Source: an uncultured Chloroflexia bacterium
Lineage (GTDB): Bacteria; Chloroflexota; UBA6077; JACCZL01
Length of the DNA: 64,000 nt
Assembly (NCBI GenBank): GCA_963765765.1
Contig: CAVXYC010000015.1
Location: forward strand, 608,001 to 672,000
Reading direction: 5' to 3'
Positions within the stretch are counted from its first letter, which is position 1. The number at the start of each line of letters is the position of its first letter. The position numbers were made by a program, and so were the translations under genes. Under the pieces are notes generated by a model, which was not told the DNA's origin, searched no databases, and worked only from the letters and a program-made list of their open reading frames with translations. This document shows, piece by piece, positions 1 to 64,000 of this stretch.

Positions 1-394
1 ATCGCGTTGGCATCTCCGGCAGGTCGGGGGATTCTCGGCGCGATGTATCCCAGGCAGCACGCATGCGCTCTAGTATCCGCGCTCTACGTTTTCCGTCTAA
101 CACAGCCGCGGTCGCCAGGCCGCGCGTATTAGCGACCTCGACTGTAGCGACTGGATTGGCGACGAGATTCTTGAACCAGTCCGAAATCCTGGACGAGTTG
201 AGATCGGCGCCAATGACGATCAATTGACCCTCGTCCTCGATATACGAGAGTGGCGTGGTATGTTGCTGCCCGGTCTTTCTGCCAGTCGTCGTGAGCAGTA
301 GCAGCGCGTCCCGCGCGAAGAACCCGCCAACCTTTCCGCCGTTGGCACGGAATTCGGCTATGACTTCAGCGTTGCTCGCGCCTAGCTTGCTCAT
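1..394 (-). CDS. F420H2-dependent nitroreductase/quinone reductase (Ddn/DUF385 family), runs off the left edge
   Basis: Manual translation from ATG at 394: MSKLGASNAEVIAEFRANGGKVGGFFARDALLLLTTTGRKTGQQHTTPL...WFKNLVANPVATVEV, the family signature. Not in the ORF track. Confidence 0.9.
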   Translation of the reverse strand, partial: MSKLGASNAEVIAEFRANGGKVGGFFARDALLLLTTTGRKTGQQHTTPLSYIEDEGQLIVIGADLNSSRISDWFKNLVANPVATVEVANTRGLATAAVLDGKRRARILERMRAAWDTSRRESPDLPEMPTR

Positions 395-478
395 GTCCTT
401 TCAGCCTCGACGCACACGTATCATCAGCGCTGGACATGTGGACAGATCCCGGGTCAACCGGAGACACCGCTGAGCAGC

Positions 479-898
479 TCAGTCACTGACAGGCGGTCCG
501 GCTTCGCCATCGGGACTGGCCAGGACAACGATGTATCCGTTTGGATCTTTGAGCCAGACCTCTCGATGATTCGGGCCTCCACGGCCGTCGGGCGGGTTAC
601 GGTGCGGCGGCAAAACGATCTCTGCCTGCAGCTCGTTTGCTCGCACCACGGCAGCGTCGAAATCGTCGATCTCGAACCACAGCAGCACGCCGTTGCCATA
701 GGGCATATCGCTGGGATCGCCGACGGCGCCGTGGTCGTGATCCACATCCCAGTGGTGAAGCTGCATGATCAGCGTGCCATTGTCCTCGAGGCGCTCATAC
801 TCCGGGCCGCCATGCGCGCTCTGGCAGCCAAGCAATCGTTGATACCAGAGACTTGTGGCCTCGACATCCGCGACGGCGATGAGTGGTTGTGGACGCAT
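479..898 (-). CDS. VOC/glyoxalase family protein
   Basis: MRPQPLIAVADVEATSLWYQRLLG...GNGVLLWFEIDDFDAAV...HREVWLKDPNGYIVVL. Confidence 0.85.
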   Translation of the reverse strand: MRPQPLIAVADVEATSLWYQRLLGCQSAHGGPEYERLEDNGTLIMQLHHWDVDHDHGAVGDPSDMPYGNGVLLWFEIDDFDAAVVRANELQAEIVLPPHRNPPDGRGGPNHREVWLKDPNGYIVVLASPDGEAGPPVSD

Positions 899-1301
899 GG
901 TACGAGGTCCCGAACTATTCATTCTCCTGCGAGACTACGGGATGTCTTATCGGCAAGCAAGCCAGTACGGGAAGCGCAGCTTCGGATGGCATGGTAACTT
1001 GGACAACTGGCTTAAGCACATATCTGGCGTGGTCGTGACCGGTGGCTCCTTCAGTATTGACGTTCAAGAAGTCAGGAAGCTTGTTGCGACGCTGTTACAA
1101 AATACGTAGGATGGCGACACTTGTCCGTCCCTCCTTTTGTCTGCAAAAACGAAATTGATTACAGCAGAGCATTCATTGGTAACACTTCGTGTGTGATTGA
1201 CTGCGATAACGAAGTACCGAATGAGGGCGTCGATCGATAAACGAGTGTGGAACACTCCGCAACCGATGTCGAAACGCATTTTGTGATTCCGATACGTCCA
1301 G

Positions 1302-2463
1302 TTGAAGATGTTTCGTGTGGAGGTTCAATACGTGTCCCAACCTGACACGGCCAACTCATCGATAAGTGGGGATTCAGTCGAGGGCGACAGACCCACGTCG
1401 AAGCAGCTCAGGGCTGGATTAGTGTCAGCACTGGCCTCCGTCTATGGCGATGTACTCCGTCGGCAGGGCAGGACAACAACACAGTTCGTCCGCTGGTCCA
1501 AAGTCACGAAAAGAGCACACGAATTTGCGTGGCTCGGCGGCGTGGAATCGCGCGAAACCCTGATGCATGGTAATGGGCCCTTGCAAGTTCGGCCGAATAG
1601 CGAGCTTTTTGATGCTGTCCGGAAAATGCATGCCACGGTGAGTCTGAACCCGTACGAGCGCGATTACGGACTGGCTTCGTCACTGTGCGTCGGTTCAGGC
1701 CACGTCGCCACGGCCGGTTGCCGGTACCCGGCTTGGACAGGTCGATTCGCAGTTCGATGCCGATGTTGCAGCCACGCTGCGTGAAAGTGGCTTACGGGTG
1801 CTGCACCAGTATCCGGCCTGCGGTTTCAACATCGATTTGATTGCCGAACGTTCTGACGATCATGTCCGTGTGGCCGTAGAGTGCGATGGAGAGCGGTATC
1901 ACGTTGATGAGCATGGCATGCTCAAGATTGAGGACATCGAACGGCAGGCGATTTTGGAGAGGGCTGGCTGGCGGGTCGTGCGGATCCCGTACCGGAAATG
2001 GATCGCAAATCCGAGCCTAGAGGTGACGCGCGTCCTTGCAGCAATTGATGAAATCCCGGCCGAAGACGACGAAACAGATGGCGAGGCCGATGCATCGACG
2101 GCAACCATCAATTCGGCGCGAGCGCTTAGCGGCGGGGTGGTTCCCGGCACGGCCGGCAAGCGCGAACAGGTAACACACGAGCAAGCTGCGCTCATCGAGG
2201 CGTTAAAAGAAGGTTTGTCGGAAGAGGTAGATTTGTTTCTTCGCGTACGGGACTTAGTCGGGTCAAAACGACTTACGCAGAGATTGCGGAGGGCGTTCGA
2301 GAGTGCTGCTTCCGATCTCGCCCGGCGTAAGCTGCTCACCATAGAGGATGGAGAATGGTTTCTTCTTCCGGCTGGGAGAGAGGCCACACTGTCCGTCGAC
2401 CCGCTCCCGCTAGGTCGGCCCGACGTCGCTCGGGACGACAGCGATGGGCTCGGTTATCGTTGA
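1302..2463 (+). pseudogene. Internally deleted remnant of a large helicase-type protein ending in a Vsr/DUF559-like (MTES_1575-type) nuclease domain
   Basis: The 1798 frame extends upstream to ~1648 and reads DWLRHC...VDSQFDADVA...QYPACGFNIDL...VAVECDGERYH...DIERQAILERAGWRVVRI. The upstream frame (to LNPYER) is different and no helicase motifs lie between. Confidence 0.55.
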
Positions 2464-2528
2464 CGATGAAGTTCGCGCTCTCCCGGTCGCTTATCCTCTA
2501 GGTATTCTCACGTACACGGAGCATGCGG

Positions 2529-2794
2529 ATGTGCCGAAGTATCAAGACGCTCGCCAATTTTGAGCCACCGGCAACGGATGAAGAGATCTATGCATCAGCT
2601 TGCAGTTCGTTCGCAAGCTGAGCGGTACGGCAAAGCCATCGCGGGCGAATGAGGCGGCGTTCAACCTGGCGGTTGAGCAGGTCACCGCCGCCGCTCATCT
2701 CCTCATTGGGTCACTGCAGTCGGCGGCGCCACCGAAGAATCGAGATGAGGAAGCGCGCAAGGCTCGGGAGCGCGCGGCGCTGCGCTACGCCTGA
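2529..2794 (+). CDS. DUF2277 family protein (frameshift ~2599, probable sequencing error)
   Basis: MCRSIKTLANFEPPATDEEIYASA / LQFVRKLSGTAKPSRANEAAF; one T missing in a short T run. Confidence 0.85.
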
Positions 2795-3004
2795 CCCGGC
2801 TTTCCAGTTGAGCGAATGTCGCCAGGATTCGATCGATGGGGATGTCGATTTCATTGTGACCCGTTCGTTCTTTCTCATGAGTGGCCTGCTTGAGACCGTT
2901 CACGCTGCGTGAACGGTCTCGAGTCCAGCGCAGGTCAGGTGTAACGTTGGCTGGTGTACTGGCCGCAGCCGAAGACCTGAATCGAGAGAGAAGGGGAGTC
3001 TTAG

Positions 3005-4120
3005 ATGACCGGAGTACGATTACTCGTGGGCACCCGCAAGGGTGCGTTCATTCTGACATCTGACGGTAAGCGCGAGACTTGGGACGTGAGCGGTCCCCAT
3101 TTCGCGGGCTGGGAGATGTATCACGTCAAGGGCTCGCCGGTTGATCCCAACCGCCTCTATGCGTCGCAGACGAGCGGCTGGTTTGGACAGATGATCCAAC
3201 GCTCCAACGACGCGGGGAAGACGTGGGAAGCGGTGGGCAATGAGTTTGTCTATGACGGCAACGTCGGTGAGCACCTCTGGTACGACGGCACGCCCAAGCC
3301 GTGGGAATTCAAGCGCATCTGGCACCTGGAGCCTTCGCTGACTGATCCGGACACCGTCTATGCTGGCGCGGAGGACGCGGCGCTATTCAAGACCACCGAC
3401 GGTGGCAAGACCTGGGCGGAGCTCACGGCGCTCCGTACGCACGAATCTGGGCCGGGCTGGATGCCCGGCGCAGGCGGTATGGGACTCCACACCATCATCC
3501 AGGACCCGACCAATCACAATAGGCTGTTCATCGCCATCTCCGCGGCGGGCGTCTTCCGATCGGATGATGCCGGCGCAACCTGGAAGCCAACGAACAAGGG
3601 CCTTCATTCTGAGTTCATGCCGGCGCCGGAGGCAGAGGTCGGCCACTGCGTGCATCGGATTGCGCTTCACCCATCGAAGCCTGATGTGCTCTACATGCAG
3701 AAGCACTGGGATGTCATGCGCAGCGACAATGCCGGCGACTCCTGGACCGAAGTGAGCGGCAATCTGCCGTCGGATTTCGGATTCCCCATCGACGTTCACG
3801 CGCACGAGCCAGAAACCATCTACGTGGTTCCAATCAAGAGCGACTCAGAGCATTTCCCACCGGACGGCAAGCTCCGTGTATATCGCAGCCGAAGCGGGGG
3901 CAATGACTGGGAAGAGCTCACCAGGGGTTTGCCGCAGAGTGATTGCTACGTAAATATCCTGCGTGAAGCGATGTCGGTGGATACCCTGGACTCCTGTGGA
4001 ATCTACTTTGGCACGACCGGCGGTCAGGTGTACGCCTCCTCCGATGCTGGAGACACCTGGAAGGCGATCGTGCACGATCTTCCATCCGTGTACTCGGTGG
4101 AAGTCCAGACACTGCCATGA
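3005..4120 (+). CDS. BNR/Asp-box repeat beta-propeller protein (exo-alpha-sialidase-like annotation)
   Basis: [10 protein letters not shown] start; repeated SxDxGxTW Asp-boxes; RBS aagggga. Confidence 0.9.
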
Positions 4121-4413
4121 TTCGCATACGGCTCCCGCAGCATCTCCGCACCATTGCTCAGGTTGACGGTGAGGTGGAGGTGGACGTGACCGAGCCCGTG
4201 ACGCAACGGACGGTCATCGATGCGCTCGAGGCGGCGTATCCAGCGCTGCGGGGAACGATTCGAGATCACACCACCAAGAAACGGCGAGACTTCCTGCGCT
4301 TTTACGCGTGCGAGGAAGATCTGTCGAATGAGCCGATCGATGCGCCGCTGCCAGAGGCGGTGGTCAGCGGAGCCGAGCCATACCTCGTGATAGGAGCAAT
4401 CGCCGGCGGCTGA
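4117..4413 (+). CDS. MoaD/ThiS ubiquitin-like protein
   Basis: 98 aa ending AIAGG; ATGA overlap with the upstream gene. Confidence 0.9.
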
Positions 4414-4444
4414 GCGAAGAACGGCCTTGACGCGACAGTAGAAC

Positions 4445-4485
4445 AATGGTCCCTTGCGATTGTCGTGAGGGACCATTTCTTTTTT
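4445..4485 (+). terminator. Intrinsic terminator
   Basis: aatggtccct...agggaccatt stem followed by tcttttt. Confidence 0.8.
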
Positions 4486-4503
4486 AGCGAACGGCCCTGC
4501 TTC

Positions 4504-4540
4504 ATATGCCTTGAATGTTATATACGCAGTAGGGTATATT
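4504..4540 (+). promoter_or_regulatory. Sigma70-type promoter overlapped by a probable ArsR operator; likely leaderless transcript
   Basis: TTGAAT(4511)-18 bp-TATATT(4535); inverted repeat ATATAC-N8-GTATAT at 4520-4539; ATG 6 nt after the -10 box. Confidence 0.6.
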
Positions 4541-4546
4541 AGGTCC

Positions 4547-4873
4547 ATGTCAGCAGAAGTGTTCGGCGCGCTCGCGGACCCGACACGGCGACGAATCTTG
4601 CAGGAGCTCGGCCAGAAGGAGCGCAGTGTCGGCGAACTGGTGGGATCGTTGGATGTGAGCCAGCCCGCGATCTCCAAGCATCTACGGGTACTGCGTGAAT
4701 CAGGGGTTGTGGTCTCGCGCACGGCGGCGCAGCAGAGGCTCTACCGTGTTGAGCCTCAGGCCCTCGCCGCAATTGATGAGTGGCTGCAACCTTTCCGGGC
4801 ACTCTGGACAACGCACCTTGATCGGCTCGAGCGTTATCTCGACGCCGAGGAGCATCGGAGTCTCAATGAATAA
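4547..4873 (+). CDS. ArsR/SmtB family transcriptional regulator
   Basis: FGALADPTRRRIL...SQPAISKHLRVLRESG. Confidence 0.9.
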   Translation: MSAEVFGALADPTRRRILQELGQKERSVGELVGSLDVSQPAISKHLRVLRESGVVVSRTAAQQRLYRVEPQALAAIDEWLQPFRALWTTHLDRLERYLDAEEHRSLNE

Positions 4874-5423
4874 GAAATTGGATCTGGGCGACCTTTCAGA
4901 GGTCGCCTGTCTCACATCCGATAAGACCTGGACATTGGTATTTGTGCGAAATCTTCGGCATTCCCCAAAGCGTGTCTGGGAAGCGCTCACGGATCCTGCT
5001 CAGATGCGGGAATGGTCGCCTTTTACCGCCGAGCGCAATCTGGGCAGTGTCGGGCCGGCGATCGTGAGCATGGTTGATGGCGATTCCGAGGAGCCTTCTG
5101 ATTCGCTTGTGACAGTAGCTGATGAGCCGCGATTGCTCGAATATTCCTGGGGTACAGGGGTGATCCGATGGGAGCTCGAGCCGGATGGCCAGGGCACGCG
5201 ATTGACGCTTCGGCACACTATTGACGACCCGAGTTTTCTCTCCAAGGTGGCCGCCGGTTGGCATATCTGCCTGGTTGTTGCGGAGTACCTTATGGACGGG
5301 ACGCCCGTGGGGCCCATCGTTGGAGAGCGGGCGCGTGAGTTCGGCTGGGATGAGCTGAACGATAGGTACGCAGAGCGTCTGGGGATGCCCACTGCCCTTA
5401 CTAAGAAGCGCGCTTCTCCTTAG
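4866..5423 (+). CDS. SRPBCC/AHSA1 family protein
   Basis: LVFVRNLRHSPKRVWEALTDP...WELEPDGQGTRLTLRH...AAGWHICL. Confidence 0.9.
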   Translation: MNKKLDLGDLSEVACLTSDKTWTLVFVRNLRHSPKRVWEALTDPAQMREWSPFTAERNLGSVGPAIVSMVDGDSEEPSDSLVTVADEPRLLEYSWGTGVIRWELEPDGQGTRLTLRHTIDDPSFLSKVAAGWHICLVVAEYLMDGTPVGPIVGERAREFGWDELNDRYAERLGMPTALTKKRASP

Positions 5424-5571
5424 TAAAGGCCCCTTGATGTTCGGAGTGCGGAACTTGAACCGTCTCCTGAACGATGTCGAGAGACAGCCGAATAAATTCC
5501 GCGCTACCAATAAGCCTGGATCATGCCGCCCGGAGTTGCTCCGATTAATCATCATTGCTACACTTTAGCAA

Positions 5572-5925
5572 ATGCTTAACCAAACAGCCTCATTAGATCT
5601 TGTCTTTCACGCCTTGTCGGACCCTGCCCGGCGGCTGATGGTTGATCGGCTGACTCGCGGGCCGGCGTCCGTTAGTGAGCTGGCCCAGCCACTCGACATG
5701 ACTCTCTCCGCGGTGGTCCAGCATCTCGCTGTCCTAGAGGGCAGTGGCCTCGTGCGATCGGAAAAGGTTGGTCGCGTTCGCACTTGCCGAATGGAGCCCG
5801 TGGGACTCAGGATGGCCGAGAGCTGGATTACCGAGCGACGTGCGGTCTGGGAGTCCCGCTTTGACCGGCTCGCTGAGCTGTTAGCAAATGGGAGCGACGA
5901 TGCGGGAGACCAAACGCCGACATGA
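5572..5925 (+). CDS. ArsR/SmtB family transcriptional regulator
   Basis: LDLVFHALSDPARR...AVVQHLAVLEGSGLVRSEKVGRVRTC. Confidence 0.9.
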   Translation: MLNQTASLDLVFHALSDPARRLMVDRLTRGPASVSELAQPLDMTLSAVVQHLAVLEGSGLVRSEKVGRVRTCRMEPVGLRMAESWITERRAVWESRFDRLAELLANGSDDAGDQTPT

Positions 5926-6105
5926 CCGAACCGGATGAGATCCATTCCACGTTTGTCATTGAACGGACGTTAAACGTCCCATCGTCGCGGGTCTCAATTA
6001 CTTCGCCAAACCTGAGCTGAAGCCGCGCTGGTTCAGGGGGCCGGAGCCTCGGGTACCGCGCAGTTCGAATCGGATTCCCGAATCGGTGGTAGTGAGATCA
6101 ATCGA
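5922..6105 (+). pseudogene. Truncated SRPBCC (AHSA1-like) gene
   Basis: ATGA overlap with ArsR; MTEPDEIHSTFVIERTLNVPSSRV then frameshifts; ends abruptly. Confidence 0.6.
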
Positions 6106-6560
6106 CGGGGCCGGGGATTCGAAGAACATCTCGCCGCTCTCCGAGCGTGCTGGCCTGAAGATCCGGTGGAGTGTGATGGGCCGTATTACCCTGTCCCGCG
6201 GGCAAAGATTGGCCCCAAGCCGATGCGAGGCTCAATTCCCGTGCTGATCGGCGCAGTGACGCCGTTGGCGGCTGAGCGGGCGGCGCGACTGGCGGATGGC
6301 TTCATCGCAGCCTTTCGCGATTGGGAGGGCCTCACCGATCACATTCGCTGGTATCGCGATGCCGGAGGCAATGGCGCCGTAATAGTCCGCGCTGGACCTC
6401 TGCCGTCTGAGGACGATCCCTCAGGCCTGGCCCATCCCTGGAGCCCCGAGTCCATGCCCGACAGCCTGCAACGGGCGCGTTCGCTTGGTGTGGACGAGGT
6501 GATCTGGGATCTCAACATCGTGTTCATGCCACGCCGAGGAGCAAGTAAACGAATTTCGCT
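6106..6560 (+). pseudogene. C-terminal fragment of an LLM-class (F420/flavin) oxidoreductase
   Basis: FEEHLAALRACWPEDPVECDGPYY...IGPKP...IPVLIG...AAERAARLADG; N-terminal half absent. Confidence 0.7.
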
Positions 6561-6664
6561 CATTGGCGAAGAAACTCGATCTTTAACCTGTCGATTTCCG
6601 GTCATGTCAGTCGTCTTAGAGATAACAGCCGCTGTTTCACTCACAAAGCACATAGGAGATGACC

Positions 6665-7064
6665 ATGAAATACGCACTCTGGACGCTACAAGCTCTTCTG
6701 GCCGCGCTCTTCCTCTTCGGTGGAGTTGTGAAACTTAGCCATGCCAATTGAGGAGCTGACTGCCGCGATGCCGTTTCCAGCTCTGTTCATTCAATTCATC
6801 AGCGTGTGCGAGATTCTTGGAGCCGTCGGGCTCATCCTTCCTGGCCTCCTGCGCATTCAGCCAGTTCTGACTCCCATCGCAGCTGCTGGCCTAACCATCA
6901 TCATGATCGGCGCAACGGTTCTCACGGTTACGATGATGGGCGTTCCATCGGCAATCACGCCCTTCGTGGTGGGCCTGGTGTCTGCGTTCATCGCATACGG
7001 TCGGTTTTCTCTGGCTCCGCAGTCGAATGAGCCGCGTCGATTGGTTCTTCAGACTGCTCGCTAA
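6665..7064 (+). CDS. DoxX family membrane protein (frameshift ~6737)
   Basis: RBS aggaga; MKYALWTLQALLAALFLFGGVVKL / MPIEEL...CEILGAVGLILPGLLRIQPVLTPIAAAGL. Confidence 0.85.
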
Positions 7065-7091
7065 TTTCACGCTCCGCTTACTGATCTCTGG

Positions 7092-7127
7092 GCAATAGCG
7101 CCTGCCGCATGCGGCAGGCGCTATTGC
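7092..7127. terminator. Perfect 36-bp palindrome after DoxX, probable terminator hairpin
   Basis: gcaatagcgcctgccgca|tgcggcaggcgctattgc. Confidence 0.6.
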
Positions 7128-7155
7128 TATTCTGGCTGTGAATAGTCGCGGAGAT

Positions 7156-7258
7156 ACCCTAGCCCGAGCCCTCCCCGCTGCTGTGGCAGGTACGGAGCCG
7201 GGTTCTCTTTTTCTAAACACGCTCCTTCCCTGCCGCAGCGGGGAGGGCCGGGTGGGGT
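7156..7258. repeat. Degenerate copy of a REP-like palindromic element
   Basis: taaacacgctccttccctgccgcagcggggagggccgggtggggt (7214-7258) nearly matches the reverse complement of 11175-11220. Confidence 0.8.
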
Positions 7259-7434
7259 CCTCTCGAGCACGCGTCATTGTTCGACTTTGTCAAAAGTAAA
7301 GAAAATTATCCGGATGTCTCTTCCACTCCTGTCGATTCATGTACCTCATGTTCGTCGTACTCTATGAACGGGATTTACGGGTCGACCAAACGAAATCTCG
7401 AAAAGCACGACAAAACTGTTGAAGGAGCAAGTCC

Positions 7435-7863
7435 ATGCGAGTCCTGGTGATTGTCAAGGCAAATGAAGAGTCCGAGAACGGGGTCATGCCCAGCGAGCAG
7501 ATGCTCACTGAGATGGGTAACTACAACGAGCAGCTCGTGAACGCGGGAATCATGATCGCAGGCGAGGGTCTCCATCCAAGCTCGAAGGGCAAGCGCGTAG
7601 CTTTCGGAGGCCAGGGCGCGACTCCCAGGGTTATCGACGGACCATTCGCTGAGACCAAAGAGCTCATCGCTGGCTACTGGATCTGGAAAGTGAATTCCAT
7701 GGATGAAGCGATTGACTGGATCAAGCGCAGTCCATTCCAGGACACGGAGATCGAGCTTCGTCCGATTTTTGAGATGGAAGACTTTGGCGAGGCAATGACT
7801 CCTGAGCTGCAACAGCAGGAGGATCGGCTTCGAGCCCAAATGGAGGGGCAGCAACAGTCCTAA
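7435..7863 (+). CDS. YciI/DGPF domain protein
   Basis: GEGLHPSS...DGPFAETKELIAGYW. Confidence 0.9.
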   Translation: MRVLVIVKANEESENGVMPSEQMLTEMGNYNEQLVNAGIMIAGEGLHPSSKGKRVAFGGQGATPRVIDGPFAETKELIAGYWIWKVNSMDEAIDWIKRSPFQDTEIELRPIFEMEDFGEAMTPELQQQEDRLRAQMEGQQQS

Positions 7864-7884
7864 AAGCCGTGCCAGAACAGTCAT

Positions 7885-7923
7885 ACTGGCCCTGGCCGCT
7901 CATCGCGGTCGGGGCCAGTTTTT
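7885..7923 (+). terminator. Intrinsic terminator
   Basis: actggccctggccgc...gcggtcggggccagt followed by tttt. Confidence 0.75.
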
Positions 7924-8043
7924 AAGTCGATCGCCAACGAGTCAATTGATGATTAGAAAGGCAGCCGGGCCGGAATTCGTGACTCGTGGACAGACCCGTG
8001 GTACGGTGCGCGAACGCTGAGCTTTACGAGCGGGGGCAGTAAA

Positions 8044-8567
8044 TTGGAGACTGTTGTTATCGTCGTCGTCTTAGCAGTGGTTGGATTTCTTGGGTTCGTG
8101 GCAACGAGGCCGGGGAGTTTCAAGGTTCAACGATCCACGAGCGTCAACGCTCCAGCCGAAGCAATTTTCCCTCTGATCAATGATTTTCATCGCTGGGCGG
8201 AATGGTCTCCATTTGAGAAGTTTGATCCAGACATGCGCAAGTCGTTCGGCGGTGCTCAGCAGGGTAACGGGGCGACGTACGCGTGGGAGGGGAACAACAA
8301 GGCCGGCAAGGGGCGCATGGAGATCATCGGGTCAACTCCACCGTCCAACGTAAGATTCAGCTCGATTTCGAAAAACCGTTCCCGTCGAGTAACGTGACGG
8401 ACTTCATCCTGTGGCCTAGCGGCGATCAGACGAATGTCACCTGGGCGATGAGCGGGCCCAGCTCGTTCATTGTCAAATTCATGGGAATCTTCATGAGCAT
8501 GGATCGAATGATCGGTAAGGATTTCGAGGAAGGACTGTTCAATCTGAAACGCGTTGCTGAAGCCTGA
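8044..8567 (+). CDS. SRPBCC/polyketide cyclase family protein (frameshift ~8350)
   Basis: N-terminal TM helix, FKVQRS...INDFHRWAEWSPF...YAWEGN; continues in the 8283 frame to MDRMIGKDFEEGLFNLK. Confidence 0.85.
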
Positions 8568-8695
8568 GGCGCGTGACAGCGAGTAGACCTGTTCGCTGTC
8601 GATTTCGCCTGGTGCGTTCGTCATATCAGTGAGAGCGGCGATGCCCGAGTCGGTCGCCGGTCCCGCGACAATCAACAGGTGGGAGAAGAACAACG

Positions 8696-9115
8696 ATGAG
8701 ATTCATGATGTTAATGATCCCAAAGGGATACGAGTCTGCCGAACCTGGAGCCATGCCTGACGTGGACGCCGTGTCCGCCATGATGGCGTACAACGAGTCA
8801 CTCCAGAACGCTGGAATATTGATCTCCGCGGAAGGCTTGCACCCGCCGTCGATGGGCGCTCGCGTCACCTTTCCCGGCGGCGTTCCAACCGTGACAGATG
8901 GCCCATTCGCCGAGGCAAAGGAAGTGCTCGGTGGCTTCTGGATCATTCAAGTGAGCTCTCGAGAGGAAGCTATCGAATGGGCCAAGAAGTGTCCCGGCGG
9001 CGAAAACGAGATCATCGAGATTCGTCAGGTGCAGGAGATGGACGACTTCCCTCAGGACGTGCAAGATGTCGCCGCGAAGTTTTCGGAGATGCAAACACGG
9101 CCGAGTCAGGGGTAG
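8696..9115 (+). CDS. YciI/DGPF domain protein
   Basis: EGLHPPS...TDGPFAEAKEVLGGFW. Confidence 0.9.
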   Translation: MRFMMLMIPKGYESAEPGAMPDVDAVSAMMAYNESLQNAGILISAEGLHPPSMGARVTFPGGVPTVTDGPFAEAKEVLGGFWIIQVSSREEAIEWAKKCPGGENEIIEIRQVQEMDDFPQDVQDVAAKFSEMQTRPSQG

Positions 9116-9118
9116 GGG

Positions 9119-9539
9119 ATGTCCGCAAAGATAGTAACGGGCAATCCGGAAATCGATGCGTACTTCGCTAAGGTTCCGAATGATCAGCGTGCGGCGCTGC
9201 TTGCTCTTCGTGATTCCATTCGAGATCGCGGCCCCGGAAGCTGTCGAGGTCATCAGTTATGGCCTGCCTACGTTCAAGCTGCATGGCTCTCTGGTAGCGC
9301 TGGGATCGGCCAAGAAGCATTGTGCTTTCTATCACATGAGCTCGAGTCTCCTGGATCGTATTGGTGCTGAGCTCGATGGGTTCAGCACATCCAAGGGCAC
9401 CATACGGTTCAGTCCTGACAAGCCTCTCCCAGATGGTCTGGTCCACAAGATCGTCCACATGAGAATTGAGGAAAACCTCGAGATTCTTCGAGAGCGCGAC
9501 AAGCGCAAGGCGGAGAAGAGGGTCGCGACCGCGCCCTAG
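9119..9539 (+). CDS. DUF1801/YdhG-like protein (frameshift ~9228)
   Basis: IDAYFAKVPNDQRAALLALRDSIR / AAPEAVEVISYGLPTF...SKGTIRFSPDKPLP. Confidence 0.85.
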
Positions 9540-9610
9540 CCCACCGCGAAACGTGACGCTTCACCGTTGGCAGAGTCGCCCTGCCGCCCGGTGACTCGGG
9601 TATACTTACG

Positions 9611-9700
9611 CTGCTGAGGAGCGCTGCGTCCGGGGATACGCCCTGGTCAGGCTCAGTGAAATGAACGGCGCTCGCATCTTCGTTGGTGCGGGCGCTTTTG
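9611..9700 (+). ncRNA. SAH riboswitch with overlapping intrinsic terminator
   Basis: ctgaGGAGCGCTGC...CAGGCTCag...AACGGCGCTC matches the SAH aptamer consensus; directly upstream of ahcY; TATACT -10 at 9601; hairpin gcgctcgcatc/ggtgcgggcgc plus tttt at 9668-9699. Confidence 0.85.
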
Positions 9701-9739
9701 TATGTCCAGAGCGCGCGCTCAAGAAAGGGAGCTCAGCTC

Positions 9740-11129
9740 ATGAACGTATCCGATTCGTATCACGTCGCCGATCTCGGCCTGGCTGAATGGGGCCGGCGGG
9801 AGATCGCCATCGCGGAATCAGAAATGCCCGCGCTCATGGCAATTCGCGATGAGTACGCCGAATCTCAGCCGCTTAAAGGCGCGCGTATCGCCGGATCGCT
9901 ACATATGACGATCCAGACAGCCGTACTCATCGAGACGCTCAACGCGTTGGGCGCTGAGGTGCGCTGGGCCTCGTGCAACGTGTTCTCAACTCAGGACCAC
10001 GCCGCGGCGGCAATTGCCGCGGGTGGCACGCCCGTATTCGCCTACAAGGGCGAGAACCTGGATGAGTACTGGGAGTTCACCCACAGAATCTTCGAATTCG
10101 GTGACCGCGGCCCAACGATGATCCTGGACGATGGCGGAGACGCCACTCTCCTGGTTCATCTGGGGCTCCGCGCGGCTGAGAACCCTTCGCTGCTGGACAA
10201 CCCAGAGAGCGAAGAGGAGCGCGCCCTCTTCAAAGCGATCAAGAAGCGCGACGCGGCATGGTATCAGCGGGCAGCCAAAGACATCATCGGTGTCTCTGAA
10301 GAGACGACCACGGGCGTTCATCGCCTCTACCAGATGGCTGACGACGATCGGCTACTCTTCCCCGGAATCAATGTGAACGACTCGATCACCAAGTCGAAGT
10401 TCGACAATATTTACGGCTGTCGCGAGTCGCTGGTGGACGGCATCAAGCGAGCGACGGACGTGATGGTGGCCGGCAAGATTGCTGTGGTGGCGGGTTACGG
10501 TCAGGTAGGCAAAGGCTCGGCTCAGGCTTTGCGAGGTCTCCAGGCTCAGGTTTGGGTGACGGAGATCGACCCGATCTGTGCACTCCAGGCAGCTATGGAA
10601 GGCTACCGAGTGGTCACAATGGACTACGCGGCGGACAAGGCTGACATCTTCGTGTCTGCCACCGGTAATCGAAACGTGATCACCCACGACCATCTGCGGG
10701 CGATGAAATCCAACGCCATCGTCTGTAACATCGGCCACTTCGACAATGAGATCGATGTCGCCAGTCTGCGCGAGTATCAGTGGGAGAATATCAAGCCCGA
10801 GGTGGACCACATCATCTTCCCCGATGGCAAGAGAATCATCCTGCTTGCTGAGGGGCGGCTCGTCAACCTGGGCTGCGGCACCGGCCATCCGAGCTACGTG
10901 ATGAGCTCATCGTTTGCTAACCAGACGCTGGCGCAGATCGAGCTCTACACCAACACGGAAGCGTATCCCGTGGGCGTCTACCGACTGCCCAAGGCGCTTG
11001 GACGAAAAGGTCGCGCGCCTGCAGCTCAGCAAGCTGGATGCTCAGCTCACCGAGCTCACCGATGAGCAGGCGGTCTACATCGGGATCGACAAGCAGGGGC
11101 CATATAAGAGCGAGCACTACACGTACTAG
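9740..11129 (+). CDS. ahcY: Adenosylhomocysteinase (frameshift ~10995 near C-terminus)
   Basis: [59 protein letters not shown]; C-terminus LDEKVARL...[10 protein letters not shown] in the adjacent frame. Confidence 0.97.
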
Positions 11130-11138
11130 CTCGGCTAA

Positions 11139-11264
11139 CTTCACAGGCTTCCTTAGCGGGGGAAGCCTGTGAAGACCCCACCCCAGCCCTCCCCGCTGCG
11201 GCAGGGAGGGAGCGTGTTTAAAAACGCTCCCTCCCTGCCGCAGCGGGGAGGGCTGGGGTGGGGT
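11139..11264. repeat. Two abutting hairpins: a 14-bp stem plus a perfect 41-bp inverted repeat (REP-like element)
   Basis: cttcacaggcttcc/ggaagcctgtgaag (11139-11174); arms 11175-11215 and 11224-11264 exactly complementary around the loop gtttaaaa. Confidence 0.9.
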
Positions 11265-11299
11265 TCCGCTCAGGGGCTCCTCGCAACAAATCGCCCAAC

Positions 11300-11334
11300 A
11301 AAAACGGCCGCCCCTGTCATAAGGAGCGGCCGTT
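11300..11334 (-). terminator. Intrinsic terminator of the dioxygenase gene
   Basis: Minus strand aacggccgctcct...ggggcggccgttttt. Confidence 0.8.
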
Positions 11335-11360
11335 CTAGTCCAGCTTGAGAAACGCTTGGT

Positions 11361-12446
11361 TTAGTGCGTTCCGTTGCCGTTGCCGTTGGTGACCCATCGG
11401 CCTACGCACACGCCGCAGCCGGTACCGGCCGGGGAGCGGTAGCCTGGCTGATAGGTCATGACTTCCATTTTCGTGTCGCCCATCGCGCCCGCGGCGGCTA
11501 CCCAGTTCAGAATCTCCGTTGTGGCTGACTGCAGCTTGTAGCGCGGGAGTGTGCTGAGAATGTCGCCGTTGGCTTCGGTGAGACCCTTGATAGCGAGCCG
11601 ATCGATCTCTTCGTCAACGGTGAAGTGGCTCAGACCGCCGGACGTGATCACGGCCACGCGCACATCCTTGTCCCAGTTCAGAATCGCCTCATGGACCTGG
11701 CGACCTAGCGCATACGCACGGCGGGGGCTGATCCAATTAGGCGGGTAGCAGGTGTTGATCGTGATCGGCACCATCGGAGGTCGCTTGCCCTTGAACCAGC
11801 GGCACACCGGAAACGAGAAGGCATGCGGCATGCCTTGACGTCGCGGCTTCACGTTTCGCTGTGAATCCAGGTACCACGTCGCTGGGCCGATTGTCCCGCC
11901 GTACTCTTCTTTCATATAGCGCTGTTGCGCCACGTCAAAGTCATGCTCCTGGAGCTCTTCGATAATGTGCAGACCGAGATCCTGCTCAATTGGGTAGACG
12001 ATCTCTTCGGTGCCATACACTGACGCGGCGATTGACACGGCCGCGGTCATGCCGGGCCGGTTGTTGATGCGCGGATAGTGAGTAAGTGTCTCGCCCCAAT
12101 AAACGCTGATCATCGGATAGTTGTCGTCGAAGAAGAACTCGCCCTGATCATCCCCAATGGCGACGACGACGTCTGGATCACACTCCGCGAAGGCTTCGCC
12201 CAAACGATCGAGCCCGTCTTGAATCGCGGCGTACTTGCGCACGAAGATCGATTCGTCAATGTGCTCCTCGGCGATCTTGGGATCTGCCGTGGCAAGGAGC
12301 TCGTCATAGGGCACACGCTTGCCATCTCGCGGTCGGACGAGCTCACGATTCCGCGTGTCATCGTCCGCTCGCTTGGCCCAGTCCTCGCCGGGAAGACTCA
12401 TGAGCGGTGTGTGTGATGAAGCAAAGCCACCAACGATAGTTGCCAT
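11361..12446 (-). CDS. Class III extradiol ring-cleavage dioxygenase (LigB/DesZ-like)
   Basis: ASSHTP, PDVVVAIGDDQGEFF, PHAFSF, INTCYPPN, SGGLSHF, EILNW. Confidence 0.85.
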   Translation of the reverse strand: MATIVGGFASSHTPLMSLPGEDWAKRADDDTRNRELVRPRDGKRVPYDELLATADPKIAEEHIDESIFVRKYAAIQDGLDRLGEAFAECDPDVVVAIGDDQGEFFFDDNYPMISVYWGETLTHYPRINNRPGMTAAVSIAASVYGTEEIVYPIEQDLGLHIIEELQEHDFDVAQQRYMKEEYGGTIGPATWYLDSQRNVKPRRQGMPHAFSFPVCRWFKGKRPPMVPITINTCYPPNWISPRRAYALGRQVHEAILNWDKDVRVAVITSGGLSHFTVDEEIDRLAIKGLTEANGDILSTLPRYKLQSATTEILNWVAAAGAMGDTKMEVMTYQPGYRSPAGTGCGVCVGRWVTNGNGNGTH

Positions 12447-12745
12447 ATGCGACGACCTCCATATAGGTCCCAGCGGACTTTCCAGCTGGGAGAGCGCGTT
12501 CAACCTGGACAGATATCAATCACTCGGTATATGGCACAAGTGTAATCCCGCGTGCCATTACCGCGCATCTTGAAATCTACCGCTTGCTTGACCTGTCGTC
12601 AATTGCAGTTGTTGTTGCCTAACGTACCGATGCGGGATTTGGCCTGCGACTATCGAATTGTGTCATCAAGGTTACGGCTGACTCTGCATATAGCTGGGCA
12701 GATTGGGTAGCCCCTCAAGGCCATGCGGTCCTGGCGACTGCAGCG

Positions 12746-14458
12746 TCAGCCGGCAGTTCGTGACTCGTAGTCCGGTGTGGGTACCGGTACGAAATCCTCG
12801 ATCTCGTAGTGATAGCCCTGCTCCGTGAGGAAGAGCTGGCGGTGGTCGGAGTATGTCTGGTCGATGGTGTCGTGGCTGACGATGCCGTAGAAGAAGGCTT
12901 GTCCGCCATCGGCTTTGGGACGGAGTACTCGACCGAGACGCTGGGCCTCTTCCTGACGTGAGCCGAATGTTCCGGAGAGCTCAATCGCCACATTGGCCTC
13001 GGGGAGGTCGATGGCGAAGTTCGCGACCTTAGATACGACGAGGTGAGTGATTGCGCCGGTTCGGAAGCTTTCGTAGAGCTTCTCACGCTCTCGGTTGGGC
13101 GTCTTCCCCGTGATGAGCGGCGCACGGAGAAACTCGGCAATCTCGTCTAGCTGATCCAGGTATTGAGCGATCACAAGGACGCGATCGTTTTCATGCCGCT
13201 CCAGGAGCGCGCCCAGCGCCAGCATCTTTGTCGGGTTCGTGGCGGCGATTCGATATTTGTCTCGCCGTTCCGCGCCGGCGTATTCCAGCTTAAGCTCGCG
13301 CGGCATCGGCACGCGAATCTCGGTGCATAGAGCGGGGGCAATCCAGCCCTGGTCTTCCAGCTCTTTCCACGGGGCATCGAATTTCTTGGGGCCAATGAGC
13401 GAGAAGACGTCTTCCTCGTTTCCGTCCTCGCGCACGAGTGTCGCGGTCAGTCCTAGACGTCGACGTGATTGAATCTCGGCCGTCGCGCGGAAAACGGGGG
13501 CGGGCAGCAAATGGACCTCGTCATAAATAATCAGGCCCCAGTCCTCGCGCTGGAACACCTCGAGGTGCGGAAACTCATCTCGGACGCCCTTTTTGCGCGT
13601 CGTCATCACCTGGTAGGTGGCCAGGGTGATTGGCCTGATCTCCTTACGCTCGCCTGAGTATTCGCCAATCGAGTCAGCAGGAATCTCAGTCTTTTCCAGC
13701 ATCTCCCGCTTCCACTGATGCACAGCGGAGATGCCGGTACAGAGTATGAGTGTGTGTGTGGACGCGCGCTCCATCACACCCAAACCGATCACCGTCTTCC
13801 CCGAGCCACACGGGAGTACGAGTACGCCGCTACCGCCGCTCGGTGCACCGTTGGCCCAAAATGCGTCTATCGCCTGGATCTGGTACTCGCGAAGGTGTAT
13901 TCCGCCGATGGCCCCTTCCGACCGAAGCTCGATCGGAAACTTTGCGCCCTCCGTGTATCCGGCGAGGTCTTCCACCGGCATGCCGGCCTTGAGCAAGGCC
14001 TGTTTGAGCTTGCCTCTATCACCGGGCTCCACCAAAGCGCGCCGCTGCTCCGAGCGAGCGCCGAGCAGTGGGGCCAGCCGCGCGTTTCGGCTAAGCTGCT
14101 CCAGGAGATCCGGATCATCGACTTCGAGGGTGAGCGAGCCGGCCTGCCGGAAAAGTCGAATACGACCGTAGCGAGACATCAAGTCTCGGATATCGGTGAC
14201 GACGTTCCCCGGCAGGTCGAACTTGGCGTACTCCTCCAGAGTTTCGAGCACGAATTCCAGCGTGATGCCGGCAGAGCATGCGTTCCAGAGCGAAAGGGCC
14301 GATATCGCGTAGGTGTGGATGTGCTCGGGGCTCTTGCGTAGCTCGGCAAACGCCGCCAGTCGATCGCGACAGTCCGCGAAAAACGGATTGTCCACCTCGA
14401 GCAACAGGCTTCGATCTGCCTGAACAATCAGTGGCCGATCCGGTCGATAGACGCTCAT
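12746..14458 (-). CDS. Bacterial XPB/Rad25-like DNA helicase
   Basis: PLIVQADRSLLLEVD, KSPEHIHTY, LPCGSGKT, YDEVH, GLTATLVREDG, QRLGRVLRPK. Confidence 0.92.
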   Translation of the reverse strand: MSVYRPDRPLIVQADRSLLLEVDNPFFADCRDRLAAFAELRKSPEHIHTYAISALSLWNACSAGITLEFVLETLEEYAKFDLPGNVVTDIRDLMSRYGRIRLFRQAGSLTLEVDDPDLLEQLSRNARLAPLLGARSEQRRALVEPGDRGKLKQALLKAGMPVEDLAGYTEGAKFPIELRSEGAIGGIHLREYQIQAIDAFWANGAPSGGSGVLVLPCGSGKTVIGLGVMERASTHTLILCTGISAVHQWKREMLEKTEIPADSIGEYSGERKEIRPITLATYQVMTTRKKGVRDEFPHLEVFQREDWGLIIYDEVHLLPAPVFRATAEIQSRRRLGLTATLVREDGNEEDVFSLIGPKKFDAPWKELEDQGWIAPALCTEIRVPMPRELKLEYAGAERRDKYRIAATNPTKMLALGALLERHENDRVLVIAQYLDQLDEIAEFLRAPLITGKTPNREREKLYESFRTGAITHLVVSKVANFAIDLPEANVAIELSGTFGSRQEEAQRLGRVLRPKADGGQAFFYGIVSHDTIDQTYSDHRQLFLTEQGYHYEIEDFVPVPTPDYESRTAG

Positions 14459-16727
14459 ATGTAGTACTTCTTCGATTCGGCCGTCGTGAGTAGACGGACG
14501 GACAGGATCGATGAGACCGGCATCTCTACCATTTCGCCCGAATTCGCTTCGTATCCAGCCAAGGTTGCATGGCGCATGTTTGCGGGCTCCATCACGTATT
14601 CCAGCGGTGCCATACTCGGGACTGTTCCATTGGACCCGTGCGAGCCGGAGGTCGTTGATTGCTCCCCGGAGCAATGTCTTGATCTCATCCTGCGTTTGTG
14701 TGGCGCGTATGGGCGTGGGCTTTGAATTCGATTTTGCCTTTACGGTCGCCTGAACTGGAAGGTAGCCATTTTTCCGGAGTGATGCGATCGTGGTCACGTC
14801 ATCCGTTCCCCGGATCACAGCGACAGTCGGTGCAATCACCTGGATGTCGAGTCGATCCAGCTTCGCATTTCGAACGATCTCATCGAGCACTTCGGGATCG
14901 TCCACTTCCAGATAGGCAGTCGCGCTCCCCACGCGCACTTGACCGTAACGCTGAGACTGATCGCGGATAACACGCTCAATGGTAGCCGGCATGGGTGTCC
15001 GTGAGTGCCGCTCGAAGAGCCCGGCGATCTCATCTGGAGTCATGCCGTGATTCAACGCGGCACTGATGGAGTCCGCTGATACGCGGAAGATTGATGCCCC
15101 CTGGTTCTCGATTAATTCGGCCACACTCCAGAGATCCAGGATGGAGTCAGGATGCGCATTGGGCGGGGCGACGATTGTCCGATCGGGCTGCACGATCCAG
15201 CTCATGTCCCAATCGGGCAACTTGAGATCAGGTGTCACGCCCTCGGCAAGGATAACGTCGAGTCCCGCGGATTGAATGAGAAACGACTCACGTTTCTCGG
15301 CGTCGCGACCCTCACCTAACACTGTGGCATATAGGGCTGCCCACTCGCCGGATATGTGTTCATTGGAGCTCTTGACCTTGGCGTTGAAGAGCAAGGGCCA
15401 GAAGAAGCTCAATAAGCTTTCAAAAGATTCCCGATCAATCCAGACGTCAAGCGGCAAGCTCGGCAGAAGGCTCAGCACTCGCCGATGTGTATCCCTTGGC
15501 AAATATTGGTCGCTGGAGTAGCTATTTATAGGTTCTTCTGACCAGCCCTGGATCAAGCTGCGGATCAGATCGTCTGGCCGTGCTTCACTCAGGTCCGCCG
15601 CGATGTAGCCACCTTCCCGATCTCCTGATGGGATCACGACCGAAACGTCCATGGCGAGCTTCCAGAGCGTTGATCCGTAGTCCTTCGTAGGCCCGCTGAT
15701 CAGCTTGCTCAATGTCTGGAGCGAGCGTGCGTATGGCTCGCCGTCCTGGCGCCACTCGGCACGTCCCAACGAGATGAAGGCTCTCAGGTGCGAAAGGTCG
15801 CGCAAGAGCGTCGTCATGTTGGGCAAGCGCGTCTCGGTCGGGTTGGCGGAAACGAGCTGCGGCGGCACAAGTGGTGCCGTGTCAAAGATGCTGGTCCCGG
15901 CATAGGCAGTGGCCACGTCTGATGGGATTGCGAAGTAGCTGGCGTAGCCCCAACTATTGCCATACGCCGAAAACACCGGCAACGAGGGCACGTTCCAGCA
16001 GATCGATAAACGGTGATGCTTTAGCCGCGTTAGTTGCGCCCCAGCCGGTTAGTGCCCGTGACACATAGGACATTGCCGCGTAGTAGCCTTCACCCAGCTT
16101 GACCGCCAGTGCGTTGTGGTCTGCCATGCCGCCACGGTCGCTGATCCACTCAAACAGCTCCTTGGATTCGTCTGGCAACGAGGCGATCAGAAAGACCAGA
16201 AATCTATGATCGGTGAGACAGCGAGTGATGACCTCGATGCGCTTGGCTTTGGTGGTGGGGATAGGCGCAATCGAGAGTTTTTGACACATGGCGTGCAGCA
16301 TTTCGGACGATATGCCATTAAGGGCGGAGTTCAGGTCGATCCCGTGTGAGATCGGTTGGGCGCTAGCCACAGCCGCGTACGTGGCGATCCAGCCGGATTC
16401 GGGCTCCGCCACATAGTCCACGAGCCCGAACATCCGAAGATCGTTGAGCACCTGGAGTAGTGAGGGCCTCGGAATTCGACCGTTCAGCTCGTTAGTGAAA
16501 TGGTCCCAGGTCGCCTGGAGCTTCTCTTGCTGAGCGAGCCAGCGGACGATGAGCAGCTGGGCCTGATTTAGCTCGGTAAGAATGGCGTTGAGGTGCTTGG
16601 GCTGCACCACGATCGTTGCCATTCGCTCGGGATCAGTTGTTCCCCCCGGAATCTCATGACGACTGAGAAACTCGTTGAGCTCGCCGGCATTAAGTCGCTT
16701 TATGAGCTGCGCAAGCTGCAAGGGCAC
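14455..16727 (-). CDS. XPB-associated protein with Helicase_C_3-type domain and possible C-terminal WYL-like domain (frameshifts ~15975 and ~14605)
   Basis: IVQPDRTIVAPP...FRVSADSISAALNHG...HSRTPMPATIERVIRD...YGQVRVG; pieces 15954-16727, ~14605-15991 and 14455-14688 join; stop overlaps the XPB ATG (ATGA). Confidence 0.75.
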
Positions 16728-16923
16728 ATCCGTGTGAATATGAGCTTCGCCAACTGTACGCGTTACCGCGAGACCGACTCAACACTTGCTGTCCCGTGGC
16801 ACGCAGCAGTGGCAACGGTACGCAATATTCAATGCCGCATGTCTCGCGTTATCACTTGCGGCCGAATTAGGAGCAGATTGATCAAACGACAACAAGGAGC
16901 AAGGTAATTACGCCCGTGGGTGC

Positions 16924-17715
16924 TTATCTCAACTGTGTCAGATGCCAGCGCCCATCATTATCCAAGCTGGCGTGCTGCTCATCTTCTAGCTTCCAGAGAT
17001 GCGCTTGCACATTTCCTGCCGCCGCTTTCTGTAGTCGCGGATCCAACAACGGGTAGATGGTCTCAACCAGCTCCTGGATAGATCTTGCGCCAGCGCGTAA
17101 GCCATCGACGATTTCTCGTTCGCGCCCGAGCCGATGATCCAGATACTGCTGAAGAAGCTCTCGTCCATGAGAAGCTGCCGGGCCATGCCCCGGGAGAATC
17201 GTCTCCATTGGCTCATTGAGCAGTCTTTGAAGTGACTCGAGATAGAGACCAAGATCGCCGCGCTCTCGACCGACTACCACTGTGCCCTCGCCGGCGACCA
17301 CGTCGCCGGCAAAGAGCAGACGCTCATCTTCGACTAAGAACGACAGACTGTCGCGGGTGTGTCCGGGCGTGTCCAACGCACGTAGCCCACGTTGGGCCAC
17401 TTCCAGCACCTCTCCATCGCGCAGCACGTTGGTGACGCCAGGCAGTAGCTCATGGCCATAAATCGGTGCCCCCGTCTCGCGGGCCAGAGGATACGCGGCA
17501 GGCAAATGATCACTGTGGCCGTGCGTCACGACGATTGCGCTTACGCTACGTGAGCCGACTTGCGTGAGTATGGAATCGAGATGCTCTGGCATGTTGGGGC
17601 CAGGGTCAAGCACGACCACCGTGTCAATGCCGAACACATACGTGTTCGTGCCTCGCCCCGTCATGACTGATGGGTTGGGCGCTAGAACCAGCTCAATTCC
17701 CGGGCCTACCAACAC
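16924..17715 (-). CDS. MBL-fold metallo-hydrolase (LACTB2-like)
   Basis: APNPSVMTGRGTNTY, THGHSDH, TPGHTRDS, ILPGHG. Confidence 0.9.
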   Translation of the reverse strand: MLVGPGIELVLAPNPSVMTGRGTNTYVFGIDTVVVLDPGPNMPEHLDSILTQVGSRSVSAIVVTHGHSDHLPAAYPLARETGAPIYGHELLPGVTNVLRDGEVLEVAQRGLRALDTPGHTRDSLSFLVEDERLLFAGDVVAGEGTVVVGRERGDLGLYLESLQRLLNEPMETILPGHGPAASHGRELLQQYLDHRLGREREIVDGLRAGARSIQELVETIYPLLDPRLQKAAAGNVQAHLWKLEDEQHASLDNDGRWHLTQLR

Positions 17716-18501
17716 GCGATGATCTCTGGATCGGCGTTCCCCGATCGACCGCTCGCAACGATGGGATCGACACATCGAATCACTTTGGAGTGAGCGAATT
17801 CGAGCACGTCGCTGACCGACTCGTATGGCAGGAGGAGACTGATGTTCATGCGTGTCGGGAATACCAGCAAGAGCTCTTTCGCCTCACCCCGGGCGAGCGC
17901 CTCACGCGGTGAGATCCAGAGACCATCAGTTGTCTCGATGTTGCAGTGGCTTGCATCTTGCCCGGCGGGCATCGACGTGATGAAAAATCGCGTGTCGTAG
18001 CGCTTGGGCGCCTGGACTGGCGTACGCCAATGCGAAAAGTAGATGAGGCGCTCAAGACACAGTCCGACGCCCATTGACTGTACCGCGCTCGCAAAATCGG
18101 CACCGTCTGCAAGTGATCTCAGACGTGCGCTTGCGATCTCATCCTGACCTGGCAACCGAGCGCCGTCATGGACAAGGACGCCGGCTTCCTCGAGGAGCTC
18201 CCGGGCCGCGGCCAACCAGAAACTGAAGCACTCAGTAGGTGAGTCAGGCGAAAGGTCGCCTCGCTCGTGTAACACGTCGAAGGCGTCCGCGGGCGTGAAC
18301 GATCTGCTGAGCCCTATTGAGGCCTCGGCAGTATCGCTCGGAATTGTTGTCCCGCCGGGAAAGACGTAGGCAAGATTGGCGAAGCCGCTCTGCTCGTGGC
18401 GTCTAACAAGAAACATCTCCAGCCCCGTTGGGCCGTCGCGAACCAGGATGACCGTGGATGATGGGCGAGCAAAGGCCGGCTTCAGTCACCGTCTCGCCCA
18501 T
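17706..18501 (-). CDS. NUDIX hydrolase (NUDT19-like); start uncertain, possible frameshift ~18485
   Basis: RPSSTVILVRDG...MFLVRR...YVFPGG...AARELLEEAG...HWRTP...KRYDTRFF. Confidence 0.85.
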
Positions 18502-18536
18502 CACCACAAGCTACTCCCGTCGCGCTGATGCACGAG

Positions 18537-19518
18537 TTAGGGATACTGGCTTGCAGTGGCTTTGAGCCCTGCCTCGGCGCTGCTCCGTTCTTCATCCGCC
18601 AGCGACTCCAAAAGCCGCGTCACCGCGATGGCCGCGGTGGTCGCATCGCCGGTGGCGTTGGTAATTTGACGAACGAATTGATGTCGAACGTCCCCAGCGC
18701 AGAAGATACCCGGCTGGGAAGTCTCCATCTTATCGTCGGTGATGATGAAGCCCATCTCATCTTTCTCGATCGGGTCACGAAAGATATTGCTGGTGGGATC
18801 AAATCCTACATAAATGAAGATTCCGCCGACCTCGACCTCTTTCTCTGTCCCGTCCACGACGTTCTTCGTTTTGAGCTTTTGAACCTTGCCTTCGCCAATG
18901 ATCTCTTCGATGATCGTGTTCCAGACAACTTCGATCTTCTCGTTGGCAAAAAGACGCTCCTGCAGGACGCTCTCAGCGCGTAATTTATCGCGACGGTGGA
19001 ACAGCAGGACCTTGCTTGCATAGCGTGTCAGAAACGTCGCTTCCTCAACGGCGGCGTCGCCACCGCCCACGACCGCAAGGACCTGTCCACGGAAGAACGC
19101 GCCGTCACAGATGGCACAATACGACACGCCTCTTCCACCGAGCTCCGCCTCGCCCGGGCACGCCAAGTTTTCGAGGCGTTCCGCCACTGCAAACGATGAC
19201 GGCTTTAGCCCGATACTCGTCACCTTCGTCTGTTTTGACGACTTTCTCTTTACCGTCGGTGTAGATCTCCGTGACGGTGCCGTATTCAATTGTGGCCCCG
19301 AATTCAAGCGCCTGCTCCTCGAAGACCTGTGCCATCTCGTGCCCGGTGATGCTCTTGAAGCCGGGATAGTCCTCGATGAGCTCGGTGTTCAACAGCTCGC
19401 CGCCAGGGCCCATCTTCTCCACGATGATCGTGCTGAGGTTGCCTCGGCCCGTGTAGAGCGCCGCCGTTAGGCCAGCCGGGCCCGCGCCAACGATCACCAC
19501 GTCACTCGTTTTTTCCAT
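18537..19518 (-). CDS. trxB: Thioredoxin-disulfide reductase (frameshift ~19157)
   Basis: GAGPAGLTAALY, GRGVSYCAICDG, VGGGDAAVEEA, PGIFCAGDVR. Confidence 0.95.
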
Positions 19519-19684
19519 ATTTAATCCTCGTCAAGCGCTGCTCGCTGGATGTCTGAGCATCGCCCAACTACTCCCGTTTGAACAAACGCCCCCAGGGTGA
19601 CTCGTATTCCGCTTGGAAATCAACGGGACGAGCAACCGGGCGTTCGTCTAAGTATAGGCACGCCTTCGAGAGCCGAACCATCGC

Positions 19685-20869
19685 TCATTCGGCAGGTTGC
19701 CCCCGATCCTTGAGCCGCGCCTCGCCACGTTCGACGGGTTCGCTGGCAATCTGACTCGCTGGTAGTGGGGTCGTCGACGATGAATCGTCGCCTCTGTTCA
19801 CTTCGTTTCGACGCGCAGCCCTGTCGATGCGATAGAAGTGCAGCATCGATAGGGCTGCCGCGGCTATTGGAATGCCAAAGAATGCTCCCCAGACGCCAGC
19901 CACGCGAGCGCCAACCAGAAACACCAGGAACATGAGTAGCGGATGCAGACCTATCGTCTGGCTCATGGCCCGCGGTCCCACGACGTTGTAGACGACCTGC
20001 TGAAGAATAAGGGACGCAATCAGGACGAAGATTCCTGAACCTGACTGAGCGATGAGCACGATGATCAGTGGAATTATTAAGGCGAGCATCCCGCCGATAA
20101 ATGGAATCACCGCGCAGATTCCCGCCGTGATGCTGGAGACCAAGACATACGGAAGACCAGCAGCCATCATGATTCCCGCTGTCCCAATCGCGTAGGCAAT
20201 TGCCATGATCATGTTGCCCTTGAGAAAGCCGAAGAAGGCGCTACGCACGCTTTCCAGCAGATAGCGCGCATCGTCCCCGTATCGAGCAGGGAGTAGCTCA
20301 ATGGCTTCTTTTGCCACGCGCCGACCGTCAAGAGTGAAGTAGAACGAGATGATGACCAGCAAAGCGGCCTGGAGGATGGCATTTGCGATTCCCGAGGCCG
20401 CGCCGAAAATGTTAGACAGAATCAGCGGGACGGCCGCCTCCAGGCGGCCCGTTACGTCGTAGGTTCTGACTGCCGATTCGAGATCGACGTAAACACCGCG
20501 CAGCTGGAGCTCCGCGTACAGGGCGAGAAGCTGATCGTTGAAGAAATCAATGAGCGTGGGCAGATACCCGATGATCTGCACAATTTGGGTGACTAAGAGG
20601 GGAGTGACGATCAGTGCGCCCACGATGATCAGCACAAACACGCCGAGATAGACGACCGAGACAGCGATGGGGCGAGGTAGTCTCGTGTAGCTCACCAGCA
20701 TGATCGCGGATGGCTCGATGACGAGCGCCAGGGCCCAGGCGAGGAAAAACAGCAGTACGATGTCCGAGAAAGCTGAGCCAATGAGCCAGATCGCGAACAT
20801 CAGTCCGAGAGCCGCGAGCAGGACGCAAAGAATCACCAGAGCTCGAATCCATGGATCGTCGCTTCTCAT
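19685..20869 (-). CDS. AI-2E family transporter
   Basis: Multiple TM segments; IPFIG, LHPL, GVWGAFFGIP. Confidence 0.9.
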   Translation of the reverse strand: MRSDDPWIRALVILCVLLAALGLMFAIWLIGSAFSDIVLLFFLAWALALVIEPSAIMLVSYTRLPRPIAVSVVYLGVFVLIIVGALIVTPLLVTQIVQIIGYLPTLIDFFNDQLLALYAELQLRGVYVDLESAVRTYDVTGRLEAAVPLILSNIFGAASGIANAILQAALLVIISFYFTLDGRRVAKEAIELLPARYGDDARYLLESVRSAFFGFLKGNMIMAIAYAIGTAGIMMAAGLPYVLVSSITAGICAVIPFIGGMLALIIPLIIVLIAQSGSGIFVLIASLILQQVVYNVVGPRAMSQTIGLHPLLMFLVFLVGARVAGVWGAFFGIPIAAAALSMLHFYRIDRAARRNEVNRGDDSSSTTPLPASQIASEPVERGEARLKDRGQPAE

Positions 20870-20963
20870 GTTTCGTTGGTTGCCCAGGACCGCGGCGTGA
20901 TCATTTCAGCGATAGCATTCTAGCCGTGCCATGCATCGCTCGTTTCACCAGCGCGGATCTCGT

Positions 20964-21500
20964 CTAGTCGTCCTTCCGAGGCCCTTGAGTCTCTCGGTTA
21001 CTCGCCCGCAGGCCGGCAATGCGAAAGACAAGCGGAATCGTCATAAATACGCTGATCTGACGCACCATATGGAGCGCGGCGACCACGCCCGCATCAGCCT
21101 GGAAGTCGAGTGCTGCCGCGGCCATCTCGGATGCACCGCCCGGCGAAAGCCCCAGCATTGCCGTGATCAAGCGCATCCCCGTGGCCTGCTCGAGGACCCA
21201 TCCGCCAAATAGGCCGGTGCACACGAGGAGGACTACGCCGATGGCCGCTAGGCGTACTGAGCGAACCATGAGCGCGATTGCCCCGCGATTGAACGCCGTG
21301 CCCACTACGGCACCAATGAGGCAGAGCGCGATGAAGCGCAATTCTGATCCGAGAGTGGCAAGCGGAAGCGCCTCGGTGAGCTGGAGTCCACCGACGACGA
21401 TCATAGGTCCCAGGATGCTGCCTGATGGCAGCTTGAGCTTCGTTGCTCCCCATGACGCGGCGAATCCGAGCACCAGCGTGAGAAGTAGGTTGGGGCTCAT
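20964..21500 (-). CDS. AbrB family membrane protein (single repeat)
   Basis: KLPSGSILGPM, SPGGASEM, VVAALHMVR. Confidence 0.85.
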   Translation of the reverse strand: MSPNLLLTLVLGFAASWGATKLKLPSGSILGPMIVVGGLQLTEALPLATLGSELRFIALCLIGAVVGTAFNRGAIALMVRSVRLAAIGVVLLVCTGLFGGWVLEQATGMRLITAMLGLSPGGASEMAAAALDFQADAGVVAALHMVRQISVFMTIPLVFRIAGLRASNRETQGPRKDD

Positions 21501-22009
21501 CCGCGGCTTAGCACGAAGACGACGGCGATCGGAACGACTACCAGGATCAGTACGAGCCGAAGCACATGAAGCGCGGCGACGATTCGCATGTCCGCGCCCA
21601 GGTCATGAGCCATGGACGTCATCTCACCCATGCCACCGGGCGTGAACGAGCAGATCGCGGTTGCTTTGTCCAGCTTGGCGATTTTCGCTGTGAGAAATGC
21701 GATTCCCACACTCGCTCCAAGCAGCAAAAAGGCGATCACGATCGTTGGCACGATTGCAGAGCCCAGCACCTCGAGTGTTTGTCGATTGAGCGACGAGCCG
21801 ATGGCCGTACCGAGCAAGGCTCGACCGGCAAAATTGACGTTGCGCGGGATCGCGGCCGAGCGGCCGGAGATGAGGCTTGTCGCGCCGACGGCGATCAGCG
21901 CGCCGACCATAGCTCCCGCCGGAATGCGATACCACACGGCCGCGAATCCGCCGGCCGCGGCGATCGGCGCGATGAGCCATAGCGGCAGCATGCGGGGATG
22001 CGGTCTCAT
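21497..22009 (-). CDS. AbrB family membrane protein (single repeat)
   Basis: RIPAGAMVGAL, TPGGMGEM, IVAALHVLR. Confidence 0.85.
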   Translation of the reverse strand: MRPHPRMLPLWLIAPIAAAGGFAAVWYRIPAGAMVGALIAVGATSLISGRSAAIPRNVNFAGRALLGTAIGSSLNRQTLEVLGSAIVPTIVIAFLLLGASVGIAFLTAKIAKLDKATAICSFTPGGMGEMTSMAHDLGADMRIVAALHVLRLVLILVVVPIAVVFVLSRG

Positions 22010-22136
22010 AGTGGCGCGGAGCGCTTTAAAGTGCGGCGAGGATTGCCGCTTTCTGCGCCTCCCAGACGCCGGATCGTGATATCGACATAGCGGCGATCCT
22101 CACGGCAGTCTAAAGCGCTCCGCGCCGACGGGAACG

Positions 22137-23003
22137 TCAGGAGAATCTCCGCTCGATCTCGACGTAGTCCTCAAAGCCGACGACGCGATTCCATTCTTCG
22201 AATGGCGCCATGAGGTCGCGATAGTTCCGCGTGTGACCATCACGACGCAGGCGCGCCAGGCTTGTCTGGACGGCCTTGACCACCGTGTAGCGCGCAATGC
22301 CCGCATACGCCGCCATGGCCAGGCCCATCTCGGTGAGCTCGTCGGCATTCAGGTCGCCTGCTTCGCCGCGCTCGTCCATCACAATCGCGAGCGGACCGTG
22401 AACACCCGCGGCGGCGGTGCGGATATCCGCGGCGCTTTTCGGGCCCACAATCATGGCGGCATCGGCCCCTGCCGCCAGGTACGAGTTCGCCCGACGGATT
22501 GCCTCATCCAGCCCCATCGTAGACATCGCGTCAGTTCGCGCGATGATGACGAAGTCAGGGTCTTTCCGTGCCCAGTCAGCCGCGTGTAGCTTGGCCACGA
22601 AGTCCGACTCAGAGACGACCGGAATGGGCATGTTGACCAATCCGCAGCGTTTGGGTGTGACCTGGTCCTCAATGTGGATGCCTGCAACGTCCGCCTGCTC
22701 GAATTCGCGGATGGTCCGGGTCACGTTGACCACGCTGCCGTACCCAGTATCGGCGTCCGCAATCACCGGAATGCTCACCGTTGCGGCGATGTTTCGCGCG
22801 GCCGTCACCACCTCCGTCAGCGTGGTGAGGCCGATGTCGGGGGCACCGAGCATAGATGCCGCCAGAGCGTTACCCGTGATGGAAATCGCCTCGAATCCGG
22901 CTTCGGCCGCCATTCGGGCGGTGAGGCCGTCATAGACACCGGGCACCTGGATCACGCGACCACGAGTGAGAAGCGCGCGCAGCTCGCGCGAGCGTGATGT
23001 CAT
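22137..23003 (-). CDS. Isocitrate lyase/PEP mutase family protein
   Basis: PGVYDGLTA, IADADTGYG, IEDQVTPKRCG, IIARTDA. Confidence 0.9.
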   Translation of the reverse strand: MTSRSRELRALLTRGRVIQVPGVYDGLTARMAAEAGFEAISITGNALAASMLGAPDIGLTTLTEVVTAARNIAATVSIPVIADADTGYGSVVNVTRTIREFEQADVAGIHIEDQVTPKRCGLVNMPIPVVSESDFVAKLHAADWARKDPDFVIIARTDAMSTMGLDEAIRRANSYLAAGADAAMIVGPKSAADIRTAAAGVHGPLAIVMDERGEAGDLNADELTEMGLAMAAYAGIARYTVVKAVQTSLARLRRDGHTRNYRDLMAPFEEWNRVVGFEDYVEIERRFS

Positions 23004-23219
23004 GAAGTCTTCTCCAGCCTGGGTTGACGCCGATTCTAGCAGGCTCACCGGCGGACTATTGTCGGGTTGGGGAAAGCCGCGCTAGCTACACGACTTGAAC
23101 CAGCGCGGGTGCCCCTACCACTGTCACGAAACGGGAGCGAATGGCCGGAACTATCGTCCACATTGCGATGGATACTCGTCACATTTCCATCACGAGGCCT
23201 TGCTATAGCTGGCCTCGCG

Positions 23220-23271
23220 TTGACATGTCTTCGCCCAGGTGCCTAGTATCCCGAATTCGGAACATCTGTTC
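23220..23271 (+). promoter_or_regulatory. Sigma70 promoter followed by a LexA (Cheo-type) SOS box
   Basis: TTGACA(23220)-18 bp-TAGTAT(23244); GAAC-ATCT-GTTC at 23260-23271, just before the RBS of the helicase. Confidence 0.8.
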
Positions 23272-23285
23272 GGGAGAGATCCGAC

Positions 23286-25571
23286 GTGAACGTGGCGCAG
23301 TTTGTCGATCGCTTCCTCAGATCATCGTCCGCCCGAGCCAACGTCACTTCCGTCCAGCACCTTGCGCCTCAGCCTGCGCAGTGGGCCGAGTTCCCTCCAG
23401 GAATCGACGCTCGCCTGACCGCGGCGCTTGCGCGCCGGGGCGTTCAGCGACTCTACACGCACCAGGCCGAGGCCATTGATCGGGCTATGGCTGGTGAAAA
23501 CGTCGTCACTGTCACTCCGACCGCTTCAGGCAAGACGCTTTGCTACAACGTGCCCGTCCTTCAATCGGTCCTTAATGATCACTCGTCGAGGGCACTCTAC
23601 CTCTTCCCTACTAAGGCGCTTGCTCAAGATCAATTGCGCGAGCTCTCGGGGTTGGTAGACACCTTGGACGTGGACATCAAGGCGTACACGTACGACGGTG
23701 ACACGCCGGCGGATGCGCGAAGGGCCGTGCGCGCGGCCGGCCACATTGTCGTGACGAATCCGGACATGCTCCACACGGGTATTCTCCCGCATCACACGCG
23801 CTGGGTACGGCTCTTCGAGAATCTGCGCTATATCGTCATCGACGAGCTTCATCAGTATCGTGGAGTGTTCGGGAGCCACCTGGCCAACGTACTGCGCAGA
23901 CTTCTCCGCATCTGCGAGTTCTATGGAGCGTCGCCAAAGTTCATTTGCAGCTCGGCGACGATCGCCAATCCCGATGAGCTGGCCGTCAGACTCACCGGAC
24001 AGCCCTTTCGACTCGTAAACAAAAATGGTGCTCCGACCTCCGAGAAATTCATCCTTTTCTATAACCCGCCGGTGGTGAATCAGCAGCTCGGAATACGGGC
24101 AGGCTCCTCGCAGACCTCGCGCCGACTCGCGGGCGAGCTTCTGGCGAACGACATTCAGACGATCGTGTTTGCGCGAAGCCGCCTGGGCGTGGAGATTCTC
24201 GTCAGCGAGCTAAAGCAGCTCGCCGCCTCACGCGGCACGTCGCCGGACGTTGTCCAGGGCTACCGCGCCGGTTATTTGCCAAATGAACGTCGCGCCATTG
24301 AGCGCGGCATCAAAGACGGGCAGATCCGTTCAATCGTGGCCACCAACGCGCTCGAGCTCGGCGTGGATATCGGCGGACTGGAGGCGGCCGTGCTGAACGG
24401 CTATCCGGGCAGTATCGCTAGCGCCTGGCAACAAATGGGGCGCGTGGGACGTCGAGAAGGCACATCGCTGGCGATCTATGTGGCGAGTTCATCGCCGCTG
24501 GACCAGTTTCTTGTTACACGCCCGGATTACTTTTTCTCGCAGTCACCCGAAGCCGCCCTGGTGCACCCAGACAACCTCGTGATCCTGGCAAACCACCTGC
24601 GCTGTGCGGCCTTCGAGCTGCCGTTCAACCAGAGCGAACGATTTGGCGAGAACGAATCCACCGAAGAGATTCTGGAATTTCTAGCCGAGGAGCAGGTGGT
24701 GCGTCACGCGGGCGGTCGGTGGTTCTGGATGTCCGAGCGATATCCCGCCGAGGGGCTTAGTTTGCGTAGCGCGGCGATCGATAACTTCGTCATCATCGAG
24801 TCCGGACCTCGCCCGCGAGTCATTGGTGAAATGGATCGCGCATCGGCGCCCATGTTGATCCACGAGGAGGCGATCTACATTCATCTGGGTCAGCAGTATC
24901 AGGTAGAGAAGCTGGACTGGGAAGAGAAGAAGGCGTTCGTCAAGGCCGTCAACGTGGACTACTACACGGATGCCGAGATGGCCGTTGATCTGAAAATTCT
25001 GGACATTTTTGCCGAGACCGAGGCTGAGTCGCCGAGAGCCGCTCACGGTGAGGTGAGCGTGACGGCCCAGGCAACGATCTTCAAGAAGCTCAAGTTCGAT
25101 ACGCATGAGAATATTGGCTGGGGAAAGATTCAGCTCCCGGAAGAAGAAATCCACACTTCGGCATTCTGGATGGCGATCCCGGCCAGAAGTGTCGCCGACA
25201 TGCCGCGAGCCGCATTGGAGAGTGGGCTCATGGGCATGGCAAACCTGCTGGTGAATCTTGCGCCGCTCTTTCTCATGTGCGACCCTCGCGATCTTCGGTC
25301 CGAGACAGAGATTCGTTCGCCTTTCACGGGAGAGCCGACGGTGTATCTCTACGAGCGCAATCCGGGTGGCGTCGGGCTCTCTGAGAAGCTCTTCTACACT
25401 CGTCGCCAGCTCATTCAGTCCGCGCAGGATCTGTTAACCGGTTGCGCGTGTCCAAATGGATGCCCGTCGTGTGTCGGCGCCCATCACCTCGTGGGCTTCG
25501 ACGGGAAACCGTCCACGCTGGAGCTATTCCGTCGAATGGGCGTTCAGAGTCAGCGGCACGCGATCGCATGA
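23286..25571 (+). CDS. mrfA: DEAH-box helicase with DUF1998 (MrfA/YprA/Hrq1 family)
   Basis: LYTHQAEA, TPTASGKT, DELH, ELGVDIG, QQMGRVGR, C-terminal CDPRD...CACPNGCPSC. Confidence 0.9.
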   Translation: MNVAQFVDRFLRSSSARANVTSVQHLAPQPAQWAEFPPGIDARLTAALARRGVQRLYTHQAEAIDRAMAGENVVTVTPTASGKTLCYNVPVLQSVLNDHSSRALYLFPTKALAQDQLRELSGLVDTLDVDIKAYTYDGDTPADARRAVRAAGHIVVTNPDMLHTGILPHHTRWVRLFENLRYIVIDELHQYRGVFGSHLANVLRRLLRICEFYGASPKFICSSATIANPDELAVRLTGQPFRLVNKNGAPTSEKFILFYNPPVVNQQLGIRAGSSQTSRRLAGELLANDIQTIVFARSRLGVEILVSELKQLAASRGTSPDVVQGYRAGYLPNERRAIERGIKDGQIRSIVATNALELGVDIGGLEAAVLNGYPGSIASAWQQMGRVGRREGTSLAIYVASSSPLDQFLVTRPDYFFSQSPEAALVHPDNLVILANHLRCAAFELPFNQSERFGENESTEEILEFLAEEQVVRHAGGRWFWMSERYPAEGLSLRSAAIDNFVIIESGPRPRVIGEMDRASAPMLIHEEAIYIHLGQQYQVEKLDWEEKKAFVKAVNVDYYTDAEMAVDLKILDIFAETEAESPRAAHGEVSVTAQATIFKKLKFDTHENIGWGKIQLPEEEIHTSAFWMAIPARSVADMPRAALESGLMGMANLLVNLAPLFLMCDPRDLRSETEIRSPFTGEPTVYLYERNPGGVGLSEKLFYTRRQLIQSAQDLLTGCACPNGCPSCVGAHHLVGFDGKPSTLELFRRMGVQSQRHAIA

Positions 25572-26837
25572 CCACCGCGACCGCGCCCCGCATTTCGGCT
25601 GACCGTCTCCGGACAGCCCTGGGTACGCGGGACCCTAAGCGGGCCCCTCAGCCTGCGCCTCGACGTCATGCCGCGTTGGAAGCGCTCTACCCGGGGCGCG
25701 AGATCGAGAACGAGTATGGACGGTGCTTCGTTGCCGAATGGACGTTTCCACTCGAGCACCCGCACGGCCGTCAACCGCTCGAGCAGGCATTGCTGCTGAA
25801 TGATCGCGGAGCGGCCTGTATTGGGCGGGCCCTGGGGTACAAGGCCCCTGAACGCCCCGCGTTCCTGGACACTGAAACCACTGGGCTTTCCGGTGGCACG
25901 GGAACGTACGCTTTTCTCGTGGGCATCGGGTCTATCGAGGGCGATGCCGCCATTGTTCGGCAGTACTTCATGCGCGACTACGACGAAGAGCCCGCTCTGC
26001 TGGAGGCGGTGTCACAGCAGCTCGCGCGGCATGATGCTGTCATCACCTACAACGGCAAGACCTTTGACCTTCCACTCATCGAGACCCGTTTCATCGCCTC
26101 CCGCCGATCCACTGACGTCATCCCGCCGTCGCATCTGGATTTGCTCTTTCCGACACGACGGCTTCTTCGAGGCTTTCTCGAGACATGCACGCTGGCCAAC
26201 GTCGAGCGATCGGTTCTACGTCATCATCGAGTGGGGGACCTGCCGGGTTGGATGATTCCGTCGTTGTACTTTCAGTTTGTTCGTGAAGGTGACCCACGTC
26301 TGATTGGTGGCGTGTTAGAGCACAACCGAGACGACATCTTGAGCCTTTTCGGGCTCACGGGCTGGCTCTGCCGCGTTTACCAGTCGCCCACCGAGAGCCG
26401 ATGCGACGCCCGACTTCTCACGCGAGTGTCCAGGACGTACGAATTGCTGGGCTGGCGAGATGAAGCCGTGCGTGTGCTCAGCTCACGCGGTCTCCGAAGC
26501 CTCGTCGGGAGATGGCCGTGCGGAGGCCGCGCTGGACCTGGCTCGGCTGCATCGGATGATGGGGGCCGGCGAGGACGCAGAGCCAATGTGGCACATCGCG
26601 GCGGAGCATCCCGCGCTGGGATTGGAAGCGTTGATCGCCTGGGCGAAGTATCTCGAGCACGAGCGGCGGGACTTCGATAAGGCACAAGGTGTGCTGGACC
26701 GAGCGCTCGTTCGGATTCAGCTCAGGTACGGTCCATCGCCAGATGCCGCGATCGACGCTCTCCGCCAGGCGCTCGAGTATCGACTTGCCCGAATCGTGCG
26801 TCGCCAAGGGCGCCGAGATCCGTCCGGCATGAAGTGA
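25568..26837 (+). CDS. mrfB: RNase H-like exonuclease with TPR region (MrfB/YprB family; frameshift ~26485)
   Basis: FLDTETTGLSGGTG, YNGKTFD, HLDLL, HNRDD; AKYLEHERRDF in the next frame; ATGA overlap with the helicase. Confidence 0.85.
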
Positions 26838-26912
26838 ATGCTTTGCGCTTTATGGGCGGTCGCACAAGCGCTGAATTGAAGCGATCACTCCACACGTAGC
26901 GAAACTTGACCT

Positions 26913-28013
26913 CTAAGACCGATCGGGCGCGGGCTCGTGGAAGATGGTTTGCCAAAGACTCGCGGTGAATCGAAGGACGATCATGCTTGCCAGAGCGGTA
27001 GATGCGGCGGATAGTCCGGTCCAGATCAGTTTCTTGCGGGCACCCGGATCTCGGGTTGTAGTCGGTCGCACCGGCACTAGAGCCGGTGCTGGTGCAGGTT
27101 GGGCAGTTTGCGGTTTCGTCCCCTGCTCCAGTTTTGTCTCCGTACTAATCGGAACGGCACCTGCACTCGGAACGATGCGACTCCCGCGCTGCCGTGCATA
27201 AACCTGGGTAAATTCCGCTCCAAAGAACAGAATCTGGGCCGAGTAGTAGACCCACACCAGAAACACAAGTAGCGAGCCCGCGGCCCCGTAGGTCGAACCG
27301 ACGCTTGCATGACCGAGATAGATGCCGATGAGCGTCTTGCCAATGACGAAGAGCAGCGCCGTTACGGCTGCACCCACCCACACGTCAGACCATCGCACCT
27401 CCACGTCCGGCAGCACCTTGTAAATAGCCGCGAACAGGAGTGTGATGATTGCGAACGACAACACCACATTGACGATCTGCCAGAAGGCGTTTGATCCCGG
27501 CAAGATGTCTCCAAGGAAGTTGCCCACGGCGGAGATCGTGGCGGTTAACGCTAAGGAGACGAGAAGAAGGAAACCGACCCCCAGTACCATCGTCAGGGGC
27601 ACGATTCGGCGCTTTACTGTTCCAACAATTCCGGACGGTGCTGGCTGCACCTCCCAGATGGTGTTGAGGGCATCCTGAAGCTGACCGAACACATTGCCCG
27701 CGCTCCAGATCAGTGTTGCGATCCCGATGATCGCCGAAATGCTGGAAGCACCCGGTTCGCGTGAATTGGCAATTGCGGACTGAAAGAAGCCCGCCGCTTC
27801 CGGCCCAAGTAGCCCTTCAAGCTGGTAGAAGATCGTGCCTCGTGCGGCCTCATCACCCAGAAAGATTCCTGCAATGCTGATGATGAGAAGCAGCAGTGGT
27901 GCGATGGAGAACGCCGTGTAATAGGCGAGGGCTGCAGCGAGGCGTGAAGCCTTGTCGCGCTGCCATTCGCTGAATGACTCCTTGAGGAGGCCGAGAGCGT
28001 TCAGGTGATCCAC
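26913..28013 (-). CDS. YihY/BrkB family membrane protein with C-terminal extension
   Basis: AAALAYYTAFSIAPLL, QDALNTIW, YKVLPD, TYGAAGS, WVYYSAQILFFGAEF. Confidence 0.9.
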   Translation of the reverse strand: MDHLNALGLLKESFSEWQRDKASRLAAALAYYTAFSIAPLLLLIISIAGIFLGDEAARGTIFYQLEGLLGPEAAGFFQSAIANSREPGASSISAIIGIATLIWSAGNVFGQLQDALNTIWEVQPAPSGIVGTVKRRIVPLTMVLGVGFLLLVSLALTATISAVGNFLGDILPGSNAFWQIVNVVLSFAIITLLFAAIYKVLPDVEVRWSDVWVGAAVTALLFVIGKTLIGIYLGHASVGSTYGAAGSLLVFLVWVYYSAQILFFGAEFTQVYARQRGSRIVPSAGAVPISTETKLEQGTKPQTAQPAPAPALVPVRPTTTRDPGARKKLIWTGLSAASTALASMIVLRFTASLWQTIFHEPAPDRS

Positions 28014-28124
28014 GACATCCACTCCTTCCGCGAGCACATGTAATCACACATCTAAATGCAGAATTCACACCATGCTGTGAGCCAATAGTCGGCATGCGCT
28101 TTGCAGCAGAGGTCGCACGGAGAG

Positions 28125-28922
28125 ATGGAAAACGAGCACGTTCGCATGGGGCAGCGAACAGAGCCAGCCTGGCTCGAGCTGCAATCAATTCGATGGGAGC
28201 CGGCAGGGCGCGCGCTGCTGAGCAACCTCGGTGATGGAGCGGGGCTCCATGCTGTGGACGTCGGCTGTGGGGACCTGGGCTGGTTACGTGTGTTGAGCGA
28301 GTGGGTGGGGCCGGATGGCTCAGTGACAGGTACCGACGTAGGTGACGATCTCATTGAGGCCGCGCAACGTCGGATCGAGCAAGAAGATCTTTCGAATGTC
28401 ACCGTGGTACGCGATGATTTGTTCGATTCTCGACTCCCAGCCAGGAGTTTTGATCTAGTTCACGCTCGATTCGCCGTCACTCCATTGGATCGCGTGAATC
28501 AGCAGCTCGAGTCGTATCTGAGACTCCTCCGGAGCAGTGGCCGGATTGTCCTGGAGGACAACGACATCGGCTCGTGGCATTTCAATCCGCCGGCGCCCGC
28601 CACGGAGCGTTTGATTCATCTCATAGCCGAGTCGTTTCTCGCAGCCGGTGAGAGTTTCAACGATGGCCGGCGGCAGCCCCAACGGCTTCGTGAGCTGGGA
28701 TTGGAGCCACACGTCTCGGCACAGGTACTGGCGCTGGCACCCGCGGATCGGTATTTGCGCCTCCCCATCCACTTCACATTCACGCTCGAGGATCGGCTTT
28801 TGAAGCTGGTTACAACTGACGAGCTGGAAACTCTGAGGCAGCAGGCAGAAGGGGAGATCGCCTCACCGGGTCGATGGGGCACCACGTTCACAGTGATTCA
28901 GAGCTGGGCGGTAGTGCCCTGA
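28125..28922 (+). CDS. Class I SAM-dependent methyltransferase
   Basis: VDVGCG, VGPDGSVTGTD, SFDLVHARF. Confidence 0.85.
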   Translation: MENEHVRMGQRTEPAWLELQSIRWEPAGRALLSNLGDGAGLHAVDVGCGDLGWLRVLSEWVGPDGSVTGTDVGDDLIEAAQRRIEQEDLSNVTVVRDDLFDSRLPARSFDLVHARFAVTPLDRVNQQLESYLRLLRSSGRIVLEDNDIGSWHFNPPAPATERLIHLIAESFLAAGESFNDGRRQPQRLRELGLEPHVSAQVLALAPADRYLRLPIHFTFTLEDRLLKLVTTDELETLRQQAEGEIASPGRWGTTFTVIQSWAVVP

Positions 28923-29004
28923 GCTCTCGCAACCGCGATAGTGGGATGCTCACCGCTAGGCTGAATCATGGAGCGACACGTTCGAGCGTGCCACCCCATG
29001 AGAC

Positions 29005-29166
29005 TTATTTCTTTTTGGTCTCGCCAGCCTCGCGTCGTTCTTTGTTGACGGTGCGAGCCGCACGCTCTTCAGCTTCATCTTTGGAGACCCCGCGCTCTTC
29101 GTAGGAGTCTTTAATGTGCTCGTACTGACGGTCGCGTTTGCTACCTTCTCTCACTCCGCGTGGCAT
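29005..29166 (-). CDS. 53-aa small hydrophilic protein (family often labelled plasmid stabilization protein)
   Basis: MPRGVREGSKRDRQYEHIKDSYEERGVSKDEAEERAARTVNKERREAGETKKK; strong RBS agggagg; below the ORF-track cutoff. Confidence 0.85.
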   Translation of the reverse strand: MPRGVREGSKRDRQYEHIKDSYEERGVSKDEAEERAARTVNKERREAGETKKK

Positions 29167-29309
29167 GGTTTACCTCCCTTTCGCTGCAATGTTGCAGATA
29201 TTGGACCGTCCGAATCCCAACATTAGTGAGGCATGGAGGTGGCGCGGGCTCGGCGGTGCCAATCGCGGTCGCTTGGTGTCCGGTGGCAACGCTGAAATCG
29301 TCGGTTAAG

Positions 29310-29525
29310 GCACGCTACATTTGGAAATCCGGCCGCATTGTAGCGTGGCCGAGATCAACTATTTGGTCTCTAGACCCGAGAATGACAGTGGAACTGGGTG
29401 GCCGGTACCGCGGGAGCGTAGCGAGTATCGAAGAACGCCAGCCTTCGGGACCACGGCCATCCAGCGGCCCGGCCCCGGAGGGCCGCCTCCGACCAGAGCT
29501 GCCAACACAGGAAGGTCCCTAGACG
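29310..29525. ncRNA. Candidate structured non-coding RNA, identity unknown
   Basis: Several stems: cacgctaca/tgtagcgtg, gagatcaa/ttggtctc, ctgggtggccg/cggccatccag, cggccc/gggccg; no credible ORF. Confidence 0.3.
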
Positions 29526-29557
29526 GCGTCACTTTGTCTATCGCAGACGAGCGACGA

Positions 29558-30210
29558 TTAGTGCGCTTCGCTCAGTGCCCCAAGGCCCGCCTGGCAGGCG
29601 AGGTGGTCCTGCTCCGTGGTGGGGCTGCCGGCCACTCCGATGGCAGCGACGATCTCGCCTAGCTCCACCAGCGGTATAGCTCCCTGCTCGATGAGCAGGC
29701 GAGCGGGAACCACTTCCTCGTCCGCCGGAGGCTCCTGGTCGGCTTTGAGCTGGTTAGTGCCCAGGCGGAAGACCAGCGAGGTGTAAGCTTTGCGATCGGC
29801 CCGCGCAGCGGCGGAGCGTTCGGTGCCCGGCATGGCCATGGATGCCACAGACTTTCCGCCGCGATCCAGCACCACAGCCGCAACCGTAAGGCCGATTCGC
29901 TCAGCGTATGCCTGCACTCCATCCAGCATGCGCTTGGCGGATTCCACCGCGAACCTCTGCTCGGCCTTGTTCTCCGTGAAGAAGTCTGCATTGATCTGAA
30001 TATATTGCTGCCACTGCGCTGGCACCTCGGAGTCTAGAAAGACGGCATCCACGGGGCACACCAGCACGCACTGCTCGCACTCAATGCACACGTCCGGATC
30101 GATGTAATTCTGGGGGAGTCCGGTGTCGTGTGGATGCACGCCGCCGGGCAAACGTCCACGCAGGCGCCATTCTTTTCGTCGATGCACGGCTCCACGATGA
30201 CATAGGTCAT
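29558..30210 (-). CDS. Ferredoxin (FdxA-type) fused to a GlcG/HbpS-like domain (frameshift ~30115)
   Basis: MTYVIVEPCIDEKNGACVDVCPAACIH / YIDPDVCIECEQCVLVCPVDAV...INADFF, then VAAVVLDRGG...ADRKAYTS...GAIPLV...AAIGVAGS...QDH. Confidence 0.85.
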
Positions 30211-30809
30211 GGCGTTGGCTCCAGCGCATCTGGCTCCAGCGGCAGCTCAGTCACGATCACCTCCGCGGCGTGCACGCATGGTCGCAGCCGAGGGCTCTCC
30301 AGTCGCCCCTCGGAGTTCATCGTGCCGAGGCCGGCAATCGCCGCCAGGCGCTCGGCATCCATCGTTTTGGATCTGTTGGCTCGATAGCCCATCTCGCGTA
30401 TGTACGCCGCCAGGTTGAAAGTGGCAAACAGGCCCTTTACCGTAGGTGCCTGGCCACCGCTTCCGGGCGCTGTGCGGGTATCGTGGTCGGCCTGGAGCAA
30501 TGAGACGATGCCGAAGAAAGGGCCTGCGGCACCCGGGGCGTCCTCAAACGGGCTCGCCGCTAGCTGAACGATACCCACCTCGTTGATGCCGAGATAGTGT
30601 CCCAGCTCCTTGACATGGCTGGCCATCACGTTGGCTGAGTGGACCTCAGTACGCGTGGGATGCACCGAACCCTCTTCCGCGTCCGCCATCGCTAACGTCA
30701 CCACGTTCCGCGCGTCGGCGGGCGGCCGGTTGATGAACGCGTCCCAATACGGGTCCTCGGGCTCAGTGTGCCGAATCCTGAACGGACCGATCCGCATGGC
30801 AGCCCCCAT
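30207..30809 (-). CDS. Reductive-dehalogenase-like cobalamin-binding domain protein lacking Fe-S motifs
   Basis: MASHVKELGHYLGINEVGI, LAAYIREMGYRA, LAAIAGLG, VIVTELPLEPD parallel the upstream gene; ends before the CxxCxxC motifs. Confidence 0.7.
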   Translation of the reverse strand: MGAAMRIGPFRIRHTEPEDPYWDAFINRPPADARNVVTLAMADAEEGSVHPTRTEVHSANVMASHVKELGHYLGINEVGIVQLAASPFEDAPGAAGPFFGIVSLLQADHDTRTAPGSGGQAPTVKGLFATFNLAAYIREMGYRANRSKTMDAERLAAIAGLGTMNSEGRLESPRLRPCVHAAEVIVTELPLEPDALEPTP

Positions 30810-32179
30810 CAGCTCAACTTGACGAAGCGGTTGGTGTTCTCCTTCAGCGGCGCGTAGTAGCCGATGTCGTCCAGCGGCACGTCGATCTTGTGCTCGCCTT
30901 CACCGTGCTGCGCTGTACAGCCGGCGACGGTACACGCCATGGAGCCGGGCTTGATCCCACTGTCATAGCCCAGCCAGCGCACCCGCTTGCGCGGCACCTT
31001 GCCCCAGAAGCGATCATCGATCCACTTGAGCGAGCGCACCAGCGCTGGCCTCGCCTTTACGGGCGTGTGCTTCAGCGTCTGCACTGTCATCGTTCGCCAC
31101 CAGGTGTTCGGCTTGGTGAACGGGCAGACCGTGGAGCAGGTGAGGCAGACGGACCAGTGATCCGTCATGAGCGGCCGAAGCTTGTAACACGGCTCCCACT
31201 TGATCTTGTACTTCTCAACGCCGTTGTAGACCTGCTTCCCTTCAAAGGAGATGCTGTTGGTAGGACAGGTCTCGGCGCACTTACGGCAGATCTTGCAGAA
31301 ATCCTCAACGCCGATGTCGATCGGCTTGTCAGGCACCAGCGGCAGATCGGTCAAGATGGCGTCGTTCAGATGAATCCGGGCGCCAAACTCCTCGGAGATG
31401 ATCAAGCCGTTGCGCCCAAGCTCGCCGATGCCGGCCGCCAGCGCCGCGGCCTGGGGATTCACCTTTCCGCGGATGGCGGTGTAGCCGAGTTCGCGAATGT
31501 AGCCCTCGAGCTGCGTCAGTACGAGTCCCAGGTTCATGAGTGTGAACTCATACGCGGCATCGCCGATGTGATGGCGATGCGCCTGGGCCATCTCATAGTT
31601 CCAGGCCACGGGCGTGACCAGGACGTATGGATATGCCGTGCACAGCTCTTCCTGGGTCATCGTGCCGTCGTCGACGCTTGTGCGGAAGCCCACATCGTGC
31701 AGCGCGCCACCGCCGTACAGGAACGATGGGTGGGAGCGAGCCACGCCAACGATATCCGCGCCGAACGTCTTGGCCACCCGTTTGATGTGGCCAGTCATGA
31801 CGGCTGGATCCGCGACGGGCGTGCGCTCGGGATTAGTGCTGCCCTTCTTAAGGCCGCGCAGGTGGGCCTGAAAGACGTTCTTGTTATCGCGCCCGCGATT
31901 TGGGGAATTGATGCGGCTAAGAGGATCCTTACTCACGCTGTTGCGGTACCAGTTGAACAGCGACTTGCCCACCTCACCGCGCGACACGCGCGGGTGCGGC
32001 GTCTCCTCAGGTGCCACGTTGACGACCCTACCCACCACGTGGACCGAGCGACCCATGTTTGGCGGGGGGTACTCGGCATTGCCGTCCGGCTCGTAGAACG
32101 GCCGGTTTGGGACGTCAGTTTGCTGGGCCGATTGGTCGGCCTGCGACGGAGTTTCGTTAACGCGTGCTTCTGTTGCCAT
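30809..32179 (-). CDS. Reductive dehalogenase (RdhA/QueG superfamily) protein, cobalamin plus 2x[4Fe-4S], no TAT signal
   Basis: IKRVAKTFGADIVGVA, YIRELGYTA, AAGIGELGRNG, TDLPLVPDKPID, CKICRKCAETCP, CLTCSTVCP. Confidence 0.85.
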   Translation of the reverse strand: MATEARVNETPSQADQSAQQTDVPNRPFYEPDGNAEYPPPNMGRSVHVVGRVVNVAPEETPHPRVSRGEVGKSLFNWYRNSVSKDPLSRINSPNRGRDNKNVFQAHLRGLKKGSTNPERTPVADPAVMTGHIKRVAKTFGADIVGVARSHPSFLYGGGALHDVGFRTSVDDGTMTQEELCTAYPYVLVTPVAWNYEMAQAHRHHIGDAAYEFTLMNLGLVLTQLEGYIRELGYTAIRGKVNPQAAALAAGIGELGRNGLIISEEFGARIHLNDAILTDLPLVPDKPIDIGVEDFCKICRKCAETCPTNSISFEGKQVYNGVEKYKIKWEPCYKLRPLMTDHWSVCLTCSTVCPFTKPNTWWRTMTVQTLKHTPVKARPALVRSLKWIDDRFWGKVPRKRVRWLGYDSGIKPGSMACTVAGCTAQHGEGEHKIDVPLDDIGYYAPLKENTNRFVKLS

Positions 32180-32387
32180 GTCTCTCCCAAACCGGGCTTC
32201 CCTTTTATCCGTCAAATTCGGAGGGATCAAGCCCATAGCGGACCAACGGCAAACTACCAGACGAACTACTCATTCTATATGACGAAACACTGAGCGAGCG
32301 CAAATCCGCTGTGCAAATCCCCCCACGTAGGGCGCGACTCCATGCCGATATCCTGTAACCAGTGAAACGGAAAGGACCCTGGATTTC

Positions 32388-32936
32388 ATGAATCCGCCAG
32401 CGAGGCATATCGTAACGGTCTTTGGCGCATCGCGCGTCGGCCCCGACTCGGCTGAATATCGACTTGGCTATGAATTGGGATTGCGTCTTGGCGAAGCCGG
32501 GTTTTCCATCTGCAACGGCGGTTACGACGGGACGATGGAGGCAGTAGCCAAGGGCATCCGTGAATCCGGCGGCCGAAGTATCGGCGTACTCGTGGAGTCG
32601 CTCGAAGGCCGCACGCACAATCCCTACATCGACGAGGTCGAGCGTACGGAAGGCCTGCTCTATCGGCTCGAGCGATTGGTGACGCTCGGCGAGGCCTACC
32701 TCGTCCTCCCCGGCGGCATCGGCACGCTGCTAGAGCTTGCGCTCGTCTGGAACCTTTCCACGGTTCGCGAGCTCGAAAAGCCAATCATTCTCATAGGAAA
32801 AGAATGGCGTCAGGCTATCGATAAGCTGAGCGAGCACATCCTCTTGCGCGAGGGCGACCGCGAGCGGCTGATTCACGTGCACAGTACAGACGCGGTCGTT
32901 TCAATGCTGCGTGAGCACTTCGCGGCCGCCAGCTAA
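32388..32936 (+). CDS. LOG family (Rossmann-fold nucleotide-binding) protein
   Basis: VTVFGAS, NGGYDGTMEAVAKG, LPGGIGTLLEL. Confidence 0.9.
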   Translation: MNPPARHIVTVFGASRVGPDSAEYRLGYELGLRLGEAGFSICNGGYDGTMEAVAKGIRESGGRSIGVLVESLEGRTHNPYIDEVERTEGLLYRLERLVTLGEAYLVLPGGIGTLLELALVWNLSTVRELEKPIILIGKEWRQAIDKLSEHILLREGDRERLIHVHSTDAVVSMLREHFAAAS

Positions 32937-32954
32937 ACGCAGCGTGGGCCGCCC

Positions 32955-33566
32955 TTACCTCGGCCGTGGTGATTGGATGGCCTGCTGAACAGGCCGAGTC
33001 GTTGAGGTTGGCGCAGCCTTAGAAGCGGGAGTAGCGGGAGCGGCGCTTGTCGTGGGCCCCGCGGCTCTATTCGGCGGCGCGGCGGCTCGCGTGGGCGTCG
33101 GTTGTGCGCGGGGCGCCGTAGCGCTTGTTGATCGTGGTGTCACTGGCGCTCGGGCTGAGGGGGCGGTTGCGCGTGGGTCGGCCGTTGGCTGAGCTGGAGT
33201 TGGACTCACTGCCGGAATTGGCGATCGAGCGCCCAGCCGCACGATTGAGCTTACGGTAGCATCCGGCGTTGGCTGGGGCAGTGCGCCTGACTCCGCGGAT
33301 AGGACCTTTCCGCGCCAGCAGCCTGTTGTCAGGAGTGTGGTCAATAGTAGGATCAGGATGCCGCGTGAGATGGGGAAGCGGCGACGAGCTCCACTCGAGT
33401 CGTAGCGGACCCGGGCAAGCGAAATCCTGAGACGCACGACTCCAGTATCACTCCTGATGAGCGTCGGCGATGCGTCCGAAGTCGTCGTTATGGCAAGTCG
33501 TGGCAAATCGTCACGCGGTTGTGACGTGCTGAAGCGCATTTCGTTTACACGAATGATCTGCGGCAT
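32955..33566 (-). CDS. Pro/Ala/Thr-rich putative lipoprotein; start uncertain
   Basis: Hydrophobic stretch ending LTTGC followed by a low-complexity P/A/T tail. Confidence 0.55.
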   Translation of the reverse strand: MPQIIRVNEMRFSTSQPRDDLPRLAITTTSDASPTLIRSDTGVVRLRISLARVRYDSSGARRRFPISRGILILLLTTLLTTGCWRGKVLSAESGALPQPTPDATVSSIVRLGARSPIPAVSPTPAQPTADPRATAPSARAPVTPRSTSATAPRAQPTPTRAAAPPNRAAGPTTSAAPATPASKAAPTSTTRPVQQAIQSPRPR

Positions 33567-33599
33567 AGTCAGTCAGGATGAATTCACCGGAGGCAGGCC

Positions 33600-34581
33600 A
33601 TGGTATTGCTGCTTAATGAGGCTGAGGTTTCTGATCTCTACACCGTCAGGAATGCAATCGAGGATGTGGAGATGGCGCTACGGGAGCTTGGCGAAGGTGC
33701 CGCGACCAATCAGCCGCGCAACCGCGTGGTCACCGGTAACGGCTCATTGCAGGTGATGTCCGGCTTCGTTCCTGGGGCTCAGGCGCTGGGCCTCAAGTAC
33801 TATTCAGCCTCTGCGGTCCGGTGCAAGCTTTGTCGTGTCGCTATTCGATAGCGAGACGGGCCAGCTCCTGGCAATCATGGAAGGAAATACGCTCGGCCAG
33901 ATTCGCACCGGCGCGGCCTCCGGCGTCGCGAGCAAGGTGCTGGCTCGCGCGGATGCTTCGTCCGTCTCCGTGATTGGAAGCGGCTGGCAGGCCAGGACAC
34001 AGCTCGAGGCGGTCTGCGCGGTCCGAAACATTGAACGAGCCAATGTGTTCAGTCGCGATTCCGAACGCCGTGGCGCGTTTGCCCGGGATATGTCCGAGAA
34101 GCTGGGAATCCCCGTGACGGCGGCTGATACCGGTGAAGAGGCCGTACGCGGGACTGATATCGTCATCGTCATCACCAACGCTCGAACGCCGGTGCTCGAG
34201 GGCCAGTGGCTTGAGCCAGGCATGCACGTAAACGCGGCCGGATCGAATCGCGCAAACGCCGCTGAGCTGGATGTCGCAGCGGTCGCCCGTGCGAACGTCA
34301 TTACGGTGGACCAGCTCGCCGATGCCAAAATCGAGTCGGGCGACCTCATCGCGGCTGTTCAGGCGGACGCCGTTGCCTGGGAGAACGTTATCGAGCTGGG
34401 AGCCATCCTGGCCGGGAAGGCGGAGGGGCGCGTCTCGGACGAGCAGATCACGCTCTTTGAGTCTCAAGGACTCGCGATCGAGGACCTGGTGGCAGCGAGA
34501 AGGGTTTACGACCTTGCAACGAAGCAAGGCATAGGGACGGAGATCCCGCTATTCACAAGCGGAGGTGGAAAGCCTCGCTGA
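33600..34581 (+). CDS. Ornithine cyclodeaminase/mu-crystallin family (frameshift ~33820)
   Basis: MVLLLNEAEV...QPRNR...LGLKYY / LFDSETGQLLAIMEG...IRTGAASG, IGSGWQA, FESQGLAIED. Confidence 0.9.
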
Positions 34582-34618
34582 GAGACTTGACTAACCAGGC
34601 GGCTGCGGAGCTCCAAGG

Positions 34619-35002
34619 CTATTCCTTGGGCGGGATCTTTAGCGTCTGACCGATTTTGAGGGCATCCGGATTCTCGCCAATAGCATCCTTGTTGGCTTCG
34701 TAGATCTTGCGCCACTCAGCAGGGTCTTCGTAGTACTGTTGAGCAAGTGATGCTAGCGTGTCGCCCTCACCCACGGTGTGCGTCTGGCCTGGCTGGTCGG
34801 CCGAGCTTGTCGACTGAGGCGAAGACGCCGGAACTACCACCGGCGAGGCTGCCGGAGAAGCCACGGGAGATGCGACCGGGGGAATCGGTGTAGGAGCAGC
34901 GGTCTGGTTTTGACCGAAGCAGCCAGAAAGCACGGACGATGCCGCGGCCAGAGCCGCGGAGATCGCGAATGTTCGGACAGATGAACGCGAAACCATCAGC
35001 AT
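34619..35002 (-). CDS. LysM-domain lipoprotein
   Basis: Lipobox LSGC; HTVGEGDTLASLAQQYY...WRKIYEAN...IGQTLKIP. Confidence 0.9.
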   Translation of the reverse strand: MLMVSRSSVRTFAISAALAAASSVLSGCFGQNQTAAPTPIPPVASPVASPAASPVVVPASSPQSTSSADQPGQTHTVGEGDTLASLAQQYYEDPAEWRKIYEANKDAIGENPDALKIGQTLKIPPKE

Positions 35003-35048
35003 CGGCACCTCAGTCGGAGTATAGTTCCGCGCTAACCCAGGTGCCGCG

Positions 35049-36374
35049 ATGAACCTGGACACGGAAATGCCACAAATAAGTCCATTCTTAGGTTTGCGCT
35101 TTGACGAGAATCACGTTGGCGACGTGGGCGCGGTGTTGTGCCCGCCGTACGACGTCATTAGCCCCGCAGAGCAGCAGCAATTGCTTGACCAGAGCCCTTT
35201 CAATATCGTGCGCGTGGAGCTCAGTCGTGATGAGTCCAGCGATGACAATTCGAGAAATCGATATGTGCGGGCCGCCGAGCTGATCGGGCAGTGGCGAGCC
35301 GCTGGGGCTCTCACCGAAGAGCAACGGCCGGCCTACTATTTGATGGCGCACACGTTTACCTGGGCTGGTCAAAACTACACTCGTCATGGTCTCTTTTCGG
35401 CAGTGCGTCTCCATCCCTGGAGCGACGGAGTGGTGCTGCCACACGAAGAAACGTTCTCCGGTCCGAAAGAGGATCGGTACAAGCTTCTGAGTGCTACCAA
35501 TGTCAACGTGAGTCCAGTGTTCATGGTGATGCGCGAGCAGCCCGAGGCGCTAAAGCAAGCGTGGACAGCCGCTGAAGCGAAGAGTGCGGCCGTTGACGTC
35601 ACTCTTAATGGCGAGCGACATCAGTTGTGGGTGTTGGACGACCCCGAGACCGTGGAGAAGATTGCAGAAGAGCTCGAAGGGCGGACTCTGTACATTGCAG
35701 ATGGCCACCATCGATACGAAACAGCTCTGCGATACAGTGTCGAGCGATCCGAGGCACAGCGGCTCGACGAGGATCATCCAGCTCATTTCGTACTCAGCTA
35801 CATCGCCACGATGGATGATCCCGGACTCGTTGTTCTGCCAACTCATCGACTGATACGAGGAGTGTCCTCTGAGAACGTACGGGACGCCATCCGGGGTTAC
35901 GGGAGTGCCTTCGTGTCCGAATCCGTACCGCTGGACAGTGCAGAGGGCGGCTTGAAGCGCGCCCAGCAGCGAATCGAGGAGCTGGCACGCGAACGCCCAA
36001 CATTCGGTCTCATTGGCTCCGACGCCCGCGACGTGACGATCTACTCGTTGAGCGATTCAAGCGTGATGGAGCAGCTCCTGCCGAACGCGGTGCCGGCCTG
36101 GCGTGCATTAGATGTGTCCGTGCTGCAGACGCTGGTTCTAAATCCGCTTCTGCCAACGCACCAGGAGCGAGACTCCTCGTTGACCTACACGCGTGATCCA
36201 GAATTGGCTCTTGCTAGCTTGCGTAATGGCGACGCTCAGGCGGCATTCATTATGAGCACGCCTTCAGTTCCTGCCATGGCCAACGTCGCCGATGCACGCG
36301 CCCGTATGCCGGAGAAGTCGACCTACTTCTACCCCAAGGTCCCTACCGGCATCGTAATGCGCAGCATTGCCTAG
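35049..36374 (+). CDS. DUF1015 family protein
   Basis: PPYDVIS, LPHEET, IADGHHRYETAL, LPTHR, PEKSTYFYPK. Confidence 0.92.
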   Translation: MNLDTEMPQISPFLGLRFDENHVGDVGAVLCPPYDVISPAEQQQLLDQSPFNIVRVELSRDESSDDNSRNRYVRAAELIGQWRAAGALTEEQRPAYYLMAHTFTWAGQNYTRHGLFSAVRLHPWSDGVVLPHEETFSGPKEDRYKLLSATNVNVSPVFMVMREQPEALKQAWTAAEAKSAAVDVTLNGERHQLWVLDDPETVEKIAEELEGRTLYIADGHHRYETALRYSVERSEAQRLDEDHPAHFVLSYIATMDDPGLVVLPTHRLIRGVSSENVRDAIRGYGSAFVSESVPLDSAEGGLKRAQQRIEELARERPTFGLIGSDARDVTIYSLSDSSVMEQLLPNAVPAWRALDVSVLQTLVLNPLLPTHQERDSSLTYTRDPELALASLRNGDAQAAFIMSTPSVPAMANVADARARMPEKSTYFYPKVPTGIVMRSIA

Positions 36375-36460
36375 ACGGGGAACGAAAGACGGAGGACCGA
36401 AGAGGGTGATCTAACCCTCGTCTTCCGTCGCCTATCCGACGTCGACGAAGGAGCGCTCAC

Positions 36461-38080
36461 ATGCCTGACCTCGTACGAACAAGTCGCCCGCTAGTCACCG
36501 GGCGTGGCGGCGCCGTTGCTAGCGGCCACCCATTGGCGTCCCGAGCGGGGCTCGAGATGCTCCGTCGTGGAGGCAACGCTGCAGACGCGGCGATAGCCAC
36601 GGCCGCGGCGTTAGCCGTGGTGGAGCCGCAGATGTCCGGCCTAAATGGAGACGGTTTCTTCCTGGTGCGAAAGCCAAGCGGACAAACGGTAGTGCTCAAT
36701 GCCACAGGTATGGCTCCACGAGCGGCCAGCGTAGACCGGTTTGGCGATCGACTTCCTCGGCGAGGGGCGGCATCCGCCTCGGTTCCCGGGCTGGTGGATG
36801 GTTGGCTTACGCTCCACGCACATCATGCGAGCCTACCGCTCACGGACCTTCTCGCGCCTGCCATCGAATATGCGCGAGATGGTTACGCGGCGACTCAGCG
36901 CTTGTGCGGGTTTATTCGTCAGGACGCCGCGGACCTGGCCGCTGATCCGGAATGCGCTCGTATTTTCATGCCGAAGGGAGAGGTCCCGCGCACCGGAGAT
37001 CTCATTCGACAAACGGCCCTGGCCTCGACGCTGGAGCGTGTCGCGGTTCACGGTCGAGACGATTTCTATGAGGGCGAGACTGCTCGCCGTTTCGCGGATT
37101 TCTGTCAGAGGAACGGCGGTTTCATCTCGACTGAAGACATGAAAGCGATTCGCACAGAGCTTCAGGATCCGATTGAGACGAGCTATCGTGGCTATACGGT
37201 CCTGGAAGCGCCTCCTAACTCAACAGGCCATGTGCTTCTCCAGGAGCTCAACATTGTTGAGCAGTTCGATCTCGGGAGCATGGGGTTCTTATCTGCGGAC
37301 CATATTCACACGCTTGTGGAGGCTAAGAAACTGGCGTTTGCCGATCGCGAAGCATTCAGCGGCGATCCACGCTTCGTCGACGTGCCAGTGGAGATGCTCC
37401 TGTCGAAGCAGCGCGCACGCGAGCAGGCTCAACAGATCGATGCTGGCCGCGCGGCGCATCGGCCCCTTGCTGCCGGCGCACCGACCGGGAGTGGCGACAC
37501 CACCTACTTCGCGGTCGTGGACGCGGATGGTCTTGCGATCTCGGCGATTCAGAGTCTGAACCAGGCCTGGGGCGCGGCCACGATTGATCCCGCAACGGGC
37601 ATGCTGCTGAATAATCGAATGCTGTACTGGCACCTCGAGTCCGGGCATCCAAATCAACTGGCCCCCGGGAAACGCGTGCGGCACACGATGAATCCGCCTA
37701 TGGTCGTCCGTGATGGCAAACTCGTGCTGGTATTCGGCACGCCCGGTGCAGATCAGCAGGTTCAGGTCAACTTGCAAGTCTTGACCGGGATCATCGATTT
37801 TGGATTGGACCCGCAGGAAGCGATCGAAATGCCGCGCTGGCGCAGCTTCCAGCCCGGCGGTGAGTCCGACTGGCCGCACGGCACCTCCTCGAATCTGCTC
37901 ATTGAGAATCGTGTGCCCGTGGAAACGCTGCGCTCGCTGGAGAGTTATGGGCACACCCTCGAGGTCGTGGGGCCGCTGGAGGGCGGCTGCAATGAGCAAG
38001 CCATCATGGTTCACCCAGAGAACGGCATGCTCATGGCGGCGTCCGACCCGCGGCGCGACGGATATGCACTGGCGCTGTAG
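36461..38080 (+). CDS. ggt: Gamma-glutamyltransferase family protein
   Basis: GGNAADAAIA, PPNSTG, nucleophile DTTY, PGKRVRHT, GTPG, SDPRRDG. Confidence 0.92.
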   Translation: MPDLVRTSRPLVTGRGGAVASGHPLASRAGLEMLRRGGNAADAAIATAAALAVVEPQMSGLNGDGFFLVRKPSGQTVVLNATGMAPRAASVDRFGDRLPRRGAASASVPGLVDGWLTLHAHHASLPLTDLLAPAIEYARDGYAATQRLCGFIRQDAADLAADPECARIFMPKGEVPRTGDLIRQTALASTLERVAVHGRDDFYEGETARRFADFCQRNGGFISTEDMKAIRTELQDPIETSYRGYTVLEAPPNSTGHVLLQELNIVEQFDLGSMGFLSADHIHTLVEAKKLAFADREAFSGDPRFVDVPVEMLLSKQRAREQAQQIDAGRAAHRPLAAGAPTGSGDTTYFAVVDADGLAISAIQSLNQAWGAATIDPATGMLLNNRMLYWHLESGHPNQLAPGKRVRHTMNPPMVVRDGKLVLVFGTPGADQQVQVNLQVLTGIIDFGLDPQEAIEMPRWRSFQPGGESDWPHGTSSNLLIENRVPVETLRSLESYGHTLEVVGPLEGGCNEQAIMVHPENGMLMAASDPRRDGYALAL

Positions 38081-38331
38081 TCAGGCGACTTCGTGAGCTC
38101 CATGTAAGTAGCGGCAGTGCTACATCCAATCCCTGGCGCCGGGCATCCTGCCCGCGCGCGAAGCGTTCGTCTTGCCAATGACGTGCGAATCCGCAGCGTA
38201 GCTGAACGAGATGGCGGCTGCAGTGGCGCTTCGCGTGCGGGCAGGATGCCCGGCGCGGCGGATGGCTGGTTTTGTGAGAGAGGCTCGCGCTCGCTGAGGG
38301 AGACAGGCGGGACGACCGCGGTACCAGGGGA

Positions 38332-39768
38332 CTATGGCAGTGCGAAGCCGATCGAGCTCGAAACGGGCGGCGAGATCATTTCTTGCCGCACGCGCTCTAG
38401 GCGGCGAACGATGTCGATCAACGGGGCGGGTGGAGAACCTGCAGTTGACATAACAACGTTTTTCTCTCGCTGCCCATCGCGCGCCGTGACCGAGAAGGTC
38501 AGCGCGTCGGGAATTGGTCGCAGGGCCACGTGCCTGGGCAGCATGTTGAAGAAATCGCTCTCAGGAAACAGTGCCGCGACCTCCTGGAATCGGTTGACGC
38601 CAAGCTCTACGTCGATGGGGGCGCCAGAGCGCCGTTGTAGGTGCGCGTGTCCTGGGGGGCTGATGGTGAGGACGTCGTTTAGCCCAGCCAGTCCGCCGGT
38701 GACATGAAAAGTAATGTTGAGATCCAGCGGCTCAGCTTGCGGGCCCACCGGGTCCATGATCGCATCCACGCTCGAGCCATCCGCGGTTGCCGAGTAAATC
38801 ATGGCTGTAGCCTGGTCGATGGCTAGTGCGTCCGTCGCGGTGCCTGTCTCAACCGAGCCGAGAATTGAGCCTGTCAGCGGATCCAGGGCGATGATGAGAT
38901 CCGCGTCCCCGGCCGCCAGGTAGACTCGCGACCTTCTCTCGTTGACGGCGATGTCCCGAACGCGTGTGTCCCAGCCCATCAGCCGATTGACAACCTGAAG
39001 CTGGTCCGCATCGACGATGACCAGATCACCGCCTGTGAGAAGGGGGACGTAGATGCGTCCAACACCATCGAGGACTGCCATTCCGTCGGGTCTATCCGGC
39101 AATGAGATCTGAGTTACCGGGACCAGGCGCTCATTGTCGATGACTACAAGTGATGCGTGCGCGGCCTCCTGACCGATTGTGGCGGCGAGGAGTCGATTTC
39201 GTACCCGATCAAATCCCAGAGCGATGGGCTCCATTCCTAGGTCGATGTTTCCTGTCGTCGTAAGGGTAGAGACGTCCAGCACACGAACCGCTTTATCGCG
39301 GCTCAGTGCTACGAAGAGCTTGCCGGAGGCTGGCTCCAACAGGAGTACTTGCGGACCACCGCTGACGCGAGCAGTCGTCACCACGCGTAGCGTGGGGCCA
39401 TGGATGACGGTAATCGTATCCAGTGCGCTGTTAGCGACGTACACGAGTCCCGTGAGGGGGTTTACGCTTATTGCGCTAGGCGGCATCGTATACGGTATGG
39501 AGCCAACTGCTCGTCTGGTTGCCAGGTTCATCACTGAGATGGCGTGCTCCGGCCGTTCGTCCGTGACGCCCGTAGCAAGGTACGCCTGCCCCAGCACTGG
39601 GTCCACCGCGAAGATGACAGGTCGGGAAGCGTTGATGCCTTGGTCACCGGGCGCGGCCTGCGTGCGACCGCTGAGGGCGGGCAGCAGGATTGCCGCGAAC
39701 ATCGCAGCGCGCACCAGCGGACGGACTCTGCTGTGGTTAGTCTGCCAGCTCATCTCGTCTCCAGCCAT
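38332..39768 (-). CDS. Secreted YncE/YVTN beta-propeller protein with a small C-terminal domain
   Basis: Signal peptide; repeats such as VNPLTGLVYVANS...ITVI; C-terminal ITFHVTGGLAG domain. Confidence 0.8.
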   Translation of the reverse strand: MAGDEMSWQTNHSRVRPLVRAAMFAAILLPALSGRTQAAPGDQGINASRPVIFAVDPVLGQAYLATGVTDERPEHAISVMNLATRRAVGSIPYTMPPSAISVNPLTGLVYVANSALDTITVIHGPTLRVVTTARVSGGPQVLLLEPASGKLFVALSRDKAVRVLDVSTLTTTGNIDLGMEPIALGFDRVRNRLLAATIGQEAAHASLVVIDNERLVPVTQISLPDRPDGMAVLDGVGRIYVPLLTGGDLVIVDADQLQVVNRLMGWDTRVRDIAVNERRSRVYLAAGDADLIIALDPLTGSILGSVETGTATDALAIDQATAMIYSATADGSSVDAIMDPVGPQAEPLDLNITFHVTGGLAGLNDVLTISPPGHAHLQRRSGAPIDVELGVNRFQEVAALFPESDFFNMLPRHVALRPIPDALTFSVTARDGQREKNVVMSTAGSPPAPLIDIVRRLERVRQEMISPPVSSSIGFALP

Positions 39769-39937
39769 CCTGATCGACCGTGGTCAGAAAGCGCGGGGCT
39801 TCCTCTTGCGGCGCCGTTTATCTCGGCGTTGTTTGCGCGAACATTCGCCCGCCTGGCAGGGCGAGTTTCTCGCCATAGAATAATCGACCGGTTGATCCTG
39901 GTGTCGTCTCATGAGCTTCACGGGCTCAAAAAGGGAA

Positions 39938-41140
39938 TTAGTCGGGAGCGTTTAAGCGCAGTCCGAGAATGCTTGCCATCGTGCGCAGCTCGGCTTGCGC
40001 GGAGTAGATATCACCACGCACATCGTGAGCCTCGGAGATGGTCTCGGCTAGCGAACGCAGGACTTCAATAGCCGTGGCCATGTCGAGATCATTCTCCAGG
40101 GCCCGTAGGAATGCATCTCGGAACGGCTCGGCCTTCAGTGTGCCGTTGTTCCCGCCGGTTAGCCACACTACAAGGGCGAGCGAATCTGCTAACTCCTGAG
40201 CCGCTTCTAACTTGTCCTCGTCGAAGGCGAACGACTCGCGATAGTGCTCTCCGTGGAGATAGAGCCGTATCGCGTCTGAGCTGTAGCGCTTGAGCAGGTC
40301 CTGCGCAAGAATCAGATTCCCGAGCGACTTACTCATTTTCTCCGTACCCAGATGGAGCATTCCGTTGTGCACCCACAAATGCGAAAAGGGTCGCTTGCCT
40401 GTATACGACTCGCTCTGAGCGATCTCATTTTCATGGTGGGGATAAGCTAGATCGGCGCCACCACCGTGAATATCCAGCGTAGGGCCAAGGTGATCGATTG
40501 CCATGGCACTACATTCAATATGCCAGCCTGGGCGACCGAGACCCCAGGGGCTCTCCCAGGCCAGCTCACCGGGCTTCTGGCCTAGCCAGAGGACGAAATC
40601 CAAAGGCCATTCCTTACTCGGATCATCCGTGCGGTCGCCGGTCTCATTCAGTTTGTCCATCATGACATTCTGCGGGAGGCCGCTTAGCTCGCCGTAGGTC
40701 GAAACCGAGCGCACGCGAAAGTAGACGTTGGGGCCAGCGGCGTACGCGTGCTCACTAGCAACGAGCGATTCAATGATCTCGACCATTTTGCCGATATGGT
40801 CCGTTGCGCAGGTGTACTCGACCGGCGGTAACACATTCAGCGCGGCCAGGGAATCCTGATGCACCTGTGCCCATCGAGCTCCCAGCTCGTCCCATGGCTC
40901 GCCAACTTCTTTCGCCTTGCGAAGAATGTCGTCGTCGATATCAGTGACGTTCTGGATGTACTGAACGTCGAAGCCGCGATAGCGAAAGTAGCGATTGATC
41001 ACGTCAAACGTGGCGTACGTCAGGGCGTGTCCAAGGTGCGTGGTATCGTACGGTGTGACACCACAGACGTACATGCGGAGCGTGCCGTCAGTCGGTGTCA
41101 CCTTATCCAGCGCGCCGGTCAATGAGTTGTAGAGTCGCAC
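39938..41140 (-). CDS. Short CysRS paralog (MshC-like cysteine ligase)
   Basis: YVCGVTPYDTTHLGHA, QNVTDIDD, GRPGWHIEC, HGGGADLAYPHHE, KMSKSLGN; 400 aa, ends soon after the DALR-like helix. Confidence 0.8.
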   Translation of the reverse strand: MRLYNSLTGALDKVTPTDGTLRMYVCGVTPYDTTHLGHALTYATFDVINRYFRYRGFDVQYIQNVTDIDDDILRKAKEVGEPWDELGARWAQVHQDSLAALNVLPPVEYTCATDHIGKMVEIIESLVASEHAYAAGPNVYFRVRSVSTYGELSGLPQNVMMDKLNETGDRTDDPSKEWPLDFVLWLGQKPGELAWESPWGLGRPGWHIECSAMAIDHLGPTLDIHGGGADLAYPHHENEIAQSESYTGKRPFSHLWVHNGMLHLGTEKMSKSLGNLILAQDLLKRYSSDAIRLYLHGEHYRESFAFDEDKLEAAQELADSLALVVWLTGGNNGTLKAEPFRDAFLRALENDLDMATAIEVLRSLAETISEAHDVRGDIYSAQAELRTMASILGLRLNAPD

Positions 41141-41338
41141 AGCTCCGTATCGTCTCCCCGGGTGAGCTCACCAACGCATTGTAGTGCCCGGCGGGCTACG
41201 GCGCGTAGAGACGAGGTGCAGCGGGCATACGGCGTTCACTGGCCCCATGCAAATCTCGCCACGCGGAGCAATTCCCTACCTTGCGCCTAGGGGCGTGCGT
41301 GGCGGACAGTTGAATCCAGAGTACGTGAGGAGCACGAT

Positions 41339-41657
41339 ATGAACACAAACCAACCTCGATCCGAGAAGCAGGGCGCATCCGGCTTTGGTCCCCGGCCTCC
41401 GGCCTTCGGTATGACTCGCGATCGCGGTCGACGCCTCGAGATCATCCTCGCATTCCGTTCGGGCGGAGTGATCAATGTCAATCACGAGATTGAGGAAGAC
41501 ATCACCGAAGAGCTCGTGAAGGCGTTTGCTGAGGAGCTCAGGGGTCAGGTGAGAGCCGGGGAGATACGTGGCTTCACTGATTCCTGGAGCACCACCGGGC
41601 AGTCACGCCTGGGTCAATCTGGCTGACGTGTCGGCATTCTCCGTCCGTCCCGCTAGA
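41339..41657 (+). CDS. Hypothetical protein (probable frameshift near the 3' end)
   Basis: RBS gaggag; ~100 aa ORF abutting the LLM gene. Confidence 0.55.
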
Positions 41658-42646
41658 TGAGGTTCGGCGTCACACTTAATCCCTTTCTCGATGCCTCCAC
41701 CGTGCTCGCGGAAGCGCAGCTCGCGGAGCGTATGGGCTACGACGCGGTCTGGATAGCGGACTCACAGCTCATCTGGCGTGAGGTGTACGTGCTCCTCGGG
41801 GCCACAGCGGTCACGACCTCGAACGTCCTGGTGGGGACGGCAGTAACAAACCCCGTGACTCGACACGCGGCGGTAACGGCAAGTAGTGCCATGACCCTTC
41901 AGGAGCTATCAGGTGGACGCATGCGCCTGGGAATCGGCGTCGGTGACAGCTCGCTCAAGACCATGGGGTTGACCGCCGCGCCGCGTCACGATTTGGAGTC
42001 GTACGTTTCGACCGTTCGAGCGCTCTGTGCCGGCAAGACGGTAAAGTCATCAACCGGCGAGATGCAGCTTGGATTCGGAGATGCTCAGCAGACGCCGCCG
42101 ATCATCATCGCGGGTGCCGGGCCGAAAATGCTGGAGCTAGCGGGTGAGATTGGTGATGGAGTCATGCTTTCCGGAGCAGCCCGCAACGATGCCGCGCTGG
42201 CATCCATGCTCGAGTACGTCAAAACGGGTCGTGCACGCACCGTCAGGGAGTCCAAACCCTACCGGCTGATCGTGGGCTGTGCGGGAGCTGTAGATGCTGA
42301 TGGACATAAGGCAAAGGTAGCGGTGAGACCGCATGTCGCACGGGGTCTATTGACCGCGCGCTGGGACCGAAGCGCACGGGCTCGCGAAGTCAGTGAGCAG
42401 GTCAAGGCGAAGTACGACTACTACAGCCATATGAATCCCAATGCGCCGCACGCTCAGCTCGTGCCGGATGACGTCGTTCCGGAGTTCGCGATTGGCGGAA
42501 CGCCGGACGAGTGCATAGCGCAGATTCGTGGCCTTGAAGACGCCGGGATCGATGAGCTGACGATCTACCCGTACGCCGTTGAAGGCGGAAGTCGCTCGGA
42601 CGTCATTTCGGCATTCGCGCGCGACGTTCTGGGTGCATTGCGTTAG
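41657..42646 (+). CDS. LLM class oxidoreductase (Mer-like, possibly F420-dependent)
   Basis: GYDAVWIADSQ, GTAVTNPVTRH, SGGRMRLGIGVGD, GPKMLELAGEIGDG. Confidence 0.9.
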   Translation: MRFGVTLNPFLDASTVLAEAQLAERMGYDAVWIADSQLIWREVYVLLGATAVTTSNVLVGTAVTNPVTRHAAVTASSAMTLQELSGGRMRLGIGVGDSSLKTMGLTAAPRHDLESYVSTVRALCAGKTVKSSTGEMQLGFGDAQQTPPIIIAGAGPKMLELAGEIGDGVMLSGAARNDAALASMLEYVKTGRARTVRESKPYRLIVGCAGAVDADGHKAKVAVRPHVARGLLTARWDRSARAREVSEQVKAKYDYYSHMNPNAPHAQLVPDDVVPEFAIGGTPDECIAQIRGLEDAGIDELTIYPYAVEGGSRSDVISAFARDVLGALR

Positions 42647-42769
42647 GCAATCCCAAGTAGTCAACTAGTCTCTCGCCATGGAATTATGGACGTGATGGCA
42701 ACGCTATCACGTCTCTCAATTGCTCACCGACGAATCTCAGGACGGCACTGTCGGATGGGCGCTCGGCGC

Positions 42770-42945
42770 CTACTCACGCGCCAGCATGGCAACGGCATCC
42801 AACTCCAGGTTCGCGTAGTGGTCGCCGCTGACATTGATCTTCACCTTCTTGATCGTGCCGGCGGTGAACGTGTTCGGCGTCGTGTACTCTTTGCTCACCG
42901 CGTCGCCGCTGAACCGCCCCACGCAGAGCCCGTCGCCGCCTTCAT
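42770..42945 (-). pseudogene. C-terminal fragment of an arylsulfatase
   Basis: Manual translation GDGLCVGRFSGDAVSKEYTTPNTFTAGTIKKVKINVSGDHYANLELDAVAMLARE*. Confidence 0.7.
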
Positions 42946-43498
42946 CGCCTTCGGTCAGGAGTTACCAGGCACGCGACAGCATCATTTCGAGCTGATGAAG
43001 CGTGTCGACTCCGCTGTCCTTCTGCACGTCATCAGCTTGGGGGACGCAGTGTCCATCCAGGTAGGTCTCATGAACCGACTTGGCCCCATGAAGCCGGGAG
43101 AGATCTGGGAGAACGACTTCACCAGTTGGATCCCCGAATTCGACAAGCAATTATCGCGGAAAATCGCCCGACGGATGGATAGTCACGCGGGCGCCCTATC
43201 CTGAGTAAGGACTACGACCGGTCTGAGGCGCTCGGAAGCGTTGATCTTACCCGACCATGACCTGCCTTGGGGCGCGGATCAGCGCGAATCTGACCTTCGC
43301 TGACTGCCTCTATTGGGTTTTTCGCGACGCCGTAGCGATTAACTGGTCCTATGCTGCTAGTCATCCAGTTCGCGGAAGCTACCAGTTCAGAGGAGAGGAG
43401 CTATGATCCGCCCAGATGATGATCTTGGCGCCGTGAGTGGGCTAGCGCCGTCGGGGTGTACCCTGGGGGCAACGCTGGAAAGCCATTCGCTTGCGGGA

Positions 43499-43729
43499 TC
43501 AGGGCCCCGCACCCGGATACCCATAGAGGGCGGTCGCTCCCAGCATGACGAGCGCGATGATGATCATGGCGAGGCCGACGATGGCCCCCTGGCCGTTCGT
43601 CGGGAGCTCGGGTGGCACAGGCATCCGCGATCTGTCTGACACTAGTCTTCCCCCGGGCATCCAGCTATGTCCCACGCTGGCGAAGCTCTTACTTAAACGG
43701 CCCGTAAGTTTATCAATGTCAATATCCAT
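43499..43729 (-). CDS. Small single-TM hypothetical protein
   Basis: MDIDIDKLTG...GAIVGLAMIIIALVMLGATALYG. Confidence 0.45.
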   Translation of the reverse strand: MDIDIDKLTGRLSKSFASVGHSWMPGGRLVSDRSRMPVPPELPTNGQGAIVGLAMIIIALVMLGATALYGYPGAGP

Positions 43730-43794
43730 TTCGATTTTACTTGTGCTTGTCACTGACGGGCCCGGGTCCTGCATTCATCGCCGCCAACTGGTGC

Positions 43795-44070
43795 TTAGAT
43801 CCTGGGGACCCGCCGGAACGCATCCGCGGGAAGCCGATCAACAAGATTGCGCCGATGAAGGCGACGATGATGGTCCCGATGAAGCCCGCGCTGTTTCCGG
43901 GCGCTATCGCTCCAATCAGCAATCCGCCCACGAAAGCCCCCATGATCTCGACGACGATGTCGCCGACCAAGCCGGCGTCGCTCCCCTTCATGAACTTTCC
44001 GGCAACCCGAGCCGGAGTTCAGGTTCACAATCAGCCACGTAATCAGTCCACCAGGCTCAAGTACTATGAC
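43795..44070 (-). pseudogene. Degenerate GlsB/YeaQ/YmgE family gene
   Basis: GLITWLIV / MKGSDAGLVGDIVVEIMGAFVGG...GTIIVAFIGAILL; paralog of 57381-57671. Confidence 0.75.
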
Positions 44071-44314
44071 GCACTCCTTTGGTACGGAATGGGGATGAGT
44101 GAGAGCGCAATTCGGCTGCGGAGTGGAGGGACCAGCGCCTGAGTATCGAAATTCTGGTGCGGCTCAATTGGCAGTGTCGCGATCGCCTAACGCGCTACAT
44201 CGGCATCCGGCTCATGCCCTCTGGAGCGCATTCATTTTCCCACGAACCGACTCTCGCCGCTGAAGTCCAGGGTCGGACGCATGGGTCACTGAATCATCGG
44301 CCCATCGGATTGGC

Positions 44315-44542
44315 TTACTCCCGCCTATCGAACGGCTCGAGATCCTCCAGCATGCACGAACGAGGCTCGGATGTGTCCCAGCTTACCTTGCCCCCTTCTG
44401 CCACCGAGCTAATCACGCGGAGTCGAACATGATACAAGGCGTCGTCTCCCGATCCTTGCACTGCGTCGACAATGCCGCGCTGATAGAGCGACTTGACCCT
44501 GACGGGCTGGTTCTTGATTGGCGGCCACGGATCCTGTTGCAT
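44315..44542 (-). CDS. Small hypothetical protein, WPP/SH3-like family copy 1
   Basis: WPPIKNQPVRVKS...GIVDAVQGSGDDALYHV...LEDLEP; aligns with 61866-62096. Confidence 0.7.
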   Translation of the reverse strand: MQQDPWPPIKNQPVRVKSLYQRGIVDAVQGSGDDALYHVRLRVISSVAEGGKVSWDTSEPRSCMLEDLEPFDRRE

Positions 44543-44603
44543 CTCTTGTCCTTCACTGCGATCGGTGCATCTTTTCTACTCGGGCCGGTGGACCGCCGAA
44601 CGG

Positions 44604-44912
44604 TCAGGCGCGAGAAGCCACGAAAGGTGGCCCGTTCACCACGGCCACGCAGCTCACTTCCCAGACGTCAGCGTCCGGAAACCACGCTCGTCGCGTCGCG
44701 ACACCCGATGGCGGCAGACGATCCATGCCGCTTCCGTCCGGGACCGAGATAAGCCGGATACGCGATCGCGCGCCCGTTCCGCGCAGCTCCACCACCGTGA
44801 CCGGAAAATGGCTCAGCGGATTGATACGCGCCTGATGTACCACCTCACCGAACGTGTGGCTGCTCGTCACGGCGCGCCAGTGCGCGCCATACTCTGAAGG
44901 TGCGGTCGTCAT
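44604..44912 (-). CDS. Hypothetical protein
   Basis: RBS aaagga before ATG 44912; no recognisable motif. Confidence 0.4.
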   Translation of the reverse strand: MTTAPSEYGAHWRAVTSSHTFGEVVHQARINPLSHFPVTVVELRGTGARSRIRLISVPDGSGMDRLPPSGVATRRAWFPDADVWEVSCVAVVNGPPFVASRA

Positions 44913-45100
44913 AATCGTCCTTTCATCGGTCCATCGGGCCGACGCCACAGGCGTTTTGCGCTGATCTTCCGCCCAACCGCACCCGGCGATCGCCTCCACG
45001 CCGGCCTTTTAGCACATTCGAGTGTCAGGAGCATCGGCTCGTTCAGTGATCCTGAGCGCCCCCGGCCGGCATCGCCAGCGTGCTCCGTGCGCGGCTCGCC

Positions 45101-45430
45101 TTAGCCGGGCTGGGTTCGGTCGCCGGCGACCCAGGCGCCCGCTCGGATCGCGCGGCACATTTCGGTGAAGAGCGCGTACACCTCCGGATCATCGGTGCAC
45201 CCCACCAGCTCGGCCGGGCTGATGGCGGGGCTATACGCCCCCCGGACGTAGGCGTTCTTCGTGAGGTCCGGCAGCTCCGATTTCAGGTATGCAACACCCG
45301 TGAGAATGCCGCGTTCGAGCAGGACCGACCGCTGACTGCTATCGAAGTGCGCGGGATGCCCGTCGAGCCGAAGATCCAGAGCTCGTTGGCCCAGCCGATC
45401 CTGCACCCACGCCACATTAGTGATGATCAC
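45101..45430 (-). CDS. Hypothetical protein
   Basis: RBS aggagaagg before GTG 45430; divergent from the XRE gene. Confidence 0.55.
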   Translation of the reverse strand: MIITNVAWVQDRLGQRALDLRLDGHPAHFDSSQRSVLLERGILTGVAYLKSELPDLTKNAYVRGAYSPAISPAELVGCTDDPEVYALFTEMCRAIRAGAWVAGDRTQPG

Positions 45431-45524
45431 GTTCCTTCTCCTTGGCCCAGGTCCTCGGCACACGCTACCCGAATGCTTCGGCACGGGCGTGCCGGCACCC
45501 CGCGGAGCAGCCAGCGCTTCACGA

Positions 45525-45580
45525 TATAGCATTATCATAGCATATTGCTATAATTGTATTGTTTTCCGGTAACATGTTAA
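45525..45580 (+). promoter_or_regulatory. AT-rich promoter/operator of the XRE operon
   Basis: Extended -10 TGcTATAAT (45546-45554) overlapped by palindrome ATAGCA-TAT-TGCTAT (45537-45551); TAACATGTTA at 45570-45579. Confidence 0.65.
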
Positions 45581-45624
45581 TGTTTCGACGACATCTTTCT
45601 ACTAACACTCGAAATGAGACTCTC

Positions 45625-45975
45625 ATGACCTTCGCTGCTAAGCTTCGGCGCGTGCGGCTCGAGCGTTTTCTTTCCCAGGGCGAGCTCGCCCGCCGCGCCG
45701 GGATCCGCCCTGCGACTATCACGCGACTCGAGGCCGCAACAACCGTCCCATCGATGCGCACGGTGCGCGCCCTGGCCGAGGCCCTGGAGATTGAGCCACA
45801 CCAGCTCGCTGATCCGCTGGAAGTGGCGGAAGTCCGCCGACTTTCCAACCCCACAAAGAGTCGGGACGATGATCGACTGGGCGCCTGGAATGACGACGGC
45901 GGCGCGGCGGACTCGAAGGACGGCCGACCGATCACCGAAGCGCCCAAGCCAATGCTGAACGGACTACCGACATGA
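45625..45975 (+). CDS. XRE family HTH regulator
   Basis: KLRRVRLERFLSQGELARRAGIRPATITRLE...PSMRTVRALAEALEI. Confidence 0.9.
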   Translation: MTFAAKLRRVRLERFLSQGELARRAGIRPATITRLEAATTVPSMRTVRALAEALEIEPHQLADPLEVAEVRRLSNPTKSRDDDRLGAWNDDGGAADSKDGRPITEAPKPMLNGLPT

Positions 45976-46415
45976 GTAACTTTCAGGACCAACTGCGACA
46001 ATTCGAGCACGCGTCGGATCACGTCGCATCGGAAGAATCCCAGCAGCAGGCGCTGCTCGCTCGCAATCGGGCGGAACAGATCACGGCCGCACACGCTCTG
46101 CGCGGGATTATTGACTCGTGCATCAGCGAGGCCAAGCTCGTTGTGCCATCGATGCGGACCGAGCACGCCGCGAGTGACCAGCCCCTCCAGGAATGGACGC
46201 TGCGCTGGAAGGATGGGGATCGCGGCCTGAAAATTCAACTGCTGCAAGACCAGGGAGTCGTTTGGTGGACATGGTTTGGCCACGGACGAACGTCGGCCGT
46301 GGCGAAACGATCGGCCCGCGACGCCGATCAGAAGTTCATCGAGAACCTTATCGCTGCCCTCGCGGATCCGGCCCCGTGGCAGCGCGGTGGCTACCCGCCC
46401 GCCCCGACGTGGTAG
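45972..46415 (+). CDS. Hypothetical protein, paralog A
   Basis: ATGA overlap with XRE; full-length similarity to 46504-46932. Confidence 0.75.
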   Translation: MSNFQDQLRQFEHASDHVASEESQQQALLARNRAEQITAAHALRGIIDSCISEAKLVVPSMRTEHAASDQPLQEWTLRWKDGDRGLKIQLLQDQGVVWWTWFGHGRTSAVAKRSARDADQKFIENLIAALADPAPWQRGGYPPAPTW

Positions 46416-46503
46416 AGAGGAAGCGCGACGCAACGTCACGGTCGACGGCACCGAATTCGGCCCCGCGCAGCATGCGCGGGGTGAAGCGCCGTCCAGAGAG
46501 AGC

Positions 46504-46932
46504 ATGAACAAATTCCAGGATGAACTCAGGCGTTTGGAGCAGGAATCTGAGCGCAAGGCCGCACGAGACGCCGCTGCGCAGGCGGCGGAGCAGCGGAAGA
46601 AGGATCGGGCCGTGGCGGCTGCGCGGACGCTGGAACGAGTCATCGAGAAGTGCGTGGAGGAAGCGCAAGCGGCCTCGTCAATCGCGGTCGAACGGGCAAA
46701 CGCTGGAGATGGGAAGGCGATCTGGGTCCTGTGGTGGAAGGATCGGAGCCGAGGGGTCGAGATCAAGCTGGCGACGCGCGACGGGCAGTTGTGCTGGAGT
46801 TGGCAGGCCGATCGGAAATCGCCGGTAACATCCCGCGCCGCCACGGATATCGACGAAGCCTTCATTCAACAGCTCGTAATCACCCTGGCCGACCAATCAG
46901 CCTGGCGAGCCGGCGGTTTTCCCACCCTCTAG
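46504..46932 (+). CDS. Hypothetical protein, paralog B
   Basis: MNKFQDELRRLE...WVLWWKDRSRGVEIKL...FIQQLVITLADQSAWRAGGFP. Confidence 0.75.
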   Translation: MNKFQDELRRLEQESERKAARDAAAQAAEQRKKDRAVAAARTLERVIEKCVEEAQAASSIAVERANAGDGKAIWVLWWKDRSRGVEIKLATRDGQLCWSWQADRKSPVTSRAATDIDEAFIQQLVITLADQSAWRAGGFPTL

Positions 46933-47332
46933 AACTCCCCCAATCACCCGACCTGGCGGCTGCGCACGGACCGTCCGCTCGTCCAGCGCGTCGTCCGAAT
47001 GACACCAACGGCCGACAATCACGAAGCCGCGCTCGAGAACTGCGTGCCCCAACCGTGACGCGGGCGGGTCAGCCCGGTGGGCTTCCGCTAGCCCGCGGCG
47101 ATGGCGAGCCCCCAGCAGCCCGATCACGCGCACGGTTCGGGAAGAGGCGGTGCGCGAGCGTGCAGGGACGGTCAACCTCCGGTGCCGATTCCCACAGGCG
47201 CAATGACAGCCATGCTCGCGTTGCCAGTCACTGGCTCCGAGAACCATTGGGCTGTAAGCTGGCAGATCGTGAATCGGCTGTCAAACACGCCTCGGCTCAC
47301 GAGATCGTAGGGCACTAGGCCTCACTGTTCCC

Positions 47333-47544
47333 CTCGCTGAATTTCGGGCGACCATCGGCGATGATTGACGGGGCGTGTTGTCCCGACGGGCGTCCCACGC
47401 GATCCGACTATGGCGAGAGGAGTGCCAGGAGGCGTCGCATGGCATCGCCCAGCTCCTGGCGACGTCCCTCATCTGAGCGTTGGCTCGGGTGCATGCGTTC
47501 CCATTCGTGGACATGGTCCACATCGGCAACCGTAATGCGTGCGA
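47333..47544 (-). repeat. ~210-bp repeat, copy 1 (inverted relative to 51186-51401)
   Basis: 30-nt identical core ccccgtcaatcatcgccgatggtcgcccga plus a diverged coding part. Confidence 0.85.
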
Positions 47545-47668
47545 GGCGATGGGCGTCCATCATCGTCTCTCCGACCGGTTGGGGTGGGATTCCGTGAAAT
47601 GCGCCACGCCGCACGGCGGCCGCGAGATCGTTCCGCAGCATCTCCAGCTCGCCCCAGTCCACCAGCAT
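47408..47668 (-). CDS. Small hypothetical protein (ARITxADVDHVxEW family)
   Basis: Synonymous third-position differences versus the 51140 copy support this frame. Confidence 0.6.
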   Translation of the reverse strand: MLVDWGELEMLRNDLAAAVRRGAFHGIPPQPVGETMMDAHRLARITVADVDHVHEWERMHPSQRSDEGRRQELGDAMRRLLALLSP

Positions 47669-47921
47669 TTCAAACCGCGCACTTTGCTTACTTTAAGTGT
47701 CTCTCGAACGGTGACGTCTGGATAGATGCACCGGTGCATAAAGATGCACGGAGATACGAACGTGGCAGGGAATCATCTCGTCGAGAGAGGGCCAGGACAC
47801 CACCCCGCCCCGCAGCGGCACGAGAAACGGCCGCTGCGGAACAGCCACTCTCGCTCGTCTGGCTGGTGATAGTGGTGCATGCACATCTGCATCTTCTCCA
47901 CCGACGAGCGCTTCGGATAGG

Positions 47922-48359
47922 ATGACGACCGTGGCCGCTCCCCATGCTCCCCGGAAGTCGGTGGTCGTGATTGACGATGACCCCGACATCACGTTCGTGC
48001 TCTGCACGGCTCTGGAGGATGACGGGTATCGCGTCGTCTGTTACACCCAGGCATCGATCGCGTTGGAGTCGGTGGTTGCAGACCAGCCCGACCTGGTGAT
48101 CCTGGACTGGTGGCTGCCCGAGAGCGGCGGAAACACCCTGCTCTCCGCCCTGCGCGAGAACCCTCGCACCGCCCACGTGCCGGTCCTCGTGTGCACGGCG
48201 GACGCCACCGTCCTCGACTATCGCGATGCGCTCGCGCGGAATGGCGCGGACATCCTGCTCAAACCGTTCGAGCTGGACGGCCTGCCCACCATGGTGGGGC
48301 GGATGACGGGCGGGAATTCGTCGCCTGACCCGTGGGTTGAATCCAGTAGCGCGCAATGA
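47922..48359 (+). CDS. Single-domain response regulator (receiver)
   Basis: VIDDD, PDLVILDWWLP, PVLVCTA, KPF. Confidence 0.9.
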   Translation: MTTVAAPHAPRKSVVVIDDDPDITFVLCTALEDDGYRVVCYTQASIALESVVADQPDLVILDWWLPESGGNTLLSALRENPRTAHVPVLVCTADATVLDYRDALARNGADILLKPFELDGLPTMVGRMTGGNSSPDPWVESSSAQ

Positions 48360-48377
48360 TGGCGGAACTGCGGGGAG

Positions 48378-48880
48378 CTAGGCCGAGGTGATCGGCACGA
48401 TGAGCTCAGACCCCGAAGCCCTCGCGCCATTGACCTTCGTGCTCACCGGGTAGGCTTCCATCGCATCCGCGGGATACGGCAGCAGCATGGTCAGCGCCTC
48501 GGACGTGTCGGTCATGGTGGGATCCAGCCAGACCTCTTCCAGCGCCGGCAGCAGAATGGCGGGCATCCTAGTGTGGATGGGCACTACGAGCTCGTTCGGC
48601 GTGGTGGTAATGATCACCGCGGTACCGCCAGGCTTGTCCTTCGTCGGCTTCGTGGAGAGCCCCCCAAAGCCGAATATCGCGTGATCCTTCAGGCGGACAT
48701 GCATCGGCTGTTTGGTCTTCTCGCCCTAGATGCCCTTCCATTCAAAGAAGCCGTCCGCCGGGATGATGGGAACATCCCGCTGGTTGCGAGCGTCTCGGCC
48801 CGAGCATTGATGGGCGGTGGACGTTTGCCCGTTTTCCCGTCCATAAAGAAGGGGATGAAGCCCCACTTCACAATCCGCAG
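48378..48880 (-). pseudogene. Degraded SOS response-associated peptidase (SRAP/YedK)
   Basis: KWGFIP, INARAETL, IPADGFFEW followed by an in-frame stop, IHTRMPAIL, YPVSTKVN; N-terminal catalytic Cys region missing. Confidence 0.85.
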
Positions 48881-48889
48881 ACTGTTAGG

Positions 48890-49560
48890 GCATGAGCCGT
48901 GGACGTCGCCGGCTTTCACCCGGCTATCTGCGGAGGCAAGAGTTGCAGACCCACCGCTTTGGCGGTGCGCTCCACGCCGGAGTCTCTCGAAATCCGCACC
49001 AGATAGCGGCCGGCAGCCATCCCGCTCGTCTCGATCTGCTCGCCCGTCCGTGTTGAGACGGCTTCGCTGACGACGTTGCCATCGAGGTCCAGCAACTCGA
49101 TCCGCACCGCTCCTCCGGCCGGGCAAAGACAATTGCCGGGCCGTCGCCTCGGTCCTCACCCAGATTCACAGCGAAATACTTCTCTCGCTCGAACATGCGG
49201 TACGGCTCGGACTCACCCCACCACTTCGGGAGCACCTCCAGCTCCTCTTGCAGCGGCCCCGGGAGTGCGCGCGCGTCGACCTAACCGCGTGGAGATCGTG
49301 TAGCGATTCACTGTGCTGCCGGACACCTTCAGGTAGCATCTCGTCTTCTCCGGCGGTACCACGCCCACGCTACGGCGGTTGCTCCACGTTTGGATTACGT
49401 GACGTGCCGAGTCGTAGAGCGTTACATCGAGCGGCACGTCGGTGTTGCCAACGGTGACGGTAGGGATGCGGAAGACGCTCGACTCGGGCACCTCTAGGGC
49501 GTAGTAGTCGGGATTGATCGCCCAACCCTTCATCAGATACGACCGGACCGTGTGCAGCAT
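48890..49560 (-). pseudogene. Frameshifted fragment of a larger unknown protein
   Basis: Three overlapping minus-strand ORFs (49213-49560, 48924-49235, 48916-49107) read as one continuous beta-rich polypeptide. Confidence 0.45.
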
Positions 49561-49865
49561 GGCCTGAAAGGTCCCCGGCCCCCGGCTCGGCGGTTCAGTT
49601 ATCTTGAGAGTTACTCCAGGATTCGACCCCGTAAGCGGTTGGCCCGTGGATTAACCGCGCGAGCCTCGATACGCGCACGCGTCACGACGGTCCTGAGCAG
49701 GAGCAGCATGGTCTGCGTGAGCGCATCCCTCCCGACTGAGCTACCGCCCGGCGCCGGGCTCCACTCCTCCGGCCGTGAACGATTCCATGAGCACATCGTG
49801 TGAACGCCTTACGCCGGTCCGATCAGAAGTCTGCCGGCTGATTTTCTACGGGGGGCCTACAGGAT

Positions 49866-50063
49866 TTACTTAAATGGGGGAAGCCTGCGCTGAGCGCCGG
49901 ACTCTCTAAGCCGACCCAGCCAGATCCACAAAACGTCCTCTGGGTGCAGGTTTCCTCGGCTATACGGGGGAGGTGGGGGATGATCGTTGCCCTGCGCAGC
50001 GAGGTAGTAATCGAGCTCATCCTGCGCCTCGTCCGTCCACTCGTGTCGGGTCCTCATAACCAT
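49866..50063 (-). CDS. Small hypothetical protein
   Basis: RBS gagga; 65 aa, protein-like composition. Confidence 0.4.
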   Translation of the reverse strand: MVMRTRHEWTDEAQDELDYYLAAQGNDHPPPPPYSRGNLHPEDVLWIWLGRLRESGAQRRLPPFK

Positions 50064-50195
50064 CGCGCTGTCCTCACATCACCGTATTCGCGAGCCCGAC
50101 GGAAAAACCCTTGCGGGAAATCGATCAGCGCGCTGCCGGGCGGGGCTGGAAGAAGGGAAACCGCCACGCAAACGACCGGTCCGCCACGACTGCGA

Positions 50196-50423
50196 CTAGA
50201 TCAGCGTGAGCTCGTCACTGTCGAACCACTCTCGCGGCAGATCAAGATCAAGCGCCTTGCCTGCGCTGTTTGCGTGGGCGTCGGTCATTTTGACCTCAAC
50301 ACGTATCAGACCATTGATCTCCGAGACGCTCCGGACTGTCCCAATTCGACTATCAGCTCGGACCTCAACGCTGTCGCCCTTCTTCGGTCTCCACATGATG
50401 ACTGGCATTTCTTTCATCTCCAT
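50196..50423 (-). CDS. Small hypothetical protein, WPP/SH3-like family divergent copy
   Basis: WRPKKGDSVEVRADSRIGTVRSV...VEV...WFDSDEL. Confidence 0.55.
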   Translation of the reverse strand: MEMKEMPVIMWRPKKGDSVEVRADSRIGTVRSVSEINGLIRVEVKMTDAHANSAGKALDLDLPREWFDSDELTLI

Positions 50424-50626
50424 TCCCGAGCAGAACAAACGCTTACGCCGGCCCGATCAGATCCAACACCGTCTGAATGATGTCGTCGATGTCGAGCGGC
50501 TTCACAAGCGTTCGTGCATCGCCATAGCGTTCCACGTCGGCCCGCGCCCGGTCGAGCAGTTTCGGGTTGGTCGCGGGGTATCACACCCTTCCGCCAGGAG
50601 TTGGAGGACATCGATCTCGTGGGCAG

Positions 50627-50800
50627 TCAGATGTTCCGAGAGCTCTGCCGGAGCAGCACGCGCCGCCGATCACGAAGGGCCGCGGTGATGCGCGCCCTGA
50701 CCGCGGGAGGCATGAATATTTCGCCACGTGCCGCCCGGTGCACCGCCTCCACCACATGGCGCAGCCCGGACCGTTTGAGCAGCACGCCGATGGTAGTGTC
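50627..50800 (-). pseudogene. Fragment of a NarL/LuxR-type response regulator
   Basis: GVLLKRSGLRHVVEAVHRAARGEIFMPPAV receiver C-terminus/linker. Confidence 0.55.
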
Positions 50801-51185
50801 CAACGGATCGTCCCCTTTCCAACGTCGGGCTTCGCGGATCGACGTCGGCCTATGCACGGGTAGTCCCATTAGGGAGCATCATGTCGCCGACATCGACTTC
50901 TGTCATGAGTTTTTCGTCATGCCGATCGCCCACATGCCCCGGAATCCACTCTGAATGTCCCGGTCAGTCCGGGTTAGAATCGAGCTCCTTCCAAACGCTG
51001 ACGGAGCACGGGGTGCCACCGGGCCACCACTTCCCCCGGTCGGTACCAATGCGGGTCCGGCCCTCTCCGTCCGGAAGTTACCGTCAGGGTCCGTCGAACT
51101 ATCAAGGTCGTTCGCCAGAAGTAGCCCAGGCCTAGCCTGGTGACCACGGAGGCCGGCAATAGCTCGCCGGCCGAAGCGGCTCTCT

Positions 51186-51401
51186 TCGCACGCATTACGC
51201 TCGCCGATGTGGATCACGTCCTCGAATGGGACCGCCGGCACCCGCTGGAACGATTCGGCGCGCGACGTCGCCAGGAGCTGGGCGACGATATCCGACGACT
51301 CCTGGCACTCCGTCTCGCCGTAGTCGGATCGCGTGGGGCGCCATCCGGAACAGGACACGCCCCCGTCAATCATCGCCGATGGTCGCCCGACATTCAGCGA
51401 G
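51186..51401 (+). repeat. ~215-bp repeat, copy 2 (with truncated paralog ORF 51140-~51323)
   Basis: ARITLADVDHVLEWDRRHP...RRQELGDDIRRLLAL followed by the same conserved 3' sequence. Confidence 0.85.
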
Positions 51402-51423
51402 CTGAACGCTGAGGCGTATTGCC

Positions 51424-51669
51424 TTACGATCTCGTGGCACCCGGTTCGCGGTCCGCCAGCTTGGAACGAAGCCAGCGGAACATCGCGGTGCAATCGCCGT
51501 CCGTATGTCCGGCAGCCCGATACTCCGCTCCGAGCCTGTCTAAGATGGGAGCCGCGGCCAATCGCAGCTCTCCAAGGGCCTCGTCCGACGGGCTCCGCTC
51601 AACGGTGTGAAGCGCGACCCGGAAGCGTCGGAGCAGGTCGTCGCTGTCCTGGTTGTTCATCATCATCAA
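51424..51669 (-). CDS. Small hypothetical protein
   Basis: ~80 aa helical ORF; no motif recognised. Confidence 0.4.
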   Translation of the reverse strand: MMMMNNQDSDDLLRRFRVALHTVERSPSDEALGELRLAAAPILDRLGAEYRAAGHTDGDCTAMFRWLRSKLADREPGATRS

Positions 51670-52335
51670 AGAGTCCTCGAGTTTCCTCGTTGAGTCTCAC
51701 CTCATAACTTTGAACTGAGGTGTCTCGTGCCGCTGTGCCACGAGACACGGTCTGGTGGTGTGTTTCGCGCCGCGGCGTGGGTGGTCCATTGCGTTCAATA
51801 GAGATAGGGAGGCAGTGATGGACATCGAACACAGACTCGGACGACCGGAACGCGAGAACACGCGGCTCATGGGCACCTGATGATGGCGAGGCCCCTGCGT
51901 GTCATTGTCATCATGTCTGACATTCGATGGGTGTGTGCATCCCGATCCGCCGCAGGGTTCATTGAGCTCGCGAACCAGCGGTTGATGCGTGTTCTTCCCA
52001 CGGCCCCAGCGTCCCTCGGCCTGCTGTGAGCCTGGCATGTGCGTCTCCTGGCTCTCACGTCGTGTGTGCGCGTACCGTCCGTCTTGCGAATAGCGGAGGC
52101 GGTTATGGATCTGGAGCAGCGAGTGGCCCGGCTCGAGCGCGAGAATCGACGGTTGAAGGTGGGAGGCACCCTGGCACATGACGCGCTCCGTGTGCCCGAC
52201 CTCGGTCGGTGAGCTCGCGCTGGTGAGAAATATCTCTCCCGCTGGATGAGCACGATCCAGCTCCGCGAGGATCATCTTCTTGAGCGGGCGTACCGAATCG
52301 CTGGGAACGGTTGCCTGAGCCTCGCCCACTGTGGC

Positions 52336-53082
52336 TTACAGGGCCGCTCGCACCAGGTGCGGAGCCCCGCGCTCCGCCAGCGCGGGGTTGTCCCTACGCA
52401 CGAGCAGTGTCACCCCGGCGGCGATCAGCCAGATCGCCCAGGCGAGGTAGCTGAGCGCATTGATCGTACCGCCCAGCTCCCAACCGGCTGGCTCGGCCAG
52501 CCCGGCGGCGATGCCCGCTGCCAGGAGCACCCCGATCGCCCCAAACCATCGCGGCAGAAAAGCGGTGCGGAGCATTGCGACGGCTATGAGGAGCGTCCAT
52601 AGACCGGTGCTCAGGAACCCCAGGTGCTCACCGACAGCCATGCCGGCGTAGCGGTGAAAGGCCTCGAAGACCATGCTGGCCGCGGCGCGCTGCGCCTCAC
52701 TCGCGCCGGGGGCCATAGATGCTTGCGCCAGATGGGGGACGAGGAAGGGCCAGCGCAGGAACCCCAGTGTTTGAGACAGGCCCGCAAGAAGGCCGAAGGT
52801 GGTCGCGACCCACAAAATCACTGAGTTTTCGCGCTCCGCCAGGATGTGGTGCAGCAGCAGGGTGAGCGGAATAAAGGCCACTGCGGTAAGGGTCAGTACG
52901 TACCAGACCGCGACCAGCGGCGTGCCACCAGCCGCGAACTTGGCCAGAACTTCGGCAGTGGGTTGACGCAAGATGTCAGGGTACTCAAAAAGCTGCTGGA
53001 GCAGCAGAAAGCAGACAGTGAATACAAGGGGTACGATCACCAGGAGCGTGCCGGCGGCGCGTCGGAGAGAGGGGGTTGTCAT
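52336..53082 (-). CDS. DUF4386 family membrane protein
   Basis: FEYPDILRQP, QTLGFLRWPFLVP, HRYAGMAVGEHLG. Confidence 0.85.
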   Translation of the reverse strand: MTTPSLRRAAGTLLVIVPLVFTVCFLLLQQLFEYPDILRQPTAEVLAKFAAGGTPLVAVWYVLTLTAVAFIPLTLLLHHILAERENSVILWVATTFGLLAGLSQTLGFLRWPFLVPHLAQASMAPGASEAQRAAASMVFEAFHRYAGMAVGEHLGFLSTGLWTLLIAVAMLRTAFLPRWFGAIGVLLAAGIAAGLAEPAGWELGGTINALSYLAWAIWLIAAGVTLLVRRDNPALAERGAPHLVRAAL

Positions 53083-53489
53083 AGTCGGGTTCCTTTGTTC
53101 CTGGCCCCCGGCTTTGGTGGGGTCAGGGTTCCGTCGCATCAGCACCGTCTCCGGAGCTCTCTCTGACATCGCGCACAAATTCGCCCACCGTCAAAACCCT
53201 CGAAGCCAACCTCAGTGTAGTAGCGGGCGTGCCGAGCTGCATGAACGTTTCATCATTGGTCGCCGAATGGCTTGAACTTGAGGCTATAAGCCGCCGCTGG
53301 GTAGCTCCCTGGAACGCGGTGCAGATGGCAGCCGAGGCATCGATCCGCTCGCCGGACCTAGAATGGCGGTTACAGGAGTCGGCCTGCCTTAATCGGCACC
53401 CTCATTCCGATAATGGGGGTTATCGGAATGAAGGCCAGAGTGAACCTGCTTCCAAATCGTCGACCCTAAGCGTGAGCCGTAGCCGCTGC

Positions 53490-54512
53490 TTATTGCATGA
53501 TTTCGGTGGCCTGAGAGAGCACCGACGGAGGGATCGTCAGCCCGATCGCCTCCGCAGCCTTCAGGTTGATAATGAACTCGAATCGCGCGGGCAGCTCGAC
53601 CGGCAGGTCGGCCGGATCTGGCGCCCTTGAGAATCCGGTCCACGAAGCTCGCGGCGCGATGGTAGAGCGCCGTACTGCTGAACCCGTAGCTCATCAGCCC
53701 GCCCGCGTCAGACCAGAGTCGGACCTCATACATCGGCTGGGAGACGTCTGCTCGGAAGCGACCGCGGCAATCCGCGCGCTGTGGGCGGCGGCGAGGGGCT
53801 CCTGGAGCACCATCAGCGCGTCCGCCTGCGATGCCGCCAGGCTCTGGAACGCGCCCTCGAACTCATCAGCCCTCCGGACCTCGAGCGAGACGAACTCCAG
53901 GCCAAGCTCGTGCGTGGCCAGTTCCGCCGCCCTGAAGTCCGCCAATTTGGATACGTTGTTCGCGTTCCACAGGACGGCGACTCGACGCGTCGTTGGGACC
54001 ACCTCCTTGAGGAGCTCGAGGCGCTTCGCAACGATCCTGCCACTGTTGCCGCCGAGCCCAGTGACATTGCCGCCCGGCCGGGCAAGGCTGCCAACGAGCC
54101 CCGCACCCACCGGATCGTTGCCGAGAACCGTACCGACGATCGGAATGGTTGCCGTAGCACTTTTGGCCGCGAGCACAGCTTCCAGCCCGGTCGCGACGAT
54201 GAGATCGATGTCCAGTGCAACGATCTCGGCCGCAAGCGCTGGTCCCTGCTCCAACCTACCGTCCGTGAATCGGTACTCAATCAGCAGGTTCTGGCCTTCA
54301 ACGTAGCCTAGGTCATGGAGGCCCTGGTGAAAGGCCTCCATCAGCACGTTGTTCGGGGCGGCAGCGCCGATTCCGAGGTAACCGATGCGAGGAACTCGGG
54401 GCCGCTGCTGCCAGGGAGGCCGGAAGCCGCAAGCACTCACCAAGTAGATGGTCGTCAGGCCGTGGACGCCCCGAATGAACTGGCGGCGATTCCACCGGCG
54501 AGGCGCACACAT
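53490..54512 (-). pseudogene. ABC_sub_bind-type substrate-binding protein with frameshifts/deletion in the 3' third
   Basis: GLHDLGYVEGQN, DPVGAGLVGSLARPGGNVTG, KRLELLKE / GGLMSYG...VDRILKGA / LTIPPSVL. Confidence 0.8.
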
Positions 54513-54689
54513 AATGCCTGCGAGTATCCGCCTCACGGCTGGGAGCGTCAAATTACTCTGGCGACTGTAGCTGGCATACGTCTGTTCTGGAGAATGACGA
54601 TTATCGCAAGGTATATGGAGGTCGCTTGTGAGTGATGGAGTGCTGGCGACGGTGGACGTGGGTGAGCGCATCATTGCGCTTGCGATCGA

Positions 54690-54990
54690 TACGCTCAATC
54701 CGAAGCGTGACTCGGCCGCTCTTGCAGGAGCCCGGGGTCGAAGTCATCGGGGAGGTGGACGATGCCGAAAAATTCCGACTTCCTCGGCGCTGCCTGAGCA
54801 CTCCTCTTTCCGATCGATTGGCCGGAGCCGTTCGGTCTCGTCATGGCGGAGTCACTGGCGTGCGGCACGCCAGTCATCGCCCGGCGACGCGGATCTCTGC
54901 CCGAAGTTGTGGACATCGCGTGACGGGGTTGATCGGCGAAACCGATGAGGATCTTGCCTATACGTGGATCTATGCGAAGGATCGCCTCGA
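54690..54990 (+). pseudogene. Glycosyltransferase family 4 fragment
   Basis: GVEVIGEVDDAEK / LLFPIDWPEPFGLVMAESLACGTPVIARRRGSLPEVV. Confidence 0.75.
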
Positions 54991-55380
54991 TACCGTGGTA
55001 CGCCATTGCGACGGGTTCCCAAATGGCCCATAGAGCTCGTCGTAAAACTCGCGCTTCACCACGAGGTCAGGGTCATACCGCGCTACCTCCGGTAGGTGCC
55101 CGCGAGGGTGCCCGATGATAACGTCGCTTTCGGTGATCCGGATGATGCCCTCAATCGGGAAGATGGATATCCCCTCACCCGGACCGAGGAAGTCGGCTAA
55201 AGCCAGCAGCAAGAACCGAACCTTGTAGTGGAGGTCGTCAATGATGAGATCGTCGATGGTGCCGATAAAGCGGCCATCGCTGTCCTTGACGGTCCATCCT
55301 CGGATATCGATGTCGGAGGTTGCGACGGTCAAGTCCGTGTCAGTCAAATTCCTGTGCGCCGCCGGGACCTGCATGAGCAT
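54970..55380 (-). CDS. PRC-barrel domain protein
   Basis: DIRGWTVKDSDGRFIGTIDDLIID...VRFL...YDPDL. Confidence 0.85.
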   Translation of the reverse strand: MLMQVPAAHRNLTDTDLTVATSDIDIRGWTVKDSDGRFIGTIDDLIIDDLHYKVRFLLLALADFLGPGEGISIFPIEGIIRITESDVIIGHPRGHLPEVARYDPDLVVKREFYDELYGPFGNPSQWRTTVSRRSFA

Positions 55381-55723
55381 GGTGACCTCCCTATCAATGC
55401 GGTTCGGCTTCGGTACCGGCGATACGCTCTGCGGGCAGCCCAATCCCACCGTGATCACGCGCACCGGTCACTCCTGGTGCAGCGCTCCACTAGCGAACGT
55501 GATGGACCCCATTCAGCGTCGCACACGTTCGACGATGAGTCATGATCGTTTCTTCATGCTGGTGTCAGTCCCATTGAGGGGATAGCGAGCAGCCGTTAAT
55601 GGCTCGATTGACCCATCGGGAACGAGGGCGCATAGTGCATAAAGACACGCACGGACAGTCGAACAGCCGACTCTGCCTGTTGAAGTCGGATCGGAGGCGA
55701 GCGGCGGAGGGGAAGGCGGAGCT

Positions 55724-56071
55724 ATGACATACCCAATTGATGATCTGCGCGACGTGACCGTCGGAGCGGTTGTCAAAGACTCAGATGGCGCTGTCATAGG
55801 CAGTGTCGAGGGGCTCGCGGTCGGGGATGATGGCGCGAAACAGTTCATGATCACACGTCATGGATACGCCGAGTATCTCCTCGCGGTTCCGCCGACGATG
55901 ATCGACGTGGCGAGCGGCGGGGAGGTCCGGTTGAACGTTTCGCTGCAGCGCTTCGAAGCGCTGCTATTTGAACCGGGCGGCGATGCTGGACCAACCCGCC
56001 CGAGTGAGTCCGCTGATGCAGTGCTCGGTCATCTCGAAGGAGAATCGTCCATGGGGCCGGCCATGGGATAA
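55724..56071 (+). CDS. PRC-barrel-like protein
   Basis: GAVVKDSDGAVIGSVEG...LAVP...VRLNV. Confidence 0.65.
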   Translation: MTYPIDDLRDVTVGAVVKDSDGAVIGSVEGLAVGDDGAKQFMITRHGYAEYLLAVPPTMIDVASGGEVRLNVSLQRFEALLFEPGGDAGPTRPSESADAVLGHLEGESSMGPAMG

Positions 56072-56327
56072 TCGCCTCGTTGCCACAAGCAGGAACGATT
56101 CTCGATCGGGCCGAGTGGTGAAGTTGTCCACCGAGTCGCGGCGTGGATCGGTACTGACTGCCGGTTGGCTTCTGTGACTCCATCGGGCGGTCGCACAAGG
56201 TGGGTCTCAAGCGTCTGTTCACGCAGCAAGGCCGAGGTTCTCGCGATCAGTCAGCGTCGCCCCTTAGCCGCGCCCGATCTCTTGGTATTGACTCACTTCC
56301 TGTTCCCGATCATATCCAAGGACCACG

Positions 56328-56903
56328 GTGATGAACGCTATCGACAAGCAGACGGAACACGCCACGGTAATGACGCCGGTGCCCCTGAGCCCCGAAGCGC
56401 TACGCGCCCTCGAGGAACGGGTGGTGGTGACAATCGATCAACGCCGCGACACTCGGGATGTCAACAAGCTTCACGAGTCCTCGCTCACTTTTGGTCAAAG
56501 GGTCGCCGACCGCGTGGCCTCGACGATGGGGAGCTGGCCCTTCATCATTGTCCAATCCATCTTGTTGACGTTCTGGATTGGGCTTAACGTTTCGGAGCTC
56601 GTCTTTCGAGCCTGGGACCCGTACCCGTTCATCCTCTTGAACCTCATGCTCAGCTTTCAAGCCGCGTATGCGGCTCCGTTCATCATGATGAGCCAGAACC
56701 GTCAATCCGCAAAGGACCGCCTCGCGGCGGAGCTGGACTTGCAGACTAACCTGCGCGCCGAGGCGCTTATTGAGGATCTGCACGGCGCGATGGAAACGTT
56801 GCGGCGACATCAATGGAAGGATCTGCTCGATATTCAACAAAGCCAGATCGAGCTCATGCAGACACTGCTTAGGCGCGTGCCCGTCGCGACACCTGGCCCT
56901 TGA
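56328..56903 (+). CDS. DUF1003 membrane protein
   Basis: GQRVADRVA...GSWPF...DPYPFILLNLMLSFQAAYAAPFIMMSQNRQ. Confidence 0.92.
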   Translation: MMNAIDKQTEHATVMTPVPLSPEALRALEERVVVTIDQRRDTRDVNKLHESSLTFGQRVADRVASTMGSWPFIIVQSILLTFWIGLNVSELVFRAWDPYPFILLNLMLSFQAAYAAPFIMMSQNRQSAKDRLAAELDLQTNLRAEALIEDLHGAMETLRRHQWKDLLDIQQSQIELMQTLLRRVPVATPGP

Positions 56904-57380
56904 GCGAGGTAGGCTAGTGGGGCACAGTCCCCGTCACAGCAAACACTCTGACGAGGCTTCGCCACGGCAAGCTCGCACCACGAGGCCCCCGATGCTTGGA
57001 TCACGCGTCCATTAACGGAGCCCGATCCAGATCCAGAAAGCCTCAGCTCCGCACACGGTGACCGGGTAAAGCTGGGCACGGTTCGACCCACGTCGTCATT
57101 GACGAGATGGAGGTGGCACGGCTCCTCCCAGGGCCAGCGACGGTCGGGGGGATGACTCGCCAGAGATCCGAGGATCCCAAACGCAGCGTGAGTAAACACT
57201 CATGACTCGTTGCCGCATGCGTGCCATGCTAAAGGGAGCTCATTAGCGGAAGCGGTGGGAGGCACTGTCGTAAGCCGAATCAGCCTCGCAAGCCGAGACT
57301 AATGGAGGGCCTGCCCATGAGCATCCCGGCGATCATCTCCATCGAAGTGGCATCCTCGATCTGTAGTTAGGGAGCGCATC

Positions 57381-57671
57381 GTGGCACTCGACCCAGGCGG
57401 ATTACTCATGTGGCTCATCGCGGGCCTTATAGCCGGCTGGTTAGCCGGCAAGTTCATGAAGGGAAGCGGTTTCGGGATGGTCGGCGACCTCGTCATTGGG
57501 AGTCTGGGGGCTTTCCTGGGAGGCCTGTTGTTCGGTGTGGTGATGCCCGGGAACAGCGTGGGCTTTCCTGGCACCATCGTCGTGGCCTTCATGGGCGCGG
57601 TTGTGCTGATCGGCCTTTTGCGGACGCTGTCTGGTGGGACGTGGGGTCTTGGCAACAGCTGGCGAGGCTGA
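57381..57671 (+). CDS. GlsB/YeaQ/YmgE family stress response membrane protein
   Basis: WLIAGLIAGWLAGKFMKGSGFGMVGDLVIGSLGAFLGG. Confidence 0.9.
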   Translation: MALDPGGLLMWLIAGLIAGWLAGKFMKGSGFGMVGDLVIGSLGAFLGGLLFGVVMPGNSVGFPGTIVVAFMGAVVLIGLLRTLSGGTWGLGNSWRG

Positions 57672-57894
57672 GTCCACGGCCACGCTCTGGTCGCCGGACG
57701 GCTGGGGAAGATGATCTGGCTCCTTCTGGGCGAGACCGGCGAGGATCTGGCCCGGAAGTGCACGAGTTGACACTGGGATCCCGTCAGCCGACCGACCAGG
57801 ACGATATCGCCACCCTGGTGACGCGCGAAGAAGCCTTTGCACCTTGGCTGGGTTGTCGCCCAGGCCGCTCTACCCCGATATGGAGGCCACCCGA

Positions 57895-58299
57895 ATGAAC
57901 TCACAGCTACTCGATGAGGCAATCAAGGTTGACATGGTCGTGCGCACGATGGACGGTGCACACCTCGGCACGGTGGCCGACGTGTGGCCAAATGTAGATG
58001 TCGAGGACGGTTGGGACGCCACGAGCTCCGTGCCGCAGCCGAGTGCCGAAGCGACCGATCCGGAGCTCTACACGTTTAGCGAGGGTATACAGGGTGGAGG
58101 CGATAGCTACTTTCGTCTGCGAACGCCGGATGGGGGCGACCTGTATGTTCCCTTCTCCGCGGTCGTTCGGGCGGACGGAGAGGCGGTCCAGGTCGCGGTC
58201 GACGAGGCGACCGTCCCTGGTCTGCAGTGGGACGTTATCCCCGACTTCATCAATATCACAACGAAGTCGGATAGCCAGGGCGGACCGCACGCCGCGTGA
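57895..58299 (+). CDS. PRC-barrel/DUF2171-like protein
   Basis: IKVDMVVRTMDGAHLGTVADV...DLYVPFSAV; RBS ggagg. Confidence 0.7.
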   Translation: MNSQLLDEAIKVDMVVRTMDGAHLGTVADVWPNVDVEDGWDATSSVPQPSAEATDPELYTFSEGIQGGGDSYFRLRTPDGGDLYVPFSAVVRADGEAVQVAVDEATVPGLQWDVIPDFINITTKSDSQGGPHAA

Positions 58300-58350
58300 A
58301 TCGCAGTCTTGCGGATGACCGTTGGAACGCCGCGAGGCCACCGCGGCCGG

Positions 58351-59106
58351 TTATCGGGAGGTGTCGCCGATAGCCGCTTCGGACGGGATTTGGGTACCGG
58401 AGAACGTCGGCAGGAAGCGGTAGCCTTTGCCCGGTACCGTCTGGATGAACCGCGGCCTACGCCAATCGTTCTGCAGCTTCACTCGAAGGTTCCGAACGTG
58501 GCGGTCAACCACGTTACTCTCGGCCACGTAATCAGTTCCCCACAATGCATCCAGGATCTGATCGCGCGTGACGAGCTGGCCAGGGTTGGCCGCCAGCAAG
58601 TAGAGCAGACTCTGCTCGAGCCCCGACAGATGGAGCTCGGACGTTCCGGCCCGCACCTGGCGGTGGAGGATGTCGATCTCGATCTCGCCGAGTCGCAGCA
58701 CCGGGTCTATGGGCACGGGGCTCCCGAAGGTTCGACGGGTGATCGCGACCATCCGTGCGAGTAGCTCCTCTGGTGAGAACGGGACCGTCATGATATCGTC
58801 AACGCCGAGCTCGAACGCCGCGAGCTTGGTGGCGAGGTCACCCCGGCGAGTGAGAGCGAGCACTGCCGTTCGGATCCTATCCTCCGGGCCAACTTGCGCC
58901 AGGCGGTTGATGAGCTCCTCGCCGCCAATGTCCATGTCGATGACGGCGAGATGGGGTCGCCACGTCTCGGCGACTATTGCGGCCTCCGCCGCTGTTGCGA
59001 CGTCAGATGTGGTGAACGCCGCGTGGTTCAGCGTGAGCTTGATCGTCTCGACGAGCAACGGCTGGTCAACCAGGATCAGCACGCGAGCAGGACCGTTCAG
59101 TGACAC
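58351..59106 (-). CDS. OmpR/PhoB family response regulator
   Basis: GVDD...PFSPEELLAR, TRDQILDALWG, SNVVDRHVRNLRVKL, IQTVPGKGYRF. Confidence 0.92.
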   Translation of the reverse strand: MSLNGPARVLILVDQPLLVETIKLTLNHAAFTTSDVATAAEAAIVAETWRPHLAVIDMDIGGEELINRLAQVGPEDRIRTAVLALTRRGDLATKLAAFELGVDDIMTVPFSPEELLARMVAITRRTFGSPVPIDPVLRLGEIEIDILHRQVRAGTSELHLSGLEQSLLYLLAANPGQLVTRDQILDALWGTDYVAESNVVDRHVRNLRVKLQNDWRRPRFIQTVPGKGYRFLPTFSGTQIPSEAAIGDTSR

Positions 59107-59203
59107 ATTGCACCTTCCAGCATCATGCCTGCACGTGACCACCGACCGCACAAAAGCGGCTGGGTCCTGACCTTCGCGTTTCGATCGTCGTCAATGCGCC
59201 TAA

Positions 59204-59221
59204 TGATACATCTGATACATC
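59204..59221. promoter_or_regulatory. 9-bp tandem direct repeat upstream of the response regulator
   Basis: tgatacatc tgatacatc. Confidence 0.4.
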
Positions 59222-59456
59222 CCACCCAAGAAGCGCCTTGAACTGCACACCGTGCGGCTGATCAATCACCAAATGACGGAAGGCTCATGACACGGACCTC
59301 ACTCCGTGACAGAGTGAGGGTGCGCTGACTGAGGAGACTTCTGCTTTGTCGCGGCGCTTGCATGCCAGTGCTGTCGGCGCTAGACGCCCATATGGCAACC
59401 CCGGCTCGTCTAGATGACCGGCGCTCTGTCACGGATTCGGCTATAGGACCATCATC

Positions 59457-60206
59457 ATGAGCCACGAAGATGCGGGAGGTGCATTGACCCTGATATATCC
59501 GGGACTCCCATCGCCCCCTTTAAGCGACCCCGGAATACGGATTGTCGAATGGCGCCGTTCCTCCGTTGCGCTCAGCGTGAATCGGCCACGACCTTCGGCC
59601 GCGCTATACGCCGGAATCGGGGCGAGTCATCTTGATGGGGAGCGTCGAGAGACGGATCGTGTGGACACCGCGTTTCACGAGGCGGCTCACGCGCTGATGG
59701 TCCACGGACTTGGCGGATTCGTCACGAAGGTGGACGGCGCCGGTCAAACAACATATGCCTGGCCACCGGAGCCGGTCGGGGGGACCGTCCGAACGGAGCG
59801 CATGCGCGACATGGTTCGGGCGGTGGTGCTCTACAGCGGCCCGGTAGCGGAAGAGCTCGATCGGCGACCGCGGGAGCAGCCGGGGACCGTGGCGATGGTG
59901 CAAGCCTGCCGGACATTGCCCTATCTCCAGGGTGCTCCGGGGCGGGATCCGCACCATGACTTCGACCGTGTAGCGGATATCGTTCGCGGAAAATTTGGCT
60001 CCCAGCCTGACTCGATGTTTCGATACCTGACGACGGCCGCTCGCCTGGCTGAGGATCTGGTCCGCGTGCACTGGGAGACGATCGAGCGAGTCGCCCACCA
60101 CGCCCTTCGTTGGGGCACCCTGGATGGCCCGATGTTCAAAAGTCTCGTGGCCGGGCGGCTGGGAAGGGGCGATCTCCGTCAGGCACTTGAAGCAGCCCAG
60201 TTCTGA
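59457..60206 (+). CDS. Stand-alone M41 (FtsH protease domain)-like zinc peptidase; start uncertain
   Basis: TAFHEAAHA, SGPVAEEL, WETIERVAHHALRWGTLDG. Confidence 0.65.
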   Translation: MSHEDAGGALTLIYPGLPSPPLSDPGIRIVEWRRSSVALSVNRPRPSAALYAGIGASHLDGERRETDRVDTAFHEAAHALMVHGLGGFVTKVDGAGQTTYAWPPEPVGGTVRTERMRDMVRAVVLYSGPVAEELDRRPREQPGTVAMVQACRTLPYLQGAPGRDPHHDFDRVADIVRGKFGSQPDSMFRYLTTAARLAEDLVRVHWETIERVAHHALRWGTLDGPMFKSLVAGRLGRGDLRQALEAAQF

Positions 60207-60226
60207 GCATTCTGCTAGCTTCTGCC

Positions 60227-61657
60227 ATGAGCCGCCGGCACCTGTTCTCGAGATCGCTGAGGGATGAGCAAACGTTCATGACAGGCACTCAGGCGGGTGC
60301 GATGCTGCCCATTACCCGAATCAGACAGGAGTCACGAGTGGCCGACGGGCGCGTGCTCAATGAGCCGCGCGAGCGAGGGATCACCATGCACACCGATTTA
60401 CAGTGGGACCCTGGGCATGTCACGTTGAAGACCGAGGATCGGGCGATCCGACCCTCGGTCGACCGGAGCCAGCCCGCGGGCAGGGTGAGCACCCGGGAGG
60501 AGCTCTCGGACTCCACCGGGCAGAATGTCGCCTCCCGGCCGTTCGCTGCGCCGAAGGCCGTCTGCAACGTGCGTGAGGGCGTTGCTGACACGCTGGCAAT
60601 GCCACTTCTCGTGCTCGACACGGAACTGCGGGTGGAGTTCGCCAATAGATCGTTCTGCGAGGCGTTCGGTGTGAGGCCTGAGGCGGTTGGCCGATCGATC
60701 GAAGAGGTTGGTCGAGGTCACTGGAACAACGTGGAGCTGCGCGAGGCACTTGGGCACAGTCTTTTGCACACCGGTCGCGGAGACGAGCTCGAGATTCACT
60801 GCGCCACCGTGACGTCTGGTCCTCGGACGATGCGGATCACCACGCAGACCTTAGCCGAGATGAGTGATCCAGGGGGATACGTTCTCCTCGCGATGGAAGA
60901 CGTCACGGGACGCCAGGCGATGGACCGCCTACAGCGCGACTTTGTCGGCCTTATCAGCCATGAGATGAGTAACGCTCTCACACTCGTCGTGGGCGAGGCT
61001 CAGTGCATGCAACGGCGTGGCGAGTTCAACGCGCGTGCGCTGACCAGTATTGTGGACCAGGCCGTCGTCCTCGGTCGCCTGGTGCAGGACCTTCTGGACA
61101 CGCCGAGTTTTGATCCGGACACGCTGAGCATCGATCGCCGCTGGATCGATCTGGCGGACGTTGCCCAAACCACGATGCACTGGTCGCAGATCGCCAGCCC
61201 CATTCATACAATGCGTCTGGAGTGCCCCCTCGGCGGCGTCGAGGGATCGTGGGACCGTGATCGACTCACTCAGGTGTTCTCCAATCTTTTGAGCAACGCC
61301 ATCAGGTACTCGCCAGCGGGCGGGCAAATCCTGGTATCGCTTCAAGACCTGGGGTTCGCGGCGCGTGTCAGCATTCGAGATCAGGGCATTGGAATCCGGC
61401 CAGAGGCACTTCGACATCTGTTCGATCAAAGTTATCGGGTGCCCGGCTCCGCAGGCCAGGTCCGCGGGCTGGGATTGGGGCTGTACATCACCCGCCTGCT
61501 CGTAGAAGCCCACGGTGGAGACATAACCGTGGAATCAATGCCGGATCAGGGCTCGACCTTTCACGTCGTTCTTCCTCGAGCAGCGCCAGTGCATGAGTCA
61601 CCCCAGCAACTGACGCGGTGGGCGGTCATATCTGGACAAACGAAAGATCGCAAGTGA
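60227..61657 (+). CDS. PAS-domain sensor histidine kinase; start uncertain
   Basis: PLLVLD...ANRSF PAS; ISHEM H-box; QVFSNLLSNAIRYS, DQGIGI, GLGLGL, GSTF. Confidence 0.88.
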   Translation: MSRRHLFSRSLRDEQTFMTGTQAGAMLPITRIRQESRVADGRVLNEPRERGITMHTDLQWDPGHVTLKTEDRAIRPSVDRSQPAGRVSTREELSDSTGQNVASRPFAAPKAVCNVREGVADTLAMPLLVLDTELRVEFANRSFCEAFGVRPEAVGRSIEEVGRGHWNNVELREALGHSLLHTGRGDELEIHCATVTSGPRTMRITTQTLAEMSDPGGYVLLAMEDVTGRQAMDRLQRDFVGLISHEMSNALTLVVGEAQCMQRRGEFNARALTSIVDQAVVLGRLVQDLLDTPSFDPDTLSIDRRWIDLADVAQTTMHWSQIASPIHTMRLECPLGGVEGSWDRDRLTQVFSNLLSNAIRYSPAGGQILVSLQDLGFAARVSIRDQGIGIRPEALRHLFDQSYRVPGSAGQVRGLGLGLYITRLLVEAHGGDITVESMPDQGSTFHVVLPRAAPVHESPQQLTRWAVISGQTKDRK

Positions 61658-61865
61658 CAACCTTCTTGTCGGTGGAGGGCTCCAGATCCTGCTATTCGAT
61701 TGAGGCAGTGGCCAATGGGGAAGTTACCGTGCGCAGCCGCGGCGGCCGTCACGCCTTGACACGGCCCGAGAGAACACTGATGGCGCCAGGGTGGGCCGAT
61801 TTACGCGGTGGCGGTCGCGTTTCTGACAGTAAAGCACAGTGCTACGCTTCGTGCGGAGATGGGAG

Positions 61866-62096
61866 ATGTACAGGATGGCAATAGAGCAGAAAACCTGGCC
61901 CCCGGTCGTCGGGCAGTCGGTCCGCTTGAAGTCGGAACCGTACCGGCACGGCGAGGTGGTAGGTATCGATGGAACCGGTGGCGATGCCGTGTACTTGGTC
62001 GTGGTGATGCGCTCAATGATCACCGGCCGCTTGGGCGAGTTCCGAAGAATCGCCGATGAGCCGATCCGGTGGGGCCTCGCTGATCTTGAGCGGTGA
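61866..62096 (+). CDS. Small hypothetical protein, WPP/SH3-like family copy 3
   Basis: WPPVVGQSVRLKS...GEVVGIDGTGGDAVYLV...LADLER. Confidence 0.7.
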   Translation: MYRMAIEQKTWPPVVGQSVRLKSEPYRHGEVVGIDGTGGDAVYLVVVMRSMITGRLGEFRRIADEPIRWGLADLER

Positions 62097-62320
62097 CCGT
62101 CCCCTGGTGACCGTCCCCTGACATCGATTCGGTGTAGTCGTCGGTTCCGCTTCTGAAATGAGCGCAGTCCGCCGCTCGTCGTGTCAGCTCGACTGAGAGG
62201 GACGCGAGCAGCGTGCCGGACGGGCCAGTTCTACAGAAATCCATTCACCCGCCGGTTCGTACGGCTCTCCGGCAATTCTCCGCCTTTCCGTCGGGGAATG
62301 CGGAAATGTGAGTACTTGGG

Positions 62321-64000
<1,680 letters not shown>

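Follow-up and report, generated by a model that had tools for sequence, protein, structure and literature searches.

The closest described relatives of the locus analyzed here are reductive dehalogenases (RdhAs), in which a cobalamin-binding, nitroreductase-like core is combined with two [4Fe-4S] clusters. Respiratory RdhAs, such as the homodimeric PceA (PDB 4UQU, 8Q4H), have a twin-arginine (TAT) signal and a membrane anchor, RdhB, whereas the catabolic RdhAs NpRdhA (PDB 4RAS, 6ZXU-6ZY1), BhbA and JtRdhA are cytoplasmic and possess neither. According to PMC10463259, NpRdhA-type catabolic enzymes carry an N-terminally fused, vestigial duplicate of the core that lacks cobalamin, and a ferredoxin-dependent electron supply has been proposed for NpRdhA. 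QueG, another cytoplasmic member of the superfamily, acts on a conserved, non-halogenated substrate and is therefore a precedent for a role other than dehalogenation. More distantly, CblC (MMACHC) and CblD (MMADHC), which have a nitroreductase-like B12 fold and no Fe-S domain, pair an active protein with an inactive paralog. Chloroflexota of soil, groundwater and the ocean, like other uncultured groups, abound in RdhA-like genes that have neither a TAT signal nor RdhB and whose function has largely been guessed.

We analyzed a window of 64,000 nucleotides, the whole stretch of contig presented above, from an uncultured Chloroflexia bacterium; the best matches of its CysRS are to Chloroflexia MAGs, at just 46–49% identity, so that this marker assigns it to Chloroflexota only tentatively. 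Three minus-strand genes, spanning positions 32179 to 29558 of the window, appear to encode a module of the RdhA superfamily with the following features:

30809..32179, minus strand: gene 1, predicted cytoplasmic RdhA-family corrinoid / 2x[4Fe-4S] reductase, 456 aa
31550..31582, minus strand: family-specific motif A200-H-R-H-H-I-G-D-A-A-Y210 of gene 1, at the dehalogenase active-site helix position
31262..31297, minus strand: first Fe-S motif of gene 1, C295-x2-C298-x2-C301-x3-C305-P, cysteines invariant; Pfam Fer4_7, 30.6 bits
31121..31189, minus strand: second Fe-S motif of gene 1, C331 ... C345-x2-C348-x3-C352-P, cysteines invariant; matched in alignments by the second PceA and NpRdhA cluster
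30905..30934, minus strand: CTVAGCTAQH motif, in the family-specific C-terminal tail (about 90 aa) of gene 1
30807..30811, minus strand: TGATG, where the gene 1 stop (30811-30809) and the gene 2 ATG (30809-30807) overlap
30207..30809, minus strand: gene 2, 200 aa, vestigial-type copy of the RdhA core encoded on its own and without the Fe-S domain
30207..30210, minus strand: ATGA, where the gene 2 stop (30209-30207) and the gene 3 ATG (30210-30208) overlap
29558..30210, minus strand: gene 3 (217 aa in relatives), fusion of a 7Fe-type ferredoxin and a DUF336/HbpS-like domain; one-nucleotide deletion here
30112..30116, minus strand: frameshift site of gene 3, with five consecutive C, one base fewer than in relatives

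An earlier note on this DNA had described the three genes as joined by the TGATG and ATGA overlaps, with no rdhB anchor and no TAT signal on gene 1, and each of these statements agrees with our reading. Both overlaps are present in the sequence, and no gene for a small membrane protein lies within or adjoining the operon in the window, where its neighbors are a methyltransferase gene and a LOG-like gene on the opposite strand. The gene 1 reading frame is open from 32236; relatives, however, begin at 32179, a start that is backed by a 456-aa protein of 98% identity (P0200), and residues 1–43 counted from this start, read directly without a predictor, contain neither an RR pair nor a hydrophobic stretch. 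In these respects the locus differs from respiratory RdhA/RdhB systems, with which it shares the fold and the Fe-S motifs, and resembles the catabolic enzymes.

Gene 1 is, by homology and fold, an enzyme of the RdhA superfamily, with a predicted corrinoid and two predicted [4Fe-4S] clusters. It scores 160.4 bits against the NCBIfam RDH model TIGR02486, only just reaching the cut-off of 160.35 (156.8 bits in the genome search, and 162.3 bits with neighboring in-frame stretches), while the Pfam Dehalogenase model gave no match to gene 1 or gene 2 at E 0.1. Against PDB sequences, the gene 1 sequence finds PceA (4uqu, 5.8e-33) and NpRdhA (1.8e-24), and its family profile finds PceA at 2.9e-37 and NpRdhA at 4.8e-35, with QueG at merely 7e-12. 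The structural model, which is of moderate confidence (pLDDT 68.3) and weakest in the loop that carries HRHH and in the C-terminal tail, superposes on residues 270–639 of NpRdhA with Z 29.1 (rmsd 2.9, 323 aligned), compared with Z 26–27.8 for PceA, 14 for QueG and 5.7–6.5 for MMACHC. Three segments (72–101, 200–206 and 398–456) are conserved yet have low confidence in the model. Eight cysteines (C295, C298, C301, C305, C331, C345, C348, C352) are invariant in 32 sequences, and the cobalamin fold with two Fe-S motifs that had been ascribed to gene 1 is thus corroborated.

Membership in bona fide QueG, raised earlier as a possible objection, does not apply: the QueG model TIGR00276, whose cut-off is 200, gives gene 1 only 65.3 bits, and a true QueG is encoded elsewhere in the genome (G000:C15:288837-289841, 374.9 bits). 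Unlike NpRdhA, gene 1 has no vestigial duplicate domain of its own, its model aligning to NpRdhA only from residue 270 on, and unlike self-sufficient catabolic RdhAs it has no C-terminal PDOR reductase domain in Pfam and NCBIfam searches and possesses N- and C-terminal extensions peculiar to its family. The extra C-terminal CTVAGC..H motif that had been noticed in the tail is indeed there, with C416, G420, C421 and H425 at least 90% conserved among the 32 sequences, although it is missing from three of them (L002, L006 and L015). The dN/dS of the tail is 0.08.

Gene 2 repeats the cobalamin-domain motifs and ends before the Fe-S domain, as first reported. Profile–profile alignment (hhalign) places it on residues 79–287 of gene 1 (probability 99.9, E 9.9e-36), ending just ahead of C295; the motifs AGLG and IREMGY are kept, and gaps lie opposite the HRHHIGDAAY motif. 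Nor does it look like a decaying duplicate, the possibility held against it at the outset, as its dN/dS of 0.10 indicates purifying selection, and its homologues include 79 of 119–210 aa and form 122 clusters at 50% identity. As a single sequence, gene 2 matched no PDB sequence at E<=10, and only the family profile found NpRdhA, both in its N-terminal domain (59–225, 40.2 bits) and in its core (345–501, 36.2 bits). The gene 2 model (pLDDT 83.9) has its best match in residues 39–220 of NpRdhA (Z 17.2, rmsd 2.5, 153 aligned), compared with Z 12–12.7 for the PceA core, 7.8 for CblD and 6.0–6.6 for MMACHC. The comparison with CblC drawn in the earlier note appears to hold at the level of the fold only (Z about 6–8), the fused vestigial domain of NpRdhA being the closer counterpart.

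Since gene 2 corresponds to the N-terminal domain of NpRdhA and gene 1 to its catalytic half, genes 1 and 2 look like a split NpRdhA, differing in that the vestigial domain is here encoded by its own gene, downstream of the catalytic one, rather than as an N-terminal fusion. In two of the 122 gene 2 representatives (P0386 and P0410), a gene-2-like domain does precede the catalytic domain in a single chain.

Gene 3 joins two halves that resemble, respectively, 7Fe ferredoxins of the FdxA type and the DUF336 proteins HbpS, PduO C-domain, OrfY, NahX and EfgA, a fusion that sets it apart from the NpRdhA-type systems. The reading frame in the window matches Pfam HbpS-like (PF03928) over residues 94–216 with 71.8 bits (cut-off 25), and also Fer4; NF045480, which has a cut-off of 125, gives only 54.7 bits on the frameshift-shortened frame. 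In an intact relative of 95% identity, P0080, residues 3–79 match 7Fe ferredoxins (1bc6, 3.6e-23; 2v2k, 1.5e-21) and residues 90–213 match HbpS, OrfY, NahX and EfgA. The cysteine pattern C9-x7-C17-x3-C21P...C42-x2-C45-x2-C48-x3-C52P is found in this relative and, read across the frameshift, in the window. As to the role of the second half, two reports describe heme and aquocobalamin as ligands of HbpS, cobalamin binding by PduOC as extremely weak if it occurs, and EfgA as a sensor of formaldehyde (PMC4923194, PMC8153426), so that the tetrapyrrole carrier proposed for this domain is one option among others. In the literature searched, we found no published description of the three-gene system, nor of a ferredoxin–DUF336 fusion or its linkage to an RdhA-like enzyme; the novelty claimed for the architecture stands to that extent, but its Fe-S-less domain has a known fused counterpart in NpRdhA.

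Although both domains of the proposed fusion are confirmed by Pfam, gene 3 is not a single open frame in the window, a point missing from the earlier note. From the ATG at 30210 the frame reads MTYVIVEPCIDEKNGACVDVCPAACIHTTPDSP, and the remainder (QNYIDPD...GlcG) continues in another frame past the run of C. At this site the window has GACTCCCCCAG, and the related loci L025 and L026 have GACTCTCCCCAG, with one more base; P0080 reads through, and the soil contigs X3 and X4 have one extra G behind 30111. In the metagenome relatives, drawn from the best 80 of 529 loci, the ferredoxin and DUF336 parts share one frame in 63 of 64. Within 15 kb in the window, two ordinary and unrelated genes, one TrxB-like and one for ornithine cyclodeaminase, are likewise frameshifted or split. 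Because close relatives are intact and these two genes are also affected, the one-base deletion is probably an assembly error. The opposite view, that the frameshift is real and has made the ferredoxin–DUF336 gene a recent pseudogene in this strain, with the operon disabled or rewired, strikes us as rather unlikely. In its favor, the deletion stands in the assembled sequence and no sequencing run has been shown to contain the exact strain (the best run in our search had 0.38 of the sampled words, and the contigs recovered, X1–X4, none of which spans the operon and whose uncovered parts carry no weight, represent relatives at 90–99% likeness rather than clearly the strain itself); against it, besides the intact relatives and the damaged neighbors, dN/dS beyond the shift is still 0.20 relative to L026. 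Programmed frameshifting was rejected, because relatives are in frame at the site. At least one further gene in the window looks truncated. Gene 3 of L025 shows an apparent additional frame change further downstream, and the X3 contigs, which come from an RNA library, hint at expression of a relative, with DNA carry-over as another possible source.

The order of the three genes, for which conservation across genomes had been proposed as a check, is kept across many lineages of uncultured soil and marine bacteria. Metagenome counts refer to the best 80 of 529 loci, centred on gene 2, and genome counts to 79 loci of 163 stretches from species-representative genomes. Gene 1 lies upstream of gene 2 in 65 of 65 of these metagenome loci and 77 of 78 genome loci, gene 3 lies downstream of gene 2 in 60 of 60 and 73 of 76, and DUF336 is fused to the ferredoxin in 48 of 49 and 67 of 71, respectively. 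In the reverse search, gene 1 homologues have gene 2 behind them in 75 of 76 loci, the exception being L293. A second, stand-alone DUF336 gene is found upstream in 36 of 72 genome loci and was confirmed by Pfam in six metagenome loci. More distant loci of about 40% identity (type B), most of them in MAGs of Binatia or 'Deltaproteobacteria', lack gene 2, and their ferredoxin is a plain one; the partner domain is therefore not required by all relatives.

With a probability of roughly 60%, we read the locus as a cytoplasmic, non-respiratory corrinoid/Fe-S reductase of the RdhA superfamily that is built from separate parts, genes 1 and 2 being paired and gene 3 serving as electron donor. Gene 1 would be the catalytic subunit, with the cobalamin-binding core and two [4Fe-4S] clusters, and gene 2 a free-standing, non-catalytic copy of the core that would pair with it 1:1, taking the place of the second protomer of the PceA homodimer or of the fused vestigial domain of monomeric NpRdhA. 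We infer this heterodimer, which would probably replace the PceA-type homodimer, from homology, linkage and the two natural fusions. The 7Fe ferredoxin of gene 3 would supply the gene 1 clusters with electrons, and its fused DUF336 domain would bind a small ligand, perhaps a tetrapyrrole. The soluble heteromer that had been suggested, served by a ferredoxin of its own, is the best reading. The module forms a defined, testable unit, consisting of a catalytic subunit, an obligate partner gene resembling the NpRdhA vestigial domain, and a dedicated ferredoxin–DUF336 protein, and its linkage would give the poorly understood DUF336 a concrete partner. A real heterodimer would reveal the relationship between the dimeric, pseudo-dimeric and split versions of these enzymes, and would explain why expressing such genes singly might fail.

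The predicted active site of gene 1 differs from that of known dehalogenases. We take Y246 of PceA and Y426 of NpRdhA to be the active-site tyrosines, and R305 and K488, respectively, to be the neighboring basic residues. In the HMM alignment, the tyrosine column corresponds to L214 of gene 1, a variable position (L/Q/G/A), and the Arg/Lys column to a histidine, H270, that is invariant in the family. By this alignment, the catalytic Tyr and Arg/Lys are replaced in gene 1, which has instead an HRHH..D..Y motif and an alternative invariant set formed by H201, R202, H203, D207, Y210 and H270. Y210, which lies four residues, or one helical turn, before the tyrosine column, could substitute for the missing Tyr. 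Within the HRHH patch to which the earlier note had drawn attention, none of H201, R202 and H203 varies among the 32 sequences, nor do A200, G206, D207 and Y210, but position 204, a His in the window, is variable. Relatives that lack gene 2 have NNSRISDAEY in place of the AHRHHIGDAAY region.

Given that the catalytic columns are replaced, that another set of residues is invariant, and that gene 1 homologues are 48–71% identical across many lineages, we consider an organohalide no more likely as the substrate than a conserved compound that may be non-halogenated. The changed active site and high conservation point to a reaction different from classical dehalogenation, which would add new B12 chemistry or a new substrate. 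Tentatively, gene 1 may be a widespread non-dehalogenase corrinoid reductase, so far found in uncultured bacteria only, that acts on a conserved non-halogenated substrate of the cell or its environment, as QueG does, by means of the new H201/R202/H203/D207/Y210/H270 site, with gene 2 as an obligatory partner and DUF336 presenting substrate or corrinoid; if so, the system could be what bacteria have in place of the B12-processing pair CblC/CblD, here wired through Fe-S clusters. It is also possible, if on the doubtful side, that the locus encodes a plain catabolic, cytoplasmic reductive dehalogenase for natural soil or marine organohalides, to which genes 2 and 3 would contribute a structural partner and an electron donor. 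Gene 1 does reach the RDH family cut-off, its nearest folds are NpRdhA and PceA, its homologues are annotated as reductive dehalogenases in the source records, NpRdhA too is found with ferredoxin genes (PMC10463259), and Chloroflexota commonly carry cytosolic RdhA-like genes (PMC12219181). However, both the altered Tyr and Arg/Lys columns and the missing Pfam Dehalogenase match speak against such an enzyme. Moreover, rdhA genes are usually multi-copy and fast-diverging, whereas gene 1 is a single copy in its genome and well conserved among its homologues.

Two other readings assign gene 2 a different part. It seems distinctly unlikely that gene 2 is a maturation or holding factor that covers the dimer face of apo-gene 1 and gives way once cobalamin and clusters have been inserted, with DUF336 domains delivering the corrinoid. 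The linkage is obligate, the conserved segments of gene 1 that are poorly modeled might become ordered only with a partner or cofactor, the stand-alone DUF336 gene lies upstream in half of the genome loci, and HbpS binds aquocobalamin with a Kd of 34 uM according to PMC4923194; yet NpRdhA carries the nearest structural counterpart of gene 2 as a permanent, fused domain, natural fusions occur, the TGATG coupling fits equimolar subunits, and the DUF336 proteins PduOC and EfgA, as cited above, show extremely weak affinity for cobalamin at best and bind formaldehyde, respectively. Processing of a corrinoid or another tetrapyrrole in the manner of CblC/CblD, with gene 1 active, gene 2 as its inactive paralog and DUF336 presenting the tetrapyrrole, is very improbable. 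Such a role would be in keeping with the matches of the two models to MMACHC and CblD, with the known MMACHC–MMADHC complex with B12 (structure entry 9mrs), with the existence of tetrapyrrole-binding members within DUF336, and with a conservation that fits a universal substrate. However, Z scores of 6–8 are in the range of common folds, gene 1 has the full RdhA Fe-S domain that CblC lacks, the flanks examined show no linked genes of the cobalamin pathway, and an Rfam scan of the whole window gave an SAH riboswitch as the only match and no cobalamin riboswitch.

A point against the preferred reading, a split reductase with its own ferredoxin, is that no ferredoxin reductase gene was found in the flanks examined, those of the operon in the window and of 32 related loci. 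A scan of positions 28900–32450 detected no promoter or terminator. Apart from the stand-alone DUF336 gene, Pfam searches, which covered 67 of the 106 flanking reading frames of related loci, revealed no consistent recurrent neighbor; genes for SDR, enoyl-CoA hydratase, CoA-transferase III, luciferase-like and alpha/beta hydrolase proteins flank subsets of these loci.

In the three minus-strand genes, the cytoplasmic RdhA architecture is split, linked to a ferredoxin-DUF336 protein and altered in its active-site signature. They encode an RdhA-family, predicted corrinoid/Fe-S enzyme (gene 1), an Fe-S-less copy of its core domain (gene 2) and a ferredoxin fused to DUF336, an HbpS/GlcG-like domain (gene 3). 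The TGATG and ATGA overlaps by which the genes had been said to be joined could be read directly in the window:

32179 to 29558, minus strand: three-gene operon
32179, minus strand: ATG of gene 1 (frame open from 32236), placed with the help of the relative P0200
30811-30809 and 30809-30807, minus strand: gene 1 stop and gene 2 ATG, overlapping as TGATG
30209-30207 and 30210-30208, minus strand: gene 2 stop and gene 3 ATG, overlapping as ATGA
28101-28922, strand opposite the operon: flanking methyltransferase gene
32388-32936, strand opposite the operon: flanking gene for a LOG/SLOG-like protein

We assigned the start of gene 1 to ATG 32179, which is preceded by a GGGAGAG box, because P0200, a relative 98% identical to gene 1, has 456 amino acids. 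Since both flanking genes lie on the opposite strand, genes 1-3 stand by themselves as a unit. The operon includes no gene for a small membrane protein and has none beside it, in agreement with the earlier note's statement that an rdhB anchor is missing.

Gene 1 scores barely above the cut-off of the reductive dehalogenase family (NCBIfam TIGR02486; 160.4 against 160.35 bits) and well short of that for QueG, the epoxyqueuosine reductase (TIGR00276; 65.3 against 200 bits). Gene 1 is not QueG, and the same genome encodes a true QueG elsewhere (374.9 bits); gene 1 is the genome's sole RdhA above the TIGR02486 cut-off. Searched against PDB sequences, the gene 1 family profile matched the respiratory PceA (2.9e-37), the catabolic NpRdhA (4.8e-35), 8q4h (2.6e-32; by its PDB entry, PceA of a membrane complex) and QueG (7e-12). 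For the AlphaFold model (pLDDT 68.3, pTM 0.72), the best structural match was residues 270-639 of NpRdhA, its catalytic half (Z 29.1, rmsd 2.9 Å, 323 residues), followed by PceA (Z 26-27.8) and QueG (Z 14). Together with eight cysteines, predicted to bind two [4Fe-4S] clusters and invariant across 32 aligned family members, these results bear out the proposed RdhA cobalamin fold with two Fe-S motifs. The proposed absence of a twin-arginine signal also held: the N-terminus as read is hydrophilic, variable among relatives and devoid of an RR pair.

The active site departs from that of known reductive dehalogenases. In HMM alignments, the active-site tyrosines PceA Y246 and NpRdhA Y426 fall on L214 of gene 1, in a family column occupied by L, Q, G or A, and their Arg/Lys partner (R305 and K488, respectively) falls on an invariant H270. 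Invariant in the gene 1 family instead are A200, H201, R202, H203, G206, D207 and Y210, and both N- and C-terminal extensions are conserved. Of the two motifs highlighted in the earlier note, the HRHH patch is invariant in its first three residues, H201-R202-H203, and variable at position 204; the C-terminal CTVAGC..H, although at least 90% conserved, is not universal, being missing from three Dehalococcoidia-type loci. Several of the conserved segments (72-101, 200-206 and 398-456) were modelled at low confidence; possibly they become ordered only with a partner or cofactor.

Gene 2 has no Pfam match and matches TIGR02486 weakly (2.6e-7). In profile-profile comparison, however, it aligns to residues 79-287 of gene 1 (probability 99.9, E 9.9e-36, 26% identity), gapped opposite HRHHIGDAAY and stopping just short of the first Fe-S cysteine; it does, as suggested, repeat the cobalamin domain and end before the Fe-S domain. 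A word-indexed search returned 79 homologues of 119-210 amino acids (44-94% identity), and among 1.84 billion representatives 122 clusters at 50% identity were found at E<=1e-3, 75 of them at E<=1e-10; 26 Atlas clusters are labelled 'hypothetical protein'. Given also dN/dS values of 0.10 and 0.09 against L025 and L026, two related contigs (28-29 synonymous and 9 non-synonymous differences), gene 2 is no decaying duplicate, but a real, maintained family.

The gene 2 family profile matched NpRdhA (4e-21) twice, with 40.2 bits at residues 59-225, in the N-terminal domain, and with 36.2 bits at residues 345-501, in the cobalamin core. The gene 2 model (pLDDT 83.9, pTM 0.80) aligned best with NpRdhA 39-220 (Z 17.2, rmsd 2.5 Å, 153 residues), with clearly lower scores for the PceA core (Z 12-12.7), QueG (Z about 11), CblD (Z 7.8) and MMACHC, that is, CblC (Z 6.0-6.6). 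Since the gene 2 model fits NpRdhA 39-220 and the gene 1 model 270-639, the two products together tile the NpRdhA architecture, but they are encoded by separate genes and in reverse order. In the parts of PMC10463259 and PMC12219181 available to us, the vestigial, cobalamin-less domain of catabolic RdhAs such as NpRdhA is described solely as fused; the latter, in those parts, also reports a 'simplified cytosolic type' of ~395 amino acids from Desulfobacterota and Chloroflexota that lacks this domain, and makes no mention of a separately encoded one. PMC10463259 also names Bacillus megaterium, a B12-competent host, as the organism in which NpRdhA was expressed. Among the 122 gene 2 representatives are two natural fusions: in P0386 (603 amino acids), residues 17-207 form a gene-2-like domain (probability 99.1, E 8e-19) and residues 238-589 a gene-1-like enzyme (E 1e-47), and P0410 (575 amino acids) likewise carries the two in a single chain, the gene-2-like domain ahead of the catalytic one. 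These fusions and the fused NpRdhA argue that the gene 1 and gene 2 parts act in one complex.

For gene 3, the proposed ferredoxin-GlcG fusion is correct as to its domains, but not as to a single open frame in the window. Translation from ATG 30210 gives MTYVIVEPCIDEKNGACVDVCPAACIHTTPDSP; the remainder, QNYIDPDVCIECEQC and then the DUF336 domain, lies in another frame, beyond five consecutive C at 30112-30116. In P0080, a metagenome protein of 217 amino acids (95% identical), the chain continues unbroken through TTPDSPQNYIDPD across this site, and L025 and L026 (96% identical) have GACTCTCCCCAG at the position of the window's GACTCCCCCAG. Contigs from two soil sequencing runs, X4 (DNA) and X3 (RNA library), each about 95-96% identical to the window over the break, carry one extra plus-strand G behind 30111. 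Where a metagenome locus yielded both halves of gene 3, they shared one frame in 63 of 64 cases; the single deviating locus, L025, has no shift at the site of the window's break, and its gene 3 (L025:628-1277) shows an apparent frame change further downstream.

Two unrelated window genes are also split between frames, and a third may be broken:

18537-19530, minus strand: thioredoxin-reductase-like gene (Pyr_redox_2); N-terminal GxGxxG part in the 19105-19530 frame, rest in 18537-19388
33600-34581, plus strand: ornithine cyclodeaminase/mu-crystallin gene (Pfam), split near 33835-33851; profile positions 6-75 in 33600-33851, 90-312 in 33835-34581
6166-6738, plus strand: luciferase-like monooxygenase ORF, matching profile positions 145-208 of 314 only

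The first of these splits is probably an assembly indel, and the luciferase-like ORF may be another broken gene. Because the gene 3 stretch past the shift has a dN/dS of 0.20 relative to L026 (10.5 synonymous, 7.5 non-synonymous differences), and because other window genes are split too, the gene 3 break appears recent or artefactual; most likely it is an indel error of the assembly.

In the intact P0080, residues 3-79 match 7Fe ferredoxins (1bc6, 3.6e-23; 2v2k, 1.5e-21), with the cysteine pattern of gene 3 being of the [3Fe-4S]+[4Fe-4S] type, and residues 90-213 match HbpS (4bmw, 1.2e-10), OrfY, NahX and EfgA. The fusion is common, with 581 matches, most of the 120 best having 211-228 amino acids. 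According to the portions of PMC4923194 and PMC8153426 available to us, HbpS binds heme (Kd 1 µM) and aquocobalamin (Kd 34 µM), PduOC binds heme and, if at all, cobalamin 'with extremely weak affinity', and EfgA is a formaldehyde sensor.

The three-gene order is conserved. In the metagenome set (the best 80 of 529 stretches encoding a gene 2 relative), gene 1 lies directly upstream of gene 2 in 65/65 loci having 300 nt or more on that side, gene 3 directly downstream in 60/60 with at least 300 nt downstream, and the DUF336 part is fused in 48/49 with at least 750 nt downstream. The corresponding values for a one-genome-per-species collection (79 loci kept of 163 stretches) are 77/78, 73/76 and 67/71. 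A search based on gene 1 retained 79 loci from 311 stretches, at 48-71% identity; gene 2 came next in 75 of the 76 that extend 400 nt or more downstream, L293 being the one without it. A stand-alone DUF336 gene precedes gene 1 in 36/72 genome loci, giving a four-gene form, and was confirmed by Pfam in six metagenome loci; the window and Dehalococcoidia-type loci have the three-gene form, and the window's genome holds seven other DUF336 genes, all away from the operon. We identified no other conserved neighbours among the flanking genes (Pfam). Titles of operon-bearing records, MAGs in every case among those listed, name Chloroflexota (Dehalococcoidia, Chloroflexia, SAR202), Candidatus Binatia, 'delta proteobacterium', Rokuibacteriota, Methylomirabilota, Acidiferrales/Acidoferrum, Eisenbacteria, Eremiobacteraeota, Gammaproteobacteria, Thermodesulfobacteriota and Syntrophobacteraceae.

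A first scan of 21 loci had found the three-gene form in six and an RdhA-like gene (~40% identity) without gene 2 in 14, ten of which continue with a plain ferredoxin, the pair being tandemly duplicated in several; the remaining locus, L021, has a weak RdhA-like match (~31% identity to gene 1). These gene-2-less relatives have D207, Y210 and H270 in common with gene 1, as well as its extended termini; NNSRISDAEY, however, stands in place of AHRHHIGDAAY, which ties the partner domain to the HRHH subfamily. Tandem duplicates of this kind (~40% identity) occur in four Binatia/'Deltaproteobacteria' MAG loci (L005, L008, L013, L016), in most cases with a plain 7Fe-type ferredoxin after each copy.

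The earlier note knew of no description of this architecture, and we found none in the searched literature. Within that scope 'reductive dehalogenase' did not co-occur with DUF336 or GlcG; papers naming it alongside HbpS, heme-degrading or PduO seem, judging by title and start of the abstract, to be general works on B12 or tetrapyrroles.

Beyond the homologies, folds, linkage and selection observed for the operon, a mechanism can be proposed in which gene 1 would hold the corrinoid plus two clusters and be bound by gene 2 acting as a pseudo-protomer, low-potential electrons would come from the 7Fe ferredoxin part of gene 3 and the DUF336 domain would bind a ligand, maybe a tetrapyrrole, substrate or signal. 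A CobS gene in the window's genome makes at least late cobamide assembly plausible; the window contains no B12 riboswitch. At G000:C10:110901-112128 this genome has two neighbouring CobS (PF02654) matches that fall in separate open frames, reflecting a duplication or another split gene. The gene 1 system is possibly a dehalogenase. The usual organohalide specificities are diversifying, however, and a conserved substrate fits better, because the catalytic columns are altered, gene 1 is single-copy in the window's genome and identity across distant lineages is 48-71%.

The sequencing runs containing parts of the window are labelled as soil or rhizosphere metagenomes (best share of sampled words 0.38). 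Much of gene 1, together with the two gene junctions, is covered by contigs of the X3 RNA library (90-99% likeness), a weak hint that the operon of a relative is transcribed. Pfam gave no match at E 1e-4 for some 17 consecutive ORFs at 42686-52329, where G+C is a little raised (0.62-0.64). Other features of the window are:

9611-9680, plus strand: SAH riboswitch RF01057 (51.7 bits), directly 5' of the S-adenosylhomocysteine hydrolase gene 9683-11065
23286-25571, plus strand: DEAD-box helicase gene with MrfA Zn-binding domain
25442-26680, plus strand: RNase_H-superfamily gene, overlapping the end of the helicase gene

The last two genes (23286-26680) resemble an MrfA/MrfB-type repair pair.
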